In this document: one piece after another, positions 1 to 64,000 of the stretch
Numbering within the stretch: position 1 is the stretch's first letter
Layout: the number at the start of each line of letters is the position of its first letter
Assembly: GCA_016182095.1 (NCBI GenBank)
Contig: JACOXY010000014.1
Location: 7,234-71,233 of the forward strand
Source: Candidatus Liptonbacteria bacterium
Lineage (GTDB): Bacteria > Patescibacteriota > Minisyncoccia > UBA6257 > JACOXY01
Reading direction: 5' to 3'
Length of the DNA: 64,000 nt
Notes under the pieces: model-generated
Database searches by the model: none
The model's input: the letters and a program-made list of their open reading frames with translations, nothing else
Told to the model about the DNA's origin: nothing
Made by a program: the position numbers and the translations under genes

Positions 1-164
1 AATTTAGCGTCCAAAATATTATTGGCATGAAAGGCCAATTGCGGATGATGCTCTATAGGGCCAGATTTGTAGTAATATATTTTTTTGCCTCGGGACATGA
101 TTCCAGTGTTATTTATATAATCATAAAGCTAAAGAAGGGCGCTTTCAATAAGACAACAGCGAGC

Positions 165-1253
165 TTATTGCTCGCTGTAATTTTCGTAGGTTTCCATTGA
201 GTATAGGAAATTTGGCAATATTTTGTTAAAGTAATCTTCCTGCAAAAACTGAAACAAATCTTCCGGCTCGTAAAATAACCTTGAGACAGTGTTGAATTTC
301 TTGATAAAGGGACTTGCTTCCGCGGGGTGGACCACAAAAACATCTTTGGTGCCCAAATAGGCCAGAAGCCGTTCGTCGGTAACTCCGGGAGACGCCAAAA
401 CTCTGGGAAAATAAACAATATTTTTGTCGCTCTGTGCCAACTGCCACTTCATATCTCGGCGCACTGTTTGTTCATGCTCTGCGGATTCAATAATAAATCC
501 TTTAATTTTCAGCTTTTCTTCTCCGGCCGCAGTGCCCATGTCAACAGTCAGGGGATTAAAAACGACAAAATATTTGTTTAGCTCATTAATAAATTTCAGA
601 ATCTTTATTTGATCCTCCTTGCTGCGCAAATGGGTAATAGGCATGGACACATAAACTTTTTCAACCTCCGGATAAAAAACCAGGTTAAAAAGCGTGGAGA
701 GCGGCTGTCCCGAAGTAATGACGTAATGCGGCTTTCTGAAAATCCTAGCCACCAGTTTCGTGTCATTTACTTCAACATTCTGCCACAAGAGAATGTCTTT
801 GGATGTCAGATTCTGATATTTCCACTGATCTCTCTTGCCAATGCGCCCAAAAATTTCCGTACTGCCATCAATAAAGGTTACATACATATCCGGCTTAAGA
901 TCGGGAAAGTAGGCGGGGTCAAAAGCAATATCATAACCGACATTGTAGTAGAAGTCGGCGTGAGCGTTTATAATCAGCACATCGTTTTCCGCAAGCTCTT
1001 TCTTTAAATTAGAACCCTCTGGCCCGATGATTAGATCGTAAGCGTCGGCTTTGAGAGCGGTTAGAAGGTCTTCGTGGGCGTTATTGACATTTTTCGGCGA
1101 AAGATAAACGCCTATCTTCTCGGCTCGCTCGAAAAGCATTTTACCCAAATTATAAAGCTTAACTTTCTTTTTGTGTTTTTTGGCAAATTGCACAAAGGAT
1201 CTAAGATATTCTGATCTCCCCGATCCCGATATGCCAGTCGCGAAAACCAGCAT
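165..1253 (-). CDS. hypothetical protein with an N-terminal P-loop-like motif (ATGISGSGRS) and a C-terminal Rossmann-like half that resembles nucleoside 2-deoxyribosyltransferase; possible nucleotide-salvage enzyme
   Basis: 362-aa ORF read for motifs only; lies next to tmk; no database search was possible. Confidence 0.5.
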   Translation of the reverse strand: MLVFATGISGSGRSEYLRSFVQFAKKHKKKVKLYNLGKMLFERAEKIGVYLSPKNVNNAHEDLLTALKADAYDLIIGPEGSNLKKELAENDVLIINAHADFYYNVGYDIAFDPAYFPDLKPDMYVTFIDGSTEIFGRIGKRDQWKYQNLTSKDILLWQNVEVNDTKLVARIFRKPHYVITSGQPLSTLFNLVFYPEVEKVYVSMPITHLRSKEDQIKILKFINELNKYFVVFNPLTVDMGTAAGEEKLKIKGFIIESAEHEQTVRRDMKWQLAQSDKNIVYFPRVLASPGVTDERLLAYLGTKDVFVVHPAEASPFIKKFNTVSRLFYEPEDLFQFLQEDYFNKILPNFLYSMETYENYSEQ

Positions 1254-1331
1254 TTATTTACCTCATTTATGTATTTTCTACTAAAACAATCGCATAAAAA
1301 AAATAAAAAAACAAGCGCGCTTTGTGGCGCG

Positions 1332-1652
1332 CTAATTAGAGTATTTTGAATTCAGATCTTGAAGCATTTCTCGCCATCTGTCATCCGTGCCGCCCACGAT
1401 TTCCGCAGTCTTAAGAGGATAGAAAAAAGTCATGATATAGGGGCCGTCATCCGTAAGCGTCAATCTGAATGCGGCGCCCACATCAAACCTGCGGCAAAAG
1501 TCCTTGATAAATTGCTTACTCTGCAGCACCTTATCAGAAGATTCCCATTCGGAATAAGGAATAAATGTGAGGAGGGTTCTGAATTTAGCGGTGAAATCGG
1601 CAAGTTCTTTAAAGGATTCGCCGAAGCGCCCGATTAGTTCTCCTTGCTTCAT
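1332..1652 (-). CDS. hypothetical protein (106 aa)
   Basis: clean ORF between tmk and the P-loop ORF on the same strand; no recognisable motif. Confidence 0.45.
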   Translation of the reverse strand: MKQGELIGRFGESFKELADFTAKFRTLLTFIPYSEWESSDKVLQSKQFIKDFCRRFDVGAAFRLTLTDDGPYIMTFFYPLKTAEIVGGTDDRWREMLQDLNSKYSN

Positions 1653-1694
1653 TGGACCTCCTCGCCCCCTGGCTTTCCTGAAACTATTGCTATT

Positions 1695-2381
1695 TTACCA
1701 CAAATTGAGTTTAAAGCAAATGGTATTAAAGACTTCATCTAAAGACTCGCTAGCATCAATTGCATAAAGCGTCCTGTAAAAATCCTTATTTTTCAGAAGC
1801 TTTTTGTAGGCCGCCCTAGTTTTTTTTATCTTGGACAGAGTTTCATAGATGTCTGTCTGTTTGCCGGATAATTTGAGCCGCTCGACCGCAGTTTGCGGGT
1901 CAAGGTCAAAGTATAAAATAATGTCCGGCCGCAAATAGACATCTTCCAAAATTTGCTTTTGGCGCTTTCGCAGGGTTTCTTCGGAAATATCCTTGGTGGC
2001 TCCGTAGGCAAAAGTGCTCATTTCATACCTGTCCTGCAATACTGTTGCGCCCCTGGCTATTTTAGGGATAACGGTATGAATAAGATTTTCGCGCCTGTCG
2101 GCCATATAAATTGACTGACGCTCCAGTTCGGTAAGTTCCTTGCCATCTTCAAGCTTTTCAATAACCCCGGGTATGAGCTTTCTGTTTTTGGCCTCCTTTA
2201 TAAGCTCGGGCGATATTTCACGTTTTTCTACAATCCTCCTTATGATTTTGCCGTAAGGGCTTGCCTTGGTCGGCTCATGGTTAAAAAAGGCCCGCCCTCC
2301 CTTGGAGTTAATCCTGTCTGCCAACATTTTCATCTGCGTAGTTTTTCCGGTACATGTTATGCCCTCGGCAACTATGAACAT
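1695..2381 (-). CDS. tmk: thymidylate (dTMP) kinase
   Basis: N-terminal EGITCTGKTTQ P-loop and a DRY motif, 228 aa, typical Tmk layout. Confidence 0.85.
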   Translation of the reverse strand: MFIVAEGITCTGKTTQMKMLADRINSKGGRAFFNHEPTKASPYGKIIRRIVEKREISPELIKEAKNRKLIPGVIEKLEDGKELTELERQSIYMADRRENLIHTVIPKIARGATVLQDRYEMSTFAYGATKDISEETLRKRQKQILEDVYLRPDIILYFDLDPQTAVERLKLSGKQTDIYETLSKIKKTRAAYKKLLKNKDFYRTLYAIDASESLDEVFNTICFKLNLW

Positions 2382-2431
2382 AAAAATATAGTACCATATT
2401 GGGTACTATATTTTATAATGCAAAGTTTATT

Positions 2432-2860
2432 TTATTGCCCCTCGATTGTTATTCCCATTGATCTCGCCGTGCCTTCAATGATTTTTTCTGCCGCTTCAAT
2501 ATCGTGAGCATTTAAATCAACCATTTTTTTCTCTGCAATTTCACGCACTTGCGCCTTCGTTACCTTTCCTACTTTCGTCTTCAGGGGGTCGGCGGAACCC
2601 TTATCCAGACCGGCCGCTTTTTTTAAAAGCGCTGAAGCTGGCGGAGTTTTAAGCTTAAAAGTAAAACTCCTGTCTTCATATATGGTAATAACCGCGGGCA
2701 CCACGTCCCCCGTCATTTCTTTTGTGGAATCGTTAAATTGCTTACAGAAGTCCTGTATGTTTATGCCATGGGGCCCGAGCGCCGTTCCCACGGGAGGGGC
2801 CGGGTTCGCTTTTCCGGCCTCTAATTGCAATTTTAAAGTTGTTTTGATTTTCTTGGCCAT
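2432..2860 (-). CDS. rplK: 50S ribosomal protein L11
   Basis: MAKKI...[24 protein letters not shown] is the canonical L11 N-terminus; 142 aa. Confidence 0.95.
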
Positions 2861-2987
2861 CCCTCACTCAAGAAGGGGTATTATTTTGCCTTCTTGTTAT
2901 TCTTAGTAATCCGTTACTAATCTTTTGGGTTATATTACCACCCCAGGGGGCATTAGGGCAAGAGCTTGCCCCTTCTTGAGTGAGGGA
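2860..2987. promoter_or_regulatory. family-1 long-range inverted repeat (TCCCTCACTCAAGAAGGGG, about 90 bp spacer, CCCCTTCTTGAGTGAGGGA) abutting the rplK start codon
   Basis: perfect 19-bp arms at 2860-2878 and 2969-2987; the proximal arm carries GAGTGAGGG directly before the ATG; the spacer (minus strand) holds TTGCCC-18-TAATAT, a plausible promoter. Confidence 0.5.
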
Positions 2988-3061
2988 TAAATCCAATCAT
3001 GCAAACAAATTTATGTATTTGGTTTACTTTTTGTAGTTCCGATATGAAGCGGAAACAAAAA

Positions 3062-3619
3062 CTATATTTTTTTCACCTGCAGTGAATCAATCTCCACCGC
3101 CGTATCTCTGCCGAAAATCGGCACCATAACCTTGACCTTGCCCTTCTCCTCATCTACTTCCGCAATCTTGCCATCATAATCCTTAAAGGGGCCGTCGGTA
3201 ATCTTTACCATCTCCCCCACGCGCAATTCAACGGTCATCTTGGGCTCACCTTCTCCCATCTGACCTAAAAGAAAATCAACTTCTTCCTTAGAAAGCGGGG
3301 TGGGCACGGTTGAGTCGGCGCCAACGAATCCAGTAACGCGCGGGGTATTTCGTACTATATACCATGATTCTTCGGTCAAAATCATGTCCACCAAAACATA
3401 TCCTGGATAAATTTTCTCCTCAATAGTCTGACGCTTGCCGTTTTTAATCCTTATCTTTTTTTCTTTTGGAACCAAGACATTGAAAATTTTGTCCCCGGCC
3501 TCAAGCGATTCTATTCTTTGCGTTAAGTAGCGAACGACGGCATCTTCGTATCCGGCGTAGGTGTGAATTGCGTACCAATGCCTATTTTTGGTTGTTTTTA
3601 CTTCTTGTTGGTCTTTCAT
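3062..3619 (-). CDS. nusG: transcription termination/antitermination factor NusG
   Basis: NGN and KOW regions (WYAIHTYAGYE... / ...GEMVKITDGPFKDYDGKI); conserved secE-nusG-rplK order. Confidence 0.9.
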   Translation of the reverse strand: MKDQQEVKTTKNRHWYAIHTYAGYEDAVVRYLTQRIESLEAGDKIFNVLVPKEKKIRIKNGKRQTIEEKIYPGYVLVDMILTEESWYIVRNTPRVTGFVGADSTVPTPLSKEEVDFLLGQMGEGEPKMTVELRVGEMVKITDGPFKDYDGKIAEVDEEKGKVKVMVPIFGRDTAVEIDSLQVKKI

Positions 3620-3767
3620 GGCACATAATGCGAAATTTGCAAATTTATTATGCCTATAGCCTGTCGGCTCGGCCGATTAAGGCGAATACCGCGAAAATTG
3701 ATTCTGAACTTTCGCACCATTCGCATACGGTTTTAGTTGTTTCGCATTATATATATAATTTTGAAAA

Positions 3768-4079
3768 CTATTGCATTGGCTCTGCCGGAGGAACTGTTGT
3801 TACGTCCACATCTCCGGTTGCGCCCACTCCCCCGACTTCAAAATTCGGTAAATTAGCTGATTCAAGCGGCGCGGCATTTGTTGGGTTATTGTCGCCCTGG
3901 ACTATCATTTTCACCCCTTCTAAAAACAAAAAATCAAATACACCCAGAAATGAGGCAAGGGCGACCGAAATAACAATAACAATGCCGGTTAAACGCATCG
4001 TCTCTTCTCTTGTGGGCCAATTAACGCGCATTAATTCCTTGCGGGATTCCTGCAGGAATAATTTGATTTTGTGAAACAT
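3768..4079 (-). CDS. secE: preprotein translocase subunit SecE, with a C-terminal extension
   Basis: LQESRKELMRVNWPTREETMRLTGIVIV followed by a TM helix is SecE-like; position upstream of nusG. Confidence 0.7.
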   Translation of the reverse strand: MFHKIKLFLQESRKELMRVNWPTREETMRLTGIVIVISVALASFLGVFDFLFLEGVKMIVQGDNNPTNAAPLESANLPNFEVGGVGATGDVDVTTVPPAEPMQ

Positions 4080-4161
4080 GCTAAATTTATTTTCCGCCTT
4101 AGGCGGATCAGCTTTGGCTGAAAATTGATTAATCGATAAAATTTAACTATAAATTCTTGCA

Positions 4162-4196
4162 CCCCGTTAGATGGCGGCTCCGCCTATCTAACGGGG
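4162..4196. terminator. about 16-bp intergenic hairpin (CCCCGTTAGATGGCGG/CCGCCTATCTAACGGGG) between the gyrB 3' end and secE
   Basis: near-perfect palindrome seen in the sequence; only a weak T-run, so terminator function is uncertain. Confidence 0.35.
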
Positions 4197-4386
4197 TAAG
4201 GTTTTGTAACTGCAATTTGTTCGCGTCTACGCTCCAAATTTTAGACAAAGCCCTTAAAAAAGAGCGGAGCGCCCTTATTTGTTACATGATACCAGAAAAT
4301 CCCAAAAAAGCAACTCCCCTTCCCCCGAAGACTGCCCAACTAAAGTCCTTGAACATAAGTTAATTATACCACATTAACATTAAAAT

Positions 4387-7300
4387 CTAAATATCTAAAT
4401 TTTTGACCCCAGCGGCGTGAGTTTGGATAAATTGTTTTCTGGGCTCAACTTCGTCGCCCATTAAAATATCAAAAAGTTTATCGGCGTCTTCGGCATCTTT
4501 TACGGTTACAACCAGCATTTTGCGGGTAGCGGGATTCATGGTGGTATCCCAAAGCTGATCCGGATTCATCTCGCCCAAACCTTTATATCGCTGAACATTA
4601 ACCGCAACTCGCCTATCCCCCGCCGCCTCTTCAGCGTCCGCTTTCTCCGCTTCTTTTAATTCATGCTTTCCGGCTCGCGCTTTGCCAAATTTCACGATGA
4701 TCGCTTCTTTTTCGTTTTCATTATATGCATACTGAACCTCTTTGCCTGATTGAATTCTAAAAAGCGGCGGCTGGGCTATGTAAAGATAGCCGCCATGAAT
4801 AACCTGCGGAAAATAACGATAGAAAAGGGTGAGTAGCAGGGTGCGAATGTGCGCCCCATCAACGTCGGCATCGGTCATAATAACAATCTTGTGGTAACGA
4901 ATTTTTTCTATATTAAAGTCCTGGGCGATGGCGGTCCCCAGAGCCATCACCAGCGCGCGGATTTCTTTATTGGCAAGCATTTTATCTATGCGCGATTTTT
5001 CTACATTCAAAATTTTCCCGCGCAAAGGAAGTATTGCCTGCGTGCGCCGATCGCGGCCCATTTTTCCGCTATTGTGCACAAACACGCCAGAAGCCAATGC
5101 GAAATTATGAGTTTTAGGAACTTCAAGGTCATAAACATCAACTTTTTCATTAAGCCAAAGGATTTCTTTAATTTTGTGGTTATGACGCTCTACTGCTTCA
5201 ACTAAATTTCTTGCGTCGCTTCCAAAAAATCTTTTAACAATAGTTTCGGCGCGTAGCAAGTTTTTGTCATTAGTTGCTTTTCTTAGATTCTCATACTCAC
5301 TAAAGTCAATTTCGCCTTTAGTTTCGTAGATACCGCGCAAAGCTTGCAGGGCTTTCTGCTTATAGGTTTCGTTATAAGCAAGTTTTCTCCTTAAACGAAA
5401 TTCGGGCGTCCATTGATCTTTGGTTTTGCCGCTGCGCCATTTTTTAAGCTTCTCATCATTCCATTGTATTTTAGCGAATTCGGAGTAAGCAAGACGTTTT
5501 TCTGGATGGTTTTCAAAATAAGCTCGCGTGCGATTCGCTTGATCGCGCCGATTTTTTTCTTCTGACCAATATTCTTTTTGCGCTCTGCTTAAAATGCTCG
5601 CGCTCTGTGCCCGATAGGCCGCATTATTGTGATAAAAATCCAAAAATTTATCAGTCATAAATTGCTTATAATCTTTGTCTTGCCACTGTTTTTGGGCACG
5701 CTCACTTAGCATCTTTCTCATTTGTGGAGTAGACATGCTGGCTCTAATTTTATTCCTGTATTCAGGTGTCTGCCTTATTAGACGAAGTTTTTCTAAAACT
5801 TGAGGGGATCGCAAAAAAATATCCGCCATTTTACGATGCAGGCCTAAATGATCTTCGCTTGAAAGTCGTGTAATATTTTCCGGGTTATTGTTTAGTTTAT
5901 TGAAATCTATATGGTGTCTGTGCGCGCCAATGCTTTTTTCGTAAATATTATTTTTCAGATTATAGTCGTCAGATAGCATGTGGGTAAAAATCCATTTCTG
6001 GTTCTGCGAATTAAAAACCATTTCGTATCCGTCAATTGTAATGCGACCGCCAATTTTGGATATTTTTTTGTATAACGGCATTAGCGAGTCTTGCGATAAA
6101 AGATCCCTAGCTTTTTTATAAGAACCATTAAGAAGCATGAATTCGTGGTCTGGCGTACAAATAATTTCCTCGCCATTATCAAGCACAACTTTAACAACTT
6201 CTGTATTCTTTTTAGTAATCCTAGGATAAACTATTTTCTGTATTGCAACTGCCCCATCTTTATCAATGGTGTAGCAATAGTTTTGTATGCCTTTTTTATC
6301 CTCATGGACCAAATCCTTAAAAGACAAATTGCGTCCATCAGCCAGTGAAACTTTTGTGTTGCCCGAAAAACATCCTCCGGCTGAATCGCCTTCCACTATA
6401 AACAATTCCGATTCGGCCGGGTCTCGCGATGAGCAATCGGCTAATTTCCCTGGCAAGGTTAAGCCCTCAAGAATTCCTTTTCGCAAAACGGTGTCTTTCG
6501 CGGCCTTAGCGGCTTTGCGAGCTTTAGCCGCAAGCAAACACTTTTCAACCATTCTCCGCGCGTCAGCCGGATGTTTCTCTAAAAATTCTTTCAAAGACTC
6601 GCTTACCACCGATTCAACAACCGTTCTCGCCTCCGGAGTCCCAAGGCGGGCTTTGGTTTGCCCTTCAAATTGCGGTTGGGAAAGTTTAACGGAAATGACC
6701 GCCACCAAACCTTCGCGCACGTCATCGCCCGTCAAATTGTCGTCTTTTTCCTTTAAGTAACCCTCGGTTCGCGCGTAAGAATTGATGGCGCGGCTCAAAG
6801 CCGATTTAAACCCGGTTGAGTGCATGCCGCCATCGGAAGTATAGATGTTGTTGGCAAAACTTAACTCTTTTGATTCAATATCCTCGGTATAAGTAAAAGC
6901 TACTTCTACTTCTATGTTATTTTCGCTTTTTTGGATGTAAAAAGGATCGTCCTGCAGAACTTTCGCGGCAGGAGTAAGGTGCCGCAAAAACGAAAGCAGT
7001 CCGCCGTCAAATTTAAGGGCGTAATATTTTGGCGCGTCAGTCCTTAAATCCCAAAAGTCAATTCTAACTCCCTTTGTTAAAAACGCCTGCTGGCGCAAGT
7101 GGTCCAAAATATACTTCCAATCAAATTTAATCTCTCCGCCACCGGTTGAAAAAATCTCCGGGTCTGGCTCAAAAATAACTTTAGTGCCAATTTGATCGCA
7201 TTTACCGACCCTCTTCACGACTTTCTTCGCCTTGCCTCGTTCATATTCTTGCTCATAAAGATAGCCATCCCGACAAACTTCGGCTTTAAGATAAATTGAG

Positions 7301-7716
7301 AGCGCGTTAACCACAGAAACCCCAACGCCATGCAAACCACCGGAAACTTTATAAGAATCACCGCCAAATTTGCCCCCGGCGTGAAGCGTGGTCATAACTG
7401 TTTCCAGGGCGGATTTTTTCGTCTGCTTATGAATATCAACCGGGATGCCGCGCCCATTATCGGTAACCGCCACCCTATTCCCCGGCAAAAGCTCAACTTT
7501 GATAGCAGTGGCATACCCAGCCATCGCCTCATCAATAGAATTATCAACCACTTCCCAAATCAGGTGGTGCAAGCCGGCGCTGTCGGTTGTGCCAATATAC
7601 ATCCCGGGGCGCTTTCTTACCGGCTCAAGACCCTCCAAAACATAGATGTCCTTTGCTTCATAGCTCGCGTGCTTTGACGCGTCTGGAGTTTTTTTAGTTT
7701 CTTTTACTTTTGCCAT
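4387..7716 (-). CDS. gyrB: DNA gyrase subunit B, interrupted by an in-frame intein
   Basis: 1109-aa ORF; GHKL ATPase motifs, TOPRIM EGDSAGG and a C-terminal GyrB tail; host protein is about 675 aa once the 434-aa intein is removed. Confidence 0.95.
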   Translation of the reverse strand: MAKVKETKKTPDASKHASYEAKDIYVLEGLEPVRKRPGMYIGTTDSAGLHHLIWEVVDNSIDEAMAGYATAIKVELLPGNRVAVTDNGRGIPVDIHKQTKKSALETVMTTLHAGGKFGGDSYKVSGGLHGVGVSVVNALSIYLKAEVCRDGYLYEQEYERGKAKKVVKRVGKCDQIGTKVIFEPDPEIFSTGGGEIKFDWKYILDHLRQQAFLTKGVRIDFWDLRTDAPKYYALKFDGGLLSFLRHLTPAAKVLQDDPFYIQKSENNIEVEVAFTYTEDIESKELSFANNIYTSDGGMHSTGFKSALSRAINSYARTEGYLKEKDDNLTGDDVREGLVAVISVKLSQPQFEGQTKARLGTPEARTVVESVVSESLKEFLEKHPADARRMVEKCLLAAKARKAAKAAKDTVLRKGILEGLTLPGKLADCSSRDPAESELFIVEGDSAGGCFSGNTKVSLADGRNLSFKDLVHEDKKGIQNYCYTIDKDGAVAIQKIVYPRITKKNTEVVKVVLDNGEEIICTPDHEFMLLNGSYKKARDLLSQDSLMPLYKKISKIGGRITIDGYEMVFNSQNQKWIFTHMLSDDYNLKNNIYEKSIGAHRHHIDFNKLNNNPENITRLSSEDHLGLHRKMADIFLRSPQVLEKLRLIRQTPEYRNKIRASMSTPQMRKMLSERAQKQWQDKDYKQFMTDKFLDFYHNNAAYRAQSASILSRAQKEYWSEEKNRRDQANRTRAYFENHPEKRLAYSEFAKIQWNDEKLKKWRSGKTKDQWTPEFRLRRKLAYNETYKQKALQALRGIYETKGEIDFSEYENLRKATNDKNLLRAETIVKRFFGSDARNLVEAVERHNHKIKEILWLNEKVDVYDLEVPKTHNFALASGVFVHNSGKMGRDRRTQAILPLRGKILNVEKSRIDKMLANKEIRALVMALGTAIAQDFNIEKIRYHKIVIMTDADVDGAHIRTLLLTLFYRYFPQVIHGGYLYIAQPPLFRIQSGKEVQYAYNENEKEAIIVKFGKARAGKHELKEAEKADAEEAAGDRRVAVNVQRYKGLGEMNPDQLWDTTMNPATRKMLVVTVKDAEDADKLFDILMGDEVEPRKQFIQTHAAGVKNLDI
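5071..6372 (-). other. intein (Hint splicing domain with an HNH endonuclease-like domain and a basic repeat-rich region) in gyrB, inserted immediately after EGDSAGG
   Basis: starts with Cys (CFSGNTKVSLADG...TPDHEF), ends ...VYDLEVPKTHNFALASGVFVHN followed by Ser+1; internal HRHHIDFNKLNNNPENITRLSSEDH is an HNH motif; residues 449-882 of the ORF. Confidence 0.8.
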
Positions 7717-7907
7717 TTTTAAATGAAGAGCGTAGCGATGAATCTACAAAAATGAGCACCCCGCTCTAATTTTGCTATCACCATATCTTAAAATTCAGTT
7801 GGAACTATTTATATGATATTTGGTGCGACCTGCGCGTGCCGAATAGGCACATCCCGCTAATGGGCGAAGCGGGTCGCCATGGCATATTCCGCAAAATTAG
7901 AGCGGGG
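7717..7907. promoter_or_regulatory. family-2 element upstream of gyrB: conserved leader (AAGAGCGTAGCGAT...GAGCACCCCGCTCTAATTTTGC) whose far partner GCAAAATTAGAGCGGGG lies about 115 bp away; the spacer carries GC-rich local hairpins
   Basis: 17-bp perfect inverted repeat at 7759-7775 and 7891-7907; the leader is shared with the parB and rpsR upstream regions. Confidence 0.45.
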
Positions 7908-8242
7908 TAGCCATCTCAACAAAATAATGCTCCCCCCAGGAGCTAGATTTTCTTAATATTTTATACTTACAGTTTAGCATAAAACGAGTCTAAAAACAAC
8001 AGAAATTGGACTTAAAAAGCAACGCTACCCCGCACTAAATTCCGCACATTATTTGCTCTAAACTGCTTTTATTATCGTCACGGAAACCGCCTCAACTCCG
8101 GGTAGTGAATTGAATGAGTTTCGGCTTTGGCAAGCGCTCTTTGTTCGCTAACATAGAGAATTAGCGCGGGGTTCTGTTGCTTGTAGCTTTTCGAACTGCG
8201 CGCTTCGCGCTTGTTCTTAAAGACAAGCAACGAAAAAGAGGG

Positions 8243-8704
8243 CTATTTGCCCTCTCCATAATACGTGAAAACCAAGTTCGCGAGCCTCACAATAGCTTCT
8301 TCAAAAGTGGGCGCGCCACAGCAAAGGCGATGATCAACGCTGGGCTGACCGTCAGGAAATATCTTTCTCATTTCTTCCGCTTGCCCGGGGTAAGCAGTAA
8401 ACTCCTTTTCATAGTCGTTGACCTTGATCAATGGCCCGCACTCCAGCCAAACACGAGTTTCGGTATTTTTCGCCTCATCGTCATCAACTTCTTTAGTCAA
8501 GGGATTTACCTTGACCGCATCCCAGTCAAGGTACACATTAAAAGCGCTTCCCAAAATTCCATCATCAAAAATCGGGTGCTCCTCCAAAAATCTGCACGAT
8601 TCGTAGAAATCGGTAAATCTTTCTTGCGGTTCACCAGAAATAAAATCTCCAAGCATTTCTCTCGGCGACTTGCCACCAGGAAGTTTTCCAAAGCCAACAG
8701 CCAT
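8243..8704 (-). CDS. hypothetical protein (153 aa)
   Basis: clean ORF, no recognised motif. Confidence 0.5.
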   Translation of the reverse strand: MAVGFGKLPGGKSPREMLGDFISGEPQERFTDFYESCRFLEEHPIFDDGILGSAFNVYLDWDAVKVNPLTKEVDDDEAKNTETRVWLECGPLIKVNDYEKEFTAYPGQAEEMRKIFPDGQPSVDHRLCCGAPTFEEAIVRLANLVFTYYGEGK

Positions 8705-8821
8705 TACAACCTACCTTTCTGTAAGAGTAGCTGATATTCTTATAGCAAAGTGAGTAAAAATTAGCAAATTTGACTTATGGGACTAATAGGACTTATAAGT
8801 CTTATAAGACCAATAAAACAT

Positions 8822-9370
8822 ATGTCTTATAAAGATTTAAAATCCTACCAGCAAGCGACAATAGTTTATGACTTTACTTTTGAATTCTGCAATCGTTACA
8901 TTGATAAAAGATCGCGCACTCACGATCAAATGGTGCAAGCCGCGCGCTCCGGGAAGCAAAACACAGTAGAAGGTTCCAGCGAAAAAACATCAGAAAAAAG
9001 CGAGCTGAAATTAATCGGGATAGCGCGTGGCTCATTGCAAAAACTTTTGGAAGATTATGAGGATTACTTAAGACAAAATGGGTTAAAACAATGGGGGAAA
9101 GACGGTCGGCGAGCAATTGAAATTAGAAATTTGTCTTATATGTTAAATAGGTCTTATTTGACCTATGAGTCTTATATTGGGAATCAAGAAGCCGCGGCTA
9201 ATGTAGCGATTTGCTTAATCCACCAGACAAACTATTTATTGGATCGCCAGATTAAAACATTAGAAAATGAATTTGTCTTGCGCGGCGGCTACAATGAAAA
9301 TCTCACAAGAAAACGCAACGAAGAGAAGAAAAGGGATATAATACAAAATTTTTGGAGAAAACAGCAATAA
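8822..9370 (+). CDS. four-helix-bundle protein (the family found in 23S rRNA intervening sequences) with a C-terminal suffix domain
   Basis: MSYKDLKSYQQA...MVQAARSGKQNTVEGSSEK...LKLIGIARGSLQKLLEDY matches the family signature; start placed at Met16 of the ORF; flanked by CTTATAAG/GTCTTAT palindromic repeats. Confidence 0.65.
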   Translation: MSYKDLKSYQQATIVYDFTFEFCNRYIDKRSRTHDQMVQAARSGKQNTVEGSSEKTSEKSELKLIGIARGSLQKLLEDYEDYLRQNGLKQWGKDGRRAIEIRNLSYMLNRSYLTYESYIGNQEAAANVAICLIHQTNYLLDRQIKTLENEFVLRGGYNENLTRKRNEEKKRDIIQNFWRKQQ

Positions 9371-9439
9371 AAAATACGGTTCGCAAACCGCATTTTATAA
9401 GTCCCATGGGGCCTATTGGACTAATAAGTCTTATAGGAC

Positions 9440-9811
9440 TTATCTTCCAAGTGTCGCCCTGATCTTTGCCACCACCTCATTCAAATTCAGCGTCGCTTTT
9501 ACCAAATAATACGCCGGTTCATATTTAATTACATCCGCCATCACCTTGTCATCAGGAATTTGATTGGTTAAAACCACTATCGGAACTTTTTTACCCAACG
9601 GATCAGCCCGAAGTTTTTCCATAACTTTAATGCCGCTCATCTTTGGCATTAGAAGGTCTAAAAGTATCATATCCGGCTTTTGGCTTAAGGCAGCAGTAAG
9701 GCCCTCTTCGCCATCTTTCGCCTCAAGGACTTCAAATCCTTCGTTTAATAATGTGTCCACTAACGCGGCGCGTAGCGGAGTTTCGTCTTCAACAATAAGA
9801 ATTTTTGCCAT
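9440..9811 (-). CDS. response regulator, receiver domain only (CheY-like)
   Basis: DETP...D(54)LLMP...K motif layout; 123 aa with no output domain. Confidence 0.85.
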   Translation of the reverse strand: MAKILIVEDETPLRAALVDTLLNEGFEVLEAKDGEEGLTAALSQKPDMILLDLLMPKMSGIKVMEKLRADPLGKKVPIVVLTNQIPDDKVMADVIKYEPAYYLVKATLNLNEVVAKIRATLGR

Positions 9812-9935
9812 CCCTCACTCAAGAAAGAGCATTATCCGCCCTCTCTTTTTTTAATTAATTTATCAACTTAATATTACTCGACTAAAAACATTTTATTCTA
9901 GAGACAGAAACCCAAACTCTTTCTTGAGTGAGGGA
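9811..9935. promoter_or_regulatory. family-1 long-range inverted repeat (TCCCTCACTCAAGAAAGAG, about 87 bp, CTCTTTCTTGAGTGAGGGA) between the histidine kinase stop and the response regulator start
   Basis: perfect 19-bp arms at 9811-9829 and 9917-9935; the proximal arm overlaps the regulator ATG and the distal arm abuts the kinase stop. Confidence 0.5.
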
Positions 9936-11198
9936 TTATAGCTCTGCTGTAGTTGCGATGACCTTTGTACCCGCTCTGGGCTTCATGCCCGTCAGTGGTA
10001 TTGTAACATAAAAAGCAGTGCCTCGCTCGTCCGTAGCTTCACGCGAAGGAGAGCCATGCCCACCCACAGACTCAAACCAAATTTTCCCGCCGGCCGCTTC
10101 CAGGGTTGCCTTAACAATATATAATCCCAAACCGTTGCCTTCAATCTCATTGCTTTTAACATTGTCTGCCCGAAACATTTTGGTAAAAATTTGCGATTTT
10201 TGATCTTCCGGTATTCCATAGCCGGTATCCGTTACTTTAATAAGCGCGTTCTCGCCATCCTTAATAATACTCAAGCTTATGCTGCCTCCCTCCGGGGTAT
10301 ACTTAATGGCATTTGATAATAAATTCTGAAAAACTATCCAGACTATTTTGGAATCGGCATTTATGGAAACCAGAGTTTCGTCATAGCGCTTTTCCAGTTT
10401 CAGTTTTTTCTCCATGAGCTTTCCTGCGAGCTCACCCAAAACGCCCTCGGCGATTCCCGCTAAACTCACTGGCTCCGGGTTAATTGAAAAAGTTCCCATT
10501 TCAACCCGTGAAACATTCAGTAGGGCGTTTACCAAATTTATGACTCTTTTTATGCTGTAGCCAATCTCATTTAAATACTGTATCTGCTTGTGGTTTAGCT
10601 CTCCCACTCTACCCGAAAGAAGCATCTGCGCGTACCAATTGATAACGGAAAGCGGGGTGTTCAACTGATGCGAAACCAAGGACACAAACTCACCGCGCAC
10701 CCTATCCGACTCCTTCCTTAGGGTAATATCCTGATGCAAGGAGCCATAAAACAATATCTCCCCGCCCTTGGACTTAATCGGAAAAACAGAAAGATTGGTT
10801 TCATATTCAGTGCCATCTTTGCGGCGATTAATAATTTCTTCCGTCGTCAAAGACTCGCCGTTCTTCAAGGAGTCCCACATTTTTTTATAGGCGAGTTGGG
10901 GAGTTTTGGAACTGCGCAGAAGGCGGGGGTTCTTGCCCTTGATATCAATCAAACTATAGCCGGTAACCCTTTCCCAGGTAGGATTTACATAAATAATATT
11001 GCCATCCAAATCAGTGATGAGAATTGCCTCCGTTGAGGCATCCACAATGGATTGAAAAATGTGCACCTCGCCGCTAACCGCCCTTGGGTCCGCTTTTAAC
11101 TCACTTAACTCCGCGGAGATTTTTTCTTTTTCGGCAAGCGCGCTCTCTAAGGCGGCTTTAAGTTTTTCTACTTCTTGGTTTGATGAAAATCCTAACAT
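9936..11198 (-). CDS. sensor histidine kinase with a PAS domain
   Basis: PAS region, H-box HQLNTPLSVI, N/G boxes (...NAIKYTPEGG...GTGLGL); upstream partner of the response regulator. Confidence 0.85.
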   Translation of the reverse strand: MLGFSSNQEVEKLKAALESALAEKEKISAELSELKADPRAVSGEVHIFQSIVDASTEAILITDLDGNIIYVNPTWERVTGYSLIDIKGKNPRLLRSSKTPQLAYKKMWDSLKNGESLTTEEIINRRKDGTEYETNLSVFPIKSKGGEILFYGSLHQDITLRKESDRVRGEFVSLVSHQLNTPLSVINWYAQMLLSGRVGELNHKQIQYLNEIGYSIKRVINLVNALLNVSRVEMGTFSINPEPVSLAGIAEGVLGELAGKLMEKKLKLEKRYDETLVSINADSKIVWIVFQNLLSNAIKYTPEGGSISLSIIKDGENALIKVTDTGYGIPEDQKSQIFTKMFRADNVKSNEIEGNGLGLYIVKATLEAAGGKIWFESVGGHGSPSREATDERGTAFYVTIPLTGMKPRAGTKVIATTAEL

Positions 11199-11234
11199 TT
11201 ATTAATTGTAACAAAAAAGAGGGTTTTAATCCTC

Positions 11235-11447
11235 TTTATTCTGGTCGCGGTTTGCAATTTTTGCACGGCCGGTAACCGCAGGCAATCGCATCATCCCAAT
11301 TATGGAAAAATACCCTGTTTTCTTTTTTCATTCTCATGCCAGACTTACAACTAAGTAGCCCAAAAATTTTTCCGGGTGCCCAGCCAGCGTATTTCCCTTT
11401 TTTCTGCTTAATATAAATCCATCGGGCGTTAAAATTCTATAAGCCAT
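11235..11447 (-). pseudogene. small Ada-like zinc-binding domain gene, split by a one-nucleotide frame shift at an A5T5 tract
   Basis: frame A starts ATG after an A10G9 tract (MAYRILTPDGFILSRKKGN...); frame B continues ...GKIFGLLSCKSGMRMKKENRVFFHNWDDAIACGYRPCKNCKP, matching the Ada N-terminal TGIFCRPSC...RENV.FF...AGFRPCKRC pattern; the first Cys is replaced. Confidence 0.4.
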
Positions 11448-11744
11448 CAAATCCCCCCCCCTTTTTTTTTCCTTACTTTATTTTTCAGCACAGCTTACGG
11501 GAAGCGCCCCCTGAAGCTTGCGCGCTTCTTTGCGCACCGATTCTTCAGTTGGGTTAGCAAGGCGGCGCAGCCACATATCATCTAAAATCTCTTCCGGACA
11601 ATCGGGGAATTCTTCTTTCATGATACGGGCTATCTCGTTTCTTTCCATTTTCTTCTCCACCTAAAAACGCTAAACCCAAAATATCACACCTAACCCAAAA
11701 ATACAATCATTTGTACTGGTTCATATGATATAGGCCACAATCAG

Positions 11745-12015
11745 AAACAGCCCTGCTTTTGTACGCAAACACGCGTCACATTTCCCAGCGAGAAATGCGC
11801 GCTTGCCCTCGGACTCGCTCGCCATGCCACTTTATCTAAGCAGAATGTCTCGGAGACAGATTTAGCTTGGTTTCCGCAGGAATAAATCTGCCGAGAGCCC
11901 AAGCCCCCGACTTTCCGCCGGAGAAAGGAGAGGGGCGGTTCTGCGTGATAAAGCGGCATGGCACCAGTGCCCGCTCGTCCTCCGCACAGTTTGCTTAACA
12001 AAAGCAGGGCTGTTT
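11745..12015 (-). ncRNA. candidate structured ncRNA (about 270 nt, GC-rich, closed by an 18-bp perfect terminal helix); class unresolved (RNase P-like GGAAAGUCGGGG motif noted)
   Basis: sharp local GC elevation with no credible ORF; AAACAGCCCTGCTTTTGT / ACAAAAGCAGGGCTGTTT terminal inverted repeat; several internal perfect hairpins. Confidence 0.4.
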
Positions 12016-12051
12016 TTTAGCTGGTCTCTATGTATCTGAACCCGGAAATAA

Positions 12052-12420
12052 TTAAGCAACCTCCCACGGAAATGCGACCCAATCGTTCTTTTTCTCTTTT
12101 AGCCAGATACTGGGAACAAACTGGCTTTGTTTGTGATAATAGAGCGTGGCAATAAAATAACCTTGATCGGCGAAGTTTTTCAGAGTTTTCCCGGTATCGG
12201 CGATGTCGTCAACTATTAAAGTAGATTTCCCGCCTGGTGTTGCGACAAGCGGCAGGTCCAGCGCATGAGAAAGAGAAACCGCGATGGGTAATCCACCGCG
12301 CGCCGGACCCCACACGCTGTCAAATTTTACTCCGCTCTTTTTTATGAGATTTGCCAATTTTTTCGCATCTTCTCCAAATTCCGACCAGGAGTATAGTTCT
12401 TTTTTATTATTTGTAGTCAT
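12052..12420 (-). CDS. purine/pyrimidine phosphoribosyltransferase (type I PRTase)
   Basis: PRPP-binding motif LIVDDIADTGKTL; 122 aa. Confidence 0.7.
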   Translation of the reverse strand: MTTNNKKELYSWSEFGEDAKKLANLIKKSGVKFDSVWGPARGGLPIAVSLSHALDLPLVATPGGKSTLIVDDIADTGKTLKNFADQGYFIATLYYHKQSQFVPSIWLKEKKNDWVAFPWEVA

Positions 12421-12885
12421 ACCAATTGGGAGCTTCAGTAGGGTCTGACCCTACTATTGCTGACGATAGTGTAACAACCTTCACATGTAGAAAAGTATAA
12501 ACTTTTTCCGCGTTGATTTCCAGGTAGTGAAAATACGAGCATTTCTTTCTATCAATGCCCACCTGATAATATCCCAGTTATATTTTATTAATGGCGTTAC
12601 CATATTTTTTCCTAAAACTTCACTCGCATTTCTACTACCTGGTTTCCAGCCAGTATTTCCCAATCATCTTATGTCGTATTTTCTTATATCCCTAATTCGC
12701 ACGAATTAGGGATATAATGATTATGAATATATTGTCGTGCAATTTTCTGGTTATTGATTGAGAGAGCGCGATAATTGTAACCGAAAAATTCTGGGGTTAT
12801 TTTCCTTGTCTGGGCTTTGACTTCGTGTTTTAAAGAGCTATAGTAATGGGTAGTTATCTGACAAAAAGCCAAAAAGAGAGTAAAT

Positions 12886-15108
12886 ATGAGCTTCGAGCGG
12901 CTTACCAGAGAACAGCATCTGCAGATATACCGTGAGATGTACCGCCCCCGTAAAGTTGATGAGGCGATCCGCAATGAGATATTGAGACCGGACGGAAACA
13001 TACCCCTCGCGCTCTTAAGCATCGGACAGGAAGCGGTGGCGGTTGGAGTGTCTTTTGATCTCGTATCCGGAAGAGACGCGCTCTTTTTCGGACACCGCGA
13101 CAAAGGGGCATTATTGCACATGGGTATCACCGCCCTGGAAGATATTTCTAACCACATGGGTAAAGCCAGTTCTCCTATGCGTGGCCGCGACAATAATATC
13201 CACTATGCATTCTGGGGAAAGAATGAAGAGGGTTGCGAGCGTTACGTTGGAAAATTCACCAGCCACATGGGTGCGGGATGGCCCACGGCCGCGGGCGTTG
13301 CCAAGGGCTGGCTCTATGACTACCTGGAACTTTCTCCGGAGGAGCAGGCAAAAACAGTTGTGCCCTTTGTGCTTTGCATGTGCGGAGACGGCGCTTCCCG
13401 TCAGGGAATCGTCCATGAAGTAATGAATACAGCGGCGCTCTACAATCTGCCGATGGGATTTGTATTTGTGAATAACGGTATTGCAACACAAACCCCGATT
13501 AACGAGCAGGTAGCGTCACCGCATCTCTACACATTAGGCAACGGATATCATATCGCGACTGATTTTGTCTCAAGCGGCAATAATGTCATTGATGTATATG
13601 ACGCAGCCGCTCCGCTCATTGCGCGAGCGCGGCGTTTAGCGGCCAAAAAAGAATTTTTAGAAGAAAACAGATTAGAACGGGCGCCATTCCTTCTGGAGTG
13701 CCGCACGTTCCGCATGACGGGACACAATGAAAAACAACTGGCAGATTGTGTAGATCTCTATGAATATGCTAAATGGCGCGCGCAAGATCCACTCACGATG
13801 TACCGAAGTATCCTTTTGAATTATCCGAGGGTGGAAGCGCTTCTCAACATTAAAAGCAGGGATCATATTGAGATTTTTAATTGTACAGAGAAGGAATTTA
13901 CCGTCGAAGAACTTGATCGCATCGAGCAGGAAGTGCGCGAAGAAGTAGAAGTGGCGTATCAGGCCGCGAAAGCGATGCCAGAGCCGCAACCCGATAAATC
14001 GCTCCTGCAAATCTATCCGTCCGAAATCGTTTTCCCCAAAACCCGCGCTGTCGAACCGTTCAATGCAAAGACCTTGCACGATCGGGTCGGCAAAGAAAAA
14101 CGATGGCTCAATGGAAATAGAGCAATGCGTAAAGTCGTGGTTGACCTCATGAAGGAATACCCCAAGATTCTGCTTTTTGGAGAAGATGTTGGCGGTCGCA
14201 AGATTGAAGGCGAACTGCGCGGCGGAGGCGTTTATAACATCTCCCATGACGCGCTCCTTGATCCCACAATCGGTCCCAAGCGGGTCTTTAACACCTCACT
14301 TGCGGAAAACTCTATCATCGGCCTCATGATCGGACTCTCGCTCACGGGAAAACTACCGTTTGCGGAAATACAATATCTGCCGTTTCTTTCGGTGGCATTA
14401 AGTGGTGCCATTGATTATCTGCCAAGTTGGTTCTGGACGGCCGGAGTTCCAATTCATGCTGTACTTCGTCTCCCGTGCGGAGGCGGACACCAGTCAGGAG
14501 AATTTCACAGTTCTATGCGCCTTGAGCCCGTTCTATATCACACGCCGGGACTGAAGTTGCTCACGCCTTCCACCCCGAATGATATCATGGGACTTATGAA
14601 GAGCGCCGCGAAAGACGACTCTCCTATTATGTTTTTTGAGAATCTCTGGGGATTCTCGGAAGTATACGGGGAAATAAGCGGCAACGAGGTCCCCATCGGA
14701 CCGGCGGCACTTAGGCAAGAAGGGAAAGATATTACGATAATCGCCTGGGGCGCAAAGACATGGTTTGACGCCGTGCTTCCGGCAGTGAAAAAACTGGAAG
14801 AAAACGGTCTAAGCGCTGAGCTCATTGACCTACGGACGCTCCGCCCGTTGGACATGGAACTTATGGTCGCTTCAGCCCGCAAGACACACCGCGTGCTCAT
14901 TGTCCACGAAGACATTTGCGACGGTGGCATCGGCCAGTCAATCGCCTATAAGATCAATCTCGAAGCATCCCAAGAAATGCTGTGCGCTCCCTTGGTTGTC
15001 GCTTCGGAATACTGCCCATCACCTCAACACAGAAATCTGGAAAATTGGTTTTTGCCCTCAACTGAAAAAGTGATGCGGGCGATAAATGATCGTATGGAGT
15101 GGAGATAG
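12886..15108 (+). CDS. 2-oxoacid (pyruvate/acetoin-type) dehydrogenase E1 component, fused alpha and beta subunits
   Basis: N-terminal half carries a TPP-binding E1-alpha signature (CMCGDGASRQG); C-terminal half is transketolase-like E1-beta; 740 aa. Confidence 0.85.
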   Translation: MSFERLTREQHLQIYREMYRPRKVDEAIRNEILRPDGNIPLALLSIGQEAVAVGVSFDLVSGRDALFFGHRDKGALLHMGITALEDISNHMGKASSPMRGRDNNIHYAFWGKNEEGCERYVGKFTSHMGAGWPTAAGVAKGWLYDYLELSPEEQAKTVVPFVLCMCGDGASRQGIVHEVMNTAALYNLPMGFVFVNNGIATQTPINEQVASPHLYTLGNGYHIATDFVSSGNNVIDVYDAAAPLIARARRLAAKKEFLEENRLERAPFLLECRTFRMTGHNEKQLADCVDLYEYAKWRAQDPLTMYRSILLNYPRVEALLNIKSRDHIEIFNCTEKEFTVEELDRIEQEVREEVEVAYQAAKAMPEPQPDKSLLQIYPSEIVFPKTRAVEPFNAKTLHDRVGKEKRWLNGNRAMRKVVVDLMKEYPKILLFGEDVGGRKIEGELRGGGVYNISHDALLDPTIGPKRVFNTSLAENSIIGLMIGLSLTGKLPFAEIQYLPFLSVALSGAIDYLPSWFWTAGVPIHAVLRLPCGGGHQSGEFHSSMRLEPVLYHTPGLKLLTPSTPNDIMGLMKSAAKDDSPIMFFENLWGFSEVYGEISGNEVPIGPAALRQEGKDITIIAWGAKTWFDAVLPAVKKLEENGLSAELIDLRTLRPLDMELMVASARKTHRVLIVHEDICDGGIGQSIAYKINLEASQEMLCAPLVVASEYCPSPQHRNLENWFLPSTEKVMRAINDRMEWR

Positions 15109-15112
15109 ACAG

Positions 15113-16606
15113 ATGAGAAAAGCGATAAAAGCCAAAACTGGTGGGTATGATATAAAACAGATCATCGTAACCTGGTTAAAAAAAGAGGGGGATATGATAA
15201 GCGCCAAAGAAATACTGGCTTCTTTTGAAACTGATAAGGCGCTGGTTGATCTGGAATCTCCCTGCGCGGGAAAATTGTTAGAAATCATACCGGGCAATGT
15301 TCCACGAGAACCTGACGACAAAAATGATGAGTACCTATTCGAAATTCCCGCTGATCTGCCAACGGGAAACTGGGATCCTATTCTCGGCTATATTGAAGAT
15401 GGAGTGGCTGATACGGATACAGCGCAAGCTTCCGTTCCGGTTGCAAAAAACGAGTCTCCGGTTCAAGAGCCGCAAAACTTAGAACCAGTTTCCGTGCCTC
15501 ACCCAAAACAGGAGGAGCCATACATTCCTCCACCAGTAACCGCAGAAAAGATTAGCCCGTCATTGGACTTCGTAAAAGCGGGGCCAATGGTCCGGAGATT
15601 AGCAAAAGAAAAAGACGTTGACCTTTCTCTCATTCCTCCGACCGGGCCGCATGGAACAGTTTCTGAAGCTGATCTCAATAAATACCTTGCGAATATTATT
15701 CCGTCGCCGGTTCAGAAACCGGAATCACCGCCGGCCGATACGAAAAAAACGGAAAAGAAGGAACCGAGCGCGGCACCCAGCGAAGAATTTGAAATAGTTC
15801 CGCTCACCCCTAAGCGTGTAGTAATCGGAAAGCACATGACACTTTCCGAGGAATGCATCCCCCATGCTCACACAAGTGTTTCTTTGGATATGAGGAAAGT
15901 TCTTAAAGCAACAAAAGTGTTCGCGGACTGGAATGGGCTTACCGATATAGTCAGCTCCCTGGATGTGCGAAAGGATCAAAAGACAAAATTGTCTATGCCC
16001 TGGGAAGAACGTACCGATGTGATCAGCGTTGAAAATAAAAAGATTTATCTCCGGCCGGAAATTATTGTGATAGAGGGAATTATCAGGGCACTGGAACTCA
16101 ATAAATGGAAAGTCTTGAATTCGTGCGTTGAATGCGAACATTTTGACTTTAAAGGAATTAAAAAATTCCTGGATATAAATCTGGGGATTGCCTACGCGAG
16201 TCACGATGGACTTGAGGTTCCTGTGCTGGAAAGAATGCAGGGCGTCGGTTATAAAACTATCGCCGAAAGAACGGCCGGTCTCTACCAGCGAATGCGGACC
16301 AACAAAGCAACTCTCAAAGAACGGATGGGACAAAACAAAACATTCACCTTTAATAACGTAGGGGCGCTGGGAGCAGATGATGGAGCATCAATCATCCCTC
16401 ACGGCACAAGCGCAATCTGTTCCTTGCATCGTGCAGACCTAAATCTCGATGGACATTCTCGCGGGTTTGCCAATCTGAATCTGGCGTTTGACCACCGCTT
16501 GTTCGACGGCAGAGAAGCGGTCGGATTTTTACTGGCGGTACTGGAGTTTGTTGAAGGAGTTGACATTGTCTCGCATATCATACACCAGTTTGATAAATTT
16601 CCGTAA
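15113..16606 (+). CDS. dihydrolipoamide acyltransferase (E2) with lipoyl, E3-binding and catalytic domains
   Basis: lipoyl motif ...SFETDKALVDLESP; peripheral-subunit-binding domain (GPMVRRLAKEKDVDLS...GPHGTV); catalytic DHRLFDGREA; start taken at the Met just after the E1 stop. Confidence 0.8.
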   Translation: MRKAIKAKTGGYDIKQIIVTWLKKEGDMISAKEILASFETDKALVDLESPCAGKLLEIIPGNVPREPDDKNDEYLFEIPADLPTGNWDPILGYIEDGVADTDTAQASVPVAKNESPVQEPQNLEPVSVPHPKQEEPYIPPPVTAEKISPSLDFVKAGPMVRRLAKEKDVDLSLIPPTGPHGTVSEADLNKYLANIIPSPVQKPESPPADTKKTEKKEPSAAPSEEFEIVPLTPKRVVIGKHMTLSEECIPHAHTSVSLDMRKVLKATKVFADWNGLTDIVSSLDVRKDQKTKLSMPWEERTDVISVENKKIYLRPEIIVIEGIIRALELNKWKVLNSCVECEHFDFKGIKKFLDINLGIAYASHDGLEVPVLERMQGVGYKTIAERTAGLYQRMRTNKATLKERMGQNKTFTFNNVGALGADDGASIIPHGTSAICSLHRADLNLDGHSRGFANLNLAFDHRLFDGREAVGFLLAVLEFVEGVDIVSHIIHQFDKFP

Positions 16607-16682
16607 GAAAAAGCCACCGCGCAATCAGCGGTGGCATTTTATTTTTCAAAAAATTCTGAGGTCATTTGCGCAATATTCATCA

Positions 16683-17357
16683 TTAGGGAAGATACTGCGG
16701 GGCCAGTTCAATTAAGTTCTGAATGTAAAAATCTACGCAAGCATTGCCGCCTTCTCTCGCCGCCGAAGTGAGCTCGTATTCCCGGATGCCGCAGGGATAA
16801 ACCAATCTTAAAATCCAATCTTCCGGAGAAACATTAATGTTCATGCCAAAAGAAGTAACCTTCCTGCTAACACCCACTCCCATTGACGCTATTTTTCGAG
16901 GCGAAGAATCTCCCATGACCCAAAGGCCGCGATACTTGGTTTTCTCTTTTTGGTCAGTCCGCAATTCATCGGGCAATTTGTCTGCATAAATGCGGGCCCT
17001 GGTCAAAGTTCTTTTAGCAAGAGACTGCGCAGACCTAAAGAAGCGAGAGGCACAGGATAAATCTTTAAGCTTAAATATAAAATAACATCCTAAAATTCCC
17101 GGCCCATGTACCGCAAGCGACCCTCCGCGGCTGGTCTTAACAATCGGGATGCCGTTCTGTGTGAGCCAATATGGCGAATAATATCTAAGATGCGCGAGCT
17201 GTAAGCCACTGCTTCGCGCTCCCAAAGAAATCGTAGTGGGGTGCTCGGCAAAAATAATAGTATCGGCAATTTCATCAAGCTTCCTTTTATCCACTAACCC
17301 ATTTTGAATTTCTAAAAACTCCCTAAAATCCAGAAACCCCAGATTTTTAAAATCCAA
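16683..17357 (-). CDS. lipB: lipoyl(octanoyl) transferase
   Basis: FAEHPTTISLG, RGGSLAVHGPG and PCGIREYELTS match LipB conserved blocks. Confidence 0.8.
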   Translation of the reverse strand: MDFKNLGFLDFREFLEIQNGLVDKRKLDEIADTIIFAEHPTTISLGARSSGLQLAHLRYYSPYWLTQNGIPIVKTSRGGSLAVHGPGILGCYFIFKLKDLSCASRFFRSAQSLAKRTLTRARIYADKLPDELRTDQKEKTKYRGLWVMGDSSPRKIASMGVGVSRKVTSFGMNINVSPEDWILRLVYPCGIREYELTSAAREGGNACVDFYIQNLIELAPQYLP

Positions 17358-17425
17358 GGTTTGCTCCCATAGATTAAACTACCAATACTCTACGCTATGG
17401 AAAAATTAAAAACAAACGTCTTTAC

Positions 17426-17734
17426 ATGGCATATTTTAGACAATGGAAAGGACTGGGCAAAAATTGTAATATCCGTAAATACAAATATAAAAATGCCGTG
17501 ATTTACAAAGCTCGGAAAACTCTTGGGCTACCACGACACGCGCCATACGACAAAATTCTTGTGTCAGCGGCAGGAGATACGCTTCCAGAAGAACTTTTAA
17601 ACCAGTTGAGAGGGGGCGGGGTTATGGTAATCCCAATAAATAATTCAATACAAAAAATCAAAAGAGTCGCGCAAGGAAAATATAAAATAAAAACATTATG
17701 TGGATTTGCCTTCGTGCCGCTTATAAAGCCATAG
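17426..17734 (+). pseudogene. pcm: protein-L-isoaspartate O-methyltransferase, C-terminal portion only (truncated)
   Basis: PYDKILVSAAGDTLPEELLNQLRGGGVMVIPI...FAFVPL matches the PIMT C-terminus; the N-terminal SAM-binding half is absent. Confidence 0.5.
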
Positions 17735-17764
17735 CGTGGGTCTGTTTAATTACTGCACTATTTC

Positions 17765-18388
17765 CTAATCCTTTAAGTACTTTTCTCTACTGTATGCTTC
17801 CAGGAAAATTGGGGAGATTGGAATGCCGTTTTGCTTAAAGTACAATCCCATATCAACCTCACTCTCTGGCCCTACATCAAATTCCTCCATTGTCTTCCTC
17901 ACCATATTTTTGTCTGTTAATGGTTTTCCTGTTATTTCTTGCAACGCGTGAAGCCATTCCTCTAAATATATAACGGCGATTTGTTCTTGAAGTTCTATTG
18001 GCAGAACGCGCTCTTGTTGCGGAACAGAGTCTGCAAAAATAATCATAGATAGGTTGATGCGGCCGCCTTGGGAGCTAGAGTTTGCTGAAATCTGAAAAGC
18101 ATAATCCCCAATCTTATCTAATGGCACTTTTTTTGCCAGCAAAAAGCTACGGGCGGGAGTTATCTCCCATCCAACTTTTTCTGCTTCAGCCGAATTCATA
18201 AAGTGTGTAATTGCTTCGGTATATTTACCTTCTTTTATTAGCGCTTCGCCATTATGTATGTACTCCTTAAACGCACCGATTAATTCGGCGCTTAATTCAG
18301 GTCTACCGCGTTCATGATCCGAAGCTTCTCCTTGGGGCATTTTTGGATTTTCCTGACTATTTTTCATTATGATAAATTGGTCATCCAA
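17765..18388 (-). CDS. hypothetical protein (207 aa)
   Basis: clean ORF; no motif recognised. Confidence 0.5.
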   Translation of the reverse strand: MDDQFIIMKNSQENPKMPQGEASDHERGRPELSAELIGAFKEYIHNGEALIKEGKYTEAITHFMNSAEAEKVGWEITPARSFLLAKKVPLDKIGDYAFQISANSSSQGGRINLSMIIFADSVPQQERVLPIELQEQIAVIYLEEWLHALQEITGKPLTDKNMVRKTMEEFDVGPESEVDMGLYFKQNGIPISPIFLEAYSREKYLKD

Positions 18389-18450
18389 TACTAAATATTC
18401 CTAGAAGAATCTGTTTGAAGATGCCTATCCTGTGATTGCCGAAGGATTCA

Positions 18451-18783
18451 TTACTCCAAATCTTTTCTCGCAGCATACGCAAAATGAGAAAGATATTGAT
18501 CTACCGATTCCAATGAACTGCCGTATTCCTTACCACCCGTTATGGCGTCACAAAATATTTCTCGCGCTCTGGCAATCTCTCTTTTTCTAGCCCCAAGCCA
18601 GCGGGGGTCTTCTAGGGTTAAATCATAGAGTTCAAGCGCGCGCTCTATGGCGTGCTTAAATTGCTCATCGTCTTTCCCCCGCCACCGCAGGGCTCTATAC
18701 ACCTCACTGCCAATATTCCCAAATTGTTCGGCCAGTGTGAGCCCACGCCACTTTCCATCTGCAAGCTCTTTGTGATGCGTCAT
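18451..18783 (-). CDS. hypothetical protein (110 aa), overlaps the upstream ORF by 4 nt
   Basis: ATGA start/stop overlap with ORF 18780-19139 suggests a two-gene operon, possibly a toxin-antitoxin-like pair. Confidence 0.45.
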   Translation of the reverse strand: MTHHKELADGKWRGLTLAEQFGNIGSEVYRALRWRGKDDEQFKHAIERALELYDLTLEDPRWLGARKREIARAREIFCDAITGGKEYGSSLESVDQYLSHFAYAARKDLE

Positions 18784-19139
18784 ATCTTAATTAAACCATT
18801 AACAACGGCTGCAACTTTACTTCTCGCCTCCTCGCTCTCAATTTTTCTGGAACGGTTGCCGTGCGCTGGTTTTATGTTGACCATAGAATCAAATTCTAGC
18901 CATTCTTCCGTCGGTTTCCCTGGATAGATATTCAAACCCCAGGTATCCTTACGCTTGGATCCTTCACGCTCCATAAGCAAAGACTCTGCTTCCGCGTGTA
19001 GCTCCGCGCCGATTGCCATGATTTTCTGCTCTACATCAACTACAATCTTTGCCATATCGCCAAATGTAGACTCCGCGAAACGCAGTAGCTCATCTTTCCC
19101 AATGGGTTCTTTTATGATTTTAATGTCTGGGCTGTACAT
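18780..19139 (-). CDS. hypothetical protein (119 aa)
   Basis: clean ORF translationally coupled to 18451-18783. Confidence 0.45.
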   Translation of the reverse strand: MYSPDIKIIKEPIGKDELLRFAESTFGDMAKIVVDVEQKIMAIGAELHAEAESLLMEREGSKRKDTWGLNIYPGKPTEEWLEFDSMVNIKPAHGNRSRKIESEEARSKVAAVVNGLIKI

Positions 19140-19173
19140 AAATTATTTTAACACGAAACTCCTCTTAGACTGA

Positions 19174-19335
19174 CCGTTTTCTTGCGGTGAGGGTTGGCGG
19201 AACTTTGAACCGATAGTATCCTGCAAAACCGTTAATTTCGCTCGTATAGATAAAATTATGCGTGAATTACGTATAATTTACAAGGAGAATCCGGTCTATT
19301 TTGATGTTCCGGCTTTTGTACAGAAGATCTACTAA
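19174..19335 (+). pseudogene. gene fragment A (C-terminal about 53 codons, ...NFEP...DKIMRELRIIYKENPVYFDVPAFVQKIY*), paralogous to fragment B
   Basis: in-frame stop directly upstream, no start codon; about 60% nucleotide identity with 20573-20740 and a conserved peptide pattern. Confidence 0.4.
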
Positions 19336-19458
19336 ATGATGCTACTTTTCTTTGGCGGCAAATTCTCGCTCTTTGAATTTAGAAAAAGAAAAGACGCCGC
19401 GCACTCTTCACAAATTTCGTGAAGTGGGTGCGCGGCGCGGTGATGACAATCTGTCTTC

Positions 19459-20328
19459 CTACACCGATTCGTAAGTATACGACAGATTGTGTTGCTGTAG
19501 GGTGTGAAGTACCGCCTCGATGGCAACCCCTTCTCGGTGTTCGTGGTCGAAACCGAATGACCAACGGATAGCCAACGAGACGAACTGGACGGCGCGGTCG
19601 AGAGCAGTGGGGAAACTTTCTCCCCTCATCATGCTCCCGAGAAAAACGCTGGTGAACGTATCTCCCGTGCCAGGGTACGATACGGGCACCTTCTCGTTCT
19701 TCACTCGCCAGAAGCGATTGCTCTGTGCGTCGAGACCGATGACCGAGGATTGTCCGGTTTCTCGGACTGGAACGCTCGTCACCACGATGTAGTTCGGACC
19801 CTTGGTCGAGAGTTCCCTCATCCATCGCTTGATCTCGTCGAGACTGACTTCCTCGCGGTAGGCTTCACCGACGAGAAGCGCTAGTTCCGTCAGGTTCGGA
19901 GTGACCACGTTTGCTTTCGCCACGAGCCTCCCCATTCCTTCGACCATCTCCGGCCCCATGGTCTGGTAGAGCTGGCCATCATCTGCGAGCACCGGATCCA
20001 CGACGACAAGCTGCCCCTCGCCACGGAAGTCGTCGATGAATCTAGAGACGATATCGACCTGTCGGGGTGAGCCGAGAAAGCCACTGTAGATCGCCTCGAA
20101 TCTTGCCCCGACTGTTTTCCAGTGTGCGACAATTCTTTCCATCTCATCAGTCAGATCCAGAAAACTGAATCCTATGAATCCGCCCGTGTGAGTGGAAAGA
20201 ATCGCAGTTGGTAAAGGACAGACCTGGATCCCCATTGAGGAAAGCGTCGGGATCACGATCGTGAGCGACGCCTTTCCGAATCCGGAGAGATCGTGGATTG
20301 CTGCCACTCTTCGAATCATGTTCTGCAT
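19459..20328 (-). CDS. pyridoxal/pyridoxine/pyridoxamine kinase (PdxK/PdxY, ribokinase superfamily), horizontally acquired
   Basis: IHDLSGFGKASL, DPVLADDG, VVTPNLTELALL and GTGDTF motifs; GC content much higher than the flanks. Confidence 0.8.
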   Translation of the reverse strand: MQNMIRRVAAIHDLSGFGKASLTIVIPTLSSMGIQVCPLPTAILSTHTGGFIGFSFLDLTDEMERIVAHWKTVGARFEAIYSGFLGSPRQVDIVSRFIDDFRGEGQLVVVDPVLADDGQLYQTMGPEMVEGMGRLVAKANVVTPNLTELALLVGEAYREEVSLDEIKRWMRELSTKGPNYIVVTSVPVRETGQSSVIGLDAQSNRFWRVKNEKVPVSYPGTGDTFTSVFLGSMMRGESFPTALDRAVQFVSLAIRWSFGFDHEHREGVAIEAVLHTLQQHNLSYTYESV

Positions 20329-20572
20329 CGTTTCCTCCCTTCTTTTTTGTACAAAAGCTATATACTACGCTAACAAAATTCTGGGAAATTATCAATAGCA
20401 TAACAAACAAAAAAACAGCGTTACTTAGCTGCTTCAAAAAAATTGATGAAAAAATTTCTTTTGCCATTCATTGACAAATCCTTTTCCTTTTCGCCAAAAA
20501 TCCCATACAAATTAGCCGCCGAGCGAGCTACTCCGTGCGTCCGCACGGACGCTCTAGGAAGCGAGGCGGGCA

Positions 20573-20740
20573 ACACGCATTTGCAATTTCCTTTCTGGCG
20601 GTGACGATGTCCACAACTTTGAACCGAAAATGTGGCTCAAATTCAGAAGCGTTGATAAGATTGTACGGGATTTAAGGCGAATCTACAAAGAAAATCCTGG
20701 CTTATTTGATATTCCTACTTTTGCTGAAAAACAATATTAG
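20573..20740 (+). pseudogene. gene fragment B (...CNFLSGGDDVHNFEPKMWLKFRSVDKIVRDLRRIYKENPGLFDIPTFAEKQY*), paralogous to fragment A
   Basis: the same conserved peptide pattern as fragment A, on the far side of the pdxK island; no start codon. Confidence 0.4.
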
Positions 20741-20894
20741 CCACTCGTCCTACTTCTTTGTCGGAGAGCTTTGAACCCTCAAGACGCGTAGATGCTCCGG
20801 CAGAAGCTATGAGAGTAGCGCGTCGAAGTTCGGCCAGACGTTCTGTCGAAATACCAGAATGCTTTTTATTATGCTTAATTTTGTTCATGTCCAT
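20715..20894 (-). pseudogene. 59-codon N-terminal fragment resembling Fic-family proteins (STRLEGSKLSDKEV); truncated
   Basis: short ORF overlapping the Nudix 3' end and convergent with fragment B; too short to be a functional Fic protein. Confidence 0.3.
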
Positions 20895-21402
20895 AAAAGA
20901 TTCTGACTAGAATTGGTAAATCTCCTTTCGTTTTCTCCCCTTGAGCGATCTTTTCAAATAAGGCTTTAGGTGAGAGCCAGAAATATTCGGTAAAGTCGTC
21001 TTTGTTGTAATCAGGTGCTTCGTCCATTTTTATCTCGTAGACCTTCATAAAGGCGGAGACGCCATCTTTTTGAGGAGTCAGATGGCCGAGTAAACGCACT
21101 TGGGCTTTATCAGTATCAATGTTTAGTTCCTCTTGTGTTTCTCGTTTAAGAGTCTGCTCGTAAGTTTCGCCATTTTCCACATGGCCACCCATACTCATAT
21201 CCAAACAAAGCGGAAAAATTCTTTTATTTGCTGCTCGCCTTGGTATCCAAATTTCACCCTTAGAATTTACGACAAACGCATTCACTACCCGAAAATTGGA
21301 AAGATGTTCAGCATATACTTCTGACCGTTTTTTCTTGCCAATGACCTGATCGTTCTCATCAACCAAGTCGAGATACTCGTCTGTTGTTGGGGTTGTGTTC
21401 AT
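20875..21402 (-). CDS. NUDIX hydrolase
   Basis: Nudix box GGHVENGETYEQTLKRETQEELNI. Confidence 0.8.
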   Translation of the reverse strand: MNTTPTTDEYLDLVDENDQVIGKKKRSEVYAEHLSNFRVVNAFVVNSKGEIWIPRRAANKRIFPLCLDMSMGGHVENGETYEQTLKRETQEELNIDTDKAQVRLLGHLTPQKDGVSAFMKVYEIKMDEAPDYNKDDFTEYFWLSPKALFEKIAQGEKTKGDLPILVRIFYGHEQN

Positions 21403-21672
21403 AAAGTTCGAATCCCTTCAGGGTTCTTACATTTTATCACTTTTTGGTTTTAAAATGTACTGCAAAATAAGAGAATTTTTACTGCTACTTTTCAAAACTA
21501 CTGGCGGCCCGAGCCAGAGATTATTATAACCGTATTTTCGGATAGAGAATATATGACGAATCTCTATTCTAAGTTTTGTATTTTAACAGGACTAATCAGG
21601 CAAGAAGCTCTAAGAGCACTTATCTAAATAATATACTGCTCCTATAAATCCTCAAAAGGGCGGAGATAGAAA

Positions 21673-22119
21673 TTAGCGAACTATATTTTGGTAATAATTG
21701 TTTTCTGTGGCGTCTTGCTCTTGGATTTGGCCCTCATATTCTCCATTACAGTAAGGACTACTTGCCCACTCTGATAAACGGCAATCAATTTTAGTTGTAT
21801 TTTTAGAGCCATAATTACCTTGATTTTCCAGTAAACCACCGAAGAATATCCATAATACAAACAGTCCCAACAAAATTCCAAAAGCTAATTTCACCCACTC
21901 TTTTGTCTCTGTTAGATTCTCTTTCGTTTGATTTGAACCTCCTTTCATGTTTTCTAAAGTATTTTTTAGAGCCAATTTTATCAATTCCTTTTCTTCTGTG
22001 CTGACTTCATTATTTCTAACTCTCTTTTCTTGTTCCATGCACTCCCTACAATTCACAGAAAAGCCAAGATATTGATTGGTTCCACATTTGGGGCATTTTT
22101 TCTCCGGAATTTCTTTCAT
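21673..22119 (-). CDS. hypothetical zinc-ribbon (CPKCG...CREC) membrane-anchored protein
   Basis: CxxC...CxxC followed by a TM helix. Confidence 0.5.
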   Translation of the reverse strand: MKEIPEKKCPKCGTNQYLGFSVNCRECMEQEKRVRNNEVSTEEKELIKLALKNTLENMKGGSNQTKENLTETKEWVKLAFGILLGLFVLWIFFGGLLENQGNYGSKNTTKIDCRLSEWASSPYCNGEYEGQIQEQDATENNYYQNIVR

Positions 22120-22125
22120 GGTAGT

Positions 22126-22851
22126 TTACCTCTTATAATCTGCGTGCCAGCTGACATTTTTAATTATAACGGTTTCCAAGTCAAAATTAATTTTTGTCTC
22201 AGTGTGTTGGTCTAATCCATACGATTCATTAATACAGTTAAATTGTACTGTAGCGACCATGCCCTCATCGTCGGTCTCTTTTTCTGAGTTTTTAAAACTA
22301 TTCCACTCTCTTTTTAATTCTTCTAATGCGCTTGGATAAATACTTTCACATTTTAAATCAGGATTTACAGAATCGGCAACGAGTATTGGCTTTTCAATTT
22401 TCTTGTTATTGATTGTTGTTATTGCTGGTCTAAACGCTATTCCCTTTCCAATATTTTTTAATTTTAGTTCTTTTTTACTCTTCTCACCCACAAAGCAAAA
22501 TATAAGATTTGGGAGGTATGAGAGACGGTTGGCCGCATGAATTTCTAAATGAACTCTTCTTATTTCACCAACGCAGAAGAATAAAACGCCAACGATTCCA
22601 AAAAATCCAGAAATTATCCAGTATTGCCATCCATGCCAAGAAAAAAGTAAAAAGTAAATAGTCGCCATGCCCGAAAGGGCACCAAGAAGATAAAATTTTC
22701 CAGATAGATCCTCTTTAAAAAGGTATGCATCAATATTCTTGTAACGGTTTAAATATTTTTTAATTTTGTGCCGCGTCAAAATTGCCAAAACAATAAGTGT
22801 TAGCAGAAGTACCCAGATTAAGAAATCTATATTTAAAATAAGCTTATTCAT
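22126..22851 (-). CDS. hypothetical integral membrane protein (241 aa)
   Basis: multiple hydrophobic helices in the N-terminal half. Confidence 0.5.
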   Translation of the reverse strand: MNKLILNIDFLIWVLLLTLIVLAILTRHKIKKYLNRYKNIDAYLFKEDLSGKFYLLGALSGMATIYFLLFSWHGWQYWIISGFFGIVGVLFFCVGEIRRVHLEIHAANRLSYLPNLIFCFVGEKSKKELKLKNIGKGIAFRPAITTINNKKIEKPILVADSVNPDLKCESIYPSALEELKREWNSFKNSEKETDDEGMVATVQFNCINESYGLDQHTETKINFDLETVIIKNVSWHADYKR

Positions 22852-22870
22852 GCAGTTGCTCTTCCATGTT

Positions 22871-23086
22871 TCAACTAAAAATCCATCCCATAAAATACGC
22901 CCAAATAATTGCGGCTACAAGCAAAACAGCCCACCTATAAATTTTGGAAAATACTGCCTTTATAAACTTTCGCACAAAAGAAATAATCCAAATTATTGGC
23001 TCTATAATAAAGCGAAAAACAATGTTTAGTATAATATCCGAGAAGTCCATTGCCATAAATTTACCCCACAAGCACAAGAGTTGCAA
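22871..23086 (-). CDS. small hypothetical membrane protein (71 aa)
   Basis: two hydrophobic helices; very AT-rich; uncertain. Confidence 0.3.
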   Translation of the reverse strand: MQLLCLWGKFMAMDFSDIILNIVFRFIIEPIIWIISFVRKFIKAVFSKIYRWAVLLVAAIIWAYFMGWIFS

Positions 23087-23101
23087 TTAGTTATCCACAG
23101 A

Positions 23102-23163
23102 CTTTCGGTTTGCTTTCGGGTCTATTTGCTATAATTATAATATACCGAAAGTAAACCGAAAAT
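23102..23163. promoter_or_regulatory. candidate operator: 17-bp inverted repeat TTTCGGTTTGCTTTCGG, 26 bp, CCGAAAGTAAACCGAAA, bracketing a TATAAT -10 box 4 nt upstream of the LexA-methyltransferase gene
   Basis: one mismatch between the arms; each arm holds two CTTTCGG/CCGAAAG heptads; TATAATTATAATATA lies in the spacer. Confidence 0.5.
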
Positions 23164-23166
23164 AGA

Positions 23167-24501
23167 ATGATTACACAAAAGAAAAAAGAAATATTAGATT
23201 TCGTAAAAAGTTATTCTAAAAAGAGAGGGTATTCTCCTACCATTCCTGAAATCGCAACAAAAATTGGACGGGCTTTTGGAACCATTCACGAACATCTTCG
23301 GGGGCTAGAGGAAGATGGCTTTATCCAACTTAACAAAAATCAACGCCGAGGAATAGCGATTCTTGAGTCAACCCCGATGATTAAAATTCCACTACTTGGC
23401 ACCATAGCCGCCGGCTCACCTTTAACACTCTTTGATGTGCCACAAGAAACAATCGCTGTTCCAAAAAGCAAGGTTCACTCATCTTCGGAAGTATATGCGC
23501 TTCGTGTTGTTGGGAACAGCATGATTGATGAAAATATAAATGATGGAGATATTGTTTTAGTGCACCACCAAAAAACTGCAGAAAACGGGCAGAAGGTTGT
23601 CGCGCTTATTGACAACCACGAAGCAACGCTAAAGAAATTCTACAAGGAGAGGGGGCAAATCCGCTTACAGCCAGCAAACAAAAATATGGAGCCGCTTATT
23701 TTTAGAAATGGCCGAGATGTTTCTATACAGGGAGTAATCATTGATGTTATAAGAGAAGAAACACCGGCATCTATTTCTTTGCCAGAAGTAAAAACAGAAA
23801 TTAAACAATATAAAAAACTGCCACTTAATCAAATTATTCACGGAGATGCCGTGGAGGGGTTAAAGAAACTACCAGACGACTCTATTGATTTAGTAGTCAC
23901 CGATCCCCCATATGGAATCAGTAGAGAGCTTAATTGCAAAGGTCAAAGATTGGGAACAACGGCAAAACTGAATTTTAATTTTGGTGAGTGGGATACCTTT
24001 AATAAAGATTGGTTTGAGATTGCGTTGAAAAAAACTAGAGGCTGGATGATGACCTTTTGTGCAAAAAAAGACGTAGGCTTTTTTATTGATGGTTTAGAAA
24101 AAAATGGATTTATTGCAATTGACGTGTTGGTTTGGCAGAAACCCGACCCCATTCCTCTAAACGCGAAATCCAGATTTCTTAATGCATGGGAGGCGGTAGT
24201 GATAGGCAAAAAGCCAGGCGCCATTTGGAATAGCAAATATGAACACAACATCATTAAAGTTCAGGCCCCCAAAGGGAAGAGCAGGATTCATCCCACACAG
24301 AAACCTGTTGAACTTATAAAAAAATTAATCAATTTAACCACCAAAGAGGGTGATGTTGTATTAGACCCGTTTATGGGTAGTGGAACAACAGCCGTAGCCT
24401 GTTTAGAAACGAAAAGAAACTACGTTGGTTTTGAAATATCAGAGGAGTATAGGAACCAATCCCTAAAAAGAATAAAAGCACTGCCAAAAGAGTTATTTTA
24501 A
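23167..24501 (+). CDS. fusion protein: complete LexA-type repressor (HTH plus S24 self-cleaving peptidase) joined to a beta-class N6-adenine/N4-cytosine DNA methyltransferase
   Basis: residues 1-198 align with LexA (cleavage site TIAAG|SP, Ser in VVGNSM, Lys in ATLKKF); residues about 205-444 carry DPPY (DLVVTDPPYGI) followed by FMGSGTTAVA. Confidence 0.8.
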   Translation: MITQKKKEILDFVKSYSKKRGYSPTIPEIATKIGRAFGTIHEHLRGLEEDGFIQLNKNQRRGIAILESTPMIKIPLLGTIAAGSPLTLFDVPQETIAVPKSKVHSSSEVYALRVVGNSMIDENINDGDIVLVHHQKTAENGQKVVALIDNHEATLKKFYKERGQIRLQPANKNMEPLIFRNGRDVSIQGVIIDVIREETPASISLPEVKTEIKQYKKLPLNQIIHGDAVEGLKKLPDDSIDLVVTDPPYGISRELNCKGQRLGTTAKLNFNFGEWDTFNKDWFEIALKKTRGWMMTFCAKKDVGFFIDGLEKNGFIAIDVLVWQKPDPIPLNAKSRFLNAWEAVVIGKKPGAIWNSKYEHNIIKVQAPKGKSRIHPTQKPVELIKKLINLTTKEGDVVLDPFMGSGTTAVACLETKRNYVGFEISEEYRNQSLKRIKALPKELF

Positions 24502-25475
24502 TTCTCTGGATACACAAGCATTGCTTTAATGCTGCGCAAATCCTTTAAATTAAGAGAGGTTTGTTTCCGACGAATCTCTTTTTTTAGCGACAAGAATCTT
24601 CTCCTTTTTTCGCGTAACTTTTTTCTGAGAAGTTTAACTACTTTCTTGGCATCAGCACTGTATATTTTTTTGACTAGGAATTCATTTTTATCAACACTGG
24701 CAAGTATTATGCTTTTATCTACAAGGTACTTATTCAAAACTTCGTTTGAAATATCTTGGAAGCTCCACGTGAATCCCTTTGCAACTTTATATTCGTACAT
24801 GTTGCCATGATTATCTTCCGCATCATGCTTCGCTTGTTCCGACTGAACTTTATGGTTTAGTTTCAGCGCTACTAAAACCTCCCAAAATTTATTACTTGTA
24901 AGAATTCCTTTTGTTCCGGTTGCTGTTTCAATTTTGCTAGCAATTTTAATAATGCGCGTAATCCAAGATAAGTAATGCCCATTATAATTTTTGATAGTTT
25001 GTCTCGTGAGATTCAGGTTATTTTCAATTTGCCTGGAGCTCACGTTGATCATTTTCCTGCTATTTCTTATTTTTTTAGTTGCTTGTGCTAGATAATCTGA
25101 CATGACTTGCCCGGGCACTTCGTAATACCAATCAAATTTCGGGAAAGAAACATTAACGTCTTGTATGTGCGCGAAAATAACAGCTTCGGCGTTACTAAGT
25201 TTAGTTATGGTGGTATTGGAAAAGTCGTTAAAAGTCCATGAATGATTAGAGCTACTCTCTTTGTAGTGCTTATATTCAAACTCACCCCCTGCTGAATTTT
25301 TGGCATCACGTGAGCCAGAGTGGCCGGGAATAAGAGTGTGGTCTAGAGCGTCTGCAATAAGCACCTCAAATATTTTACTGTTCGTAATAATATCGGTAAC
25401 ACCAAAAGTTTTATAAAAATCAAACTGGATCTGCTTTAACTGCTCAATAAAATCATTTATACTATTAGTATTCAT
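24498..25475 (-). CDS. putative single-chain restriction endonuclease with two tandem PD-(D/E)XK-like domains (internal duplication) and a basic C-terminal tail
   Basis: repeated blocks KIFEVLIADALDH...RDAKNSAGGEFEYK and KFWEVLVALKLNH...HDAEDNHGNMYEYK; start may be Met1 (25493) or Met7 (25475); wedged between two methyltransferase genes. Confidence 0.55.
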   Translation of the reverse strand: MNTNSINDFIEQLKQIQFDFYKTFGVTDIITNSKIFEVLIADALDHTLIPGHSGSRDAKNSAGGEFEYKHYKESSSNHSWTFNDFSNTTITKLSNAEAVIFAHIQDVNVSFPKFDWYYEVPGQVMSDYLAQATKKIRNSRKMINVSSRQIENNLNLTRQTIKNYNGHYLSWITRIIKIASKIETATGTKGILTSNKFWEVLVALKLNHKVQSEQAKHDAEDNHGNMYEYKVAKGFTWSFQDISNEVLNKYLVDKSIILASVDKNEFLVKKIYSADAKKVVKLLRKKLREKRRRFLSLKKEIRRKQTSLNLKDLRSIKAMLVYPEN

Positions 25476-25477
25476 CG

Positions 25478-26317
25478 ATGAAAAGAATAACACTAAAAAG
25501 AAAATTTAGCACTGCGGCAGAAAGCTCCTTGATCTTCGGGGACGCTTTAAATATTTTGCGATCTATTCCAAGTCACTCCATTGACCACTGCATAACTGAC
25601 CCCCCGTATAATATTTCCGGATACGACTATAAAAAAAAGATTGGATGGCTCCAATCAAATAGCGCCTGGGTAGAGGAGAAAAACTTTTCAAAGATTGATG
25701 CTCGGTGGGATAAGTTTTCTGATAACGATTATCTAGCTTTTACCAAAAGCTGGATCTCTGAAGTAGCCAGAGTTCTCAAGCCAAATGGGAACATTATAAT
25801 TTTTGGTTCGTATCACAATATTTATCAAATCGGCTCTATTCTACAGGATATTGATCGTAAGCTAATTAACTCTGTTGTATGGTATAAACGAAACGCATTT
25901 CCAAATGTAACACAAAGGATGCTTTGTGAGAGCACAGAGCATATAATTTGGGCTGTAAATGAAACCAAAAAAAATGCCAAGAACTGGACATTTAATTATA
26001 AAGCACTTAAAGAACTAAACGGCGGAGTACAAATGAGAAATATGTGGGATATACCATCAACTCCGGTTTCCGAAAAAAGGCACGGCAAGCATCCTTCTCA
26101 AAAACCGATTGAACTCATAAGCCGCCTTGTTCTTGGCGGGACCAACAAGAAAGATATTATCATTGATCCATTTATGGGTAGCGGCACTCTTCCGGTTGTG
26201 GCGCTAGTAAACGAAAGAGGATTTGTAGGAATTGACAACGATAAACAATACTGCAACCTGGCGCTAAAAAGAGTAGTGGATACTAGAAATCATCCAAAAC
26301 AAAACAAGGTTACTTAG
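25478..26317 (+). CDS. DNA methyltransferase (beta-class N6A/N4C)
   Basis: DHCITDPPYNI (motif IV) near the N-terminus and FMGSGTLPVVAL (motif I) near the C-terminus. Confidence 0.85.
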   Translation: MKRITLKRKFSTAAESSLIFGDALNILRSIPSHSIDHCITDPPYNISGYDYKKKIGWLQSNSAWVEEKNFSKIDARWDKFSDNDYLAFTKSWISEVARVLKPNGNIIIFGSYHNIYQIGSILQDIDRKLINSVVWYKRNAFPNVTQRMLCESTEHIIWAVNETKKNAKNWTFNYKALKELNGGVQMRNMWDIPSTPVSEKRHGKHPSQKPIELISRLVLGGTNKKDIIIDPFMGSGTLPVVALVNERGFVGIDNDKQYCNLALKRVVDTRNHPKQNKVT

Positions 26318-26635
26318 AATTTTGAGCAAAAAAGCAATAATCGGTTCGAACTCGCCGCCAAATTCATAAAATCCATAAAACAAGCCGAAATTATCGCTTT
26401 GCAAGAAAATCCCGAGCAGAGTCGGGATTTTCTAAAAAAGATTGGTTCGAACTTCCGTTTGAGCGGGCGGGAATTGTTTTGCGACTTCAAAAATCCCTTT
26501 CAAATCCTATGCGAGCGGCGCGTCTCGCGCCGCGAGCTTGCCTCTTCAAATTTGCATTTTCCCAATTGGCGTCGCGTAATAAATCAAAGATTTACACGCG
26601 ACAGCAATGTAAAATTTGCAAAGCAAATTTGTACG

Positions 26636-26726
26636 TGGCGGAGGCGGAAGGATTCGAACCTTCGATACCCTTGCGGGTATAACAGTTTTCAAGACTGTTT
26701 GTTTCAACCACTCACACACGCCTCCA
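26636..26726 (-). tRNA. tRNA-Ser (anticodon UGA), long variable arm, CCA encoded
   Basis: GGAGGCG acceptor, anticodon loop CUUGAAA, variable arm AUACCCGCAAGGGUAUC, T-loop UUCGAAU, ends CGCCUCC-G-CCA. Confidence 0.85.
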
Positions 26727-26885
26727 GAAACTACAAAGCTTTATACAGTTTTTCTACCTCATAGTCAATCTTTCCTGGATTTATTTTTTCTTTTATTATC
26801 ATGCATGTATCTTATCACTAAAATATTAAATTGGGTAACTTTCTGGGTGCGTGATTTTTTCCTATTTTTGCCGTAAGATAAGCAC

Positions 26886-27272
26886 ATGGAGATCCAAAAG
26901 AAAAAGACAAAACTAAATCGCGGTATGTTCAAGCGCGCCATTTTCATCTTTGCGGGACTTTTGCTTTCAGCCTTTATACTAAATGCGATTATGTTAACTG
27001 CTGGATATAAAACCGGCTTTTTTCATCGTTGGGCAGAAGAACAATATTTTGGGAGAGTCACAGAAATCAGCGAGAATGGTTTTCTAATTGTAGACGAAAA
27101 AAATAATGAAAAGCCGGTTTTAATTAAAAAAGACACGCGGATTAGAATGGGGAGAGAATTCGCCACCAAGGAAGACCTGCTTGTAAATAATTATGTGATT
27201 GTAGTTGGGTCGCAAAATAATCAGGGACAAGTTGAAGCTAGAGTTATCCGCATTTTTAACGATAGCCGATAA
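26886..27272 (+). CDS. hypothetical membrane-anchored protein (128 aa)
   Basis: N-terminal TM helix; clean ORF. Confidence 0.45.
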   Translation: MEIQKKKTKLNRGMFKRAIFIFAGLLLSAFILNAIMLTAGYKTGFFHRWAEEQYFGRVTEISENGFLIVDEKNNEKPVLIKKDTRIRMGREFATKEDLLVNNYVIVVGSQNNQGQVEARVIRIFNDSR

Positions 27273-27276
27273 AACA

Positions 27277-27867
27277 GTGAATTGGAAAAGTAAAAAAGCC
27301 TTGAGATATCTGCCGGGACTAATACTGCCATTGCTTTTTGTCGGTTTTACCGTATATTTTTTTGTCTTCTCAACCCCAGAACGCATAATTGAGATGGTCG
27401 GGGTAAACAACGCCTACATGCTCATCTTTGTGCTTGCTTTTTTGGGCGGCCTTACGACATTCAGCGGACTTCCATATCACTTGCTACTCATTACATTAGC
27501 CACCGGTGGCTTGAAGCCATCTCTGCTCGGAATATCGGCGGCTGCCGGCGTTATGCTTGGAGATTCCACGTCTTATTATGTTGGCTATCATGGCGGCGCT
27601 ATCGCTCCACAAGGCATACAAAAATTTTTTAAGCAGGCCTATTTTTTTAGCTCTCGGCACCAGATAATGCTGCCGCTCTTTTGTTTGGCATATGGTTCAT
27701 TAGTGCCGTTTTCCAACGACTTTATCACTATTTCTGCCGGTATAGCACGATACCCTTTTTGGCGAGTGATGATACCGCTTGGAATAGGTAATTTGATCTT
27801 TAATATTTCATTAGCATATTTTTCACCGAATGCTTACAATTTTTTATTCAATACAATTTTTAACTAA
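27277..27867 (+). CDS. DedA/VTT-family membrane protein
   Basis: GLPYHLLLITLATGG and GDSTSYYVGY motifs; start uncertain (a GTG at 27277 is proposed to avoid overlapping the upstream ORF). Confidence 0.6.
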   Translation: MNWKSKKALRYLPGLILPLLFVGFTVYFFVFSTPERIIEMVGVNNAYMLIFVLAFLGGLTTFSGLPYHLLLITLATGGLKPSLLGISAAAGVMLGDSTSYYVGYHGGAIAPQGIQKFFKQAYFFSSRHQIMLPLFCLAYGSLVPFSNDFITISAGIARYPFWRVMIPLGIGNLIFNISLAYFSPNAYNFLFNTIFN

Positions 27868-28045
27868 TTTTTAATTTATAATTTTTGGTTTATAATAGAA
27901 TTATGCCCAGTAATACAACTTACAGTATACTTGGCAAATTGTAACAAATCATTAGTAATGAACTTGAATAAATATTTATCAACTGATAAAGCTAGTTGAT
28001 TTTTATTTTTTAATAAAAATCACGCTGTAAGTTGATATACTAGGT

Positions 28046-28816
28046 ATGGCGCCTATAGAAAAGGAGGGTTATTGGACTCCATTAGAAAAACAGGTTAGAG
28101 ACTATATATTCCTGCCAATTACTTGGCCATTTAAGTTTATTCCGCATGCGGCCAACATTTTGACGATGATCGGATTCGGCATACTTTTTTATGCCATTTA
28201 CGATTTCTATATATATGAAAGCTATTCCCGCCAGATTTGGCTTTTAACCGCCGCCTGGCTCACGGATTTATTTGATGGACCGATAGCCAGAAACAACAAT
28301 GATGTAACCGCCTTCGGCACAGCCGCCGACCATATCCGCGACTACTTCATAAGTTTCTGGATGCTCACCCTCGCCTTCTTTATAACGGCAGATTCTCCGC
28401 AGTTTTGGCCGGTTTACTGGATTCTTGTTTTTACGATCTTGGGGCTTTTGGGCGTCATAGCGGGCACGTTGCTCTTCCAGAAAGAAAAACGCGGCGAGCG
28501 GCCATGGGGCGGATATCTGGATTTTTTCCGGGAATTTTTATTGAAAGATCTGGTCACGTCGGTAACGGCAAGAATACACACGGTAATCATGGCAATCGGC
28601 GGAGTTTTCTATATCGCGGGTGCCGCCTTGGGAGATGTTTACGCGAAAACAGGGGTGGTTATATTGATAATACAGCTTTTTGTTTTGGGCTTTTATAACC
28701 ACGAAATCCATGAGGCGCGCTACGAAGACAGGGCGCATAAAATAAGAAATATTCTCCAGGAAAAAATCCGCGAGTTGGAAGAAAAACTTAAAAAACACGT
28801 AAAAGTTGACGGCTAA
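28046..28816 (+). CDS. CDP-alcohol phosphatidyltransferase family protein with a C-terminal extension
   Basis: D(x2)DG(x2)AR...G(x3)D(x3)D motif: DLFDGPIARNNNDVTAFGTAADHIRD. Confidence 0.7.
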   Translation: MAPIEKEGYWTPLEKQVRDYIFLPITWPFKFIPHAANILTMIGFGILFYAIYDFYIYESYSRQIWLLTAAWLTDLFDGPIARNNNDVTAFGTAADHIRDYFISFWMLTLAFFITADSPQFWPVYWILVFTILGLLGVIAGTLLFQKEKRGERPWGGYLDFFREFLLKDLVTSVTARIHTVIMAIGGVFYIAGAALGDVYAKTGVVILIIQLFVLGFYNHEIHEARYEDRAHKIRNILQEKIRELEEKLKKHVKVDG

Positions 28817-28834
28817 AATAAGATTCCGCGCGCT

Positions 28835-29782
28835 CTATATCTTCACTCTTTCTATCGGTATTGGCGGATATCTTTCAGGATCAATAGTTCTTGAAAAACA
28901 AACCCGGCCTGCGTCATGAGACCAGTTTTCACTATAGCCGTAGGGATTATAGACGGGCTGTGCAATGGCAGCGTCTTTTAGATCGCTCCCAACGTTAAAA
29001 ACAGCGCAAAGCTCAAACGAATAATTGCCGGTTTTTACGTATTCATAAATGTTTCCGGTTTGAGGATCTTTCGGCGGGACAAATCCAGAAATATCATCAC
29101 GCAAAGCATCCAGAGAGTCGGGCAGAGCTCTTTTAGTTTGCCAATAATTCACTAACTGCGATTGCAAAATCTGGAGATCGTTTACGCGCCTATCGTCAAA
29201 TTTTTGCAGGCGCGCCGATTGCGGAGAGCCGGCAATATAAAATCCCGTTACCACAAAAGCTAAAACTACTAAAATCACCGCGGAGATAAAAACCCTCATC
29301 GTGGGATCTTTGATTGCCATCGTTTCTTTTTTAAGGTTCCAGTTATAATAAACGAAAACTGCGACAGCTATCGCGAAAACCGTTAGAACTTTAAGAATAA
29401 ACCTCACGGTAATTTCTCCGTTTAAGAATGTGTAGATTAAAGAAACCAAATCCCCCACTATCACGAGAGCAGCCAGAGATAGTGTAAAGTAAATGAGCCA
29501 CTTCCTAACCTTTAGCTCGCGCTTTTGGGGATTCTCCACCACATCTTTTTGCGTGCGGTAAGAGAGCCAGGCATAAACCGGAAAAACAACCACCAAAATA
29601 GATAGCGGCCATTTCAAGCTGTCTTTCGCGTAGCGGCCGTACTCATAAGCCAGCGGATCGGGAAAGTAAATATTAATTAACTGAAAAATCAGCGACCCCA
29701 ATGCCACAACGGTTACGTATAGGCCCATTATTGAAAGAAGGTGAAAAAACACGTCTTTCGGCCCAGTTTTTGAATGATTCAT
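28835..29782 (-). CDS. hypothetical polytopic membrane protein (315 aa)
   Basis: about six hydrophobic helices plus a C-terminal soluble domain. Confidence 0.55.
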   Translation of the reverse strand: MNHSKTGPKDVFFHLLSIMGLYVTVVALGSLIFQLINIYFPDPLAYEYGRYAKDSLKWPLSILVVVFPVYAWLSYRTQKDVVENPQKRELKVRKWLIYFTLSLAALVIVGDLVSLIYTFLNGEITVRFILKVLTVFAIAVAVFVYYNWNLKKETMAIKDPTMRVFISAVILVVLAFVVTGFYIAGSPQSARLQKFDDRRVNDLQILQSQLVNYWQTKRALPDSLDALRDDISGFVPPKDPQTGNIYEYVKTGNYSFELCAVFNVGSDLKDAAIAQPVYNPYGYSENWSHDAGRVCFSRTIDPERYPPIPIERVKI

Positions 29783-30090
29783 CCCGTTAGAGATAGGAGG
29801 CGCAACGCCTCCGTAATTTGTTTGCGACTATTTGAAATCAGGTTATTTGAAATATTTTTGCATCCCATTAAATATAGTTTGGTTATTTCTAACGGGATTC
29901 ATAATAAAATTATCATAGCATTAATTATGCGGCTTCCGCAACATATCTGGAGCTAGCGCATCATAAAACCAAAAGAAAAATAACAAGAGCGGCAAGGGAT
30001 AAAATCAGCCAGCCAAGGGTTATGAGCAGTAAATAAACCGCTTGTTTTCAAATGTGGTCAATTTTGGAAAAAGTGCGAACCCACTACGAG

Positions 30091-30203
30091 CAGAACCCTG
30101 ACAAAACCTAACCGCTCGGGCGGCGCGGAATTCCCCCCTTGAACCCCCCTTCCGCGCCGCCCTCGCGGGAAGTTCGTTTTTGCCCGCTTCGCGGGCACGC
30201 CGC
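30091..30203. repeat. left arm of an about 113-bp near-perfect inverted repeat bounding the R-M/ImmA island
   Basis: differs from the reverse complement of 33153-33265 at about 3 positions; GC-rich with internal palindromes. Confidence 0.85.
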
Positions 30204-30601
30204 TATTTCTTCGGGAAAAGATACTCAACCGCCACTCTCAACATCAAGTAAATCTGTGTTATTGTAGCAGTCACCAACAAACGGAAACTCCATTCTTCAA
30301 GAACAAATCCAAGCCATCCTGTTGCTTGAAGAAAAGCAAACGCGAAAATTATAAACGATTCGATACCGAGAAACCAGAGCAAGACCTTAAGCGTCAATTT
30401 CTTCAACTTAATATCTTGCTCAAGATCTACATTCTTTAGTTTTTCTCTCTTTGCTAATTCCTCTTTAATTCTAACCGGCTTTTGTTCAGAATACGAAAAT
30501 TCACTAGACGACTTTAATAGTTCCGCAACAGATTCAAAAGAAAGTGCTGGAGTTTCTTGCACTTCGGGCTCGTTTTTTGTCTTTTCTTTTTTATCAGTCA
30601 T
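30203..30601 (-). CDS. hypothetical small membrane protein (132 aa; charged N-terminus, 2 TM)
   Basis: last gene of the island operon; overlaps the end of the left inverted repeat. Confidence 0.45.
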   Translation of the reverse strand: MTDKKEKTKNEPEVQETPALSFESVAELLKSSSEFSYSEQKPVRIKEELAKREKLKNVDLEQDIKLKKLTLKVLLWFLGIESFIIFAFAFLQATGWLGFVLEEWSFRLLVTATITQIYLMLRVAVEYLFPKK

Positions 30602-30605
30602 ATCG

Positions 30606-31133
30606 TTAGTTAACGAGCCCCAACCTGCTCAACCTGATACTCATTGCCTCGACCGAAACATTGAAGACTTCTGCACAATCTTCGACATCTCTTAATTTTT
30701 CCCACGCTTTCTTAACGAGCTCCGCTGGCATAATTAAAGACGCCGCAAAGTTATTTGCTTCGGTTTCTAGTTTTGTTGAAGTGGCTTCATCTCTCCGATA
30801 AAGCATTCCCGCTCTATCGAGAACATTCTCTTCGTCAACGAAAAACTCTTTCTTTATTTCCTCTTGATGCAAAAAATAGTGTCCAAGTTCGTGAGCAATG
30901 GTAAAGTATTGTCTGGTAGGCGATTTTGTATTGTTAATGAGAATAGAAAAATTATTTTCTTCCTGGAAAAATCCAATAACCCCCGATACTTTATCGGGCA
31001 ACTTGCCTGTCCGGAATATTTTCAAATCACTTTTATCCTTCTGAATATTTTCATAGGGAAAAGGCGAAAGCCCCTCGGGGTTATACTTTTTTGAAATTTC
31101 TTCAGCGTAATTACAAATTTCCTGTATAGTCAT
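30606..31133 (-). CDS. ImmA/IrrE-family metallo-endopeptidase (COG2856, DUF955)
   Basis: YFTIAHELGHYFLH HEXXH motif and ETEANNFAASLIMP block. Confidence 0.8.
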   Translation of the reverse strand: MTIQEICNYAEEISKKYNPEGLSPFPYENIQKDKSDLKIFRTGKLPDKVSGVIGFFQEENNFSILINNTKSPTRQYFTIAHELGHYFLHQEEIKKEFFVDEENVLDRAGMLYRRDEATSTKLETEANNFAASLIMPAELVKKAWEKLRDVEDCAEVFNVSVEAMSIRLSRLGLVN

Positions 31134-31140
31134 ATTGTTG

Positions 31141-31857
31141 CTATTTGATTTTACGCTTTATTATTTCGACCAAGTTCTCTGGTTTGACTAGAAATGTCTT
31201 GAACTCATCAAAATTTTTATCAGTAATACCAATTTGAAACTCGATACCTCCTCGGTGCTGATGGCTTCTCATGGGGTGTTTTTTGACTTCTTTATCTGAA
31301 AGAACCCAATAATAAATTTTGTCTATCCACACACCAACGAAAACAAAAACATCTACAATATCCAGTTTAAGCTGTTGAAAATTCATCCAATATGGCTCAT
31401 CGGACTCAAAACTTAATGCTTTGGTTTCTAATCCGCCTCTAATTTTTGTGTTGATTGCTCGTGATGCTTTTACTTCAATCTTGATTATTTTACTTCCGTT
31501 TTCAAGATAGAGATCGTAGTCGCCGGAATACTTTTTATCAATCTGTTTTGATGGTTTCTTAAACCCTGAATCCACATCTATCAAATGCTGTTGCGCCCAA
31601 ATTTCACCAAAAACACGAGGTGAAATGTTGTAAAGATTTAGATATGGGTTCGCATTAACATACGCATCTCTTAATGCCTCATATTCTTTGAAAGTGATGA
31701 CTTTCTTATCAAGCAAATACATTAAACGATACTCGTACTCATTAAAGGGATAAATAGATTTTAGCCCGCTCAAATGGGCCAAAAGAATTTTTCGATCTTC
31801 TTGCGGTAATTCTTTGACCCACGCTTCAAGTTTTTTATCTAAATTTTTCTTATCCAT
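31141..31857 (-). CDS. putative type II restriction endonuclease (PD-(D/E)XK)
   Basis: GDYDLYLENGSKIIKIEVKAS is a D...EVK catalytic core; directly downstream of the methyltransferase. Confidence 0.55.
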   Translation of the reverse strand: MDKKNLDKKLEAWVKELPQEDRKILLAHLSGLKSIYPFNEYEYRLMYLLDKKVITFKEYEALRDAYVNANPYLNLYNISPRVFGEIWAQQHLIDVDSGFKKPSKQIDKKYSGDYDLYLENGSKIIKIEVKASRAINTKIRGGLETKALSFESDEPYWMNFQQLKLDIVDVFVFVGVWIDKIYYWVLSDKEVKKHPMRSHQHRGGIEFQIGITDKNFDEFKTFLVKPENLVEIIKRKIK

Positions 31858-31860
31858 AGA

Positions 31861-32805
31861 TTAAACTAAATCAAGAAGCGTTGGCGCGCCCAACAATTCT
31901 TCATCTTTTACTAAAATTTGGCCGTCTTTTAGAACTTTTAGCCGCCCCCACCCCATCTCGCCTGTGCGCCGGTGGTGAAGTAAACGTGCAGCCATAATCT
32001 TACAATAATTCGGATTTATATCCATTGTGTAGCATTTTCTTTTGCTCAACTCTGCCTGCAATAAGGTTGAACCGGAATGACCAAAAAAATCTACAACAAG
32101 ATCGTCAGTTTTGCTACTGGCCTCGATTATCCGTTTCGCGGATTTTAGAGGTTTCTGTGCAAAACACCCCTCAATATTCTCATGCATCAAATAAAAAACT
32201 TGTTGAATGTCATGCCAAACATTACCCGCGCGAATTGTTAGCGATTTACTCCTTTCAAAATTTTCAGTCATTTTTCCGTTCACTTTTTTGTAATATCCTT
32301 TTGTCTTTTTAGGTATATCTGTATATTCAGCCTGGACATCAAAAGCTGGCTCTCCCTTTATGTAGTAAAGCAGTTCTTGACGAATAGCCATCCAGTTTTT
32401 TTGTGTTCCATACCCTCTTTGATTTCTCATGGTAATAAAGCTCCGAATCTTCACCGGCTTATTCCTCATCATAAGAATAAAATCGGGCAATGGTTGTAAA
32501 CCACTCCTAACATCTGCCCCAAGCCAAACATAAAATGAAGAATTGTTATGAAGTATGTCTAGTGTATTATCAACCCACTTTTCGCTCCAATTCATATATT
32601 GATCTAGTGGCAAATTTCCGAATTCGTCGTTGATGTCCACATTGTAAGGCGGGTCTTGCACCGCTAACACGGCTTTTTCTTTTTCCATCAATTTTTCAAC
32701 ATCTTCTTTTTTGGAAACATCAAGACAACCAACGCGATGACCGCTAACTGGGTCTTCCCAAATCATTCCGTATTCAAAATTTGGCAAGCTGTTAGTTTTT
32801 GCCAT
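31861..32805 (-). CDS. DNA methyltransferase (beta-class N6A/N4C)
   Basis: VQDPPYNVDIN (motif IV) and FFGHSGSTLLQAE (motif I); start uncertain (the ORF extends to 32841 and overlaps the HTH gene). Confidence 0.8.
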   Translation of the reverse strand: MAKTNSLPNFEYGMIWEDPVSGHRVGCLDVSKKEDVEKLMEKEKAVLAVQDPPYNVDINDEFGNLPLDQYMNWSEKWVDNTLDILHNNSSFYVWLGADVRSGLQPLPDFILMMRNKPVKIRSFITMRNQRGYGTQKNWMAIRQELLYYIKGEPAFDVQAEYTDIPKKTKGYYKKVNGKMTENFERSKSLTIRAGNVWHDIQQVFYLMHENIEGCFAQKPLKSAKRIIEASSKTDDLVVDFFGHSGSTLLQAELSKRKCYTMDINPNYCKIMAARLLHHRRTGEMGWGRLKVLKDGQILVKDEELLGAPTLLDLV

Positions 32806-33013
32806 TGTTGAAAAATTCTTTTGGGCTAATTTCGAGTGCATGGGCTAATTTTTGGATATTTTTTAAGGCCGGATTTCTTATTCCTCGCTCAATGCCACTT
32901 ATGTAGGTTCGATGTAGTCCAGTAATTTTTGATAATTGACCTTGCGAAATTGCTCGTTTTTCTCTCAATTCTCGCAACCGCTTGCCAAATTTTGATAATT
33001 CTTGATTCTTCAT
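32792..33013 (-). CDS. XRE-family HTH transcriptional regulator (controller-protein position of the R-M operon)
   Basis: LRELREKRAISQGQLSKITGLHRTYISGIERG is a classic XRE helix-turn-helix; 73 aa. Confidence 0.8.
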   Translation of the reverse strand: MKNQELSKFGKRLRELREKRAISQGQLSKITGLHRTYISGIERGIRNPALKNIQKLAHALEISPKEFFNNGKN

Positions 33014-33152
33014 ACATAAACACGATATCCACTTGAAATCATTTTATCATTGTGAATAAGATAAGTATATAGTAGAATATAAGTCACTAGGGAGTATAAT
33101 GATGTTGCGCGCGCACTGGGAGGGTGGGGCAAGCGCAACTCCAACTTTTCTA

Positions 33153-33265
33153 GCGGCGCGCCCGCGAAGCGGGCAAAAACGAACTTCCCGCGAGGGCGGC
33201 GCGGAAGGGGGGTTTAAGGGGGGAATTCCGCGCCGCCCGAGCGGTTAGGTTTCGTCAGGGTTCTG
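33153..33265. repeat. right arm of the about 113-bp inverted repeat bounding the R-M/ImmA island
   Basis: reverse complement of 30091-30203 with about 3 mismatches. Confidence 0.85.
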
Positions 33266-33278
33266 ACTTTTTCAAATG

Positions 33279-33349
33279 TGGACCTAGCGAGAATCGAACT
33301 CGCGCCTTCTGCATGCCATGCAGATATTCTACCACTGAATTATAGGCCC
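33279..33349 (-). tRNA. tRNA-Ala (anticodon GGC), with the G3:U70 identity pair
   Basis: GGGCCUA acceptor pairing UAGGUCC with G3-U70; anticodon loop AUGGCAU; T-loop UUCGAUU; CCA not encoded. Confidence 0.85.
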
Positions 33350-33419
33350 GCTTGAACTTTATAACATTTTCATTGTAATCTTGCAACAAAAATGTTATAA
33401 AGTTAATCTTAAATAAGGG

Positions 33420-33494
33420 GCCCTCGTAGTTCAATGGACAGAACAATTCCGTCCTAAGGAAAAAATGGGAGTTCGATTCTCTCCGAGGGCACCA
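33420..33494 (+). tRNA. tRNA-Arg (anticodon CCU), CCA encoded
   Basis: GCCCUCG acceptor, D-stem GUUC/GAAC, anticodon loop GUCCUAA, T-arm GGGAG-UUCGAUU-CUCUC, 3' CGAGGGC-A-CCA. Confidence 0.85.
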
Positions 33495-33543
33495 CGTAGG
33501 AAATTGACTGAAACTAACGCGCCGCACTCGTCCCGAATAAAGC

Positions 33544-33632
33544 GGTGGGGTGGCTGAGCCCGGTTGAAGGCGCCACACTCGAAATGTGGTATGCTCGAAA
33601 GGGCATCGTGAGTTCAAATCTCACCCCCACCG
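33544..33632 (+). tRNA. tRNA-Ser (anticodon CGA), long variable arm
   Basis: GGUGGGG acceptor, anticodon stem CCACA/UGUGG with loop CUCGAAA, variable hairpin UAUGCUCGAAAGGGCAUC, T-arm GUGAG-UUCAAAU-CUCAC, 3' CCCCACC-G. Confidence 0.85.
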
Positions 33633-33652
33633 CTTTGCGCGGGATAAAAAAT

Positions 33653-33701
33653 GCGGTTGGGGAGAAATCCCCTCGGAGGTTCTAATCCTCCACCCTCCGC
33701 A
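33653..33701 (+). other. tRNA-like minihelix (acceptor-like stem plus T-arm GGAGG-UUCUAAU-CCUCC) lacking D and anticodon arms; likely a diverged partial duplicate of a tRNA 3' end
   Basis: GCGGUUGGGGAGAAAUCCCCUCGGAGGUUCUAAUCCUCCACCCUCCGCA has the same architecture as the tRNA-Ser 3' end, about 20 nt after the tRNA. Confidence 0.3.
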
Positions 33702-33806
33702 AATGTTTTTTGCTATATTTTTTGGTACCGCAAGATAGAAAAAATAACAATTGAGAAAAATTTGGCGGGAATTAGTTATAAGTGATATAATGAACATATA
33801 AGTATT

Positions 33807-34196
33807 ATGAATTGGAATCCCACAATTTATCTTCTCTGGCTGACCATTAAATACTTAATCGTTGCTTCCGCGATTGCCTACGGCTTTTTGTGGCTGATAT
33901 TCAGATTTTACGTGAAAGAATATGAAATGGATGCTAAAAGCCAAATAATGATTTCTTTCAAAACCTTCGGAACTTTCATATTGATAAACTTCGTTTTTCT
34001 TCTTTGGCTACCGCCGATATCTACGAGCATATTGCCTCCGTTTTTCCTAAGCATTGGAGCGTCTTTATTTGTAGCGCACAGGCTTCTTATTAAGGCAGGA
34101 ATGGAAAAGAAAGAAACTTGGCGTGTTGCCATGCCATGGTTTGCTGCCATGTTAGCTTTCTCGCTGATTTTTATGTCTGTCGAGGGGATTATTTAA
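33807..34196 (+). CDS. hypothetical 4-TM membrane protein
   Basis: hydrophobic helices; first of six same-strand lineage-specific ORFs. Confidence 0.5.
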   Translation: MNWNPTIYLLWLTIKYLIVASAIAYGFLWLIFRFYVKEYEMDAKSQIMISFKTFGTFILINFVFLLWLPPISTSILPPFFLSIGASLFVAHRLLIKAGMEKKETWRVAMPWFAAMLAFSLIFMSVEGII

Positions 34197-34220
34197 AACA
34201 AACAAATTAAAATAAAAAAT

Positions 34221-34751
34221 ATGGGAATAATACCGAGAAGAAAAATGCCATCCGGCACAAAAGTTAAGCGGCTGACTCTTTATCCCAGAGAGAAGTATTC
34301 GTTCGAGAAACCTGAAGAGGCCCCAGAGACATTCGAAAAACCGCCAGAAAAACCAAGGGGGGAATGGCGATGGGTCCCCACAAGAGAAAAGCCAGAAATG
34401 AAAGCTCCGGAGAAATTGCCATATTTTAGGGACCTCCCGCCAAAATACGAGGAACCGACGCCTCCGCCGCCCGCTCCTAAAGAAGGCATGAGCGACGCTA
34501 AATTGTTTGCCGTCTGGGCATTCATTATCGCCATAGCTATAATTATTGCGTCTATAATCGGCAGTACCGATGAGAACTGGGACTGGGGTGGCGGAGGAGG
34601 CGGAGGCGGGCTGAACTGCCCGGCTACATGTGATAGCACTGTCGGGGTTACCGTAGACGAGCGCTGCCCTTGCCCATCTCCTTGTTTTCGTTCTTTCAAA
34701 TCAACAAACCCTCCGGGAGTAAGCGGAAATTATAAACAATGTTATAGATAA
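34221..34751 (+). CDS. hypothetical protein with an EKP/Pro-rich repeat N-terminus, one TM helix, a Gly8 tract and a 6-Cys C-terminal module
   Basis: FEKPEEAPETFEKPPEKP...PPPPAP; TM LFAVWAFIIAIAIIIASIIG; GGGGGGGG; CPATCDSTVGVTVDERCPCPSPC. Confidence 0.5.
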   Translation: MGIIPRRKMPSGTKVKRLTLYPREKYSFEKPEEAPETFEKPPEKPRGEWRWVPTREKPEMKAPEKLPYFRDLPPKYEEPTPPPPAPKEGMSDAKLFAVWAFIIAIAIIIASIIGSTDENWDWGGGGGGGGLNCPATCDSTVGVTVDERCPCPSPCFRSFKSTNPPGVSGNYKQCYR

Positions 34752-34758
34752 TTAAAAA

Positions 34759-35292
34759 ATGAGAAAAACACTTACCATAATTATTATTTCCATCATTCTC
34801 GTCTTGGCGGGATATCTGACTTACCGATACTTCTTTTATACTTGTTGCGCCCTGCCGCCTAAATCCATACCAACCGCCTCAAGTGATTTGAGATTAAACG
34901 ACCCCGGCCTGTTGTATGCCAAGCGGGCCTTTATCGGTCTTTGCCGTACAAAATCCGGCGACGGAGGCAGCTGCCATTACAATACTTATTTATATGCCTC
35001 CGGGAAACTGACCATGGAATCGGGGGAGCTCGCCATAACACCCGACGGCGAAAAATCTACCGCTTATCCGGCTGTTGAAAAACAACTGGATAAAGTACTG
35101 ATGGACAGGATAATAAAGCAGATCAGAGATTCAGGAGTCATGACCAAGCCGTGCGACGCGGAATTGGTAATGGATTACTTCGTCAATTATTTTTTATTTC
35201 TGGACGGCATAAAAAAAGAAGCTAAGTTCCCCGGCTGTGAAGCGGAATTCAATGCAATAGATAAATTAATTGATACGGCCGCGGATAAATAA
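34759..35292 (+). CDS. hypothetical secreted/anchored protein (177 aa) with conserved cysteines
   Basis: N-terminal signal-anchor helix. Confidence 0.5.
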   Translation: MRKTLTIIIISIILVLAGYLTYRYFFYTCCALPPKSIPTASSDLRLNDPGLLYAKRAFIGLCRTKSGDGGSCHYNTYLYASGKLTMESGELAITPDGEKSTAYPAVEKQLDKVLMDRIIKQIRDSGVMTKPCDAELVMDYFVNYFLFLDGIKKEAKFPGCEAEFNAIDKLIDTAADK

Positions 35293-35438
35293 CTATGAAA
35301 AGATTTTATCTCATTTTAAAAATTCTACTCATTCTAGCGATTTTAATCGCATTGGCCTATTTAGTAACTCCCACGGACAGCGAAATTATTTTAAAAAGGC
35401 CATGGCTTCAATAAATAATAAAGGGCTTTTTATTTACA

Positions 35439-36131
35439 ATGGAAAATGCGGGAGAAAATAAAGAAAAAATCAGTGAGTTGGCGCACAGGTGGGAGACGCG
35501 GCTTCAGGAAAAGCTTGATGAGGCATTAAGCGACCCAAGCGTCGACAAGAAAAAAATTGAAGACACATTGTGGGAATATGGAATTTTGGAGCGGATAGAT
35601 CCGCGAGACAGTGAAGAGCGTGAGGCGAGAAAAGAAAATAGCAGTGACCTATGGGACGGGGGGCGAGATAACCCCGAGCTATACTGGCGCTTGCTTTATT
35701 CGCTTGGCTTAATTCACGAGTCTATTAAAAGAAATTATTCGCTTGTCGGCGGATTGGCTGTGGGCGCGTTAACGGGCATTGTGTATTTACACGCGAAAGC
35801 TCAAGAGAGAATATATAAAGAATTTTTCCCTGGTTCTAAAAACGCGTATGTTGATCTTAATAATGATTTAATTGAGAAAGCAAAAGATGAGTTGCATAAG
35901 CGCGGCGTGGCCAACCCGCAGCTTATTTCCTGGGGCTCCGAGGGCGTTTGGAAAGGAATCCCCGTTACTGTAGAAAGATATGCCAGCGATGGCACCGTAG
36001 TATTTCATGCCAATAACATATCCGACCATATGAAAATTTATGATCTTAGCGATCGGGGTAGTGTACTGCCAAGCAGTGTAAATCCCGAAGATTTTACCTT
36101 ACCCCTTAAGCGTCCTAAACAGAAAAAATAG
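35439..36131 (+). CDS. hypothetical protein (230 aa)
   Basis: clean ORF. Confidence 0.5.
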   Translation: MENAGENKEKISELAHRWETRLQEKLDEALSDPSVDKKKIEDTLWEYGILERIDPRDSEEREARKENSSDLWDGGRDNPELYWRLLYSLGLIHESIKRNYSLVGGLAVGALTGIVYLHAKAQERIYKEFFPGSKNAYVDLNNDLIEKAKDELHKRGVANPQLISWGSEGVWKGIPVTVERYASDGTVVFHANNISDHMKIYDLSDRGSVLPSSVNPEDFTLPLKRPKQKK

Positions 36132-36149
36132 AAATATTTCTCATTTATC

Positions 36150-36581
36150 ATGGAAAACAAAAGCGAGGAATGGAAAGGTGGCGGGAAAGAGGAGTGGCCA
36201 GAGGAGCTTGAGCATTTTTTCAAATATAGCAAGATATTGCCAGAAGATGTACCAAGAGAACTTCTTGAGTTTCCTTCTGATTTAATTATAGAAACAATGC
36301 ATAATCTCTTTAATTTATCGCGCGAGCAAAGCGCGGATGAACTGCGAAACTACATGGCTTACATAGTAGAAAAAGAGCAGTCACTTACGGCTTCAGGCAA
36401 AAACGCGGAAAACGATTTTGATGCTTACAAACTCCGGCAGACAAAAAAGCTTTATGAATATATGCTTGCCTTTGTAGAAAAGTATGGCTGGGAAAAAAGT
36501 TTCGGGCTGGTAAGAAATCTTGAGGAAATCAATCCGAAACACTTACTGCTTAAAGAATTTTACGATAAACAGAAAAAATGA
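36150..36581 (+). CDS. hypothetical protein (143 aa)
   Basis: clean ORF. Confidence 0.5.
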   Translation: MENKSEEWKGGGKEEWPEELEHFFKYSKILPEDVPRELLEFPSDLIIETMHNLFNLSREQSADELRNYMAYIVEKEQSLTASGKNAENDFDAYKLRQTKKLYEYMLAFVEKYGWEKSFGLVRNLEEINPKHLLLKEFYDKQKK

Positions 36582-36666
36582 AAAGTCCTTTTACTACTTG
36601 ACACAAATAATAGCCCTTGCTACCCTTCTAGTAGATTTATTCCCAACTTTTTAGGAGACGGAAGAG

Positions 36667-37365
36667 ATGAGAAATGTTCAAAGCGGAAAAACGATCCCGG
36701 CATTTCCGAATTCATTCCCATACAACGAGCTTTTGCTTAGCGGCAAGCTTTCGGCAAAAACACGCACATGGCGCTGGGGACACACAGGATTGACGCTACT
36801 CTACACATCAACAAGCACCGCTCGCGAAGTCGCTTCGGCGCATGGCCTTAATCCAAAAGGTACTCCTCGTGGCGTTCTTGTCGGCGTAGGAGAGCTCGTG
36901 CCAGTTCGAAAGCTTACTTATGCGGAAGCAAAGCGGATTGAAAGAGAGTTCGACAACAATACTGGAACAGTCAGTATCGGCGCCGGAGCTTGGCGATACA
37001 AGTTCAAAAACCTCAAGCGTTTCAAGAAACCCGTTCCATTCAAGCCACCGCAGGGAGCCGTCAGACTTTTCAACGTTCCAGTTACGGTTGTTGCAAGAGC
37101 TCTTAAAGAGGTTGGAGTTTCTACTTCAAATTTAGGGGGTCCCCAATATAGGAAGTTACCAATAGTCACAAAAACATGGAGGAAAACCGACCCGCCCAAA
37201 AAACAAGGAAAGGTCGTAAAGTTGCGCTATAGGGACTCTTTTGGCGGGGTTCGTCAGGGCAACTTTTACTGGGATAATACCGAACAAACATGGATTGAGT
37301 GTGATGACCCGGAAGGAATTGCCTTATATGAAGACGATGGATATATAGTGTTGGGCTGGCAATAG
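36667..37365 (+). CDS. hypothetical protein (232 aa), basic
   Basis: clean ORF. Confidence 0.5.
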   Translation: MRNVQSGKTIPAFPNSFPYNELLLSGKLSAKTRTWRWGHTGLTLLYTSTSTAREVASAHGLNPKGTPRGVLVGVGELVPVRKLTYAEAKRIEREFDNNTGTVSIGAGAWRYKFKNLKRFKKPVPFKPPQGAVRLFNVPVTVVARALKEVGVSTSNLGGPQYRKLPIVTKTWRKTDPPKKQGKVVKLRYRDSFGGVRQGNFYWDNTEQTWIECDDPEGIALYEDDGYIVLGWQ

Positions 37366-37438
37366 TAATTTCACATTAATAGCGGCTAATAGTATCGGGC
37401 CGCTTTTTGATTTTTTTATAATTTGCTATACTAATCTC

Positions 37439-38536
37439 ATGCTAAAAGACAACTCCCCTGTTATAAAAATAGTTAAAAAAACCCTGCCGGCGGTAATTTC
37501 AATTATTATTTCCAAAGATGCCAAAGAGGTTCAAAAAGAGTTGGATCAGAATTTGTCGCAGGTGCCGATCATGAATCCCGACCAGACAAAAATACCGAAA
37601 GAAGCCATAGACGCAAACGGCATGGTAAAAATTGGAGGCGGATCCGGTTTTGTTGTAAATGAGAATGGCACTATTTTAACCAATAAGCACGTCATAGCCG
37701 ACCCCAAGGCGGAATACGCAATCTTTACATCTAACGGAGAAAAATATGAGGCCGAGGTACTGGCGCGCGATCCGATAAACGACGTTGCAATTTTAAAAAT
37801 TAAGCCACAAAAACCTCTGCCAGTACTCTTGCTCGGCGATTCAACCAGGGTGGAACTTGGGCAATCCGTGCTCGCATTTGGAAACGCCTTGGGAATATTC
37901 AGGAATACGGTGTCATCAGGTATAGTTTCGGGCCTTTCCCGCTCTATAGCCGCGCAGGCCGACCCAACGGCCCCGCCGCAAGAAATGAGAGGCCTAATAC
38001 AGACAGACGCCGCAATTAACCCGGGAAACTCCGGCGGGCCGCTAGTTGATATTTTCGGGAAAGCAATCGGCATCAACGCGGCGCTTTTATTCGGCGCGCA
38101 AAATATCGGGTTCGCGATCCCCATAAATCACGCGAAGCGAGATCTGGAGGATTTGTGGCATTACGGCCATATCAAAAGGCCACTCTTGGGCATAAGTTAT
38201 GTGACGGTTGATGAAAATCTAAAAGCAAAAATGAATTTACCGGTTGATTACGGGGCGCTCGTGACCGGAGAAATGCATGAGCATAAAAATATTCTGGAAC
38301 ATGACCCAACACACCGCGCCTGCGCGAGAAGCGGCATAGTAATGGATAGCCCCGCCCACAAAGCCGGCATCAGAGAGAAGGATATAATATTGGAATGCAA
38401 CGGCGAGAAACTCGGGGTGGAAAAAACAATCCAGGATTTTCTTGAGGACCTTAAAGTTGGAGACACTTTGGCGCTCAAAGTTATGCGGGGAAATAAAGAA
38501 TTCAACGCCAAGGTACTTTTAGCAGAAAGAAAATGA
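37439..38536 (+). CDS. htrA: HtrA/DegP-family serine protease with a C-terminal PDZ domain
   Basis: trypsin-like catalytic block DAAINPGNSGGPLVD; PDZ-like C-terminus. Confidence 0.85.
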   Translation: MLKDNSPVIKIVKKTLPAVISIIISKDAKEVQKELDQNLSQVPIMNPDQTKIPKEAIDANGMVKIGGGSGFVVNENGTILTNKHVIADPKAEYAIFTSNGEKYEAEVLARDPINDVAILKIKPQKPLPVLLLGDSTRVELGQSVLAFGNALGIFRNTVSSGIVSGLSRSIAAQADPTAPPQEMRGLIQTDAAINPGNSGGPLVDIFGKAIGINAALLFGAQNIGFAIPINHAKRDLEDLWHYGHIKRPLLGISYVTVDENLKAKMNLPVDYGALVTGEMHEHKNILEHDPTHRACARSGIVMDSPAHKAGIREKDIILECNGEKLGVEKTIQDFLEDLKVGDTLALKVMRGNKEFNAKVLLAERK

Positions 38537-38609
38537 TTTATATAACTCAATACTGAATCCGTATCCTATATCTGTCCGATTGGACAAATCGGATTAAGAC
38601 GAAAAAGAA

Positions 38610-38637
38610 AAGGGCGCCAACAATGGGCGCTTTTTCT
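38610..38637 (+). terminator. rho-independent terminator after htrA (GGGCGCC-AACAAT-GGGCGC followed by TTTTTCT)
   Basis: GC stem plus T-run 70 nt after the htrA stop. Confidence 0.5.
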
Positions 38638-38753
38638 GACCCTACCCACACACCAAATTCCGAATACTATCCCTCGTGGCTTGATTATTTTGCCGCGGAA
38701 GGGTTCCGCACTTCGTAACAAAAATGCTCCGACCTTTGTCGGAGCGGAGCGCT

Positions 38754-38987
38754 TCACTTGCCATCGTCGAAAAATCGTCTAAGGTTGGCGGTATTACGCT
38801 TAAGAGAGTAAAGCGCTCCTCGAATCTTTTCCGGTCCTTTGCGAAGAATTTCACCGCCAAAGCCACTTTTTGCTAAATCCCTTTCGTATTTAGAAAGTTC
38901 CTCCAAACACATGTTAATTCCGTTATCTAATTCATTTATTTCCTGCAGAGCTTCGCACACCAACTCGCCGACCTTTTTGCTATTCAT
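38754..38987 (-). CDS. small hypothetical protein (77 aa) inside the inverted-repeat-bounded element
   Basis: ORF only; no motif. Confidence 0.3.
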   Translation of the reverse strand: MNSKKVGELVCEALQEINELDNGINMCLEELSKYERDLAKSGFGGEILRKGPEKIRGALYSLKRNTANLRRFFDDGK

Positions 38988-39185
38988 TATCCTCTCGGCA
39001 CCATTGAAAACAAGCTAAAAAGAACATATCATGAAATTGCGTAAAGCACAACTTCTAACGAATTACAGGCGGTGTGCGAAAGTACAAATAAAACACAGAG
39101 ATTACAGTTCGTATTTTAGTCTTAATCCGATTTGTCCAATCGGATAGATGTAGGATAGTAAATTCGTAATTCATCATAGAAATTC

Positions 39186-40880
39186 ATGACAGTAAAAGAA
39201 TCAATCAAAAAAAATCCAGATGGAATTATAGCCAGAGCTTACGCTTTCGCGGAGAAATCGCATAAAGGCCAAAGCCGCAAAAACGGAGAAGCCTACTTTA
39301 ACCACGCGCTTGCGGCTGCCAATAATGTCGCGTCTTGGAACCTTGACGACGAGAGCGTGGCGGCGGCTCTTTTACACGACGTAGTGGAAGACACCGACGT
39401 AACACTGGAAAAACTTAAAAGGGAGTTCGGCGAAGAAATCGCCTTTCTTGTGGATGGCGTGACAAAAATCGGCAAAATTAGATATCGGGGCATTGAAAAC
39501 CAGGTTGAAAATCTGCGTAAAATGCTTCTGGCATTAAGCGAGGACATCAGAGTAATAATCATAAAACTCGGAGATAGACTGCATAACATGAAAACTTTAT
39601 CTTCCGTGCCGCGCGAGAAGCAAAGAAGAATCGCCCTGGAAACAATGGAGATATACTCGCCCATCGCCTATCGGCTTGGGATGCAGCACTTGTCCGGAGA
39701 ACTGGAAGATCTGGCGTTCCCATATATATATCCGCAAGAATATACCTGGTTAAAAAAAGAAGTTAAAGACGCCTATGAAAAAAGAGCTAAATACCTGGAA
39801 AGAGTAAAGAAAGCTCTTCTCCAGGAATTACAAAAAAATAAATTGCATCCGTTATTTATAGATTTTCGCGCCAAGCGATACGCCAGTCTCTACAAAAAAC
39901 TTCTGCGCTACGACATGGATATAAACAAAATCTACGACCTGGTAGCGTTAAGGGTAATTATGGAAAATGTTTCCGAGTGCTATGCCGCACTGGGGATAGT
40001 TCACAACCTGTGGCCACCTGTTCCGGGAAGGATTAAGGATTACATAGCCATGCCCAAACCCAACGGATACCGAAGTCTGCACACCACCATTATTTGCCTT
40101 GATGAAGTTATAACCGAAATTCAGATTAAAACCAAAGAAATGCACGAGGAGGCGGAGAATGGAATTGCCGCTCATTGGCTCTATGAACAGACCAAAGGAA
40201 CCGGAAAAAATATGCAAAAAAGGTCAATTTCTCCCGATAAGAAAGAATTACAATGGGTAGAGCAGTTAAGAAATTGGCAAAAAGAATTTTCTAATCCCGA
40301 AGAATTTTTGGATTCCCTGAAGATTGATTTCTTTAGAGACAGAATATTCGTCATTACGCCGCGCGGAGAAGTTCGCGACCTGCCAGTTGGAGCAACTCCG
40401 ATTGATTTTGCCTATCAAATACATAGCGATGTCGGCAATTCCTGTTCCGGAGCTAAGGTGAACGGCAAAATCGTGACGCTTGACCATCAACTGCAATCGG
40501 GTAATGTAGTTGAGATTATAACTCAAAAAAATAAAAAACCGTCCTCGTCATGGTTAAATTTTGTAAAAACAGCCGGCGCCAGAAATAAGATCAAATCGGC
40601 GCTTAAGGGAAGCGACTCGCTTGCCGCGCCCACCAAATTAGCCAGAATAGAATTCAAGATTACAGCTGAAGATAAATTGGGATTATTGAAGGACGTAACA
40701 ACAATAATATCCAGAGCGCACGTTAATATAGTTTCGGTAAACACCGGTGGACAGGGCGCCTCCAAGTTCCATGTATTAAAAATACTCTGTGACGGCATAA
40801 ATAAAGACAAGGCGGAAAAACTCGCGATAAAATTAAAGAGCGTAAAAGAAATTAAAGAACTAAGCTACAAGTTTATTTGA
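39186..40880 (+). CDS. rel: bifunctional (p)ppGpp synthetase/hydrolase (RelA/SpoT homolog), short form
   Basis: HD hydrolase motif (HDVVEDT), synthetase domain, TGS and ACT-like C-terminus; 564 aa. Confidence 0.9.
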   Translation: MTVKESIKKNPDGIIARAYAFAEKSHKGQSRKNGEAYFNHALAAANNVASWNLDDESVAAALLHDVVEDTDVTLEKLKREFGEEIAFLVDGVTKIGKIRYRGIENQVENLRKMLLALSEDIRVIIIKLGDRLHNMKTLSSVPREKQRRIALETMEIYSPIAYRLGMQHLSGELEDLAFPYIYPQEYTWLKKEVKDAYEKRAKYLERVKKALLQELQKNKLHPLFIDFRAKRYASLYKKLLRYDMDINKIYDLVALRVIMENVSECYAALGIVHNLWPPVPGRIKDYIAMPKPNGYRSLHTTIICLDEVITEIQIKTKEMHEEAENGIAAHWLYEQTKGTGKNMQKRSISPDKKELQWVEQLRNWQKEFSNPEEFLDSLKIDFFRDRIFVITPRGEVRDLPVGATPIDFAYQIHSDVGNSCSGAKVNGKIVTLDHQLQSGNVVEIITQKNKKPSSSWLNFVKTAGARNKIKSALKGSDSLAAPTKLARIEFKITAEDKLGLLKDVTTIISRAHVNIVSVNTGGQGASKFHVLKILCDGINKDKAEKLAIKLKSVKEIKELSYKFI

Positions 40881-40890
40881 TCAGCATACT

Positions 40891-42015
40891 CTAAATTACA
40901 AAATCGTCTGAATAGCCCTCATCCATGTCATCGCCGCCTTCAGCGCCATTTTTTGCAAGTTTAAGCGCTATTCCCTTTAACTCCTCGGGAGAATAAAAGT
41001 CAATCATAATTTTGCCGCTTCCCCCGCTCTTTTTTATAGTAACCGGAGCGCCGAAAAACAGTTCTAATTGCTCTTTCAAATCAATGATTTCTGGGTCTTC
41101 ATAATCATCCATTTCATAAGGTGCGCTACCCGCTTCTTCCTTCATTTTAGCTACTTGTTTGATCTTATTCCGCAGTTCACGGACGCTTAAATTACTTTTC
41201 AAAATCTCGTCAAACAGTTTTTCTTGGTCACGGGGACTTGAAACCATAAGCAACATTCTTCCCTGACTCTCGTTAAGTTTGCCTTGCGTTAAAGCTTCCT
41301 GGACAACCGTGGGCAAACTTAGAAGCCGCATGGTATTAGCGATGCTTTCTCTGCTTTTGCCAAGCCGCGTGGCTATTTCCCTCTGTGTAAGCCGAAATTC
41401 ATCCTGGAGACGGGAAAATGCTCGAGCCGCCTCAATTGGATTTAAATCCTCGCGCTGGAGGTTCTCAATAATGGCCATCTCCAATTGTTCTTTTGGTGGT
41501 GATGGCTTCCTTATTATTACCGGCACCCTTTCTAAGCCGGCAATTTCGGCGGCGCGTAATCTTCGTTCACCGGCAATAAGCTGATAAGAAACATCTTGGC
41601 CAGACTCTGTTTCGTGCTCAACTTTAGAGACCAAAAGCGGCTGGAGAACCCCGAACTCCGCGATGGAGCGGGCTAGGTCATGAAGGGCTTCCGGATCAAA
41701 ATTCCGGCGCGGCTGTTCAGGATTGGGAGTAATTTTTGCTGTCTCAATGTGAAAAACAGGGCTTACCTCTAAATCCCTGGCCTTGCCGATAGATTTTCCC
41801 ATGCCTGACTCGTAAGCCGGCTTCATATGGCCACCCACAAAAGGATCGCGGCTAGGAATCTCCGGAGGGGTGAGGCGCGTATTTTCTTGCTGTAAATTCA
41901 TGGATGCAAAATCAGTTGAATTATTTAAATTCATTTCTTGAGGCGCCCGCCCCTCATTCTTCAGATTGTCTGGAGAGTGGGGGGGTATTAATGATTCAAG
42001 ACCGCGACCGAGCAT
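40891..42015 (-). CDS. parB: chromosome partitioning protein ParB with a Pro-rich N-terminal region
   Basis: ParB box ...GLERVPVIIRK...IIENLQREDLNPIEAARAF...; start taken at Met15 (MLGRGLESL); the upstream in-frame TTG extension overlaps the family-2 leader. Confidence 0.85.
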   Translation of the reverse strand: MLGRGLESLIPPHSPDNLKNEGRAPQEMNLNNSTDFASMNLQQENTRLTPPEIPSRDPFVGGHMKPAYESGMGKSIGKARDLEVSPVFHIETAKITPNPEQPRRNFDPEALHDLARSIAEFGVLQPLLVSKVEHETESGQDVSYQLIAGERRLRAAEIAGLERVPVIIRKPSPPKEQLEMAIIENLQREDLNPIEAARAFSRLQDEFRLTQREIATRLGKSRESIANTMRLLSLPTVVQEALTQGKLNESQGRMLLMVSSPRDQEKLFDEILKSNLSVRELRNKIKQVAKMKEEAGSAPYEMDDYEDPEIIDLKEQLELFFGAPVTIKKSGGSGKIMIDFYSPEELKGIALKLAKNGAEGGDDMDEGYSDDFVI

Positions 42016-42158
42016 GCCATTTTTACCCAAGAGCGAAGCGATTGGCCGTAAAACCAAGCACCCCGCCCTCTAAGCAATTGATTAATAAAAAATATTTGAT
42101 TTAAATTTTAAACTAAATCCCGCAACACCTCAACAGTCTATGCGCATAGAGGGCGGGG
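42016..42158. promoter_or_regulatory. family-2 element between parA and parB: conserved leader (CCCAAGAGCGAAGCGATTGG...AAAACCAAGCACCCCGCCCTCTAAGCA), its far partner TAGAGGGCGGGG, and an about 75-bp AT-rich spacer
   Basis: 12-bp perfect inverted repeat at 42061-42072 and 42147-42158; the leader is about 85% identical to the rpsR upstream region. Confidence 0.45.
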
Positions 42159-42178
42159 TTAATTTGTTCGGCCAAGCC

Positions 42179-42982
42179 TCACAAATTAAAGTTCCCAAAT
42201 TGGGGCGACATTTGGAATTGATCTTCCTGTCTTATAATTTCTTTCGCGAGCTTGTTATAGGCATAGGCGCCTACTGAATTTGGAGCGTGTAATATAACCG
42301 GCTTTGCGAAACTTGGGGCTTCCGCCAAAGCTATGGACTTGGGTATTTCGGTATTGTAAACGTGATGCGGGAAATGCCTCCTTAGCTCCCTGCCAACCTC
42401 CCTGGATAATCGTTCGCGCTTATCATACATCGTAAGCACCGCTCCTGCAACCATGAGCGGATGGCGCAGATTGTCCCTTACTAAATTTATGGTGTGTAAA
42501 AGCTGGCCCAGTCCTTCCAGACTATAATACTCAGCCTGCACCGGGATCAAGACCTCGTCAGCCGCTATAAGACCATTTACGGTAAGCAGACTTAAAGACG
42601 GCGGCAAGTCTATTAAAATATAGTCGTAATTGTGTCTTATGCCAGTAATAAATTTTCGCAAACAGTGTTCTCTCTCCGGCATCTCAACTAATTCAATAAG
42701 AGCGCCTGCAAGATGAGGCCCAGCTGGGACATACGACAAGCCATAAAGCGCGGAGTTCTTGATTAGAGCGTGCGGTTCGCTAATGCCAAAAATACCATGA
42801 TAAATGGTGTGCTCCTCTCCCATCACATTGTGCCCTAATGCAGAACTCGCATTCCCCTGCGGATCAAAATCAATGACTAATGTGGAACGCCCGTGAGACG
42901 CAAGATAGCCGCCCAAATTTACGGCACTAGTGGTTTTTCCAACTCCCCCCTTAGCGTTACAAATTGCTATAACTCTGGCCAT
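42179..42982 (-). CDS. parA: chromosome partitioning ATPase ParA/Soj
   Basis: deviant Walker A KGGVGKTT; 267 aa. Confidence 0.9.
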   Translation of the reverse strand: MARVIAICNAKGGVGKTTSAVNLGGYLASHGRSTLVIDFDPQGNASSALGHNVMGEEHTIYHGIFGISEPHALIKNSALYGLSYVPAGPHLAGALIELVEMPEREHCLRKFITGIRHNYDYILIDLPPSLSLLTVNGLIAADEVLIPVQAEYYSLEGLGQLLHTINLVRDNLRHPLMVAGAVLTMYDKRERLSREVGRELRRHFPHHVYNTEIPKSIALAEAPSFAKPVILHAPNSVGAYAYNKLAKEIIRQEDQFQMSPQFGNFNL

Positions 42983-43270
42983 CCCTCACTCTTCAAGCAT
43001 TGATTCTCTCAACCGACGCTTGAGAGAGTAGAAACCTTTAGCAAAACGCTTAAGTTGCTTCTCGCGATTAAGCGCATCTGTTTTAGACCTATAACTTTCA
43101 AAATATATTAATGTCATTGGAAGCAGATGTTTAGTAGATTGAACCAGCCTTTTACTATGTTTTACTAATCTTTCTCTAAGATTTGGCGCAAAGCCTATAT
43201 AGAAACTTTTATCCTTCTTTGATTGTAATACATAAACATAAAACATAGTATATGCTTGAAGAGTGAGGGA
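42982..43270. promoter_or_regulatory. family-1 long-range inverted repeat (TCCCTCACTCTTCAAGCAT ... ATGCTTGAAGAGTGAGGGA) whose 250-bp loop contains a GIY-YIG gene; the proximal arm abuts the parA ATG
   Basis: perfect 19-bp arms at 42982-43000 and 43252-43270. Confidence 0.5.
42986..43246 (-). CDS. small GIY-YIG nuclease-superfamily protein
   Basis: MFYVYVLQSKKDKSFYIGFAPNLRERLVKH matches the GIY-YIG core; start taken at Met13 so the distal repeat arm lies in its leader. Confidence 0.7.
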   Translation of the reverse strand: MFYVYVLQSKKDKSFYIGFAPNLRERLVKHSKRLVQSTKHLLPMTLIYFESYRSKTDALNREKQLKRFAKGFYSLKRRLRESMLEE

Positions 43271-43319
43271 CGATATCTTCACTTTAACTTAAAATCGTGG
43301 TAATATCAATGAGAAAAAT

Positions 43320-43405
43320 GCTTGGGTGGCGAAACGGCAACCGCGATGGACTCAAAATCCATTGATCGCAAGATCTTGAGGGTTCGATTCCCTCCCCAAG
43401 CACCA
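43320..43405 (+). tRNA. tRNA-Leu (anticodon CAA), long variable arm, CCA encoded
   Basis: GCUUGGG acceptor, anticodon loop CUCAAAA, variable hairpin, T-arm GAGGG-UUCGAUU-CCCUC, 3' CCCAAGC-A-CCA. Confidence 0.85.
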
Positions 43406-43611
43406 CAAAGGAAATTGCAAACTATTAAAGAAAAATTTTAATCATTTGATTTAAGAGTGAAAAATGGCCTGAAATAGGGCTATTTTGTTATTTTCGCACA
43501 AACCTTGACTTTTCATACTAAATATGCTAAACTATCAGCAGTCGTGGAATTGTAAATCCATGTCTCATTCGTGAGGGAATCACGATAACCAGTATCTTGA
43601 GGAGGTTAATC

Positions 43612-44007
43612 ATGCAGGAACTCGGAACGGGTGTTCTGAACTGGGACATCGACGAGCGGTGTTCCGATCGCTACGGACAGGTTTTTCTTCTTTCCTCGCC
43701 TGACAGTGAGGAACGAGTCAAGCTCGTCCAAGTGAAGGGTGGCGTGCGCGGGCGGCTTATGGCCATCGTCAAGGAGACGAGGCAGTCCCGCCACATCGGC
43801 GACCTTTTCCACGGTGTGTTTCCCAAGACCCCGAAAGTGGGCCAGAAGATCACGCTGGGCGAAGGAACGCTGTTCTTCCGAAACTACAACGCGGTCGGTG
43901 TTCAGCCGGACGACGGTCGAGACACACTGTGGCTCGACATCAACGGGCTCTACAAAGCCCATGAGCAGACCGTCACTCTCTACTTCGAGGAGCTTCCGGC
44001 CAACTGA
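43612..44007 (+). CDS. hypothetical protein (132 aa) encoded by a GC-rich foreign segment
   Basis: strong GAGGAGG Shine-Dalgarno 7 nt before the ATG at 43612 and sharp GC elevation, both atypical for this genome; lies between tRNA-Leu and its partial 3' duplicate. Confidence 0.55.
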   Translation: MQELGTGVLNWDIDERCSDRYGQVFLLSSPDSEERVKLVQVKGGVRGRLMAIVKETRQSRHIGDLFHGVFPKTPKVGQKITLGEGTLFFRNYNAVGVQPDDGRDTLWLDINGLYKAHEQTVTLYFEELPAN

Positions 44008-44308
44008 CGGGCGACCACAATGTCGCCTTGTCACAACGCGCCATGTCTTTGGACATCTGGCGCGTTTTACTTTTTAATAATTTGAAAGAACAAAGAATTT
44101 GCCGCTAAACCCCGCACCAGAATAAATTCGGTACGGGGCAGGGGAAAAACTTGCTTGTCCGCCGTAGCTCAAAGAGCGTAGGCGGAAAATTGTCATCCGC
44201 CCCGCCGTGGCGGGGCGAAATGCGTTCGAACTAATTCAAGTATTCTGCACCACATAGACTCGTCAAGGCGAAGTCGGGCGCGACAAAATCCTGTGGCCGC
44301 AAGGTCGT

Positions 44309-44333
44309 GAGGGTTCAAGTCCCTCCCCGCCCA
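44309..44333 (+). other. partial duplicate of the tRNA-Leu 3' end (T-arm GAGGG-UUCAAGU-CCCUC plus acceptor strand CCCGCCC-A); likely an attachment-site scar
   Basis: GAGGGUUCAAGUCCCUCCCCGCCCA versus the tRNA-Leu 3' end GAGGGUUCGAUUCCCUCCCCAAGCA; no matching 5' acceptor strand or anticodon arm upstream. Confidence 0.4.
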
Positions 44334-44404
44334 CAAAATATAAGTTAGAGCTACCGGTTGTTGCTCTTGTTTTATTTTAATCTTCTATTATATTTTAAAT
44401 AGCA

Positions 44405-44719
44405 TTGGGATTGGAGACATTAGTGCTCATCGCGAAAATTCTTTTCGGGCTTTTGGCACTCGCGCTTATCGTTGGTGTTCTCTGCGCCTTTAGATTGATA
44501 TCGGTCAATCAATCGCCAAGGACTCTAAAAATACTGGCGCGCGCTTACTTTCATGCGACGCTTGTGGGCATGCTACTCCATATATTTAATCCTTTAAGCG
44601 GGGATTTTGGAACTGTGACAATTGTATTTACGGGATGCTCGCTTGTGCTTTCCACATTTTTTGCTCTTAAGCATACAGTCTTGGAATACCGCGCTAACAA
44701 TAAAAAGAACGGCTCATAA
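44405..44719 (+). CDS. hypothetical small membrane protein (104 aa)
   Basis: hydrophobic ORF. Confidence 0.4.
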   Translation: MGLETLVLIAKILFGLLALALIVGVLCAFRLISVNQSPRTLKILARAYFHATLVGMLLHIFNPLSGDFGTVTIVFTGCSLVLSTFFALKHTVLEYRANNKKNGS

Positions 44720-44730
44720 GCCGTCATTTT

Positions 44731-45246
44731 TTATTTAGTTCCTAGAGAAAGAGCAGTTATGGCAGTATCTTTGAAACTGCGGCCTGTATAAATTAGCTTT
44801 TCTTTTTTAATAGTACCAAGAAAACCCGTGACGGCCGATGGGTAAGTCGGATCAGTTACTCTGCACCACTCTATTCCCCCATTGTCTTGCCACTCGGACA
44901 TAACATTGCCCAATCCATAAACATCGCCGCCTTTCCAATACATAACTTCTGGAAATTCCATGTGCTTGATGTGCCCGATAAGAAAGTAGCGCAAGAATGC
45001 CAGGTAGCGATATTGAGACAGCTTATTAAGAAGTGTTTTAGTAAACCGATTCGTAAGTATAACTCCCGTAGAGTATGCCGCGAAGATTAAAGATAGGGCT
45101 TGCAAATAAGGATTGCTAAAAAACGCGCTTGTCGGCGCAGAAATCATCCCGTAAGCACCGGTAATAAAATAAGCAATTAAGCCAAAAGTAAGAAAAACCA
45201 AAACTCCGATTTTAACATTCCCCCAAACATGGCGCGCCAAACCCAC
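44731..45246 (-). CDS. hypothetical membrane protein (171 aa)
   Basis: hydrophobic N-terminal half. Confidence 0.5.
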   Translation of the reverse strand: MGLARHVWGNVKIGVLVFLTFGLIAYFITGAYGMISAPTSAFFSNPYLQALSLIFAAYSTGVILTNRFTKTLLNKLSQYRYLAFLRYFLIGHIKHMEFPEVMYWKGGDVYGLGNVMSEWQDNGGIEWCRVTDPTYPSAVTGFLGTIKKEKLIYTGRSFKDTAITALSLGTK

Positions 45247-45282
45247 TTCACAACTCCAGAATATATAAATAAGCTACTTAAA

Positions 45283-45849
45283 TTATACCGCATTTCCCCT
45301 GCCAACGCCCTCGCCCAAAGGAATCTCTTTGGCCTTGGGTTGATTAAGCAATTTAAGCGATAGATAAGCGCTAAAAAACGCGGAGGCCACTCCTCCAGCT
45401 ATATCAAGCGGCCAATGAACACCGACAAAAATCCTGCCCAAGGCAACAAAAAATGCCGCCCCGAAAAGCCAATAGCCAACTTTTTTGTTGAATAAATAGA
45501 CCGCGAAAGCCAGGGTAAAGTAAAAAATAACATGTCCGGACGGGAAAGACCCAGAATTCTCATGAGCAATAAGCGGCTCAAAATTTAAAGCGAGAAAGGG
45601 GCGCGGGCTTGCATAAACATATCTAAAAGTAGCAAGTATTACTCCGGAGATAACAAGCGCCAAAAGGAGAAAAGTAAAAAAAGAAAGTTTTTGCTTTGTT
45701 GACTTGTTTTTAAATCCGAAAACGGCAACCGACACAAGTATCGCGTAGCCCAAGTACTTCGCAAAAAAAATGCCCATCCAATCCAGCGGCCAGTAAAGTC
45801 CGGCAAATTGGTGAATGAGATTGAAGAGATAGAGATTCATATAGTCCAC
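45283..45849 (-). CDS. PAP2-family membrane phosphatase (undecaprenyl-diphosphatase-like)
   Basis: PSGH motif (SFPSGHVIFYF) and the SRPF-like region (YASPRPFL). Confidence 0.75.
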   Translation of the reverse strand: MDYMNLYLFNLIHQFAGLYWPLDWMGIFFAKYLGYAILVSVAVFGFKNKSTKQKLSFFTFLLLALVISGVILATFRYVYASPRPFLALNFEPLIAHENSGSFPSGHVIFYFTLAFAVYLFNKKVGYWLFGAAFFVALGRIFVGVHWPLDIAGGVASAFFSAYLSLKLLNQPKAKEIPLGEGVGRGNAV

Positions 45850-45938
45850 GAATTTACGAATTTAGCGAATATACTAATCTTGGCAAACGCCACAAAGTGC
45901 TCAATTCATATATTAGCAAAATTCGTAAATTCGTGGAG

Positions 45939-46151
45939 TTATCTACGGACAAACGGGAGCAATCCAAGAAATCTCGCCCGTTTAATCGCCTCCGCGAGTC
46001 TCCTTTGGTGCTTTGCGCAAGTTCCTGTATGCATGGGATCAATGATTTTCGCCTGGCCCGAAGTAAACTTCCTCAAAAAATCAGAGTCCTTATAATCTAT
46101 TTCCTGCAAGTTTTGCGAACAAAAGTAACATTGAAAGTAACATTGGCGCAT
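45939..46151 (-). CDS. rpsR: 30S ribosomal protein S18
   Basis: CYFCSQNLQEIDYKDSDFLRKFTSGQAKIIDPMHTGTCAKHQRRLAEAIKRARFLGLLPF; start at MRQCYF; the upstream in-frame extension is part of the family-2 leader. Confidence 0.85.
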   Translation of the reverse strand: MRQCYFQCYFCSQNLQEIDYKDSDFLRKFTSGQAKIIDPMHTGTCAKHQRRLAEAIKRARFLGLLPFVRR

Positions 46152-46295
46152 GCCGTTTTTGCCCAAGAGCAAAGCGATTGGATGCAAAACCGAGCACCCC
46201 GCTCTCTAAGCATATAAATAATGGTTAAAATTTAATTTATAATTTGATTATTTTTAGACACGAAACCTTATAATTCCAGCACATAGAGAGCGGGG
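46152..46295. promoter_or_regulatory. family-2 element upstream of rpsR: conserved leader (CCCAAGAGCAAAGCGATTGG...AAAACCGAGCACCCCGCTCTCTAAGCA), its far partner TAGAGAGCGGGG, and an AT-rich spacer
   Basis: 12-bp perfect inverted repeat at 46197-46208 and 46284-46295; about 65 bp shared with the parB upstream region. Confidence 0.45.
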
Positions 46296-46306
46296 CTTCC
46301 TTTCAT

Positions 46307-46765
46307 TCAGAAAGGAAGGTCTTCCGCTTTTATATCATTCCCCTCATCTATATCAATGGTCGGCAAATCTGCGGCTGCGTCCTCTTTGCCGCCTGCCGCA
46401 CCCACCCCCTGTTTCCCGCCTTGAGCACCGGCGTTCGCGGCCCTCGGTCCAAATTGAATTCTTTCGGCCACTATCTCCGTTGTTTTCATGTTTTGTCCCT
46501 CTTTATTCTGCCAGCTTCTGGTTTGAAGTCGGCCCTCAACCATAGCAAGCGCGCCCTTGGTCAAAAATTGGCTCACAGTTTCAGCTTGCCTCCCCCAGAC
46601 AACAACATTGTGGAATTCAACGCTTTCCTGCCTAGCCCCAGCTTTATCGGTCCAGGTTCTGTTGGTAGCCAACCCAAAACTGGCAACCGATTGGCCGCTG
46701 GGAATACTCCTTAATTCCGGATCGCGAGTTAAGCGGCCTATTAAAAATACTTTATTGAGATTCAT
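46307..46765 (-). CDS. ssb: single-stranded DNA-binding protein
   Basis: MNLNKVFLIGRLTRDPELR...; OB fold; acidic C-terminal tail DIDEGNDIKAEDLPF. Confidence 0.9.
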   Translation of the reverse strand: MNLNKVFLIGRLTRDPELRSIPSGQSVASFGLATNRTWTDKAGARQESVEFHNVVVWGRQAETVSQFLTKGALAMVEGRLQTRSWQNKEGQNMKTTEIVAERIQFGPRAANAGAQGGKQGVGAAGGKEDAAADLPTIDIDEGNDIKAEDLPF

Positions 46766-46872
46766 GACAAGATAAAACGAATGTTACTAATATTGTAACG
46801 AATGATACGAATGGAACAAAAACACCTTATTCGTTGCATTCGTTCTAAAATTCGTATCATTCGAATTATACA

Positions 46873-47313
46873 TTATTTAAGTATTTCTTCAAGCTTCTTC
46901 TCCAATAGTTCGTTGCTTATGGCCTCGCCACTTTCTCTGCGAGGCTCTTTTCTTTCGGTAGTTATTTCTCTCTTCGGCCTTTCGGTTCTTGGCTTAAGAT
47001 CTCTCGGGCCTCGCATCCCCCTATCAACTCTCTGTTTAATGGGAGGGGTTATTATCAAGAATCTTAAGACGCCATTTAAAACCTCAAGTTCGCGGTTAAT
47101 GGCGCTCACTTTATCAGGAGCCATTTCAAACACAAGGTATGTAAAAACTCCGGCTGTTTGTTTTTTAATCTGATAAGCGAGCTTAAATCTCGCAAGAGCG
47201 TTCTCGTGAAGCGCCGAAGCTCCATTATTTTTTAGCAAATTTAAAACTTCCGGGTAAATCTCCTCCGTTTGAAGCATTAAACTTAGTTCGTATTGTTTCT
47301 CGCTTTCTGACAT
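46873..47313 (-). CDS. rpsF: 30S ribosomal protein S6 with a basic C-terminal extension
   Basis: MSESEKQYELSLMLQTE...; rpsF-ssb-rpsR order. Confidence 0.85.
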   Translation of the reverse strand: MSESEKQYELSLMLQTEEIYPEVLNLLKNNGASALHENALARFKLAYQIKKQTAGVFTYLVFEMAPDKVSAINRELEVLNGVLRFLIITPPIKQRVDRGMRGPRDLKPRTERPKREITTERKEPRRESGEAISNELLEKKLEEILK

Positions 47314-47472
47314 TGATTAAGATAATATAGCAAAGTAAAAATAAATGCAAGATTTGCTGAAAAGCCATTATTTTATGGAGTTTTTTCTGGGACACATTGC
47401 TTTATTATTTAAAGTGTGGTATAATAAAAACACATCGAAGGTAGCACCGCTCGGAAGAGAAAGGGGAGCGAC

Positions 47473-47676
47473 ATGGAAAATGGTAAGAGGAACGGATCCA
47501 TATTATTCGGCGTAATGCTGGGTATGCTGTGCGCGGAAGTAGCTTCGGCGGCTCCACAGCCGTGGGCGGCAGCCGGCGCCGTTTTCACTGTCTTGTGCAT
47601 TATGATAGCTGTGGACAGTATGATCCTGAATGCCCGCGACCATATCTGCGACAAGATAGAGAAGATGAGAAAGTAG
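47473..47676 (+). CDS. small hypothetical membrane protein (67 aa)
   Basis: GAAAGGGGAG Shine-Dalgarno 7 nt upstream; followed by a strong terminator; two hydrophobic helices. Confidence 0.4.
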   Translation: MENGKRNGSILFGVMLGMLCAEVASAAPQPWAAAGAVFTVLCIMIAVDSMILNARDHICDKIEKMRK

Positions 47677-47688
47677 GCGAGCCAGAAA

Positions 47689-47722
47689 GGGGCACTCAAC
47701 CGAGTGCCCTCATATTTTTCTT
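47689..47722 (+). terminator. rho-independent terminator (GGGGCACTC-AACC-GAGTGCCC followed by TCATATTTTTCTTT)
   Basis: 9-bp GC stem plus T-run between the small ORF and the rpoC 3' end. Confidence 0.55.
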
Positions 47723-47734
47723 TCCAGCATCCTT

Positions 47735-50700
47735 TTACGCGGAAACCGAGGCTTCGCCTTCTTCATCCTCTGTCACAAGCAGATCTTCTTCGGTTACATT
47801 CAACCCCGTTCCAGCAGGTATCAACCGGCCGATAATGACGTTTTCTTTCAATCCTCTTAACTTATCAACCTTGCCCTCCGAAGAAGCCGCGACTAGCACT
47901 CTCGCTGTTTCCATAAACGAGGCGGCCGAAAGGAAGCTTTCGGTTGAAAGAGCTACTTTAGAAACACCCATTAAGAGCTGTTTCGCGCGCGCCGGCGTCT
48001 TCCCTAACCGCTTCATGGCGCGGTTAACTTCCAAAAACTTGGATTTTTCAAGAACATCTCCGAGTATAAATTCAGTGTCTCCAGAATCCACAACCCTTAC
48101 CCTTGAGAAGAGCTGGCGAATTATAACTTCAATGTGCTTGTTGTTGATTGAAACACCTTCGGAAACATAGATTCTTTGAACCTCGCTTATAATATACCTT
48201 TCAACCGCGCTTCTGTCTTTGTAGGCATAAAGTTCCTGTAAATCCACGTGACCTTCCGAGAGCTGATCGCCTTTCTTAACTGAATCTCCGGCCTTAACAT
48301 AAACTTCCGCCAAGCGGCTAACCTGATATTCAACTGCCCTGCCCTTTTTCCCCGCAAGTTTTACCTTTATAGTCTTCACCATCCCCTTCTCTTCCACGTC
48401 TAAAATTTCTCCATCATCTTCGGCAAGTAGCGCCTTGCCCTTGGGAATCCTTAACTCAAAAAGCTCCTCAACCCTAGGCAATCCGCTTGTGATATCGGCT
48501 CCGGCAACGCCGCCAGTATGGAAAGTCCTCATAGTGAGCTGAGTACCGGGCTCGCCTATTGACTGGGCGGCCACGACGCCAACACTTTCTCCGATTTTTA
48601 TGGGGTGATTGGATCCGAGATCAAGCCCATAACACTTGGCGCATATACCATACAAAGTTTTGCAAGTTATGGGCGATCTTACTTTAACGGACGCGAGATC
48701 GGATTCTTGAATATCCACGCTTGAGGCGTGATCAATAATTTCTCCGGCTTTTACCGCGGTTTTGCCCCTGCCGCCGTGAACCTTAATATCCTCCAGGGCA
48801 ACACGCGAGAATACTCTTCCAGCAAACGCGTGCCCGAATAGCTCTCCATCTTCCCTGAAAATTGAAACTCCTTCCTTAGTTTTGCAATCTTCCTCTTTAA
48901 TAATTAAATCCTGTGAAACGTCAACGAGCCGCCTTGTCAAATAGCCAGCTTGCGCCGTTTTAAGAGCGGTATCGGTTGTCCCCTTCCTTGCTCCGTGAGT
49001 TGAAATAAAGTACTCCAAAACACTTAAGCCCTCTTTAAGGGAAGACTTGATGGGCAGTTCAATAATCTCGCCCTTTGGATTTGCCATCAATCCCCTCATA
49101 CCCATCATCTGGCTGGGCTGGGCCCATGAACCGCGAGATCCGGAATCAATAATGGAATAAATCGGGTTTTCGACTTTAAGTTCAAGGGGCACGAGTTTCG
49201 CGACCTCCTTCCCGGTTCTCATCCAAACATCAATAACCCTGGCTTTGCGCTCGGCTTCGGTCAGGAATCCTTCGCTGTACTGCTCTTTTATCATTTCCAC
49301 CTCTTGCTCCGCTTTTTTAATCAATTCATATTTAGCCACGGGGATAATCATATCCGCCGCCGACCAAGTAATACCCGATTTGGTGGCAAATTCAAAACCA
49401 ATATCTTTAAGCTTATCAATTAAAAGCCGACCCTCTTCAATGCCATAGCGATTTACAACATTGCCAACCAATTTAGAAAGACTGTTTTTATTCTGGGTTT
49501 CGTTAATAAACTCATATGCTTCCGGCAACACGCTGTTGAATATGAGCCTTCCGCAGGTGCTAATTATTGTGCCATGCATATTTTTCGGATCTTTGACTGT
49601 AATCGGCTCGTTTATCATGATCGCGCCCGATTCATACGCGGCCAGGGCCTCAATCTCGCCACTCATGGCTTTTTTTGGTTCACCCTGAAGCAGGGACGTC
49701 AAATAATAAATGCCGAGCACAATATCTTTATCCGGTTTCGCAATCGGATCGCCGGTAGCCGGCTTCAAGATATTGCGGCTAGCGAGCATTAGTTCTTCCG
49801 CTTCCTTTTGAGCGTATTTTGAAAGCGGCAGGTGAACCGCCATCTGGTCGCCGTCAAAGTCAGCGTTAAAAGCCGTGCAAACCAAAGCGGGAACTTGGAT
49901 GGCCAGGCCCTCAATAAGAATCGGCTTAAAAGCCTGGATGCTTAAGCGATGCAAAGTAGGCGCCCTGTTTAAAAGCACCGTTTTGTTGGCAATTACCTCT
50001 TCTAAAATCGCCCAAACTTCCGGTGGGGCCTGTTCTATCAAACGATTTGCGTTTTTAATAGTGTAAACGAAACCATCCCGGATAAGACGGCTTATCACGA
50101 ACGGCTTGAAAAGTTCCAGGGCCATTTTTTTCGGCAAGCCGCATTCGTCAATTTTAAGCCGCGGACCGATAACGATAACCGATCTCCCGGAATAATCAAC
50201 GCGCTTGCCAAGCAGATTCTGCCTAAAGCGGCCCTGTTTGCCCTTCAGATAATCGGCGATTGATCGAAGCGGCCTCTTTTGCGCGGAGAGTTGTTGAGAT
50301 CCTATTCTCGAAGAATTATCAATGAGCGCGTCCACCGCCTCCTGTAACATTCTCTTTTCATTCACAACAATCACTTCGGGGGCCTTCAACTCCAGAAGCT
50401 TCTTCAGCCGATTATTTCTGTTTATAACACGCCGGTACAAATCATTGAGGTCAGAGGTGGCGTATCTACCTCCGTCTAAGGGCACCATTGGGCGAAGATC
50501 GGGCGGAATAACCGGCAAGGTTTTCAAAACCATCCATTCGGGGCGAATATTATTTTTATGCATTGAGCGCATGAGCTTTAGCCGCCTCATCGCCTTTCTT
50601 TTTTGCGTCGCTTCCTTGATTTCATCCACTTCCTTTTCAATTCGAATATACTCTTTCTTTAAATCAAGATTTTCAAGAATTTGACGCACCGCTTCGGCTC

Positions 50701-51310
50701 CAGAACTGGCTTTAAAAACATCGGCAAACTTTTTGGCCAGGGTGTAGTATTCGCTTTCAGAAATAATTCTGCCTACGTGGATATTTTCGAGCGCCTCTCT
50801 GGTTTTTTCGGCGGCGGCCTTGAGCTGGCTTGCCTCTTTTTTGGTATCCAGAACTTTTTGCCTTACCTGAAGTTCGCGATCAATTTCCTCCAAAACCCGC
50901 TTTTTATTTTCCTCGTTAACTGCGGTGATAATGAAAGCCGAGTAGTAAATAACCTTCTCCAGCTTCTGTGGAGACACGTTAAGAGCCAGACCAAGCCGCG
51001 AGGGAACGCTTCGTAAAAACCAGATGTGACAAACCGGCGCGGCTAAGGTTATGTGTCCCATTCTTTCCCGCCTTACTATTGCTCTCGTGACCTCCACTCC
51101 GCATTTGTCGCAAATAACCCCCTTATACCTAACCCGCTTGTACTTTCCGCAATAGCACTCCCAATCTTTGATCGGGCCGAATATCCTTTCGGAAAAAAGC
51201 CCGTCTTTTTCAGGACGCTGGGTACGATAATTGATAGTCTCCGGCTTTATGACTTCTCCATATGACCAGCTAAGTACTTCTTCCGGCGAAGCTAGTTTTA
51301 GTTTTAGTTT
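47735..51310 (-). CDS. rpoC: DNA-directed RNA polymerase subunit beta-prime; the 5' end is unresolved (see 51311-51349)
   Basis: the conserved N-terminus (LASPEEVLSWSYGEVIKPETINYRT...CYCGKYKRVRYKGVICDKCGVEV) is in frame upstream of the ORF-track start (GTG 51097) back to the TAA at 51311; no canonical start codon in that interval. Confidence 0.9.
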   Translation of the reverse strand, partial: KLKLKLASPEEVLSWSYGEVIKPETINYRTQRPEKDGLFSERIFGPIKDWECYCGKYKRVRYKGVICDKCGVEVTRAIVRRERMGHITLAAPVCHIWFLRSVPSRLGLALNVSPQKLEKVIYYSAFIITAVNEENKKRVLEEIDRELQVRQKVLDTKKEASQLKAAAEKTREALENIHVGRIISESEYYTLAKKFADVFKASSGAEAVRQILENLDLKKEYIRIEKEVDEIKEATQKRKAMRRLKLMRSMHKNNIRPEWMVLKTLPVIPPDLRPMVPLDGGRYATSDLNDLYRRVINRNNRLKKLLELKAPEVIVVNEKRMLQEAVDALIDNSSRIGSQQLSAQKRPLRSIADYLKGKQGRFRQNLLGKRVDYSGRSVIVIGPRLKIDECGLPKKMALELFKPFVISRLIRDGFVYTIKNANRLIEQAPPEVWAILEEVIANKTVLLNRAPTLHRLSIQAFKPILIEGLAIQVPALVCTAFNADFDGDQMAVHLPLSKYAQKEAEELMLASRNILKPATGDPIAKPDKDIVLGIYYLTSLLQGEPKKAMSGEIEALAAYESGAIMINEPITVKDPKNMHGTIISTCGRLIFNSVLPEAYEFINETQNKNSLSKLVGNVVNRYGIEEGRLLIDKLKDIGFEFATKSGITWSAADMIIPVAKYELIKKAEQEVEMIKEQYSEGFLTEAERKARVIDVWMRTGKEVAKLVPLELKVENPIYSIIDSGSRGSWAQPSQMMGMRGLMANPKGEIIELPIKSSLKEGLSVLEYFISTHGARKGTTDTALKTAQAGYLTRRLVDVSQDLIIKEEDCKTKEGVSIFREDGELFGHAFAGRVFSRVALEDIKVHGGRGKTAVKAGEIIDHASSVDIQESDLASVKVRSPITCKTLYGICAKCYGLDLGSNHPIKIGESVGVVAAQSIGEPGTQLTMRTFHTGGVAGADITSGLPRVEELFELRIPKGKALLAEDDGEILDVEEKGMVKTIKVKLAGKKGRAVEYQVSRLAEVYVKAGDSVKKGDQLSEGHVDLQELYAYKDRSAVERYIISEVQRIYVSEGVSINNKHIEVIIRQLFSRVRVVDSGDTEFILGDVLEKSKFLEVNRAMKRLGKTPARAKQLLMGVSKVALSTESFLSAASFMETARVLVAASSEGKVDKLRGLKENVIIGRLIPAGTGLNVTEEDLLVTEDEEGEASVSA

Positions 51311-51349
51311 TTACTATACCCCATACCCTATGCCCCATACCCTTTTCAT
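51311..51349 (-). other. anomalous rpoC 5' end: ATG overlapping the rpoB stop (TAATG), 11 codons of G-rich repeats (GGGTATG GGGCATA GGGTATG GGGTA, G-quadruplex-like), then in-frame TAG TAA, then (AAAACT)x3 leading into conserved beta-prime sequence
   Basis: read directly from the minus strand; an alternative +1-frame ATG (51338-51336) would join the rpoC frame with a single-base shift inside the (AAAACT)3 repeat. Confidence 0.6.
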
Positions 51350-54300
51350 TATTTCTGTCTATCTTGTTTTATCGCCTGACCTTGATCGTCCAATAACTCC
51401 ACGCCCAATCCCAGCGCCTTTAACTCATTGGTTAAAACACTAAAGGTCGCGGGGACATTAGGCGCTTTTATCGGCTCATCCCGTATAATTGATTCAAAAG
51501 CCGATGAACGACCCGCAATGTCGTCTGATTTAATGGTCAGCATTTCCTGAAGCGTGTAAGCCGCGCCGTAACCTTCAAGAGCCCAGACTTCCATCTCTCC
51601 AAATCTCTGGCCACCGAACTGCGCCTTGCCTCCCAATGGCTGCTGTGTAACCAGTGAATATGGGCCGATTGATCTCATGTGAATCTTGTCCTCCACCAAG
51701 TGGTTAAGTTTCATGATATAGATATAACCAACCATAACCTCCTTATCAAAAGACCTGCCGACTCTGCCGTCATAAAGCTTTACCTTGCCGCTTTCGGGAA
51801 GATTAGCGGCCCGCAGTTCCGCCCTTATTTCTTCTTCGGAGGCCCCGGATAAAGCCGGGGTTACCGCCCGGAAACCATTCACGTGGGCCGCCCAACCTAA
51901 ATGGGTTTCCAAAATCTGCCCGATATTCATGCGAGACGTAACGCCCAAAGGATTTAGTATAATGTCAACCGTGGTGCCATCCTCAAGATATGGCATATCT
52001 TCCACCGGCCGAATTTGCGAGATAACGCCCTTGTTGCCATGGCGGCCGGCGAGTTTGTCGCCAGCTCTCACATTTCGTAATTGCGCTATCTCAACCTGGA
52101 TTCTTTTTATAACCCCGGGCTCAAGCCTATCTCCTCTCTCGCGTGAAAAAATTTTAACACCCACAATACGTCCGTATTTCCCATGCGGCAAGGTTAATGA
52201 GGTATCCTTGACATCACGAGCTTTTTCACCGAATATGGCCCGCAATAATCTTTCCTCCGACGTAAGTTCGGTCTCTCCCTTGGGAGATATTTTCCCCACG
52301 AGAATATCCCCCGATCTCACCTCGGCGCCGACCCTCACAATCCCCTCCTCGTCAAGATTTTTTAGCTTTTCCTCTGAAACATTTGAAATGTCGGGGGTAA
52401 TTATCTCCGGACCAAGTTTGGTGTCGCGAACATCGCAGTAAAAATCTTCTATGTAGATTGAAGAAAATCTATCCCCCTGAACTACGCGCTCCGAAAGAAT
52501 AATGGCATCTTCAAAATTGGCGCCCTCCCAAGAAGCAAAAGCAACCAAAAGATTTTGGCCCAAACCCAAAACGCCGTTTACCGTGCCGGGGCCGTCAACC
52601 AGAGTTTCCCCCTTCTTAACGACACTCCCTTTAGTAAGCAATAATCTCTGCGAAATAGAGGTGCCTTGATTGGATCGCTTAAAATTAAGCAGTTCGTAGG
52701 TTTTGGTGCCTAATTTTTTATACTTTAGAGTAAGTCCCGTTGCGTCAGCTTTAACGATTTCGCCATTATCTTCGGCCTTAATAAGGTAGCCCGAATCATG
52801 GGCGGCTTTTTCCTCAACGCCAGTGCCCACATAGGGAACTTGCGGCTTAACGGCAATTACTGCCTGTCTCTGCATGTTTGAGCCCATTAGGGCGCGGTTT
52901 GCGTCATCATGCCTTAAAAATGGGATTAAAGATGTTGAGACGCTAATAAATTGCTCCGGAGAAATATCCATAAAATCAACCTCTTCCTTTGGGCACGTGC
53001 CCGGCGCGCCCTTAATTCTTGCCTCAATGGAATCCTCAACAATTTTCTTGCCATCCAATTTAATACCGCCATGGGCAATTTTATATTTTTCCTCTTCCAG
53101 GGCATCCAGCCAAACCACTTCGTTCGTCACTACGCCGTTCTTTACTTTTACATACGGGGTTTCCAAAAAACCATAGGGGCTAATTCTGGCATATCCGGCT
53201 ATATAATTTATGAGCCCGATATTGGCACCCTCCGGGGTTTGAATCGGACAGATGCGGCCGTAATGCGATGTGTGGACATCGCGCACTTCAAATCCGGCTC
53301 TTTCGCGAGTCAGCCCGCCGGGGCCCATCGCGGAAAGACGCCTCTTATGCTCAATCTCAGACAAGGGATTTACCTGATCCATGAACTGTGAAAGCTGGGA
53401 TGACGCAAAAAACTCCTTAACTGTGGCCATTAGAGGCCTCACATTCAAAAGAGCGCCTGGGGCGAAACTTTCTTCCGCGATAGTGGACATTCTGTCCTGC
53501 ACAACCCTACGAAGGCGCGCGAAGCCAACCCTCATCTTGTTTTGCAAGAGTTCGCCAACGGCGCGAACGCGCCTGTTGCCAAGGTGGTCTATGTCATCCG
53601 GTTCCGCCATTGGATCATTATTAAGACGGATAAGTTCTTTAACTATCAAGACCAAATCATCAAATCTCAAAAGCCGCGAGTCAGATTTAATCTGTAATCT
53701 CTGATTCATTTTAAATCTTCCAACCATTGAAAGGTCATAGCGGTCAAACCTCTTAAACATGGCGTCAATTAAAGATTTGGCGTTTTCCGGCGTAGCCAAG
53801 TCGCCGGGCCTTAAACGTTTGTAGATTTCCAGATAAGATTCGTCAAAATTTTTGGCCGCGTCTTTTTTCAAGGTTGCCTGAAGATGTTTTATCGGCCCAA
53901 CATCAATATCTTTGAAAAGTTCGGTAAACGCGCTTCCCTCTTCATATTTTTTGCCTTCCATGGAAGCGAAGGCGCGAAGCAAATCTGTTATGGGAACTTT
54001 GCGACGGCGATCAATTTTAACCCCAATAAGCCCGTCCGGATCAGTTTCCAATTCAAGCCAAGCTCCCCGGTTAGGAATTACTTTAGCGCCAAAAAGCTTT
54101 TTGCCTCTGTAAACAACGGCCGTAAAATAAACTCCGGGAGATCTTATGAGCTGTGAGATAACAACTCTCTCAACCCCATTTATAATAAAAGTCCCCCTCG
54201 CGGTCATGAGGGGCACATCTCCGATGTAAACATCTTGGGTCTTATCTTTTTTGCTTTTCAGATTCACTAAGCGCAAGGTGGCCCTAAGTGCCGCTTCAAA

Positions 54301-54534
54301 AGTCAATCCTTTCTCAATTGACTGGACTTCATTATATTTTGGTTCATCAAAGCGGAATTCGTCAAAATGGAGTTCGTACTCTTTGCCGGTATAATCCTTA
54401 ATCGGAGACACCTCTCCAAACAGCTCTTTCAAGCCATCACCCAAAAACCAGCGATATGACTGTGTTTGAATTTCTGACAAATCTGGCTGGGGCGTTAGAG
54501 CTCCTACACCATGAGAAAAGTATTTTATAGTCAT
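51349..54534 (-). CDS. rpoB: DNA-directed RNA polymerase subunit beta
   Basis: 1061 aa with conserved beta-subunit blocks throughout. Confidence 0.95.
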   Translation of the reverse strand: MTIKYFSHGVGALTPQPDLSEIQTQSYRWFLGDGLKELFGEVSPIKDYTGKEYELHFDEFRFDEPKYNEVQSIEKGLTFEAALRATLRLVNLKSKKDKTQDVYIGDVPLMTARGTFIINGVERVVISQLIRSPGVYFTAVVYRGKKLFGAKVIPNRGAWLELETDPDGLIGVKIDRRRKVPITDLLRAFASMEGKKYEEGSAFTELFKDIDVGPIKHLQATLKKDAAKNFDESYLEIYKRLRPGDLATPENAKSLIDAMFKRFDRYDLSMVGRFKMNQRLQIKSDSRLLRFDDLVLIVKELIRLNNDPMAEPDDIDHLGNRRVRAVGELLQNKMRVGFARLRRVVQDRMSTIAEESFAPGALLNVRPLMATVKEFFASSQLSQFMDQVNPLSEIEHKRRLSAMGPGGLTRERAGFEVRDVHTSHYGRICPIQTPEGANIGLINYIAGYARISPYGFLETPYVKVKNGVVTNEVVWLDALEEEKYKIAHGGIKLDGKKIVEDSIEARIKGAPGTCPKEEVDFMDISPEQFISVSTSLIPFLRHDDANRALMGSNMQRQAVIAVKPQVPYVGTGVEEKAAHDSGYLIKAEDNGEIVKADATGLTLKYKKLGTKTYELLNFKRSNQGTSISQRLLLTKGSVVKKGETLVDGPGTVNGVLGLGQNLLVAFASWEGANFEDAIILSERVVQGDRFSSIYIEDFYCDVRDTKLGPEIITPDISNVSEEKLKNLDEEGIVRVGAEVRSGDILVGKISPKGETELTSEERLLRAIFGEKARDVKDTSLTLPHGKYGRIVGVKIFSRERGDRLEPGVIKRIQVEIAQLRNVRAGDKLAGRHGNKGVISQIRPVEDMPYLEDGTTVDIILNPLGVTSRMNIGQILETHLGWAAHVNGFRAVTPALSGASEEEIRAELRAANLPESGKVKLYDGRVGRSFDKEVMVGYIYIMKLNHLVEDKIHMRSIGPYSLVTQQPLGGKAQFGGQRFGEMEVWALEGYGAAYTLQEMLTIKSDDIAGRSSAFESIIRDEPIKAPNVPATFSVLTNELKALGLGVELLDDQGQAIKQDRQK

Positions 54535-54705
54535 ATCTTCTTTGAGTTTATGATCCTAAAGACTCATAATTCACAATGCCAATATAAATTATTGGTATTG
54601 TTATCCCTACTTCTAAAAAACGCGAACAAAAACACGCCGCAACTCGTGCTTTTTAATAAATTATCCTGTAATTATTTATTTAACACAAATTCTCTTTAAA
54701 TGCAA

Positions 54706-54830
54706 GCCCAGTAACACTACTTCAGTGTTACCCGACATATAAGCAAACTAATTGTCATAAAACAATGTCAAAATGCCAAACTAATAATTTATGCTTCGGA
54801 AATAAATTATGCTGAAGTAGTGTTACTGGG
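54706..54830. repeat. 20-bp perfect inverted repeat (GCCCAGTAACACTACTTCAG / CTGAAGTAGTGTTACTGGGC) separated by an about 85-bp AT-rich spacer, 170-300 bp upstream of rpoB; the left arm also folds locally
   Basis: seen in the sequence; same promoter-flanking inverted-repeat architecture as other loci in this window. Confidence 0.6.
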
Positions 54831-54859
54831 CAAGTCTTTGTAATATAATGCTTTCGCAC

Positions 54860-55796
54860 TTACCTTAAATACAATGCCCTGTTTAAACTGTGCTCCTCCA
54901 GATCCTTGCTGAAAATGGTTTTCCCGGTTTTCGGGTCGGAAAGATAAAACCAATAAGAACTTTGCTGCGGATTAATAGCAGCTCTTATCGCTTCAAGACC
55001 GGGGTTTGCGATGGGCGTAGGCGGCAAGCCTTTATTGATATAAGTATTATATGGTGAGTCTATTTTTAAGTCAAGTGGGGTAATCGGGTGGCATGGCATG
55101 GGCACAACATAACATATTGTAGCATCTACCTGCAATGGCCAGCCGGATTTGATTCTTTTTTGGAGTATCCCGGAAACAATGCGCCTCTCTTTAAAATCGG
55201 TAAGTTCTTTTTCCAATAGTGAAGCTAAAATAATGGTTTTGTAGGCATTGGAATTCTTTGTGTCGGAAATAAGATTATTTTTTGCCCCCAAGCCCAAGAG
55301 GCCGCTTACTTTTTCGTCAAAATTATCCAAAAATTTTTGAACCACGTCCTTGGGCTCGGAATCTATATGAAATTTATAGGTATCCGGGAAAAGAAAGCCC
55401 TCCAAATCTTCCCGATATTCCGTGAGTTCGTTCGGCGAGATAACCCCGCTATCCGATAAGATTTTGTCTATTTCTTTGAGCGTGGCCCCTTCGGGAACGA
55501 GAACCTCCACCTCATCAACGCCTCCTTTTACTAAAACGCGAACCAGCCCATAGGCGGAATAACTGGCTCTTAATTTATAAAGTCCCGGTTTCTTTTTGAA
55601 GAACATCGGCTATGTCGCTTACCCCAAAACCGCGTTTTATTAAAACAGTCTTTTCTTCAATACTACCTATATCTGCCGGCATCATTCCGTAAATTAAATA
55701 TATAAAAAAAACCGCGAACACCGACGCGCCCCAAATTATGTAGGAGGATTTTTTTCGCTCATTCAAAATGTCGCTTGTTGTTTTTGTTGAAATCAT
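54860..55796 (-). pseudogene. mltG: endolytic murein transglycosylase MltG/YceG, split into two frames (frameshift near 55575-55606)
   Basis: N-terminal TM plus start of the YceG domain in ORF 55575-55796; the remainder (LQVDATICYV, YNTYINKGLPPTPIANPG) in ORF 54860-55606; the overlap lies in an A-rich tract (AAAAAGAAA). Confidence 0.65.
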
Positions 55797-55971
55797 TTTA
55801 TAGACCTTTTGTACAATTCCTTTTCTACTGCAATTTCCATATTTTGGCTACGGCTTTGTAAAAATTTCTTGAAATATATTCTGTATATTCCTTCAAAATT
55901 TTTACTTCGCCTCGCTCAAGATCTGAAAATTTCGTTACGAAAAGAATTGTACAAAAGGTCTTTCTATATTA

Positions 55972-57060
55972 TCAAGAAATGCGTCCGGCTATGCCATATG
56001 CGAGCCCCAAAAGAAAAAAACTGGTTATTAAATTAGAACCGCCGTAGCTGAAAAAAGTGAGGGGCACGCCTATAACCGGCAAGAGTCCGATTGTTGAGCC
56101 GATATTAATAGCAAAGTGAAGACCGAAGACCGTGGCGGTCCCTAGTGAGACAAATTTGCTGAAATTATCTTCGGTTCTTAGGCCAATTTTTAGGATTATA
56201 AGAATTAAATACACAAAAATCAACATAAAAACAAGCGCGGCCGCGAGCCCCCATTCCTCAATAAAGGCGGCAAAAATAAAATCGGAGTATGATTCGGGCA
56301 AAAATCCCAGCTGAACTTGGGTGCCCTGGCCGTATCCCTTGCCAAAAAATCCAGCCGAGCCAATGGCGATTTTAGATTGGATAACGCTGAAATTTACCCC
56401 CAGGGGGTCAAGCTCGGGGTTAAAAAGCCCCATTATCCTATTTTTCTGGTAATCGGCTAAAAAATTATTCCAGGCGAGGAATCCAAAAAATGCGGCAATG
56501 AGTATAAAAAGGGCGAGGTGTTTTATCTTAAGGCCAGAGATCAGAAGAAAGCCAAGCCAGATTGAAGCCAGAATTATAGCTGAACCAAGATCGGGCTCCA
56601 AAATAACAAGCCCCGCCGGAATAATCATTAAAACTGCCGAGAGCAAAATAGTTCTCACACTCGCTATCTTCGCGTGATACTTGGAGAAAAAATAGGCAAG
56701 GATAATTATCAAACCAGCTTTGGCGAATTCCGATGTTTGAAATTGAAGGGGGCCGAGCACAAGCCACGCTCGACTGCCGCGAATTGTAGGAGCAAAAAAA
56801 TAAGTAGCTATTAAAAGCGCGACTGAAATGCAATAAATACCATATACAAACCATGGATAAGCCGCGTACGGACGCGTATCAAAATAATGAAAAAAAACAA
56901 TAACTCCAATACCCAAAATAATCCAAGCAACTTGTCCCATGAAAAAATTACCGGGAACGCTTGAAAGCGTCACAAGACTCAAAAAAAGAAGCAGAAGGGC
57001 CGGTATTAAAAGAGAGCGCTGGAGAGAAGTCACAGAAATAAATAAAAAATCAAAATGCAA
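55972..57060 (-). CDS. SEDS-family peptidoglycan glycosyltransferase (RodA/FtsW)
   Basis: 10-TM topology and conserved ...GYGQGTQVQLGFLPESYSDFIFAAFIEEWG... block. Confidence 0.85.
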   Translation of the reverse strand: MHFDFLFISVTSLQRSLLIPALLLLFLSLVTLSSVPGNFFMGQVAWIILGIGVIVFFHYFDTRPYAAYPWFVYGIYCISVALLIATYFFAPTIRGSRAWLVLGPLQFQTSEFAKAGLIIILAYFFSKYHAKIASVRTILLSAVLMIIPAGLVILEPDLGSAIILASIWLGFLLISGLKIKHLALFILIAAFFGFLAWNNFLADYQKNRIMGLFNPELDPLGVNFSVIQSKIAIGSAGFFGKGYGQGTQVQLGFLPESYSDFIFAAFIEEWGLAAALVFMLIFVYLILIILKIGLRTEDNFSKFVSLGTATVFGLHFAINIGSTIGLLPVIGVPLTFFSYGGSNLITSFFLLGLAYGIAGRIS

Positions 57061-57151
57061 AAATCAAAATTGATGAAGCTTGAAAAATTACTTTGCAATT
57101 TTTCAAGCAACCGGAATTTTTATTTTTGATATCTAATTTTTGATATTGCTT

Positions 57152-57916
57152 TTACTGTCTTACTGCCTCATAAAACAGCCGCGTCTTAGTTAAATCAACA
57201 TTCGGCGCGGCCGAGATCGGATATTCTATCTGAAAAAATCTTTCTTCAAACGCTTTGACGTCGCGGACTTGGGTCTTGGATACTCCCAGAAGCGTGCCGT
57301 TTATGCTATAAAACAAGGCTCCGATATCAACCTGCGTAAAAAGCAGTGTTTCCTCGTTTTTTATATTTCCACGGATAAAAATTTCACCGCTTTTTACATC
57401 ACTATTTACTTGTCTGAAAGTAAAGTTTGGTTTCCTGAATTTATTAACTGACTCCCAGACTGGATCCCCTAATGTGATTTTAGGCGAACCAATCACCACG
57501 CTCCCAGCGCCATCCAACTGCTTAACAATATATTTTTCCTTGTCACCGGGATAAATAAAAGTTTCGTCTTTAAAAGTTTTGATGATATTTCCGCTTGCGC
57601 CATAAACGTCAAGCTGGTAAGGCAGTTTTAGCGCGCCAAAGCGAGTATTTGGGTTTTCAAGTTTCACCAAAATAACGGGGTCCTGCGCCAAAAAAGAAGT
57701 CCGAAGAACAACCTCAATCGGCTTTAGGCTTTTTATTTCACAAGACATGCAAGAAGCGCCACCGCAGTCCACTCCCGCCTCATCTTGATTTTGCTTTCCG
57801 TCAAAGCAGGTCGGCTCCGGTTTCAAAATAAAATAGGGAGCATAAATTATCGCAAAAAAGAAAGTGGTGTAAAAAATGCCATAAAGAAATTGTTTGCCGA
57901 TGCGCCTTGGTTCCAT
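57152..57916 (-). CDS. hypothetical membrane-anchored protein (254 aa) with a Cys-rich segment
   Basis: N-terminal TM helix; CFDG...VDCGGASCMSCE. Confidence 0.5.
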   Translation of the reverse strand: MEPRRIGKQFLYGIFYTTFFFAIIYAPYFILKPEPTCFDGKQNQDEAGVDCGGASCMSCEIKSLKPIEVVLRTSFLAQDPVILVKLENPNTRFGALKLPYQLDVYGASGNIIKTFKDETFIYPGDKEKYIVKQLDGAGSVVIGSPKITLGDPVWESVNKFRKPNFTFRQVNSDVKSGEIFIRGNIKNEETLLFTQVDIGALFYSINGTLLGVSKTQVRDVKAFEERFFQIEYPISAAPNVDLTKTRLFYEAVRQ

Positions 57917-57955
57917 AAATTCATCATATAAAATCTTTTTTCTCTCGCGCTCTCC

Positions 57956-58091
57956 GCAATATATAAATTATCCTTGCTTCTCCTAAAAAATGAATAAGAA
58001 AATGCCGAACTCAACCTGGTTTTGCTAAAGCAAAACTGCGGGATTCAAACAGCGGCATTTTCTTATTTTTTACTCGAAGCTTCGGTAATTT
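57956..58091. repeat. left arm of an about 135-bp near-perfect inverted repeat; each arm is a nested palindrome resembling a bidirectional terminator
   Basis: reverse complement of 59503-59638 with about 2 mismatches; inner 15-bp stem AATAAGAAAATGCCG/CGGCATTTTCTTATT with flanking A- and T-runs. Confidence 0.85.
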
Positions 58092-59502
58092 ATATATCTT
58101 GCTACGCGATGCTTATTCAAAAAGATTTTATGCTCTTACATATATTAAGATAATAGCAGAAAAAATAAAATAGAAAAAGCCCCGCCAACTTGTGACGAGG
58201 CGGCCCCGCGCAGTTTATCAATGCCCGGGGTGGTGGCTGGGGGTGCCGTAGCACCTAGGGCCTGCCACCTCGGTCAGAGACTGGATCCTTGAAGCGCGTC
58301 CCCTTGTGGGGCCGCCTTCAAGTTGTGAGCCACTGGCTCACAAACAAGCGCGATCCAATCTCCTGGAAAATTTTAAGAACTCGCGGAGGGAGATGTCGGC
58401 CTATCCCGTGGCTCGGTTGCCGGCTGGTCGGGCCAGGCAGAACGGCAGCTTGCGCTGCGGCCTTGTTTCCGTCGTTGCCCAGCGCCCATTCCCCGACAGT
58501 TTACCGGACATCTCCTCCCGCGAAATCTGGGCTCGCAGCTTCGCACAATTGACAACTGACACTTAACAATTGACTTGTGCAGACAAGCGCAAATTTCGTG
58601 GGATAAGTTTATTTTATTTCCTGAGCCTGTCGAAGGAATACAATACTGTAGTGCTTCGACTACGCTCAGCAACTAAATTTTCACCCCCCCAAGTAAATGT
58701 TTTTCACTATCTGCCTTTCCTGAAATATCTTACTTGAATGAAACGATTGACTGAAAAACACTTACTTGGTACATTACAGCTACGCCCAGAACTTCGTCGG
58801 GCCCGCGCGCACGACATACGGTGCGTTAGCCGGCCACCTCTGGACGTAGGACTTGCGGCGACCTCGAGATCACCGCGCACCAATGAAAAGAACTTGCGAA
58901 GCTCGGAAGAACAACTTCCGTCGTCTTACGGTTCGGAAACCCCGAACGCTGCAGCGGTAACAGCTCCCACGGCCAGCGCCAAGCACCAGCATCCGAGCTC
59001 CCGGCGAATATTGGAGGTGTGCTGCCCGGACCAGCACACCCCCGCTGCTTTAGCCAATCTCCAGGAAGTGTCTCGGGCCTCCCAAGATTGGATTTCAACA
59101 TTATAGCATACTATCCAGAATAATGCAAGTAGTCAAAAAAACAGCGTGAAATAAGGGTTTTATAAGCAAGTGAGAAGCCCAACTTTGTGACATCCGATGT
59201 CCAGAAACAAAAGACATTAATATTCGGGACATCGGAAGTCAATGCAAAGTCCAACTTTGCGACATCCGATATCTAAAGATGTGGCTGCGGAAAGAAGCCC
59301 AACTTTGTGACTTCCGATGTCCAGAAACAAAAAACTTCAACCCTTCGACTTCGCTCAGGGCAGGCATTTAGGACTTCGGATGTAAGGGGTTATCCTACTA
59401 TATACTGCCCCACTTGGCGCCAAAAAGCCACACGAGGGGTAAGACCTAATATTTGGAAAATGGCGCAACATTTTTTTATGAGCATCACACAGCAATATCT
59501 AT
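58092..59502. other. about 1.4-kb GC-rich non-coding structured element of unknown class, bounded by the 135-bp inverted repeats
   Basis: no ORF longer than 122 codons despite high GC; overlapping short ORFs in all frames; many perfect local and long-range helices; three about 42-bp direct repeats at 59174-59335. Confidence 0.4.
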
Positions 59503-59638
59503 AAATTATCGAAGCTTCGAGTAAAAAATAAGAAAATGCCGCTGTCTGAATCCCGCAGTTTTGCTTTAGCAAAACCAGGTTGAGTTCGGCATTTTCTTAT
59601 TCATTTTTTAGGAGAAGCAAGGATAATTTATATATTGC
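59503..59638. repeat. right arm of the about 135-bp inverted repeat
   Basis: see the left arm. Confidence 0.85.
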
Positions 59639-59669
59639 AGGGGGCGCGAAGAAAAAAACGTTGTGCCAT

Positions 59670-61550
59670 TTATTCAACAGCCAACCCTAACGCCTTTTTT
59701 CTCCTCTCTTCATTCTCGTCCAAAACCCTTTTCCTTATACGCACATTTTTAGGAGTCACCTCCACCAACTCATCATCCCCGATGTATTCCAGCGCAGCTT
59801 CCAGATCCATGGTCCTTGGAGTATTAAAGTGTTCATCCAACCCTTGATTTTTTGAACGCATGTTGGAGAGTTCTTTTTCCTTGCAAACATTTAATCTGAT
59901 GTCTTCCTCGCGCGCATTCTCTCCCACTACCTGGCCCTTGTACACCTCCACTCCGGGACCAAAAAATAAAACTCCCCTGTCTTGAACATTTAGTAGTCCG
60001 TACATTTTAGTAACGCCCGTTTCATGCGCTACGAGTGAACCGCGCTCTTTATCTTTCCAATCTTTATAATCCTCCGCAAACTTATCAAAAAGAGAGTTCA
60101 TAATTCCCATGCCTTTGGTATCGGTTAAAAATTCACTTCTGTATCCGAAAAGCCCCCTCGTAGGAATAAAAAATTCTAAGAAAGTAGTGCCTAAAACAGA
60201 TTTGCTTTGCAAATCTGTTCGGCCGGACAATCCTTCAGATTGTCTTAGGCCATCCACTTTCATATTCTGCATAATTCCATGCCTTCCGCCTAATTTTTGA
60301 ATTACAACCCCGGAATAAATCTCCGGAACTTCTATAAAAACTTTTTCATATGGAGCCATAAGCTTTCCGTCAATTTCTTTTAAAATCACCTGCGGTCGCG
60401 AAACTTGAAACTCATATCCTTCCCTGCGCAACCGCTCAATTAAGATCGCGAGATGCAACTCGCCCCTCCCGGACACTATCCAACCACCTACACCATTTGC
60501 CTCATCTAACACCTGTAAAGCCATATCGGTTTCAAGCTCCCGAAATAATCGCTCGCGAATTTGGCGTGAAGTTGTAAACTGCCCCTCTCTCCCCGCAAAA
60601 GGAGAATCGTTGGCACTGAAGGTCATTTTTACCGTCGGCTCCTCTATATCCAAGAGCGGCAAAGCCACGGGATTATTTGCGTCCGCTATGGTTTCGCCAA
60701 TATTTATATCCGGGATTCCAGAAATTGCCACAATATCTCCAGCTAAAATTTCCTTCGCATCCACGCGGCCCAAACCTTCAAAAGTCATGACTGATGTAGG
60801 ACGGTATTTTTTTACTTCGCCACTTCTATTTATATGAGCCACCTCAACTCCGGCTTTGAGAATGCCATTATAAATTTTCCCGGTCGCGATTCTACCTTTA
60901 AAACTATCTCCCGATACGGTTGTAACCAAAATTTGAAGCGGTTTATTAACATCTCCTGTTGGCGCCGGCACGTGGGTTAAGATTGTTTCAAATAGTGGCG
61001 TCACATCTTGCATTTTAGAAACATCCGCTTCCAAGCCAGCCAAGCCCTGCTTTCCTACCGTATAAATAACTGGGAAATCCAAGAGCTCGCTGGGCGCGCC
61101 GAGCTCAACAAACAAATCAAATGTTTTATCAAGCGCAAATGGCGGCCGGGCATCCGGTTTATCAATTTTATTTATCACCACGATGATTTTAAGATTCATC
61201 GCGAGGGCTTTTTTCAAAACAAATCTGGTCTGCGGCATGGGACCCTCTTTGGCATCAACCAAAAGGAGAGCGGCATCCGCCATGTTTAAAACACGCTCCA
61301 CCTCTCCTCCGAAATCAGCGTGGCCCGGCGTATCAATTATGTTAATTTTTACACCACTCCATACCACGCTCGCGTTTTTACTAAAAATCGTAATACCACG
61401 CTCGCGTTCAAGTTCGTTGGAGTCCATGATAAGCCCCGCCGCTTCGGTTTCTTTTCCAATTTTAGTTTTTGATTGCCTTAAGAGCGCATCAACCAGTGTA
61501 GTTTTCCCATGGTCAACGTGCGCTATGATAGCGATGTTTCTGATGTTCAT
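59670..61550 (-). CDS. typA: translational GTPase TypA/BipA
   Basis: MNIRNIAIIAHVDHGKTTL..., G-domain motifs (DTPGHADF, NKID); EF-G-like domains; start at the conserved Met (the ORF-track N-terminal extension is leader). Confidence 0.9.
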   Translation of the reverse strand: MNIRNIAIIAHVDHGKTTLVDALLRQSKTKIGKETEAAGLIMDSNELERERGITIFSKNASVVWSGVKINIIDTPGHADFGGEVERVLNMADAALLLVDAKEGPMPQTRFVLKKALAMNLKIIVVINKIDKPDARPPFALDKTFDLFVELGAPSELLDFPVIYTVGKQGLAGLEADVSKMQDVTPLFETILTHVPAPTGDVNKPLQILVTTVSGDSFKGRIATGKIYNGILKAGVEVAHINRSGEVKKYRPTSVMTFEGLGRVDAKEILAGDIVAISGIPDINIGETIADANNPVALPLLDIEEPTVKMTFSANDSPFAGREGQFTTSRQIRERLFRELETDMALQVLDEANGVGGWIVSGRGELHLAILIERLRREGYEFQVSRPQVILKEIDGKLMAPYEKVFIEVPEIYSGVVIQKLGGRHGIMQNMKVDGLRQSEGLSGRTDLQSKSVLGTTFLEFFIPTRGLFGYRSEFLTDTKGMGIMNSLFDKFAEDYKDWKDKERGSLVAHETGVTKMYGLLNVQDRGVLFFGPGVEVYKGQVVGENAREEDIRLNVCKEKELSNMRSKNQGLDEHFNTPRTMDLEAALEYIGDDELVEVTPKNVRIRKRVLDENEERRKKALGLAVE

Positions 61551-61744
61551 AATTAAAACTATTTCCTGAACTTGTCGAAGGAATACAATATTGTAACCCT
61601 TCGATAAACTCGGGGTATAAAGTTTCTTCGCTCTGCTTAGCATTACCAACGCGAGCGAATGCGGATAATTCTATCACACTTAAAAGAGCTTGACAAGTAA
61701 TATATGACGTGTTAAACTTGGCACAGCAAGAAAGGAGGGTTCAG

Positions 61745-61984
61745 ATGGTTGAACTTATTTACCGCAAAAATAAGGAAGAAGAGACTATGCTGAAAAGTGA
61801 AGCATGGAAGATACAGGTGCGGCAGAATGAAATAATAATGCTAATTGATCTGACTATGACTAACTCACTACTTGCACTGCACGCAACCACAGCAGAGGAG
61901 CGGGAGGATAACATTGCAAGCATTAGAAAACTCCACACGGAGTTCACAGAGAATCAGAGAAAACTTCTCGCCCTTTCTGGCTGA
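61745..61984 (+). CDS. small hypothetical protein (about 79 aa)
   Basis: AAGGAGGG Shine-Dalgarno 7 nt upstream of the ATG at 61745. Confidence 0.45.
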   Translation: MVELIYRKNKEEETMLKSEAWKIQVRQNEIIMLIDLTMTNSLLALHATTAEEREDNIASIRKLHTEFTENQRKLLALSG

Positions 61985-62057
61985 TCCGGCCAAAAAAAAG
62001 AAGCGTTAAGTTCCCCAAGGCAACCCCGCAAAGGTTGCCTTTTTAGGGAGTGTGAGT

Positions 62058-63302
62058 CTAATGGGCAATTTTCACAACCCGAACTTTCTGAATCTGGTGG
62101 CCAGACACTTCTTCCACTTGAAATTTAAGCCCATTTAACTCAAAAGCTTCGCCAAGTTCCGGGGCGTGATTAAGTTTTTCCGTAAGAAATCCGTGTAATG
62201 TTTTCTTGGACTTGATCTCGGTATTGAAAAAATGGTTAATAGAGGCGATTTTTGTCTGGCCATGAGCAATAATCTCATCTTTGCTCACGCGCTTGATAAT
62301 CTCGGGCACAATATCTTTTTCGTCAATAATTTCTCCGACCAATTCCTCCAATACGTCTTCAAGGCCAACCACGCCCACAATATTGCCATACTCACTAACT
62401 ACAACCGCTAAATGCAAACGCTTCTCCTGAAAATCGTGTATGAGATCATCCGCAAGCCGGGTATCGGGAACAAAGAATGCCTCTTTGGCGTAACTCAAAA
62501 CTTTTTTATCAAACTCATCGCTCGCGAGGGCGCGCAAAAGATCTCTCTGGTGGACGATGCCCACGATATTATCTTTATTTCCCTGATACACTGGGAGGCG
62601 CGAATGCTTGGCGTTTTTAATAAATTCAGCGGCATCTTTTATGGTAACCCCGCCGTCCAAAAAAGTAACAAAGGGCCGCGGAGTCATCATGTCTCCGGCG
62701 GTAATGTCATTCAATTTAAATACGCGCTCAATCATGGCGGCTTCGCCGGCCCGGATCACGCCCTCTTTCACGCCCGCCTGGGTTAAGAGCGCGATTTCTT
62801 CTTCGGAGGTCGTAAATGGCGAGGCACCGCTCGTAAACGGCTTTGAAATAATTTCTAAAATTACGACCAGTGGAGAAATAAGAATAGTAAGCCAAGAAAG
62901 TGGAACCGCGGCTAACGGAAAAATAACAGGGCTCCAGCGCTCACCGATATTTTTAGGAAGAATCTCGGCAAGAGTAATCATAAAAAATGTCAGTATCGCC
63001 GAAAAAATCCCGATGCCTAAATCAGAAAAAAGCTCCGCGGCAAGCGTTCCCATGAAAATACTCCCCACAGTACTTATAGTCGAAGAAAGCACCACAAGCG
63101 TCGCGATGGTTTTTAACGGCTTTTCGCGCAATTCCAATGCCTTTCGCACCCCAAATTTACCTTGCGCAACATAGACACGCGCCTTAGAAATGGGGTAAGA
63201 AAATAGCGCCGCCTCAATCAAAGAAAGCGTCCCGCCTATTGTTATTAATCCTAAAGCCAAAATGACTAAAGCTGCCATACCCGGTATATCAACTTTCAGC
63301 AT
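62058..63302 (-). CDS. CNNM/CorC-HlyC family transporter (DUF21 TM domain, tandem CBS, CorC_HlyC C-terminal domain)
   Basis: four N-terminal TM helices, CBS pair, C-terminal transporter-associated domain. Confidence 0.8.
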   Translation of the reverse strand: MLKVDIPGMAALVILALGLITIGGTLSLIEAALFSYPISKARVYVAQGKFGVRKALELREKPLKTIATLVVLSSTISTVGSIFMGTLAAELFSDLGIGIFSAILTFFMITLAEILPKNIGERWSPVIFPLAAVPLSWLTILISPLVVILEIISKPFTSGASPFTTSEEEIALLTQAGVKEGVIRAGEAAMIERVFKLNDITAGDMMTPRPFVTFLDGGVTIKDAAEFIKNAKHSRLPVYQGNKDNIVGIVHQRDLLRALASDEFDKKVLSYAKEAFFVPDTRLADDLIHDFQEKRLHLAVVVSEYGNIVGVVGLEDVLEELVGEIIDEKDIVPEIIKRVSKDEIIAHGQTKIASINHFFNTEIKSKKTLHGFLTEKLNHAPELGEAFELNGLKFQVEEVSGHQIQKVRVVKIAH

Positions 63303-64000
63303 GATTTATTTTTGCAAAATAAATCATTAAATCTGGTGGTTGATAATATTTATGATAATTTAATTTATTTTAAACTTTTTCGCATTTTGCCAAAAAACTG
63401 AAAGTTGTATTACTGGGCATAGTTTTAGCATACGGAAATTATGGGAAAATAACAAAGCTACGCACCAGAACAAGTTCGGTGCGTTACTTCACTTCGTTTA
63501 GCTTTCTCTCACAAATTAAAAAAGTTTGTTCTACTTTATCAAGTTCTTCGGAACTGAAGGCGCTACGGTGCCGGCCCCTAACCCACTGCGGTTGGGGGTT
63601 TTTTATTTTAAACAAAAATCCGCCTCTCGGCGAAATTTTTCTGCTCTTCTTTGTGCTGGCGTACCCTACTTTCCCAGTGATAGTATCATCAGGCTTAGAC
63701 GCTTTCACTTCTCTGTTCGGAATGGGAAGAGGTGGTGCACATCCAAGTAAAACACCAGCACAAAAAAGACCAGATTAAATTTTAATATAGAAATTAGCAG
63801 ATATATGCCTTCCTTAGGAAGGGCACAGTCAGCATTGGGATGGTCGGCACCCATTAGTACCCTTTGGCTCGGCACTCTCTACACAAATATCGCGAAACAT
63901 TGGAAGCTCAAAATTATGCCGGAGCTCGCGGCGCGACGACGAAAGTGTACTCGAAGAGTACATTGAGGAGGAGCAACAAAGAGATCATCTAATTTTGAGT

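Follow-up and report, generated by a model that had tools for sequence, protein, structure and literature searches.

Long-range inverted repeats at the start codons of rplK, a response-regulator gene and parA as probable termini of miniature fold-back mobile elements with a GIY-YIG nuclease

The three perfect long-range inverted repeats that abut the start codons of rplK, a response-regulator gene and parA in the window (the whole 64-kb stretch of DNA analyzed here) probably mark the two ends, as terminal inverted repeats, of miniature mobile elements of the fold-back type that occur in CPR/Patescibacteria. Under this reading, to which we assign a probability of roughly 0.72, the arms would pair in single-stranded DNA and a nuclease would cut at the base of the stem. 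The repeats are not regulators proper to any of these three genes. The full-length form of the element comprises only two 19-nt arms and the gene for an 86-residue, single-domain GIY-YIG protein; the short form, ∼125 bp in length, carries an unrelated AT-rich spacer between the same arms and multiplies without an ORF of its own. The features of the three loci are as follows:

2432..2860, minus strand: rplK (ribosomal protein L11), host gene at element 1; start codon conserved in relatives
2860..2987, minus strand: family-1 short (ORF-less) element, locus 1; 128 bp, directly upstream of rplK; its last base, 2860, supplies the A of the rplK ATG
2860..2878, minus strand: locus 1 proximal arm; gene strand CCCCTTCTTGAGTGAGGGA, then TG
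2932..2961, minus strand: putative promoter-like TTGCCC-18-TAATAT in the locus 1 spacer; 8/12 consensus match, not called by the consensus scan
2969..2987, minus strand: locus 1 distal arm; gene strand TCCCTCACTCAAGAAGGGG; nusG stop 74 nt upstream of the arm; spacer 90 nt
9440..9811, minus strand: response regulator (receiver domain), host gene at element 2
9811..9935, minus strand: family-1 short element, locus 2; 125 bp, spanning from the histidine-kinase TAA (9936-9938) to the response-regulator ATG (9809-9811)
9811..9829, minus strand: locus 2 proximal arm; gene strand CTCTTTCTTGAGTGAGGGA
9917..9935, minus strand: locus 2 distal arm; gene strand TCCCTCACTCAAGAAAGAG; adjoins the kinase stop codon; spacer 87 nt
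42179..42982, minus strand: parA, host gene at element 3
42982..43270, minus strand: family-1 full-length element, locus 3; 289 bp, two 19-nt arms and a GIY-YIG gene, directly upstream of parA
42982..43000, minus strand: locus 3 proximal arm; gene strand ATGCTTGAAGAGTGAGGGA
42986..43246, minus strand: GIY-YIG nuclease ORF, 86 residues (Pfam PF01541, E=6e-13)
43252..43270, minus strand: locus 3 distal arm; gene strand TCCCTCACTCTTCAAGCAT; spacer 251 nt

The terminal motifs TCCCTCACTC/GAGTGAGGGA occur exactly six times in the 64-kb window, as three inverted pairs, against 0.05 expected from dinucleotide shuffles. The initial annotation, which described three perfect 19-bp inverted repeats abutting start codons, was correct on this point and in every coordinate: all three arm pairs are perfect over 19 nt, each pair adjoins an ATG, and at loci 1 and 2 the pairing reaches 20 nt through a flanking A.T. 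At all three genes, the final A of the proximal arm also serves as the first base of the start codon. The shared upstream context that had been claimed holds only over part of its length; GAGTGAGGG-ATG-GC is common to all three loci, but the longer match fails, parA reading TTGAAGAGTGAGGG against TTCTTGAGTGAGGG. At locus 2, in a detail that the initial annotation overlooked, the kinase TAA is immediately followed by the distal arm, so that the element fills the whole intergenic space. Across the window, 16 perfect inverted repeats (at least 14 nt, with spacers of 20 to 500 nt) were found versus 0.17 in shuffles, and no Rfam family reached its gathering threshold at the three loci.

The 251-nt spacer at parA, which passed unnoticed in the initial annotation, is the GIY-YIG ORF. 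It begins 5 nt inside the distal arm, and its last four codons (MLEE) and TGA lie within the proximal arm, 3 nt ahead of the parA ATG (GAG-TGA-GGG-ATG). Structurally, the PF01541 domain spans residues 1 to 67 of the 86-residue protein, a second domain is absent, and the nearest solved structures are UPF0213 proteins (1zg2/1ywl) and SLX1. NCBIfam has no specific model for this nuclease. A Candidatus Liptonbacteria MAG encodes an identical protein, and the 86 homologues detected down to E=1e-10 are all from CPR lineages; Bacteroidota-type homologues of 92 residues share 41% identity with the window's protein. The catalytic-type residues Y5, Y16, G18, R26, H30 and E50 are invariant among 26 homologues, a degree of sequence conservation that indicates an active nuclease.

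The association of the nuclease with inverted repeats extends well beyond the window. CPR metagenome contigs were scanned with an N-terminal peptide pattern alone, and not with the repeat, giving 80 loci, of which 79 were analyzable. A bracketing inverted repeat scoring at least 10 is present at ∼58 of these 79 nuclease genes, compared with a mean of ∼6 in shuffled controls, with the distal arm ending 0 to 8 nt before the nuclease ATG and the proximal arm overlapping the C-terminal codons. The outer ends fall into several classes (ATCCCTCACCC, GCCCCTCACC, ACCCCCACACC, CCCCCCACC and others), and nuclease sequence and terminal motif diversify together, a link between nuclease and arm that is associative (protein identity 0.64 within a terminal class versus 0.55 between classes, permutation p<0.001). 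Homologues 66 to 77% identical to the window's nuclease are encoded at other loci (after rplV, after a DUF5674 gene and elsewhere), always in a stop-3 nt-ATG arrangement. The GIY-YIG gene is the sole ORF found between such arms, and no transposase-encoding partner with the same ends was found among the sampled elements. Judged from these gene contexts, the arms and the nuclease form one unit conserved across many CPR lineages.

Short, ORF-less elements were sought in one genome per species with the pattern TCCCTCACTC-N90-120-GAGTGAGGGA, which returned 45 loci. The matches in CPR genomes (∼20 elements) belong to Liptonbacteria, Saccharibacteria, Paceibacteria and unclassified lineages and share one layout: arms of 19 to 20 nt, of which the outer 10 nt are conserved and the inner 9 nt are variable yet complementary, and spacers of 81 to 107 nt. 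TG directly follows the arm in 21 of 22 CPR short-form matches. The Bacteroidales matches, which are tRNA 3' ends (GGTTCGAATCCCTCACTCTCCGC), and the Umezawaea matches, a GC-rich repeat whose arms are imperfect, were excluded as unrelated. A relaxed search yielded 31 distinct family-1 elements, 21 of them short and 10 carrying the nuclease gene. Every one of the 31 forms an ATG that opens a real ORF, and a long upstream ORF ends 0 to 3 nt before the arm in 16, with no spare base in 12. The outer 10 nt, common to the short and full-length copies in the window, are on this comparison family-specific, and the element's last base or bases double as the first base or bases of the neighboring gene.

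The short spacers are AT-rich and mostly unrelated to one another. However, four pairs of short elements at different loci of the same genome are 87 to 95% identical over the whole spacer, with arm differences limited to single uncompensated mutations. Orientation relative to the abutted gene is alike in all four paralogue pairs and in 10/10 full-length copies. Dispersal within a genome can be dense, as illustrated by four family-1 elements in one 8-kb locus (L039) and a fifth on the same contig (L042). The flanking duplication in family 1 measures 0 to 1 nt in 23 of the 31 elements and 4 to 6 nt, including the ATG, in the other 8 (for example, ATGAA or ATGGGA). The short form might descend from the GIY-YIG gene by internal deletion, but no protein remnant of the nuclease was found in the short spacers (hmmsearch E>0.7). 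A conserved small ORF ending at the arm TGA was rejected, the frames running from 1 to 54 codons and many of them having no start codon.

At the kinase/regulator junction, the window reads TATAA-[family-1 element]-TGGCAAAA. The same junction is empty in the relative L147 (kinase 61% identical; TATAA-ATTT-ATGGCAAAA), and in the closest relative, L145 (kinase 80% identical), it is occupied by a family-2 element, ATGCCCAGTAATAC...GATATACTGGGT-ATG. An empty junction in one relative and a different family in another argue that the repeat is a mobile insertion. At nusG/rplK, this same closest relative (locus L141) carries a 99-residue GIY-YIG gene with ACCCCGCACC-type arms. This element was considered as an ancestor of locus 1 and rejected, its terminal class being a different one, which argues for an independent invasion. 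In other Liptonbacteria, ssb is followed directly by rplK (TAAATG), uninterrupted in L144, and the family-1 pair is absent from the rplK relatives L142 to L144. The initial annotation had itself named absence of the pairs from relatives with the same genes as evidence against its proposal, and that absence is what the kinase/regulator and rplK junctions hold. On these alignments, the family-1 repeat can be seen to be present at some orthologous junctions and absent at others.

The covariation reported for the inner arms was confirmed in a larger sample, and the pairing is under constraint. Among 30 aligned family-1 elements, 12 of the 21 stem pairs change on both sides, doubly changed cells number 83 versus 21 +/- 4 in shuffles, and the covariation score is 0.413, compared with 0.131 in shuffled alignments (reached in 0/500) and at most 0.106 in slid-partner controls. 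Close homologues show the compensatory changes directly, with arm segments passing from GAG/CTC to GGG/CCC or AGG/CCT, from GAA/TTC to CAA/TTG, and from CTT/AAG to GCT/AGC. The helix ends sharply at 19 to 20 bp, pairing stopping after position 20. The aligned arms thus indicate that the two ends must stay Watson-Crick complementary over exactly 19 to 20 bp.

Mismatches within the arms are rare (32 in 1277 positions of 67 elements), and 13 are G.T on the sense strand versus 12 A.C. An RNA-wobble signature was rejected on these counts, the 67 elements showing neither G.U wobble nor a strand signature and one-sided changes being almost absent. A strand-specific single-stranded DNA hairpin might likewise be expected to give a G.T bias, and none was seen. 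Overall, a typical evolving RNA helix accounts for the pattern less well than does strict Watson-Crick pairing in which mismatched copies are lost. The initial annotation had taken the covariation to speak for selected pairing rather than transposon ends. That opposition does not survive, given that one copy holds a GIY-YIG gene, that ∼58 of 79 homologues are bracketed in the same way, and that paralogues are 87 to 95% identical.

Among the other terminal classes, class-B elements adjoin tRNA genes, with the first 4 nt of the mature tRNA contained in the proximal arm and 8 to 11 nt of the tRNA 5' end duplicated on the opposite side of the element. Duplication lengths that vary in this way (0 to 1, 4 to 6 and 8 to 11 nt) are a poor fit to a simple cut with fixed stagger. 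Class-D elements are directly followed by AGGAAAGTCCG, and the 18 to 23 nt preceding their distal arm form helix P1 (13, 13 and 8 bp) with the very 3' terminus of RNase P RNA, which places the element in the position of helix P3 inside rnpB in three different organisms. On a Saccharibacteria contig, one 8-kb stretch holds four family-1 short elements, before the genes for L4, S3, L24 and L6 of the S10/spc operon; a position within a ribosomal operon implies that both arms are co-transcribed and tolerated. Together, the placements in the S10/spc operon, at tRNAs and in rnpB imply that the stem is compatible with essential RNA function, the ribosomal operon and RNase P RNA themselves tolerating such inserts.

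We infer the mode of movement by analogy; the effect of the element at the RNA level is likewise a proposal. As for the Ssn nucleases discussed below, the arms would pair when the DNA is single-stranded; the nuclease would recognize the conserved stem base and cut there, and copying or excision would begin from that cut. Copies with unpaired arms would stop propagating, and their loss would explain compensatory change without G.U intermediates. In any transcript, the paired ends would extrude the insert as a stem-loop, leaving the host flanks adjacent. A ribosome that terminates at a stop codon next to the distal arm would unwind the stem and so free the adjoining AUG; in a full-length copy, translation of the nuclease ORF would itself open the stem (TGA-GGG-ATG). 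Extrusion and unwinding by ribosomes would allow the host to tolerate the element within operons. Coupled translation cannot explain expression at rplK, where the distal arm has no ORF directly upstream, and an internal transcription start may be needed there.

The stem could instead be a host regulatory mRNA hairpin that arose at these three genes in order to mask the initiation region, as the initial annotation proposed. Predicted RNA folds at the two short loci reach -58.8 kcal/mol (locus 1, z=-6.2) and -50.7 kcal/mol, with z about -6 to -7, and a hairpin burying the AUG would form if both arms were co-transcribed. A very stable predicted stem of this kind, pairing kept by compensatory change, and stop and start codons adjoining the stem base in many copies all lend themselves to such a role. 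However, the stem is absent at orthologous junctions, which already largely refutes the proposal, and dozens of unrelated genes are preceded by the same element, which also lies at the 5' ends of tRNAs and within rnpB, with one copy carrying a nuclease gene; neither G.U intermediates nor a strand bias among mismatches is seen. The supposed initiation region fares no better. GAGG lies 1 nt from the ATG, too near for a Shine-Dalgarno sequence, in a genome that hardly uses one (an SD-like core stands at normal distance in only 3 of 39 window genes), so GAGG is unlikely to serve as such. A regulatory hairpin proper to these three genes is thus very unlikely, and the buried AUG is most plausibly a by-product of insertion, tolerated by the host. 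Still less credible, and the least probable of the alternatives, is the other option of the initial annotation, a dimeric factor or a cruciform site bracketing a promoter, taken together with an invertible promoter whose arms an invertase would act on. The arms are indeed perfect inverted repeats around an AT-rich segment of ∼90 bp, and the TTGCCC-18-TAATAT sequence reported at rplK exists. Yet it is a weak match that the promoter scan does not call, and the consensus scan called no promoter in either short spacer; -10-like hexamers show no orientation bias (24 sense versus 23 antisense) and are absent in sense from 10 of the 23 spacer instances scanned. No inverted spacer was found among the four paralogue pairs and 10 full-length copies, a single orientation that argues against an invertible promoter, and binding by a dimeric protein would give variable inner bases no reason to stay complementary.

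Two further alternatives accept the link to mobile or repeated DNA. The short elements could be dispersed recognition sites of a domesticated Ssn-type nuclease with a host function (restricting incoming single-stranded DNA or shaping recombination), in the way proposed for the NTS repeats of Neisseria, its gene being nested in one such site. The characterized N. meningitidis Ssn system works in this manner, the short spacers hold no nuclease remnant, and the outer 10 nt are common to the short and full-length copies in the window. This account is unlikely, although it has more in its favor than the regulatory ones and is not fully exclusive of the mobile-element reading: whole short elements, spacer included, have 87 to 95% identical paralogues elsewhere, orthologous junctions are empty or hold another family, close nuclease homologues lie at unrelated loci, and the exact placement at the 5' ends of genes, and even within rnpB, sits poorly with a function as restriction sites. 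A conventional MITE, mobilized in trans by a DDE or other transposase and carrying the GIY-YIG gene as a passenger, would account for terminal inverted repeats, small size, many copies and intergenic location, in the manner of Correia/NEMIS. It is highly improbable in view of the nuclease, which is the only ORF ever seen between the arms (∼58 of 79 independent samples), whose sequence co-diversifies with the arm termini and whose C-terminus is built into the arm; nor is the length of the flanking duplication fixed.

The reading of the repeats as ends of fold-back mobile elements carries several implications. For CPR biology, it accounts for a large part of the prominent long-range inverted repeats that these streamlined genomes contain, and it is a warning for annotation, in that such stems are not gene-specific regulators. 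The architecture is itself unusual, with one stem built from both ends and a terminus that doubles as a gene's first base. A stronger version holds that the ∼290-bp element, with the 86-residue nuclease as its only gene, is self-sufficient, moves through a single-stranded fold-back intermediate, targets the first nucleotides of genes (start codons, tRNA 5' ends and helix P3 of RNase P RNA), is rendered harmless by extrusion and passes translation over the stem, from the stop codon upstream to the AUG that adjoins it. We advance this version tentatively and consider it doubtful as a whole. If the nuclease alone suffices for mobility, the element would set a new lower size limit for autonomous mobile DNA, as the smallest known, and would offer a compact, programmable pair of single-stranded DNA hairpin and nuclease.

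Full-text literature searches found no description of these CPR elements, and several known systems resemble them in part. Correia/NEMIS elements of Neisseria and the MITEs ERIC, RUP and BOX are intergenic sequences of 100 to 150 bp with terminal inverted repeats, often co-transcribed with adjacent genes and capable of forming long RNA hairpins. The CPR elements likewise have terminal inverted repeats and many related copies. However, Correia elements duplicate a fixed TA target and have no nuclease gene associated with them, whereas in CPR the duplication varies in length, a GIY-YIG nuclease is encoded by the full-length form, and the start codon takes its first base from the arm. Systems of the IS200/IS605 and REP/RAYT type rely on HUH tyrosine transposases and two separate subterminal hairpins, moving as single-stranded DNA by 'peel and paste' without a fixed target duplication; these elements are polar, and non-autonomous hairpin repeats proliferate. 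Hairpin-dependent mobility of single-stranded DNA (here a proposal), the lack of a fixed duplication, polarity and non-autonomous copies are shared features, but the CPR enzyme is a GIY-YIG protein (a hydrolytic nuclease) and its hairpin is formed by both ends together.

Free-standing GIY-YIG homing endonucleases (the T4 seg genes and I-TevI relatives) are proteins of ∼200 to 250 residues with a separate DNA-binding domain. Their genes have no terminal inverted repeats and no ORF-less copies, and their translation is tied to host transcripts. As with these genes, the CPR nuclease gene sits between host genes that are conserved, and its translation would be tied to host transcripts; elements are likewise present in some genomes and absent from others at the kinase/regulator junction, with variants also at nusG/rplK and ssb/rplK. 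Unlike homing endonuclease genes, the CPR gene encodes a single-domain protein of 86 residues with no second domain. The intervening sequences (IVS) of 23S rRNA also have complementary ends that form a long stem extruding the insert, as proposed for the CPR element, and some carry small ORFs. They are confined to rRNA helices and removed by RNase III, whereas the CPR elements occur at mRNA gene junctions, tRNA 5' ends and RNase P RNA. Integron attC sites are defined by R''/R' core sites (RYYYAAC/GTTRRRY) beside an integrase-associated cassette array, unlike the CPR termini TCCCTCACTC/GAGTGAGGGA, whose flanking genes are housekeeping operon genes. MITEs, IS200/IS605-REP systems, homing endonucleases and IVS thus each share some features with the CPR elements, but in no case are all the defining ones present.

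The closest known system, by analogy, is the Ssn nuclease with its hairpin repeats, although the architecture differs here. Ssn proteins are single-domain GIY-YIG nucleases of ∼94 residues, of CDD clade cd10448 (GIY-YIG_unchar_3), that cleave single-stranded DNA sequence-specifically beside hairpin repeats located on either side of their own genes (Chenal et al. 2025, Nat Commun, PMC11893778). These repeats (NTS/dRS3/SRM) both flank the nuclease genes and litter their genomes; the authors call the 'repeat-gene-repeat' layout IS-like, with mobility only speculated, and the CPR lineage lies outside the coverage of that paper (PMC11893778). Both systems combine a small single-domain GIY-YIG protein (∼90 residues there, 86 here) with repeats that flank the gene, are dispersed near other genes and co-diversify with the nuclease. 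They differ in that Ssn repeats are local hairpins of 20 to 50 nt, whereas the CPR flanks are halves of one stem enclosing 81 to 251 nt, a single arm not being a hairpin by itself. A regular-expression search for the Ssn SRM motif found it at 0 of 79 homologue flanks and at none of the window loci. Furthermore, unlike Ssn repeats, the CPR elements abut gene 5' ends to the nucleotide and include ORF-less copies of ∼125 bp with spacers of their own. To the speculation that 'repeat-gene-repeat' units might be mobile, the CPR elements add the comparative evidence that has been missing: orthologous sites that are occupied in one genome and empty in another, close paralogues at separate loci, derivatives without an ORF, and co-diversification of nuclease and terminus.

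An 8-kb stretch of a Saccharibacteria S10/spc ribosomal protein operon (contig CAYTEE010000003.1; comparison locus L039, 1-8000) carries four family-1 short elements, one directly in front of each of the L4, S3, L24 and L6 genes. A fifth occurs on the same contig, in locus L042.

Start codons are also adjoined by a second inverted-repeat element family of ∼145 bp, represented by three copies in the window, by one in the closest relative, L145, where it occupies the kinase/regulator junction, and in locus L148.

Copies of the second element family
27903-28047, adjoining a plus-strand gene start at 28046
63277-63420, adjoining a minus-strand gene start at 63279
54706-54831
L145 2470-2620, at the kinase/regulator junction

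The distal arm reads ATGCCCAGTAATACAACTTnCAG and the proximal arm CTGnAAGTTGATATACyrGGTAT-G, with covariation at one inner arm position and a conserved asymmetric mismatch (AATAC versus ATATC). No ORF was seen inside this element.

The window contains additional inverted repeats. A perfect 18-nt repeat, ACCCCGCTCTAATTTTGC, with a 115-nt spacer (7758-7908) is located 42 nt upstream of gyrB; the ACCCCGC at its terminus is similar to the GIY-YIG element arms in loci L141 and L072, which makes it a possible short element of a different class. The gyrB gene itself (4387-7716, minus strand) encodes an intein-containing protein of 1109 aa, in which an Intein_splicing domain separates the GyrB region from the Toprim region. 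Further perfect long-range repeats of 16-19 nt, with spacers of 55-235 nt, have termini unrelated to family 1.

Perfect long-range inverted repeats with termini unrelated to family 1
11745-12015
32774-32995
45845-45937
55802-55961

An 86-codon ORF at 11741-12001 is without a Pfam match. A 139-bp sequence is present as two copies in opposite orientation, 1.4 kb apart (57959-58097 and 59497-59635), each with its own 15-nt hairpin arms (AATAAGAAAATGCCG), and an imperfect 30-nt inverted repeat (63633-63781) encloses a 5S rRNA gene (63653-63760, minus strand), for which it is plausibly a processing stem. Across the whole window, only 3 of 39 long ORFs have a core resembling a Shine-Dalgarno sequence at 6-16 nt ahead of their ATG; the source Liptonbacteria genome therefore appears largely SD-independent.

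The 10-mer pair of family 1 was also encountered outside CPR. In an actinomycete (Umezawaea) MAG it belongs to a family of GC-rich repeats (loci L003, L005, L006, L008, L021 and L022), and in gut Bacteroidales contigs it occurs where tandem partial copies lie opposite tRNA 3' ends (GGTTCGAATCCCTCACTCTCCGC; L010, L011, L018, L026, L029 and L040, from Bacteroidales and others). Both the Umezawaea repeats and the Bacteroidales tRNA 3'-end cases were set aside as having no relation to the CPR elements.

GIY-YIG elements of other terminal classes are associated with RNA genes. Those with GCCCCTCACC-type arms adjoin tRNA genes (Ala, Val and others) at loci L062, L066, L068, L071, L073, L075, L085, L114 and L117. 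At the loci checked (L066, L071 and L117), the initial 4 nt of the mature tRNA belong to the arm, and the opposite flank of the element repeats 8-11 nt of the tRNA 5' end. In L117, the end of the nuclease stop codon lies 1 nt before the tRNA start.

Elements with CCCCCCAC-type arms lie within genes for RNase P RNA, where they take the place of helix P3.

GIY-YIG elements in rnpB, with CCCCCCAC-type arms
L091 120-408
L094 2270-2551
L115 2485-2775

The Rfam matches, at 45-55 bits (E=1e-11 to 1e-15), do not reach the gathering score. Because the P1/P2 5' strands occur just upstream of each element and AGGAAAGTCCG (J3/4-P4) follows directly downstream, three CPR organisms carry a protein-coding gene in the P3 loop of rnpB.

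Follow-up and report, generated by a model that had tools for sequence, protein, structure and literature searches.

Class-1 inteins leave their host proteins in four chemical steps: an N-S acyl shift, a transesterification, the cyclisation of an asparagine and an O-N shift. We know of no HNH intein endonuclease that has so far been characterised biochemically. The engineered Ssp GyrB split inteins derive from the intein of the gyrase B subunit (GyrB) of Synechocystis; an HNH intein was reportedly described by Dalgaard and co-workers in 1997, which we take to be this same GyrB intein of Synechocystis (PCC 6803). In the classification of the His-Me finger nucleases by Jablonska et al. (2017), the ‘Gyrase subunit B intein’ with its HNH_3 domain (PF13392) stands as a separate group, number 22, to which 84 bacterial and 7 archaeal members are assigned (PMC5714182), and a genome paper describes kinship among the GyrB inteins of candidate phyla, Archaea and Cyanobacteria (PMC6390638). 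Our full-text literature searches for GyrB intein with HNH, or for Ssp GyrB with HNH, returned nothing useful, and a full-text search on inteins in the gyrase of the candidate phyla radiation found nothing. The 64,000-nucleotide stretch of Candidatus Liptonbacteria DNA that was analysed here (the window) very probably carries a canonical class-1 intein of this established GyrB HNH-intein family, predicted to be self-splicing and to bear an HNH homing nuclease.

The gyrB gene is read from the minus strand of the window as one uninterrupted ORF (4387..7716), the translation of which is a 1109-aa precursor composed of an N-extein, the intein and a C-extein. The identity of the product was established by the NCBIfam gyrB model (TIGR01059, 892.9 bits; cutoff 882.4), by the Pfam domains HATPase_c, DNA_gyraseB, Toprim and DNA_gyraseB_C, and by a 100% identical 1109-aa protein in NCBI nr, P0267, the GyrB of a Candidatus Liptonbacteria MAG. 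The NCBI name of that identical protein is GyrB only, with no intein label. Once the intein is subtracted, 675 aa are left that are collinear with ordinary GyrBs. The N-extein (GyrB residues 1-448; 6373..7716, minus strand) ends in the Toprim motif EGDSAGG, and alignments of related loci likewise end at residue 448. The C-extein (4387..5070, minus strand) begins with Ser+1 (SGKMGRDRRTQAILPLRGK) and comprises the remaining part of Toprim, the GyrB C-terminal tail and the stop codon; it is delimited by Pfam and by a syntenic intein-less relative that spans the same point. Three plus-strand ORFs in this interval (4849..5205, 6145..6348 and 6287..6760) were treated as antisense shadow ORFs of gyrB. 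An Rfam scan of 4000..8200 gave no match and so lent no support to reading the insertion as an intron.

The intein corresponds to GyrB residues 449-882 and runs in frame for 434 aa, from Cys1 to Asn434, on the minus strand at 5071..6372, with the junctions EGDSAGG/CFSGNTKV...ASGVFVHN/SGKMGRDR. The preliminary description, which did not mention the minus strand, had placed an intein of this length here, and its boundaries proved exact to the base; translation confirmed the insertion directly after EGDSAGG, the span from Cys1 to a terminal HN and the Ser+1 that follows. The Pfam family Intein_splicing matched at 4.9e-21, and the NCBIfam cutoffs were passed both for intein_Nterm (51.1 bits vs 24.5) and for intein_Cterm (32.5 vs 15.6); these profile matches lie far beyond chance. 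A further NCBIfam model, RtcB_rel_intein2, matched at 1.6e-40. The N-terminal lobe of the HINT domain (intein aa 1-104; 6061..6372, minus strand; intein_Nterm at 2.1e-13) contains block A with Cys1 and block B, T73-P-D-H76, and the C-terminal lobe (aa 396-434; 5071..5187, minus strand; intein_Cterm at 7e-8) contains block F, DVYDLEVPKTHNF, and block G, GVFVHN.

Conservation was queried in 71 full-length copies of the intein from independent genomes of bacteria and archaea. Cys1, T73 and H76 (the TxxH signature), D415, H422, H433 and N434 were invariant in 71/71 copies; re-alignment of block F/G and the junction residues had been named beforehand as the test that could overturn the intein reading, and this invariance was its outcome. 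Two further cysteines, Cys33 and Cys72, the latter immediately before block B, were invariant beside Cys1 in the same alignment. The Ser+1 residue, present in SGKMGRDR, belongs to the native GyrB motif, and the empty site of the intein-less locus L081 has this serine too. An AlphaFold2 (AF2) model of the intein built on 43 relatives reached a mean pLDDT of 87.8 and assembled the HINT domain from residues 1-104 and 396-434; a Foldseek search with this domain returned the DnaE, NrdJ-1, RecA and DnaB inteins, each at a probability of 1.0, with E about 1e-6 for the DnaE, NrdJ-1 and RecA inteins. Profiles, residues and model together point to a class-1 intein with an intact HINT domain that looks able to splice.

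Inserted between the two HINT lobes, the predicted HNH (His-Me finger) nuclease domain and the beta-hairpin and helix that precede it occupy intein aa 105-187 (5812..6060, minus strand). The core of the HNH motif (aa 151-179, HRHHIDFNKLNNNPENITRLSSEDHLGLH; 5836..5922, minus strand) was recognised by residue conservation in the 71 copies, and the string HRHHIDFNKLNNNPENITRLSSEDH stands at intein residues 151-175. Within the core, H153, H154, D156, N161, N162, P164 and N166 were invariant in 71/71 copies, and H175 and H179 were kept in 70/71; the catalytic His, the structural Asn and the metal-ligand His/Asn pattern H153-H154...N161-N162...N166...H175...H179 are all present. In the AF2 model, residues 151-187 adopt a strand-strand-helix arrangement, as expected for HNH. 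The HNH profile search that the preliminary description had proposed succeeded in part: three PHROG HNH-endonuclease families matched residues 110-237 (3e-7 to 1.4e-5), and Pfam HNH_3 (PF13392) was found at the family level, in 33/43 relatives at E<=1 (best 4.5e-5), but the Liptonbacteria sequence by itself missed the HNH_3 gathering score (10.4 bits vs 24.8; E 0.55). Pfam LAGLIDADG profiles gave no match at E<=1 in the intein or its 43 relatives. A separate model of residues 105-395 (pLDDT 92.4) had as its structural neighbours phage HNH homing endonucleases (BFVD, probability about 1.0, modest E-values) and I-HmuI. The cargo is accordingly not of the LAGLIDADG kind but is a predicted HNH (His-Me finger) nuclease, and in this the first reading of the motif was right. 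Some of the BFVD structural matches to the 105-395 model's N-terminal part are annotated NUMOD4.

Downstream of the nuclease, intein aa 188-395 (5188..5811, minus strand) form a basic, all-helical region that we presume to be a DNA-recognition module. It is predicted as about twelve helices, with pLDDT mostly above 90; its closest matches among solved structures were helix-turn-helix (HTH) domains, and its fold matches were weak. The preliminary description had called this a K/R/E-rich low-complexity stretch. Its basic character stands (K+R 46 vs D+E 29, pI 9.94), but low complexity does not, since the 40-residue Shannon entropy of 3.6-3.9 bits equals that of the remaining intein; the region is moreover conserved and made of well-folded helices.

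The repeat that had been proposed for the basic region was recovered as a helical hairpin. Unit U1 (aa 216-250; 5623..5727, minus strand) aligned to unit U3 (aa 290-322; 5407..5505, minus strand) with an hhalign score of 40.8 and P of 1.4e-10, against shuffled-column controls of at most 11.9; a weaker unit between them, U2 (aa 251-289; 5506..5622, minus strand), scored 20.9 against U1, where the shuffled maximum was 16.6, a marginal result. These values come from pairwise comparison of the units with shuffled controls, which was used in place of the self-comparison mode of hhalign, where no repeat match was obtained. The internal repeat within residues 188-395, about 35 aa in length, is real. 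Trp230, Trp304 and Trp321 (W230, W304, W321) were invariant in the 71-copy alignment.

No Pfam family was found for the helical region in the intein and its 43 relatives. When the nuclease and the helical region were searched together as one profile against PDB sequences, no relative was found, and this search likewise found no solved structure for the HNH-intein nuclease family. Helices of the form P-E-x-R-x3-S bear a loose visual likeness to NUMOD3, and that identity was rejected for want of a Pfam match; NUMOD families did not match the intein at E<=1 and were absent from the list of the 25 families that matched the 43 relatives most often. By analogy with I-HmuI-type enzymes and their modular tails of helical and HTH type, residues 188-395 most likely serve the homing nuclease in recognising DNA. 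A more far-reaching reading, which we put forward tentatively and hold to be rather doubtful, is that they constitute an undescribed modular DNA-recognition domain built of ~35-aa helical hairpins with invariant Trp residues. If this were true, and if each hairpin read a few base pairs, the intein would contain a new repeat-type DNA reader joined to a compact nuclease. The helical repeat region, with neither a curated family nor a solved structure, is a reasonable though modest target for structural work.

The intein is one of many. Used alone as the query, it retrieved 629 proteins from a clustered database; among the best 120 of the 629 listed, all those with extein sequence or a source name were GyrB, and the hosts included Patescibacteria, DPANN and other archaea, Chloroflexota, Omnitrophota and cyanobacteria. 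Many of the database entries for relatives of the intein are fragments. In a scan with each species represented by a single genome, at least 563 genomes had a relative, and the best 80 of these were all full length, with 53-59% identity over 434 aa, HNH and helical regions included; the closest stood at 59%. Wherever both exteins could be aligned in related loci, the insertion point was the same, with the N-extein stopping at residue 448 and the C-extein resuming directly after the intein. A cyanobacterial GyrB intein, P0076 (Aetokthonos), shared 49% identity over 379 aa that span the HNH and helical parts, and likewise ends in THNFALASGVFVHN. More distantly, the module of HNH plus helical region recurs in inteins of GyrA, of an AAA ATPase and of multi-intein T4-like phage portal proteins. 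Two expectations had been voiced about the rarity of such an element. That gyrB inteins are established at this site is borne out by the at least 563 genomes and by the published group 22; that an HNH cargo is the less common case is contradicted, since full-length homology including the HNH domain in the 80 best relatives (with the HNH residues conserved in 71 copies), together with the literature listing, makes HNH the standard cargo of this allele.

Set beside the GyrB HNH intein allele (Ssp GyrB type, group 22), the Liptonbacteria intein interrupts the same host protein at the same point (EGDSAGG/S), is of similar length (the class of about 430-435 aa; the likeness to the Synechocystis member itself is presumed) and has its parts arranged alike, as HINT-N, HNH, helical region and HINT-C; it differs solely in its host lineage (Candidatus Liptonbacteria, Patescibacteria) and by ordinary sequence divergence. 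Other relatives share one part of this architecture each. I-HmuI (PDB 1u3e) and the phage homing endonucleases of HNH_3/NUMOD type (His-Me group 2) are free-standing or intron-encoded and do not lie within a HINT domain; compared with theirs, the helical region of the Liptonbacteria intein is far longer (~200 aa), with its own ~35-aa repeat, invariant Trp residues and no NUMOD Pfam match. LAGLIDADG inteins such as PI-SceI, PI-PfuI and TliVMA are built on the same HINT scaffold, with HINT parts that superpose and with the nuclease between blocks B and F, whereas the nuclease of the Liptonbacteria intein has a different fold. The HNH inteins of GyrA, the T4-like phage portal protein, the AAA ATPase and RtcB-related hosts share with it, at 25-40% identity, some of the helical region and an HNH module that is recognisably homologous, but differ in exteins and insertion sites and presumably in their DNA targets as well. 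Judged by its sequence, the element is already known, an ordinary member of a described and widespread GyrB intein family. For discovery it counts for little: the description amounts to a correct annotation within an intein family that is published and well populated.

A working model for the element can be drawn by joining these parts. After translation, the HINT domain (aa 1-104 and 396-434) most likely excises itself, starting with the N-S acyl shift at Cys1 and proceeding through transesterification to Ser+1, cyclisation of Asn434 and the O-N shift; ligation of the exteins would restore EGDSAGG-SGKMGRDR and, with it, an active gyrase. The freed intein would comprise a single HNH nuclease (beta-beta-alpha-metal) and a basic helical array of ~200 aa with hairpin repeats, and would act in the manner of I-HmuI and other HNH homing endonucleases that are monomeric and modular. 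It would use the helical region to read an extended part of an intein-less gyrB site and the HNH centre to nick or cut that site, and repair from the intein-bearing allele would copy the element in, thereby completing homing. We infer the splicing, the nuclease activity, the target and the mode of cleavage alike, the last two partly by analogy: nick versus double-strand break, and the length of the target, are guesses.

Several signals at the locus and among its relatives fit a mobile homing element. Among the 120 best GyrB relatives listed, 119 (67-78% identity, another Liptonbacteria entry included) are without the intein, the remaining one being the identical protein P0267, and the intein-less locus L081 is syntenic with ours (histidine kinase ... 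gyrB-secE-nusG-rplK) and offers the empty site EGDSAGG/SSKMARDR; it is these intein-less close relatives and the syntenic empty site that would suit homing. The GC content of the intein is lower than that of the exteins (37.6% vs 47.2%), as is its GC3 (0.348 vs 0.479). Some shorter relatives have in-frame deletions that have cost them either the HNH centre or some of the helical array, as would be expected from the decay phase of a homing cycle. Intein and extein pairwise identities were only loosely related (Spearman 0.35), the intein values staying flat near 55% in a sample that is biased to top matches, and between close host pairs the inteins diverge faster than the exteins. The flat identity would fit frequent horizontal transfer and old vertical inheritance with saturation equally well. 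A rival explanation that we regard as unlikely is a splicing-competent intein whose HNH no longer cuts, a fixed vertical passenger late in the homing cycle, the imprecise loss of which from the essential gyrB gene would be lethal. The intein identity of about 55% whatever the host distance, the inteins outpacing exteins in close host pairs, the weak HNH_3 score of the single sequence and the existence of decayed, deletion-bearing relatives speak for it. Against it, the copy in the window is full length, and all its catalytic and structural HNH residues are retained, invariant or in 70/71 copies; such retention across bacteria and archaea argues for continuing selection on nuclease function. 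An intein-less state of the nearest GyrB relatives would also be unexpected had the intein long been fixed.

The position of the insertion allows for yet another role. The glutamate of Toprim has an established catalytic function, and the intein splits the catalytic Toprim motif EGDSAGG, so that the precursor must be inactive; together with the invariant Cys33 and Cys72 beside Cys1, this could hint at an intein co-opted as a post-translational switch, with conditional (for example redox-gated) splicing tying gyrase to stress and the nuclease being secondary. We consider this highly improbable, as all homing inteins typically insert into conserved active sites, the nearest relatives manage without the intein, and the strong conservation of the HNH and presumed DNA-binding parts would be left unexplained. 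Still further down the scale, with a likelihood close to nil, is a non-splicing in-frame insertion, a gyrB pseudogene or an assembly artefact: the ORF is unbroken, the splicing residues are all intact, an identical protein exists in nr, and hundreds of independent assemblies display the same architecture. The reading that we prefer is the self-splicing GyrB intein with an HNH homing nuclease.

For annotation, the allele is of some practical weight, being very common in Patescibacteria and DPANN, where it inflates the length of GyrB and can disrupt gene calling. Breaks in the C-extein alignment had raised the suspicion of second inteins in the loci L003, L004, L051 and L079, where translation revealed the ordinary GyrB insertion domain; among the loci with C-extein breaks that were checked, L032 alone contains a true second intein.

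The nusG-secE-gyrB gene order, with an ORF of 420 aa past gyrB, is common to the window (3062-4079 and 9936-11198) and to the related syntenic locus L081 (ENA ERZ1292624), in which the 420-aa gene encodes a PAS histidine kinase. The intein-less gyrB of L081 reads uninterrupted from EGDSAGG into SSKMARDR, and L081 is a clean empty-site comparator for the gyrB intein. The NCBI nr protein identical to the product of window 4387-7716 is titled only 'DNA topoisomerase (ATP-hydrolyzing) subunit B', and lacks the 'intein-containing' label carried by many relatives. Among the database relatives, many are truncated gene calls whose first residue falls within the intein.

Two cysteines additional to Cys1 are conserved among 71 full-length intein copies from independent genomes; Cys33 (window 6274-6276, minus strand) is present in 70 of these and Cys72 (6157-6159, minus strand), immediately N-terminal to the block B threonine, in all. 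Cys33 and Cys72 may contribute to splicing, either structurally or through redox chemistry. Position 1 itself is Ser rather than Cys in one close relative, a Patescibacteria GyrB intein (P0002, 57% identity to the window intein), which starts SFSGETQV.

Pfam scanning of rpoC (1120 aa) and rpoB (1061 aa), which lie next to each other (47735-54534, minus strand), returned no intein match in either, and the six largest window ORFs apart from gyrB likewise gave none. A GyrB from an uncultured Saccharibacteria MAG (L032:4507-6084, CAZUBI010000001.1) possesses a second intein besides the HNH intein. Inserted in the Toprim motif between MTDAD and DGAHIR, it starts with SVAYDT, ends with GGFLLHN before Thr, and bears the LAGLIDADG-like motifs LLGFYIGDGC and FLRGYLESDGS; both nuclease types are therefore found in a single gyrB.

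HNH modules akin to that of the window intein also occur among the inteins of T4-like phage portal proteins (P0185, P0189 and P0246; representative proteins of 1666-2383 aa with three to four Intein_splicing stretches), and the top BFVD structural match was a protein from Bacillus phage SP-15 that has a Hint domain. The HNH nuclease cassette may thus be shuttled from intein to intein by phages.

Follow-up and report, generated by a model that had tools for sequence, protein, structure and literature searches.

A conserved, folded mRNA element with covarying helices at the start codons of housekeeping genes in Parcubacteria

The window analysed here, a stretch of 64,000 nucleotides from a Candidatus Liptonbacteria genome, carries gyrB (with an intein), parB and rpsR on its minus strand with true starts at 7716, 42015 and 46151, the GyrB, ParB and Ribosomal_S18 domains being Pfam-confirmed. 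Each start is associated with a copy of one element, which is therefore read on the minus strand, from right to left. A first-pass annotation had reported that these three loci share an element, and all the sequences it gave are present where it placed them: AGCACCCCGC occurs exactly three times in the window (plus strand, 7755, 42057 and 46193), and exact occurrences of TAGAGNGCGGGG lie at 42061-72 (minus), 42147-58 (plus), 46197-208 (minus) and 46284-95 (plus). The element described there as an upstream leader is real, but it belongs to the minus strand and its position is fixed by the start codon itself. What was described as a shared leader of about 65 nt is a covarying hairpin, present also at 53 distinct loci of other genomes. 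The family represents a folded mRNA leader or intercistronic element that is modular and conserved in Parcubacteria (Paceibacteria-type CPR bacteria), not a repeat confined to the Liptonbacteria genome of the window. On the gene strand its parts are:

P0: optional hairpin just past the stop codon of the upstream gene
P1: long-range helix CCCCGC.../...GCGGGG, enclosing a loop of 4 to about 250 nt
P2: hairpin immediately 3' of P1, UGC-U-CNN-UUUU-NN...[UCGCUUCGCUC]...NN-AAAA-NNG-GCA; at the three window copies a 46-nt hairpin ending on the start codon
P-alt: pairing of the P1 3' arm and GGGGUG with the P2 loop CGCUUCGC(UCUU), mutually exclusive with P1 and with P2

The gyrB copy has the following features:

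7707-7762, minus strand: P2 hairpin (covariance-model match 55.6 bits, E 8.5e-10; alignments)
7758-7775, minus strand: P1 3' arm, GCAAAAUUAGAGCGGGGU on the minus strand, in an 18-nt perfect inverted repeat
7825-7878, minus strand: conserved three-way junction (the 'type A' insert) within the P1 loop, with outer stem GGCGACCCGC paired to GCGCAGGUCGC and two hairpins
7891-7908, minus strand: P1 5' arm, ACCCCGCUCUAAUUUUGC, pairing with 7758-7775, 115 nt apart

P2 here begins with GGGG at 7762-7759, has a degenerate upper stem, and holds the AUG (7716-7714) within its 3' strand, paired to CAU. P1 is present in the minimum-free-energy fold (z = -4.68), and the sequence next to its 5' arm, 7909-7917 (GAGAUGGCU), is a mirror of the P2 5' strand with which P1 can be extended. 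The spacer between the arms, first described as AT-rich, is at gyrB not merely that, as it contains structured RNA: across 15 type A loci RNAalifold gives the three-way junction 33 pairs, 16 of them with compensatory changes, and eight of the nine outer-stem pairs covary. The word CGCUUCGC is common to this junction and the P2 loop.

The parB and rpsR copies, designated type B, are laid out as follows:

42011-42064, minus strand: parB copy, P2 hairpin (covariance-model match 72.2 bits)
42060-42072, minus strand: parB copy, P1 3' arm, UAGAGGGCGGGGU, a 13-nt perfect arm with its partner 74 nt away
42105-42133, minus strand: parB copy, sense promoter-like site TTGAGG-17-TAAAAT within the P1 loop (pattern match; predicted, without transcript data)
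42147-42159, minus strand: parB copy, P1 5' arm, perfect complement of 42060-42072
42160-42189, minus strand: parB copy, P0 hairpin adjoining the P1 5' arm (from the fold), including the parA stop codon (42181-42179)
46147-46200, minus strand: rpsR copy, P2 hairpin (covariance-model match 76.3 bits), AUG (46151-46149) at its 3' base
46197-46208, minus strand: rpsR copy, P1 3' arm, UAGAGAGCGGGG, a 12-nt perfect arm with its partner 75 nt away
46284-46295, minus strand: rpsR copy, P1 5' arm, perfect complement of 46197-46208
46296-46318, minus strand: rpsR copy, P0 hairpin adjoining P1, the ssb stop codon (46309-46307) in its loop

In the parB copy the AUG (42015-42013) stands directly after the GGC at the P2 3' base, and the P1 3' arm together with UG also pairs with the P2 loop (42029-42040) as P-alt. 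Between the leaders of parB and rpsR, 8 of 60 positions differ, which gives 87% identity, close to the 'about 85%' first estimated. The in-frame LLGKNGM extensions assigned to them are artefacts of the ORF caller, arising from a TTG inside the hairpin, and are not coding. A coding N-terminal extension is rejected because the same hairpin is used in two or three different start frames and its changes are compensatory.

Two additional, diverged or orphan copies are present in the window:

8019-8238, plus strand: orphan copy, P1 pairing 8019-8033 with 8158-8171, P2-like hairpin spanning 8168-8238 (covariance-model match 28.3 bits, E 0.0011)
4080-4196, minus strand: diverged fifth copy upstream of secE (covariance-model match 22 bits, E 0.028)

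The first of these contains the weaker fourth pair of the first-pass annotation, which does exist (8019-8033 with 8158-8171), but the copy is an orphan with no plus strand gene behind its P2-like hairpin; read on the minus strand, this hairpin is a mirrored P0. The secE copy forms P1 locally, as a hairpin of 4196-4186 with 4172-4162; next comes a longer P2-like hairpin, whose end is at the AUG (4079) of a Pfam-confirmed SecE.

The structure of the element, three helices observed together with their conservation or covariation, is well supported. The perfect far-upstream partner proposed for each locus is borne out by 18, 13 and 12 perfect pairs at gyrB, parB and rpsR, and the proposal that the arms co-vary between loci extends well beyond the window. 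A pairing far arm is present at 50 of 53 loci, the arms being 7-24 nt long; 90.5% of the P1 cells are paired, against at most 57% in slid controls, and double, compensatory changes occur at nine of 13 pairs. Such arms are not expected by chance, the probability that a 12-mer has its complement within 300 nt being about 2e-5, and an arm-finder score of at least 24 is reached by 2.4% of 287 other GGGG sites in the window versus 66% of 50 elements. The window contains 27 perfect inverted repeats of at least 11 nt spaced 30-300 nt apart, compared with 5.7 in shuffles. P2 is supported by 69 distinct sequences, in which 96.7% of cells are paired and both sides change at 13 of 16 pairs (slid controls at most 48%), and a hand alignment of 20 sequences gives the same picture. 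Counts of G.U versus A.C pairs neither prove nor favour the sense strand.

The start codon is observed in fixed registers, either inside the P2 3' strand and paired to its complement or right after P2. The former is seen in 25 cases, always facing the complement (12 AUG/CAU, 11 UUG/CAA and two GUG/CAC); the latter comprises 23 cases with AUG directly behind GGC and three in which it lies 2-3 nt further on. The strict search pattern has 17 matching loci in the one-genome-per-species GTDB set and 53 in metagenomes, all named ones CPR/Parcubacteria, and no match in viral contigs, which give no sign of phage use. The related contigs come from groundwater, for example from sites of the Hainich or Rifle type. 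The 53 distinct loci represent about a dozen Parcubacteria lineages, and the motif lies every time at a start codon. The downstream genes observed to carry it, with Pfam confirmation, include those for L11, L27, L32, L16, L6, S14, S16, S18, SecY, GroEL, DnaK, SSB and MreB. For L11, L27, L32 and ssb the association recurs from one candidate phylum to another, with the copies diverging gradually. A 16S 3' end was sought in the related loci and none was found.

The element matches no catalogued RNA. Rfam 15 searched against the whole window at the gathering threshold returns only tRNAs and 5S rRNA, positions 7600-8300 at E <= 10 give only a chance lncRNA match and nothing for the type A three-way junction, and sixteen related loci (135 kb) yield only tRNAs; no described Parcubacteria/Patescibacteria leader motif of this kind was found in the literature. 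A known Rfam family (riboswitch, ribosomal-protein leader, ribozyme, T-box, thermometer) is rejected, as no family matches in these scans. An intrinsic terminator is rejected on anatomy: the only terminator-like sites are a 5-pair mini-hairpin, GAGC-GGGGU-GCUC, followed by U-rich sequence, the U run starts 7 nt downstream of P1, and genes lie directly behind. An RNA thermometer is likewise rejected on anatomy, and the gene set does not fit one either.

When the far arm is missing, the ground state predicted for the RNA is the alternative pairing of CGCTCTT with AGAGCGGGG, noticed at the outset. For 5'-truncated rpsR and parB RNAs the minimum-free-energy fold is P-alt, and in 49 sequences 88% of cells are compatible with it, versus 48-58% when slid, the variable loop positions being U or C facing G. 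It is without true covariation because its loop partner is invariant, an invariance that is partly imposed by the search pattern, and the nearest-neighbour energies of G.U-rich helices are uncertain. With the 5' arm present the predicted accessibility of the region from -12 to +3 is 0.25 in type A and 0.35 in types B and C; without the arm it is 0.55 in each (15 of 18 type A loci, p = 1e-4; 24 of 28 type B and C loci, p = 8e-6). These figures are thermodynamic predictions only, and there are no data on differential translation of long versus short transcripts.

The element probably decides which transcripts of a gene are translated, though any mechanism is inferred only. Our best reading, which we hold tentatively as somewhat short of probable, is that a relay of helices keeps the start region concealed as long as the RNA is a read-through product with a free 5' arm, and exposes it when that arm is absent or occupied. 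The element would then be a four-segment relay. In read-through RNA from the upstream gene with a free 5' arm, P1 would form and so P2 would form; the start region, which is A-rich, would then be buried, in one register along with the start codon itself. Were the 5' arm missing or occupied, the 3' arm could invade the P2 loop to make P-alt, so that the start region would be released and the gene translated. The arm would be missing from a transcript that begins at a promoter in the P1 loop, which is plausible for the parB/rpsR class; alternatively, a ribosome finishing the upstream ORF might occupy or unwind it. Which state is ON, and what flips it, are thus inferences. Among the results that count against the model, in the gyrB copy the predicted accessibility of the start is unchanged (0.60 with the 5' arm versus 0.54 without). 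In the parB/rpsR register the helix buries no more than the 12 nt before the AUG, which sits at its base, and no context gives strong pairing of the AUG itself. Nor does the relay explain why highly expressed genes need silencing on read-through RNA.

A stringent promoter pattern (TTGNNN or NTGACA, 16-18 nt, TANNNT) is observed in the sense direction in 12 of 21 type B loops and in the antisense direction in three (shuffles 2.4 +/- 1.4, with 0 of 500 reaching 12), in none of 17 type A loops and not in the rpsR loop. The promoter-like boxes first noted in the spacers hold up as a sense enrichment in the parB/rpsR class but not for the gyrB-type spacer, and rpsR itself has no stringent match; an earlier, lenient promoter score did not clearly set the sense direction (8.8) apart from antisense (8.3) or shuffled sequence (7.6). 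In the absence of transcript data the promoters in P1 loops remain predictions. Four loci (L001, L002, L012 and L050) have loops of 4-22 nt, too short for a promoter, so that only the ribosome-coupling trigger is possible there. In 17 of 20 loci an upstream ORF on the same strand stops no more than 150 nt from P1, 15 of these at 4-60 nt, and in many loci the upstream stop codon lies 4-23 nt before P1; P0 adjoins P1 in types B and C.

The same helices could instead form a processing or stability module, in which P1 is an RNase III-type site where read-through RNA is cleaved between the cistrons and the loop content removed, while P0 protects the 3' end of the upstream mRNA and P2 the 5' end of the downstream one. 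The early RNase III sites of phage T7 have this arrangement. The long-loop P1 helices, of 12-24 bp and often perfect, tolerate any loop content, from promoters and hairpins to a three-way junction; P0 and P2 directly flank P1; and the genes concerned are highly expressed, for which stable mRNA matters. We nevertheless think such a module, for which there are no cleavage data, unlikely, though not negligible: P1 is only 7 bp in several loci (five), too short for RNase III, whose processing stems have about two helical turns, and no RNase III gene (rnc) lies within the window, which does not address the rest of the genome. Processing would also leave unexplained why the P2 loop is invariant and complementary to the 3' arm, and why start pairs with anti-start. 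The element might alternatively be the leader of a regulon, in which one protein, small RNA or ligand binds the P2 loop (UCGCUUCGCUC) and, at genes of the gyrB class, the three-way junction with its CGCUUCGCC, and so co-regulates translation of ribosomal, chaperone, secretion and replication genes. A loop sequence kept across candidate phyla, the same motif at dozens of unrelated housekeeping genes, and a separate covarying junction in at least 15 loci that has CGCUUCGC in common with the loop would suit a trans-acting factor. No candidate factor has been identified, no Rfam riboswitch or protein-binding leader matched, and the double duty of the loop in P2 and P-alt already accounts for its conservation; we rate this explanation as quite unlikely.

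It could also be argued that the RNA folds are mere by-products of a DNA-level or selfish feature, either a mobile palindrome (MITE, Correia, REPIN) or inverted repeats around an invertible promoter. The element is quasi-palindromic in some loci, P0 mirroring P2 with weak model matches on the opposite strand; the pair counts do not favour the sense strand; GIY-YIG ORFs lie within or adjoining such loops; the window has its orphan copy without a gene; and of the four near-identical type C copies in genome JBAZTS01, two share the same arms but have the loop in opposite orientation. With the exception of those copies, the criteria for MITE, Correia and REPIN elements (identical termini, homologous interior, variable gene position) are not met: arms vary between loci yet match within each locus, the loops of the window copies are neither homologous nor alignable, the start codon sits at fixed registers, and L11, L27, L32 and ssb retain the element, gradually diverging, from one candidate phylum to the next. 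An inverton, which calls for both orientations at one locus and a dedicated recombinase, is not indicated by the assembled same-arm pairs: 36 such pairs from different samples are co-oriented and the sole inverted pair represents paralogous loci. Loops as short as 4 nt, the dependence of P-alt on G.U pairs, found in sense RNA only, and the lack of strict-pattern matches in viral contigs also speak against a DNA-level origin, which we regard as very unlikely.

The tentatively favoured relay has its closest precedent in the phage T4 genes e, soc, 49 and I-TevI, whose long read-through RNAs have the start region occluded by a helix, while an internal promoter gives shorter, translated RNAs without the 5' strand, an established design based on transcript origin (PMC3014915). 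The T4-type criterion of a start-burying helix is met, as P2 covaries and the start is paired in 25 loci, and type B loops are enriched in predicted sense promoters placed in the T4 manner. Unlike its T4 counterparts, the element has a far arm that does not pair with the start codon and would act via the relay (P1 and P2 versus P-alt), its loop of 4-250 nt sometimes contains structured RNA, and it is a conserved sequence family, reused in several candidate phyla at dozens of housekeeping genes of cells and not a phage device for a particular gene, without experimental data. In T4 genes 38 and 25 a hairpin separates the Shine-Dalgarno sequence from the AUG (PMC3014915), and P2 similarly has a purine run (GGGGUG; GAGGG in type B arms) on one side and the start on the other, with a looped-out spacing of 4-7 nt, a geometry that fits. 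GGGGUG as an exposed Shine-Dalgarno sequence with P2 as spacer is a weak proposal, kept only as an analogy, because GGGGU is predicted to be nearly always paired (0.02-0.14 unpaired in types B and C) and, unlike in T4, the start codon lies inside the hairpin in half of cases.

The start-associated sequences of Cluster K mycobacteriophages are likewise conserved repeats a few nucleotides from many start codons: SAS is a 13-nt GGGATAGGAGCCC with a canonical AGGAG, 3-7 nt before the start, and ESAS consists of 17-bp imperfect repeats with a conserved consensus, spacers mostly of 4-13 bp and departures that do not support RNA hairpins (PMC3203893). Membership is not met, as the sequences differ and the parcubacterial element has covarying helices, spacers to about 250 nt and cellular CPR hosts. 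Mutually exclusive helices, 1:2 plus 3:4 versus 2:3, are the basis of trp-type attenuators. As in these and in translational coupling via long-range mRNA structure, a ribosome at or near segment 1 could redirect folding of the element; unlike in attenuators the output would be access to the start site and not termination, and there is no U-tract after P2 and no conserved leader peptide. Correia elements and REPINs are intergenic inverted repeats, some with outward promoters and hairpin-forming transcripts, that have identical terminal repeats in each copy, a variable distance to genes and genus-specific occurrence. The element resembles them as intergenic inverted repeats of similar size, but its arms co-vary per locus and it is locked to the start codon across phyla.

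CPR bacteria, Parcubacteria among them, make up a large share of bacterial diversity and few have been cultured; to our knowledge almost nothing is known of the control of their gene expression. One RNA structure on the starts of genes for ribosomal proteins, chaperones, SecY/SecE, SSB, GyrB and ParB would be a first handle on post-transcriptional regulation in CPR bacteria. The RNA catalogue would gain a widespread motif and a three-way-junction module, while in annotation the element would account for spurious N-terminal extensions and settle true starts, including UUG and GUG. It would also offer a defined system for the insulation of operon-internal promoters by RNA folding, so far documented in phage T4. 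A broader and decidedly unlikely extension is an RNA 'grammar' throughout Parcubacteria, in which the relay sits on the starts of core genes for translation, chaperones, secretion and replication, each cistron is translatable only from a transcript of its own promoter or during translation of the upstream gene, and the gyrB/L11/DnaK/GroEL class adds a three-way-junction sensor of a global signal (protein or metabolite), making one riboregulator of the growth machinery in ultra-small bacteria with few transcription factors.

Kissing of the P2 loop with an upstream complement has no clear support and is not excluded, the duplex energies being only marginally better than those of downstream controls (-13.0 versus -11.9 kcal/mol, p = 0.07). 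Separately, candidate kissing partners of the P2 loop are found at consistent positions in types A and C.

The element is a folded mRNA leader found at gyrB, parB and rpsR, which all lie on the minus strand with identities confirmed by Pfam, in a Candidatus Liptonbacteria MAG whose SSB, ParA and S6 proteins, encoded in the window, match NCBI entries exactly. The shared leader and far complementary arm proposed in the first-pass annotation are present at all three loci: the window has exactly three copies of AGCACCCCGC, the 12-mer TAGAGNGCGGGG is present exactly at both arms of the parB copy and of the rpsR copy, the parB and rpsR leaders share 87% identity across 60 nt, and every arm pair, forming the long-range helix P1, is perfect.

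Copies of the element and their genes (window positions)
4390-7716, minus: GyrB with intein (Pfam)
7758-7775 / 7891-7908: P1 arms of the gyrB copy, perfect, 18 nt, spacing 115 nt
42015, minus: true AUG of ParB (Pfam)
42060-42072 / 42147-42159: P1 arms of the parB copy, perfect, 13 nt, spacing 74 nt
46151, minus: AUG of S18, rpsR (Pfam)
46197-46208 / 46284-46295: P1 arms of the rpsR copy, perfect, 12 nt, spacing 75 nt
4080-4196: diverged copy before secE, covariance-model match
8019-8238: orphan copy, covariance-model match

The gyrB intein is ~425 aa long (Intein_splicing, aa 457-882). The parB copy separates parA from parB, and the rpsR copy separates ssb from rpsR, so that both sit within classical operons. 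The 'LLGKNGM' N-terminal extensions described earlier arise because the ORF rule chooses a TTG within the hairpin.

The strict pattern GGGGTGCTNNNTTTTN{7,8}ATCGCTNNGCT matches 17 loci in the GTDB set of species representatives (from Lipton-, Yanofsky-, Wolfe-, Brenner- and Harrisonbacteria, from Paceibacterota, and from certain MAGs that carry the label Saccharibacteria) and 53 in metagenome contigs, with no match in viral contigs. Once duplicates are dropped 53 distinct instances remain, all adjoining a start codon. The downstream genes confirmed by Pfam encode ribosomal proteins (L11, L27, L32, L16, L6, S14, L33, S16 and S18), SecY, GroEL, DnaK, SSB, MreB, an FtsE-like ATPase, GreA, GyrB, ParB, signal peptidase, prepilin peptidase, dCMP deaminase, an Nramp transporter and a trypsin-like protease; one more, without Pfam match, has an N-terminus that reads as type IV pilin. 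A covariance model built from 20 copies adds diverged copies, some before nusB, nusG and rpsH.

P1 is present in 50 of 53 loci; its arms measure 7-24 nt and its loops 4-249 nt. The 5' arm begins with CCCC, and the 3' arm ends in an invariant GGGG touching the second helix, P2. Across 13 pairs, pairing holds in 90.5% of cells, and 9 of the pairs have double changes (slid controls at most 57%). The 5' arms were picked by best pairing, but control sites handled identically score far lower: 66% of elements reach an arm-finder score of at least 24, as do 2.4% of 287 GGGG sites elsewhere in the window. Arm pairing at the elements is thus far beyond chance, and P1 appears in the minimum-free-energy fold of all three window copies (z-scores -2.1, -2.2 and -4.7). 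G.U versus A.C counts leave the strand undecided. The hairpin P2 spans positions 5-50 (numbering starts at the first G of GGGG). Across the 69 distinct sequences compared, 96.7% of its cells are paired, with both-side changes in 13 of 16 pairs and slid controls at most 48%; that alignment was fitted to the model, but a 20-sequence alignment not so fitted still gives 95.3%.

The start codon keeps a fixed register with P2. In 25 cases it lies inside the 3' strand, at positions 45-47, always opposite its complement at positions 9-11 (AUG/CAU 12, two of them, at dnaK, offset by one position; UUG/CAA 11; GUG/CAC 2); in 23, parB and rpsR among these, it occupies positions 50-52 right after GGC, and in 3 it lies 2-3 nt further on. 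L11 genes of related genomes (loci L007, L020, L025, L040, L048, L058 and L066) have UUG starts paired to CAA in P2, and the pilin-like gene a GUG start paired to CAC; ATG-preferring gene callers would misplace both.

The third helix, P-alt, pairs GCGGGGUG with the P2 loop CGCUUCGC (8/8 pairs, reaching 12 in type B, the P1 loop class of parB and rpsR) and excludes both P1 and P2. It corresponds to the alternative pairing suggested from sequence inspection, and is the predicted ground state of the rpsR and parB RNAs without the 5' arm. Over 49 sequences 88% of P-alt cells are paired, against 48-58% when slid, without true covariation; the free positions of the P2 loop are U or C opposite G in P-alt. 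The invariant nucleotides are those in two helices, as is typical of switching RNAs, although this invariance is partly imposed by the search: the sample was seeded with the strict pattern, so that GGGGTGCT, TTTT and ATCGCT..GCT are constant partly by construction. We show here a conserved three-helix RNA architecture locked to the start codons of housekeeping genes.

The P1 loops differ by class. Type A, to which the gyrB copy and 18 further distinct loci belong (mostly preceding L11, DnaK, GroEL and L27), contains a conserved, strongly covarying three-way junction. An alignment of 15 loci (A5; window copy 7825-7878, minus) gives 33 consensus pairs, of which 16 are compensatory. The junction is marked by the CGCUUCGCC junction strand and a CUAUUCG hairpin loop; no Rfam family matches it, and it could be a sensor domain in its own right. 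Type A loops also carry a local hairpin competing for the 5' arm, and a segment beside the 3' arm with complementarity to the P2 loop. In type B the loops are AU-rich, and type C loops (four copies, one genome) contain a stable hairpin. In types B and C a further hairpin, P0, adjoins the 5' arm; in the window copies it holds the stop codon of parA or ssb, and in some genomes it mirrors P2, making the whole element quasi-palindromic. In type C paralogues of one genome (L010 136-189 versus L016 3915-3969 and L043) the P1 arms are identical and the ~80-nt loop lies in opposite orientation, so the segment was inverted, or inserted both ways, at least once.

The promoter-like boxes reported in the spacer are supported, as sequence predictions, for one class only. 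A lenient score gives no clear signal, but a stringent pattern (TTGNNN or NTGACA, 16-18 nt, TANNNT) finds 12 sense and 3 antisense matches in 21 type B loops (shuffles 2.4 +/- 1.4; 0/500 reach 12), the -10 box ending 11-42 nt upstream of the 3' arm, against 0 sense and 3 antisense in 17 type A loops (shuffles 1.6 +/- 1.2). At the level of sequence prediction the claim therefore holds for type B, including the parB copy (TTGAGG-17-TAAAAT), and not for the gyrB class; the rpsR loop has no match to the stringent pattern.

We tentatively favour, at somewhat less than even confidence and by inference without expression data, a helix relay. A free 5' arm would allow P1 and then P2 to form, burying the start region; were the arm absent, in a transcript from a loop promoter, or occupied by a ribosome terminating 4-23 nt upstream, P-alt would form and release it. 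With P1 loops of 4-22 nt the ribosome would be the only available trigger. In partition-function calculations for positions -12 to +3 around the start codon, removing the 5' arm raises predicted accessibility from 0.25 to 0.55 in type A (15/18 loci; p = 1e-4) and from 0.35 to 0.55 in types B and C (24/28 loci; p = 8e-6), and in most type A loci start codons within P2 go from ~0 to 0.4-0.8 unpaired; for the window's gyrB copy, with a degenerate upper P2, predicted accessibility is unchanged. The ribosome half of such a relay is classical structure-mediated translational coupling. A 27-codon ORF (7897-7980, minus) begins after the orphan element and has its UAA within the P1 5' arm of the gyrB copy; if translated, it would provide gyrB with a coupling trigger.

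RNase III-type processing, in which the hairpins P0 and P2 would protect the ends, is possible but unlikely, and we are more doubtful still that a global factor or ligand binds the leader, a reading that would not rule out the relay. That the element acts at the DNA level or is selfish, as a palindrome or inverton, seems quite improbable: the two paralogues with identical arms but the loop inverted, the GIY-YIG ORFs in loops and the existence of an orphan copy would fit it, but the arms are locus-specific and covarying, the start-codon registers are fixed, the same genes keep the element across phyla and loops go down to 4 nt.

The closest mechanistic analogues of the favoured relay element are the T4 start-site occlusion cases, the promoter-in-helix design being known from T4 genes e, soc, 49 and I-TevI (PMC3014915). 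The closest formal analogue is SAS/ESAS of Cluster K mycobacteriophages, likewise start-associated repeats with upstream inverted repeats, for which the authors found no support for RNA pairing (PMC3203893). The element fails the membership test for Rfam families (none matches any copy), MITE or REPIN repeats, invertons and intrinsic terminators, and the searchable literature yielded no account of it. We rate it as a cis-acting start-site-occluding leader, a known kind, but reusable, modular and lineage-wide.

Perfect inverted repeats of at least 11 nt, 30-300 nt apart, number 27 in the window against 5.7 in shuffles, because several other 'leader plus far arm' families are present. One, ...CUUGAGUGAGGG-AUG (minus), has a perfect 19-20 nt complement far upstream; a third family comprises 20-23 nt long-range inverted repeats (CUGAAGU..ACUGGGCAU-G) 86-99 nt apart, 2/3 ending on a start codon.

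Arms of the second leader family and of the third repeat family (window positions)
2859-2878 / 2969-2988, minus: second family, before L11
9810-9829 / 9917-9936, minus: second family, before the 9440-9811 gene
42982-43000 / 43252-43270, minus: second family, before parA
54706-54725 / 54812-54831: third family
27903-27925 / 28025-28047, plus: third family
63277-63299 / 63398-63420: third family

Since these families share the P1 principle without P2, long-range closure beside start codons is suggested to be a general habit of the Liptonbacteria genome. At 9936 the second-family 5' arm starts on the final base of the upstream stop codon; its partner, the 3' arm, takes in the AU of AUG; the arm core CCCUCACU is similar to type C P1 arms of genome JBAZTS01 (L004, L010, L011 and L016). 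A small GIY-YIG nuclease ORF (42989-43246, minus; Pfam E 6e-13) lies exactly within the loop closed by the parA leader arms, and a diverged copy of our element (L015, 3396-3468) directly follows another; P1-type loops may be landing sites for such genes.

In many window genes a Shine-Dalgarno sequence is missing and a -10-like box lies just 6-12 nt upstream of ATG (starts 47313, 37439 and 23167), for example rpsF (TATATT...ATG) and the gene at 37439 (TATACTAATCTC-ATG), features which together suggest, from sequence alone, that leaderless or near-leaderless mRNAs may be frequent. The window also holds two similar ~140-nt modules 1.5 kb apart (57959-58097 and 59497-59635), a pair of GC-rich 19-nt hairpins (CCGCGAGGGCGGCGCGGAA; 30112-30168 and 33188-33244), and palindromes at 8768-8847, at the start of a gene resembling 23S-rRNA-intervening-sequence protein.

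Follow-up and report, generated by a model that had tools for sequence, protein, structure and literature searches.

A GC-rich palindromic element closed by a perfect 18-bp inverted repeat in an intergenic spacer of Candidatus Liptonbacteria: a possible MITE-like insertion

MITEs and other palindromic intergenic repeats (Correia, ERIC/IRU, RUP and BOX-type) can serve as terminators or as RNase III substrates. The element described here, found in a spacer of a Candidatus Liptonbacteria chromosome, resembles this group in being short (the MITE range is 100–300 bp), non-coding, intergenic and bounded by terminal inverted repeats, in having a transcript that would form a long hairpin, and in its presence or absence between close relatives. 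It differs from them in occurring as one copy, with no target-site duplication seen and no parent IS or transposase known, and in being far more GC-rich than its host, with side hairpins that are not mirrored. Intrinsic terminators, including the bidirectional ones, are the second group to be compared. As in these, the base of the stem (CAGCCCUGC/GCAGGGCUG) is preceded by an A-tract, followed by a U-tract and located directly past a gene, and a near-identical stem with its T-run is a plain hairpin terminator in unrelated phage contigs. In contrast to them, the "loop" of the element is a 235-nt structured domain instead of 3–8 nt, and a good U-tract is found on the plus strand alone, the adjacent genes being on the minus strand.

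Two groups of structured RNAs are also to be considered. The large orphan RNAs raiA, ROOL, GOLLD and OLE share with the element a GC-rich, structured, intergenic and non-coding nature in an AT-rich genome, but they are defined by many covarying homologues, while the element has none and matches no such model. The smallest bacterial RNase P RNAs are similar in size to the element. The likeness to RNase P RNA (RF00010/RF00011) consists of a size near the lower limit of the bacterial molecules and of a short string similar to conserved region I (CR-I; GGAAAGUC.GGG); the element differs in having no covariance-model match, no P4 pairing in the canonical order and no equivalents of CR-II to CR-V, and in being absent from the syntenic site of the nearest relative.

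The window, i.e., the whole 64 kb stretch of DNA that was analysed, is ordinary chromosome of an uncultured member of the Parcubacteria (CPR), coding among others for NusG, L11, GyrB with an intein, ParA/ParB, SSB, S6, RelA/SpoT, FtsW and BipA. The intein-containing GyrB (1109 aa, PF14890) is encoded at 4387–7716 on the minus strand, and a single plus-strand ORF at 23167–24501 joins a LexA-like DNA-binding and S24 peptidase module to an N6/N4 DNA methylase domain. The spacer between two genes of this window holds a self-pairing, GC-rich, non-coding stretch of 271 nt (11745–12015), with the following features at and around it:

11478–11648, minus strand: small ORF of 56 aa, hypothetical protein HYT12_03500 (P0121, 100% identity), downstream of the element on this strand
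11678–11706, minus strand: promoter-like TTGTAT-17 nt-TATTTT of the small ORF
11741–12001, minus strand: 86-aa ORF spanning the element, with a TTG start and without a ribosome-binding site
11745–11762, no strand assigned: left arm of the perfect 18-bp inverted repeat (closing helix), AAACAGCCCTGCTTTTGT
11763–11997, no strand assigned: core of 235 nt, 57% GC, structured by itself
11773–11802, no strand assigned: local 13-bp side hairpin (minus strand GCGCGCAUUUCUCGCUGGGAAAUGUGACGC), with no mirror copy in the other half
11821–11836, no strand assigned: second helix (16 bp, 94% complementary), 5' arm in plus coordinates
11895–11919, minus strand: RNase P CR-I-like string (GGCGGAAAGUCGGGGGCUUGGGCUC), placed by predicted folds in apical local hairpins
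11947–11962, no strand assigned: second helix (16 bp, 94% complementary), 3' arm
11998–12015, no strand assigned: right arm of the perfect 18-bp inverted repeat, ACAAAAGCAGGGCTGTTT, followed on the plus strand by three more T (12016–12018)
12052–12420, minus strand: phosphoribosyltransferase (PRT) gene (PF00156, E 4e-12), with its stop codon 36 nt from the element

The two 18-nt arms are 100% complementary (18/18), and no other match to the arm pattern was found in the window at up to three mismatches, 0.05 matches being expected by chance. At the right end, which reads GGGCTGTTTTTTAG on the plus strand, the terminal TTT of the arm and the three following nucleotides make up a run of six T (12013–12018), while the minus strand continues after its 3' arm with GGGCTGTTTCTGATT. 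The GC content is 55.4% for the element and 43.3% for the window, and places the element at the 97.9th percentile of 271-nt windows. The perfect terminal helix and the GC island described in an earlier, sequence-only reading of this DNA were thus confirmed, as were the PRT gene and the small ORF as its flanks; the ACAAAAG motif, said to precede the 3' helix strand, is actually part of it. The limits of the element were set at about 11743–12017 (~275 bp), because pairing outside the 18-bp helix is not above chance alone: a weak outer pairing extends to about 11706/12054, with z of −0.3 and −1.5, which is why we gave up the idea of an older outer hairpin with the element in its loop.

On the minus strand, the order is PRT, element, small ORF, a frameshifted Ada_Zn_binding gene, a PAS histidine kinase (HK) and a response regulator (RR), with the E1/E2 2-oxoacid dehydrogenase pair on the plus strand, divergent from PRT. 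The PRT protein matches, at 100% identity, a protein encoded on a 97-kb contig of a Ca. Liptonbacteria MAG, the same MAG to which HYT12_03500 belongs. The frameshift splits the Ada_Zn_binding gene (11236–11450, minus strand) into two overlapping ORFs of 38 and 33 aa; it is also present in the corresponding contig of the Logan assembly, as would be the case for a pseudogene or a shared sequencing error, while the gene is intact in the closest relative, L081 (CAZTTN010000036.1). In the latter, whose PRT is 81% identical, the order E2-E1-PRT-small ORF-Ada-HK is the same, with the homologue of the small ORF at 4550–4744, but the PRT stop is separated from the small-ORF start by 82 nt versus 391 nt in the window. 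These 82 nt align to the promoter-proximal part of the window spacer only, and the whole element is missing. The sequence-only reading had counted a homologous region without the terminal helix as evidence against it, and in L081 not only the helix but the entire element is lacking. The absence of the element from this syntenic site, together with the short spacers (35–146 nt) found after the PRT gene in nine of nine relatives (L081 and eight more), suggests, as the simplest reading, that the element was gained in the lineage of the window, with L081 as the one truly syntenic relative and loss in L081 as the alternative.

The promoter-like motif of the small ORF is conserved as TTGYAY-17 nt-TATTTT, being TTGCAC-17 nt-TATTTT in L081. 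Since it sits between the element and the ORF, the element does not belong to the 5' UTR or leader of the latter; on the minus strand it would form the 3' UTR of the PRT transcript.

Folding of a 281-nt stretch gave a minimum free energy (MFE) of −133.2 kcal/mol (z −7.05) for the minus and of −126.9 kcal/mol (z −7.92) for the plus strand, with 0 of 200 shuffles folding as well in either case. The 235-nt core retains structure without the closing helix (z −4.6 on the plus and −3.65 on the minus strand). The predicted fold starts with the 18-bp closing helix, continues with a short helix and the 13-bp side hairpin, then with the 16-bp helix, and ends in an apical multiloop with three small hairpins; the second helix and the several local hairpins agree with the interior hairpins reported in the sequence-only reading. 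A C/U-rich stretch of the minus strand, CCGCCCCUCUCCUUU, remains unpaired in the MFE fold. Outside the two long helices, one half of the element is only 56% identical to the other and aligns to it with large gaps. This low identity and the unmirrored side hairpin indicate that the element is not a simple inverted duplication. As for its orientation, the single mismatch of the 16-bp helix reads G-U on the minus but A-C on the plus strand, and overall there are nine G-U pairs on the minus versus six on the plus strand, so that the G-U versus A-C asymmetry points to neither strand. Both strands pair equally well, as a DNA palindrome would.

Copies and homologues of the element were searched for in several collections. 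No relative of it turned up elsewhere in the 64 kb window, where the element is single-copy. Exact look-ups of the flanking proteins, made to reach other strains, returned only short Logan contigs identical to the window. Nothing was retrieved by nhmmer and blastn against 80 PRT loci from GTDB genomes (species representatives), nor by sensitive ("distant") blastn against phage and plasmid collections. Exact matches in IMG/VR to the repeat arm and to three motifs of the interior were due to chance or belonged to unrelated terminators, with no extended similarity. An exact 18-mer scan of JGI metagenomes returned 85 hits, each covering one arm and located in coding regions without relation to the element or in a single family of phage terminators. 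The latter recurs in unrelated contigs of gut phages as a hairpin terminator, AACAGCCCTGC-loop-GCAGGGCTGTTTTTTT; the stem sequence of the element is, by comparison with it, terminator-like, yet the two are not homologous. A single-sequence covariance model (R1), run against the window and 14 CPR loci, found only the element itself. The element is thus an orphan in all the collections searched, with no homologue that could show covariation.

The 64 kb contain other intergenic segments bounded by long perfect inverted repeats. When perfect pairs are counted whose arms measure 12 nt or more and are 20–450 nt apart, the window has 28 versus 1.65 in shuffles; with arms of 17 nt or more and 60–450 nt between them, it has 7 versus 0.44 for every 64 kb of other prokaryotic loci (876 kb in total), an enrichment of about 16-fold. 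Most pairs fall in three families, designated A (ACCCCGCYCTCTA), B (ATCCCTCACTC) and C (GCCCAGTAAYAC), whose cassettes carry perfect inverted repeats of 12–20 nt:

7758–7908, 42060–42159 and 46197–46295: family A cassettes
2859–2988, 9810–9936 and 42982–43270: family B cassettes
27903–28047, 54706–54831 and 63277–63420: family C cassettes

In at least six of the nine cassettes the gene-proximal arm spans the ribosome-binding site and ends past the second base of the start codon (..GGGAT/G, ..GGTAT/G, ..GGGGT/G, the slash marking the end of the arm); the exceptions are 7758–7908 and 54706–54831, whose arms are upstream of the predicted start. The distal arm is a perfect complement located 75–250 nt upstream, and the interiors are AT-rich and unstructured. 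The genes preceded by cassettes are rplK, a response regulator, parA, parB, gyrB, a CDP-alcohol phosphatidyltransferase and a CNNM transporter. Such putative devices may shield translation from transcripts that read through, or else tie it to the gene located upstream. The element at 11745–12015 differs from all three families, its arms not being a ribosome-binding site and its interior being GC-rich and structured.

These families turn over. The HK-RR spacer holds a family B cassette in the window (9810–9936) versus a family C cassette in L081 (6260–6415), and the family C members are similar over their full length and occur in both orientations; together, these observations indicate that short palindromic elements have been gained and replaced in the lineage, with cassettes being exchanged between close relatives. 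Two-nucleotide direct repeats (AT/AT, AA/AA), which could be target-site duplications, lie alongside family C copies. Two Logan contigs from two sequencing runs, L182 and L181, end at 9837 and 9910, respectively, 7–8 nt inside the interior of the 9810–9936 cassette and from opposite sides; population variation, inversion of the interior or low coverage of this stretch of 28% GC could account for the breaks.

Further palindromic features were observed. The cassette at 7758–7908 has an 18-bp perfect closing helix and a 115-nt core (47% GC) with GC-rich hairpins, lies 42 nt upstream of the predicted gyrB start and gives a z of about −6 as a whole and of about −1.3 for the core alone, with no Rfam match. 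At 55802–55961, a 160-nt AT-rich palindrome forming a full rod, with 18-bp perfect ends and a core z of −5 to −6.7, takes up almost all of the minus-strand spacer that separates ftsW from the small ORF after it, with 10 nt remaining towards ftsW and 5 nt at the opposite end. A 57-nt GC-rich hairpin (CCGCTCGGGCGGCGCGGAA...) occurs as two inverted copies (30112–30168 and 33188–33244) that flank a 3-kb block with an IrrE-like M78 peptidase and a DNA methylase.

The reading that we favour, and hold tentatively, is that the element is a lineage-specific, palindromic, MITE-like insertion acting as a hairpin stop or insulator. Several observations lead to its insertion being proposed. It is absent in L081, and the spacers of the nine relatives are short; its terminal repeats match at 18 of 18 positions while the halves are otherwise 56% alike; no strand bias is seen in either z or G-U pairs; its GC content is 55% versus 43%, with no Rfam match and no promoter passing the scan; and other intergenic elements bounded by inverted repeats, whose families turn over, share the genome. 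The hallmarks of MITEs found here are the terminal inverted repeats, the presence or absence at orthologous sites and the lack of coding capacity; mobility itself is an inference. A second copy was not found in the window or in any collection searched, which argues against this reading, although the single copy was counted in a window covering about 6–8% of a genome that we assume, for a CPR bacterium, to be of ~1 Mb. The flanks read ...aatcag before and tttagc... after the element, with no target-site duplication visible and with A/T end runs that are themselves complementary, and no transposase or recombinase was found among the 47 window proteins scanned. A self-structured core with unmirrored side hairpins also counts against a MITE-like origin, fitting an evolved RNA better than a plain MITE.

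According to this MITE-like reading, about 275 bp of palindromic DNA, either MITE-like or a foreign fragment with terminal inverted repeats, would have been inserted into the spacer that separates the PRT gene from the next promoter. Transcription of either strand would yield an RNA collapsing into a rod of about 95 bp, with at its base the G+C-rich 18-bp helix between an A-tract and a U-tract (A3...U6 on the plus and A6...U3CU on the minus strand). The rod would stop transcription, or insulate it, past the PRT gene and ahead of the promoter that belongs to the small ORF, in the style of an intrinsic terminator, and its double-stranded stem would be long enough for RNase III-type enzymes to process. 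Effects of this kind, if any, would have come with the insertion as a by-product and would not be an ancestral function. The stop or insulator part is proposed because the closing helix and the T6 run are terminator-like and a near-identical stem with a T-run terminates in phage contigs. Indeed, a G+C-rich stem followed by a U-run is present, with GCAGGGCUG and UUUUUU on the plus strand and merely UUUCU on the minus strand. Against a terminator role, the 235-nt "loop" is far beyond the usual range of intrinsic terminators, and a terminator scan did not report the element, whose arms are 235 nt apart instead of closing a loop of a few nucleotides.

The main rival reading, somewhat less likely in our view, is that of a lineage-specific gene for a stand-alone small RNA belonging to a new class, with the closing helix as a processing or stabilising stem. 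The conceivable transcript would be a plus-strand RNA of about 285 nt, running from a weak AATACA-18 nt-TATGAT promoter (−10 box at 11724–11729) to the U6 past the closing helix. The GC island in an AT-rich genome, the folding of the core without the closing helix, the multi-branched layout with unmirrored side hairpins, the U6 after the closing helix on the plus strand and the C/U-rich stretch left unpaired on the minus strand are all consistent with such a gene. The 5S rRNA gene (63633–63781) and the tRNA-Ser(CGA) gene (33539–33636) also bear flanking inverted repeats, the former of 30 nt (80% complementary) and the latter of 12 nt, perfect and extending the acceptor stem; these look like processing stems, and stable RNAs in the window therefore carry extended stems. 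On the other hand, no homologue and hence no covariation was found, the element is absent from the syntenic site of L081, its pairing shows no strand asymmetry and its covariance model matches nothing in the 14 CPR loci. The promoter scan around the element found no site over threshold on either strand, and the plus-strand candidate fits 8 of 12 positions by eye.

A new class of RNA is a possible reading, but one for which no homologue, covariation, strand asymmetry or promoter was found as positive support. That the element is the founding member of a class of structured small RNAs of ~275 nt, restricted to a Liptonbacteria lineage and perhaps one of several here, we consider improbable. In that case, a set of structured RNAs missing from the catalogues would exist in CPR bacteria, to which the likewise Rfam-unmatched 58170–58560 (minus strand) and 7758–7908 would belong. 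The first of these is a better candidate for a stand-alone ncRNA than 11745–12015. It lies within 58098–59496, the GC-richest part of the window (up to 63%), and consists of a 390-nt stretch with a z of −4.6 that ends with a GC stem and U5; no Rfam match was found at E ≤ 10, nor any Pfam domain in the ORFs that overlap it. The 1.4-kb segment 58098–59496 is bracketed by 139-nt inverted copies (57959–58097 and 59497–59635).

It is very unlikely that the element is an inverton, i.e., that a site-specific recombinase flips the 235-bp segment between the 18-bp inverted repeats. Perfect inverted repeats of 18–20 bp around intergenic segments of 75–250 bp, an inverton-type layout, are strongly enriched in the window; nevertheless, no promoter-like site was found within 11763–11997, the 47 proteins scanned include no recombinase and the Logan contig L181, an assembled contig, runs unbroken through the element in the same orientation. 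The interior is, moreover, itself palindromic, so that flipping would change little. A replication origin was also considered and rejected, the cumulative GC skew having no turning point at the element.

Even less credit can be given to a non-biological origin by assembly chimera, or to a real protein gene of 86 or 72 aa. The 86-aa ORF covers the element and is the only long ORF across it, but with its TTG start and no ribosome-binding site it appears in neither the NCBI nor the Logan gene calls. A word-index search among 5.8 billion proteins gave no candidate homologue, and phmmer against 1.84 billion representatives retrieved, as sole match, a tandem-repeat junk ORF. With no real homologue for this ORF, the statement of the sequence-only reading that no credible ORF is present holds, and its general description of a highly structured, non-coding, GC-rich element with an 18-bp closing helix is supported. 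As for a chimera, the palindrome is imperfect and its sequence unique, unlike amplification chimeras, and the Logan assembly of run SRR12113424, made with an independent assembler, gives exactly the same sequence, base for base, over 2397 nt spanning the element, making an artefact of one assembler unlikely.

Least probable of all, to the point of being nearly negligible, is a divergent housekeeping RNA (reduced RNase P RNA, long SRP RNA, 6S RNA or tmRNA, taken jointly), a reading rejected because no Rfam or ARAGORN match was obtained, the CR-I-like string is locally paired and no 6S bubble is formed. All 4227 Rfam families were searched with cmscan, using the gathering score over the window, E ≤ 10 on 11600–12150 and E ≤ 5 window-wide. 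On both strands of 11600–12150 no family was found at the gathering score or at E ≤ 10, except for a spurious lncRNA match with E = 7.5, even though filters are laxest on a query of 551 nt. In the entire 64 kb window RNase P, SRP, 6S and tmRNA were all absent at E ≤ 5, even below threshold; the cmscan positives were five tRNAs and the 5S rRNA, none of them at the element, and ARAGORN likewise found five tRNAs and no tmRNA. The comparison with the RNaseP_bact_a/b, SRP, 6S and tmRNA models had been suggested by the sequence-only reading, which had also taken the lack of an Rfam hit as evidence against its proposal; it gave zero matches on both strands.

The reduced RNase P RNA, one of the identities put forward in that reading, was motivated by GGCGGAAAGUCGGGGGCUUGGGCUC, which shows merely a 15–25 nt resemblance to RNase P CR-I, and the size of the element would agree with it. 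Yet there was no RNaseP_bact_a/b match (E ≤ 10), the string is in a local hairpin, and no CCGACUU-type complement, i.e., no downstream P4 partner, is located 3' of it; CCGCUU sits 5', in the non-canonical order already pointed out from the letters alone. The long SRP RNA, also put forward, fails in that neither bacterial SRP model (RF00169/RF01854), including the domain IV loops and the GNRA tetraloop, matches the locus. As for 6S RNA (RF00013), no model match was found, and what lies at the centre of the rod is a multiloop with three hairpins and not a large open bubble; for tmRNA, both ARAGORN and cmscan were negative. As for the conservation expected of an essential gene, the element is missing at the syntenic site of L081 beside a flanking protein with 81% identity, within the 6.5 kb of that genome compared, and a copy might lie elsewhere in it. 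A search of the literature on RNase P in Parcubacteria and on inverted repeats in CPR retrieved nothing relevant. A tempting wrong annotation, that of a "reduced RNase P" in a CPR genome, is thus removed.

As a lone orphan, the element matters little. Its interest comes from a small, reduced genome that is rich in long-range perfect inverted repeats around intergenic regions, several of which pair the ribosome-binding site and start codon of housekeeping genes (rplK, parA, parB, gyrB and a response regulator gene) with a perfect complement located 75–250 nt upstream. If this pattern is genome-wide, the rod at 11745–12015 would be another product of the turnover of palindromic intergenic DNA, and the inverted repeats would point to a general, unstudied layer of operon punctuation or translational insulation in CPR bacteria.
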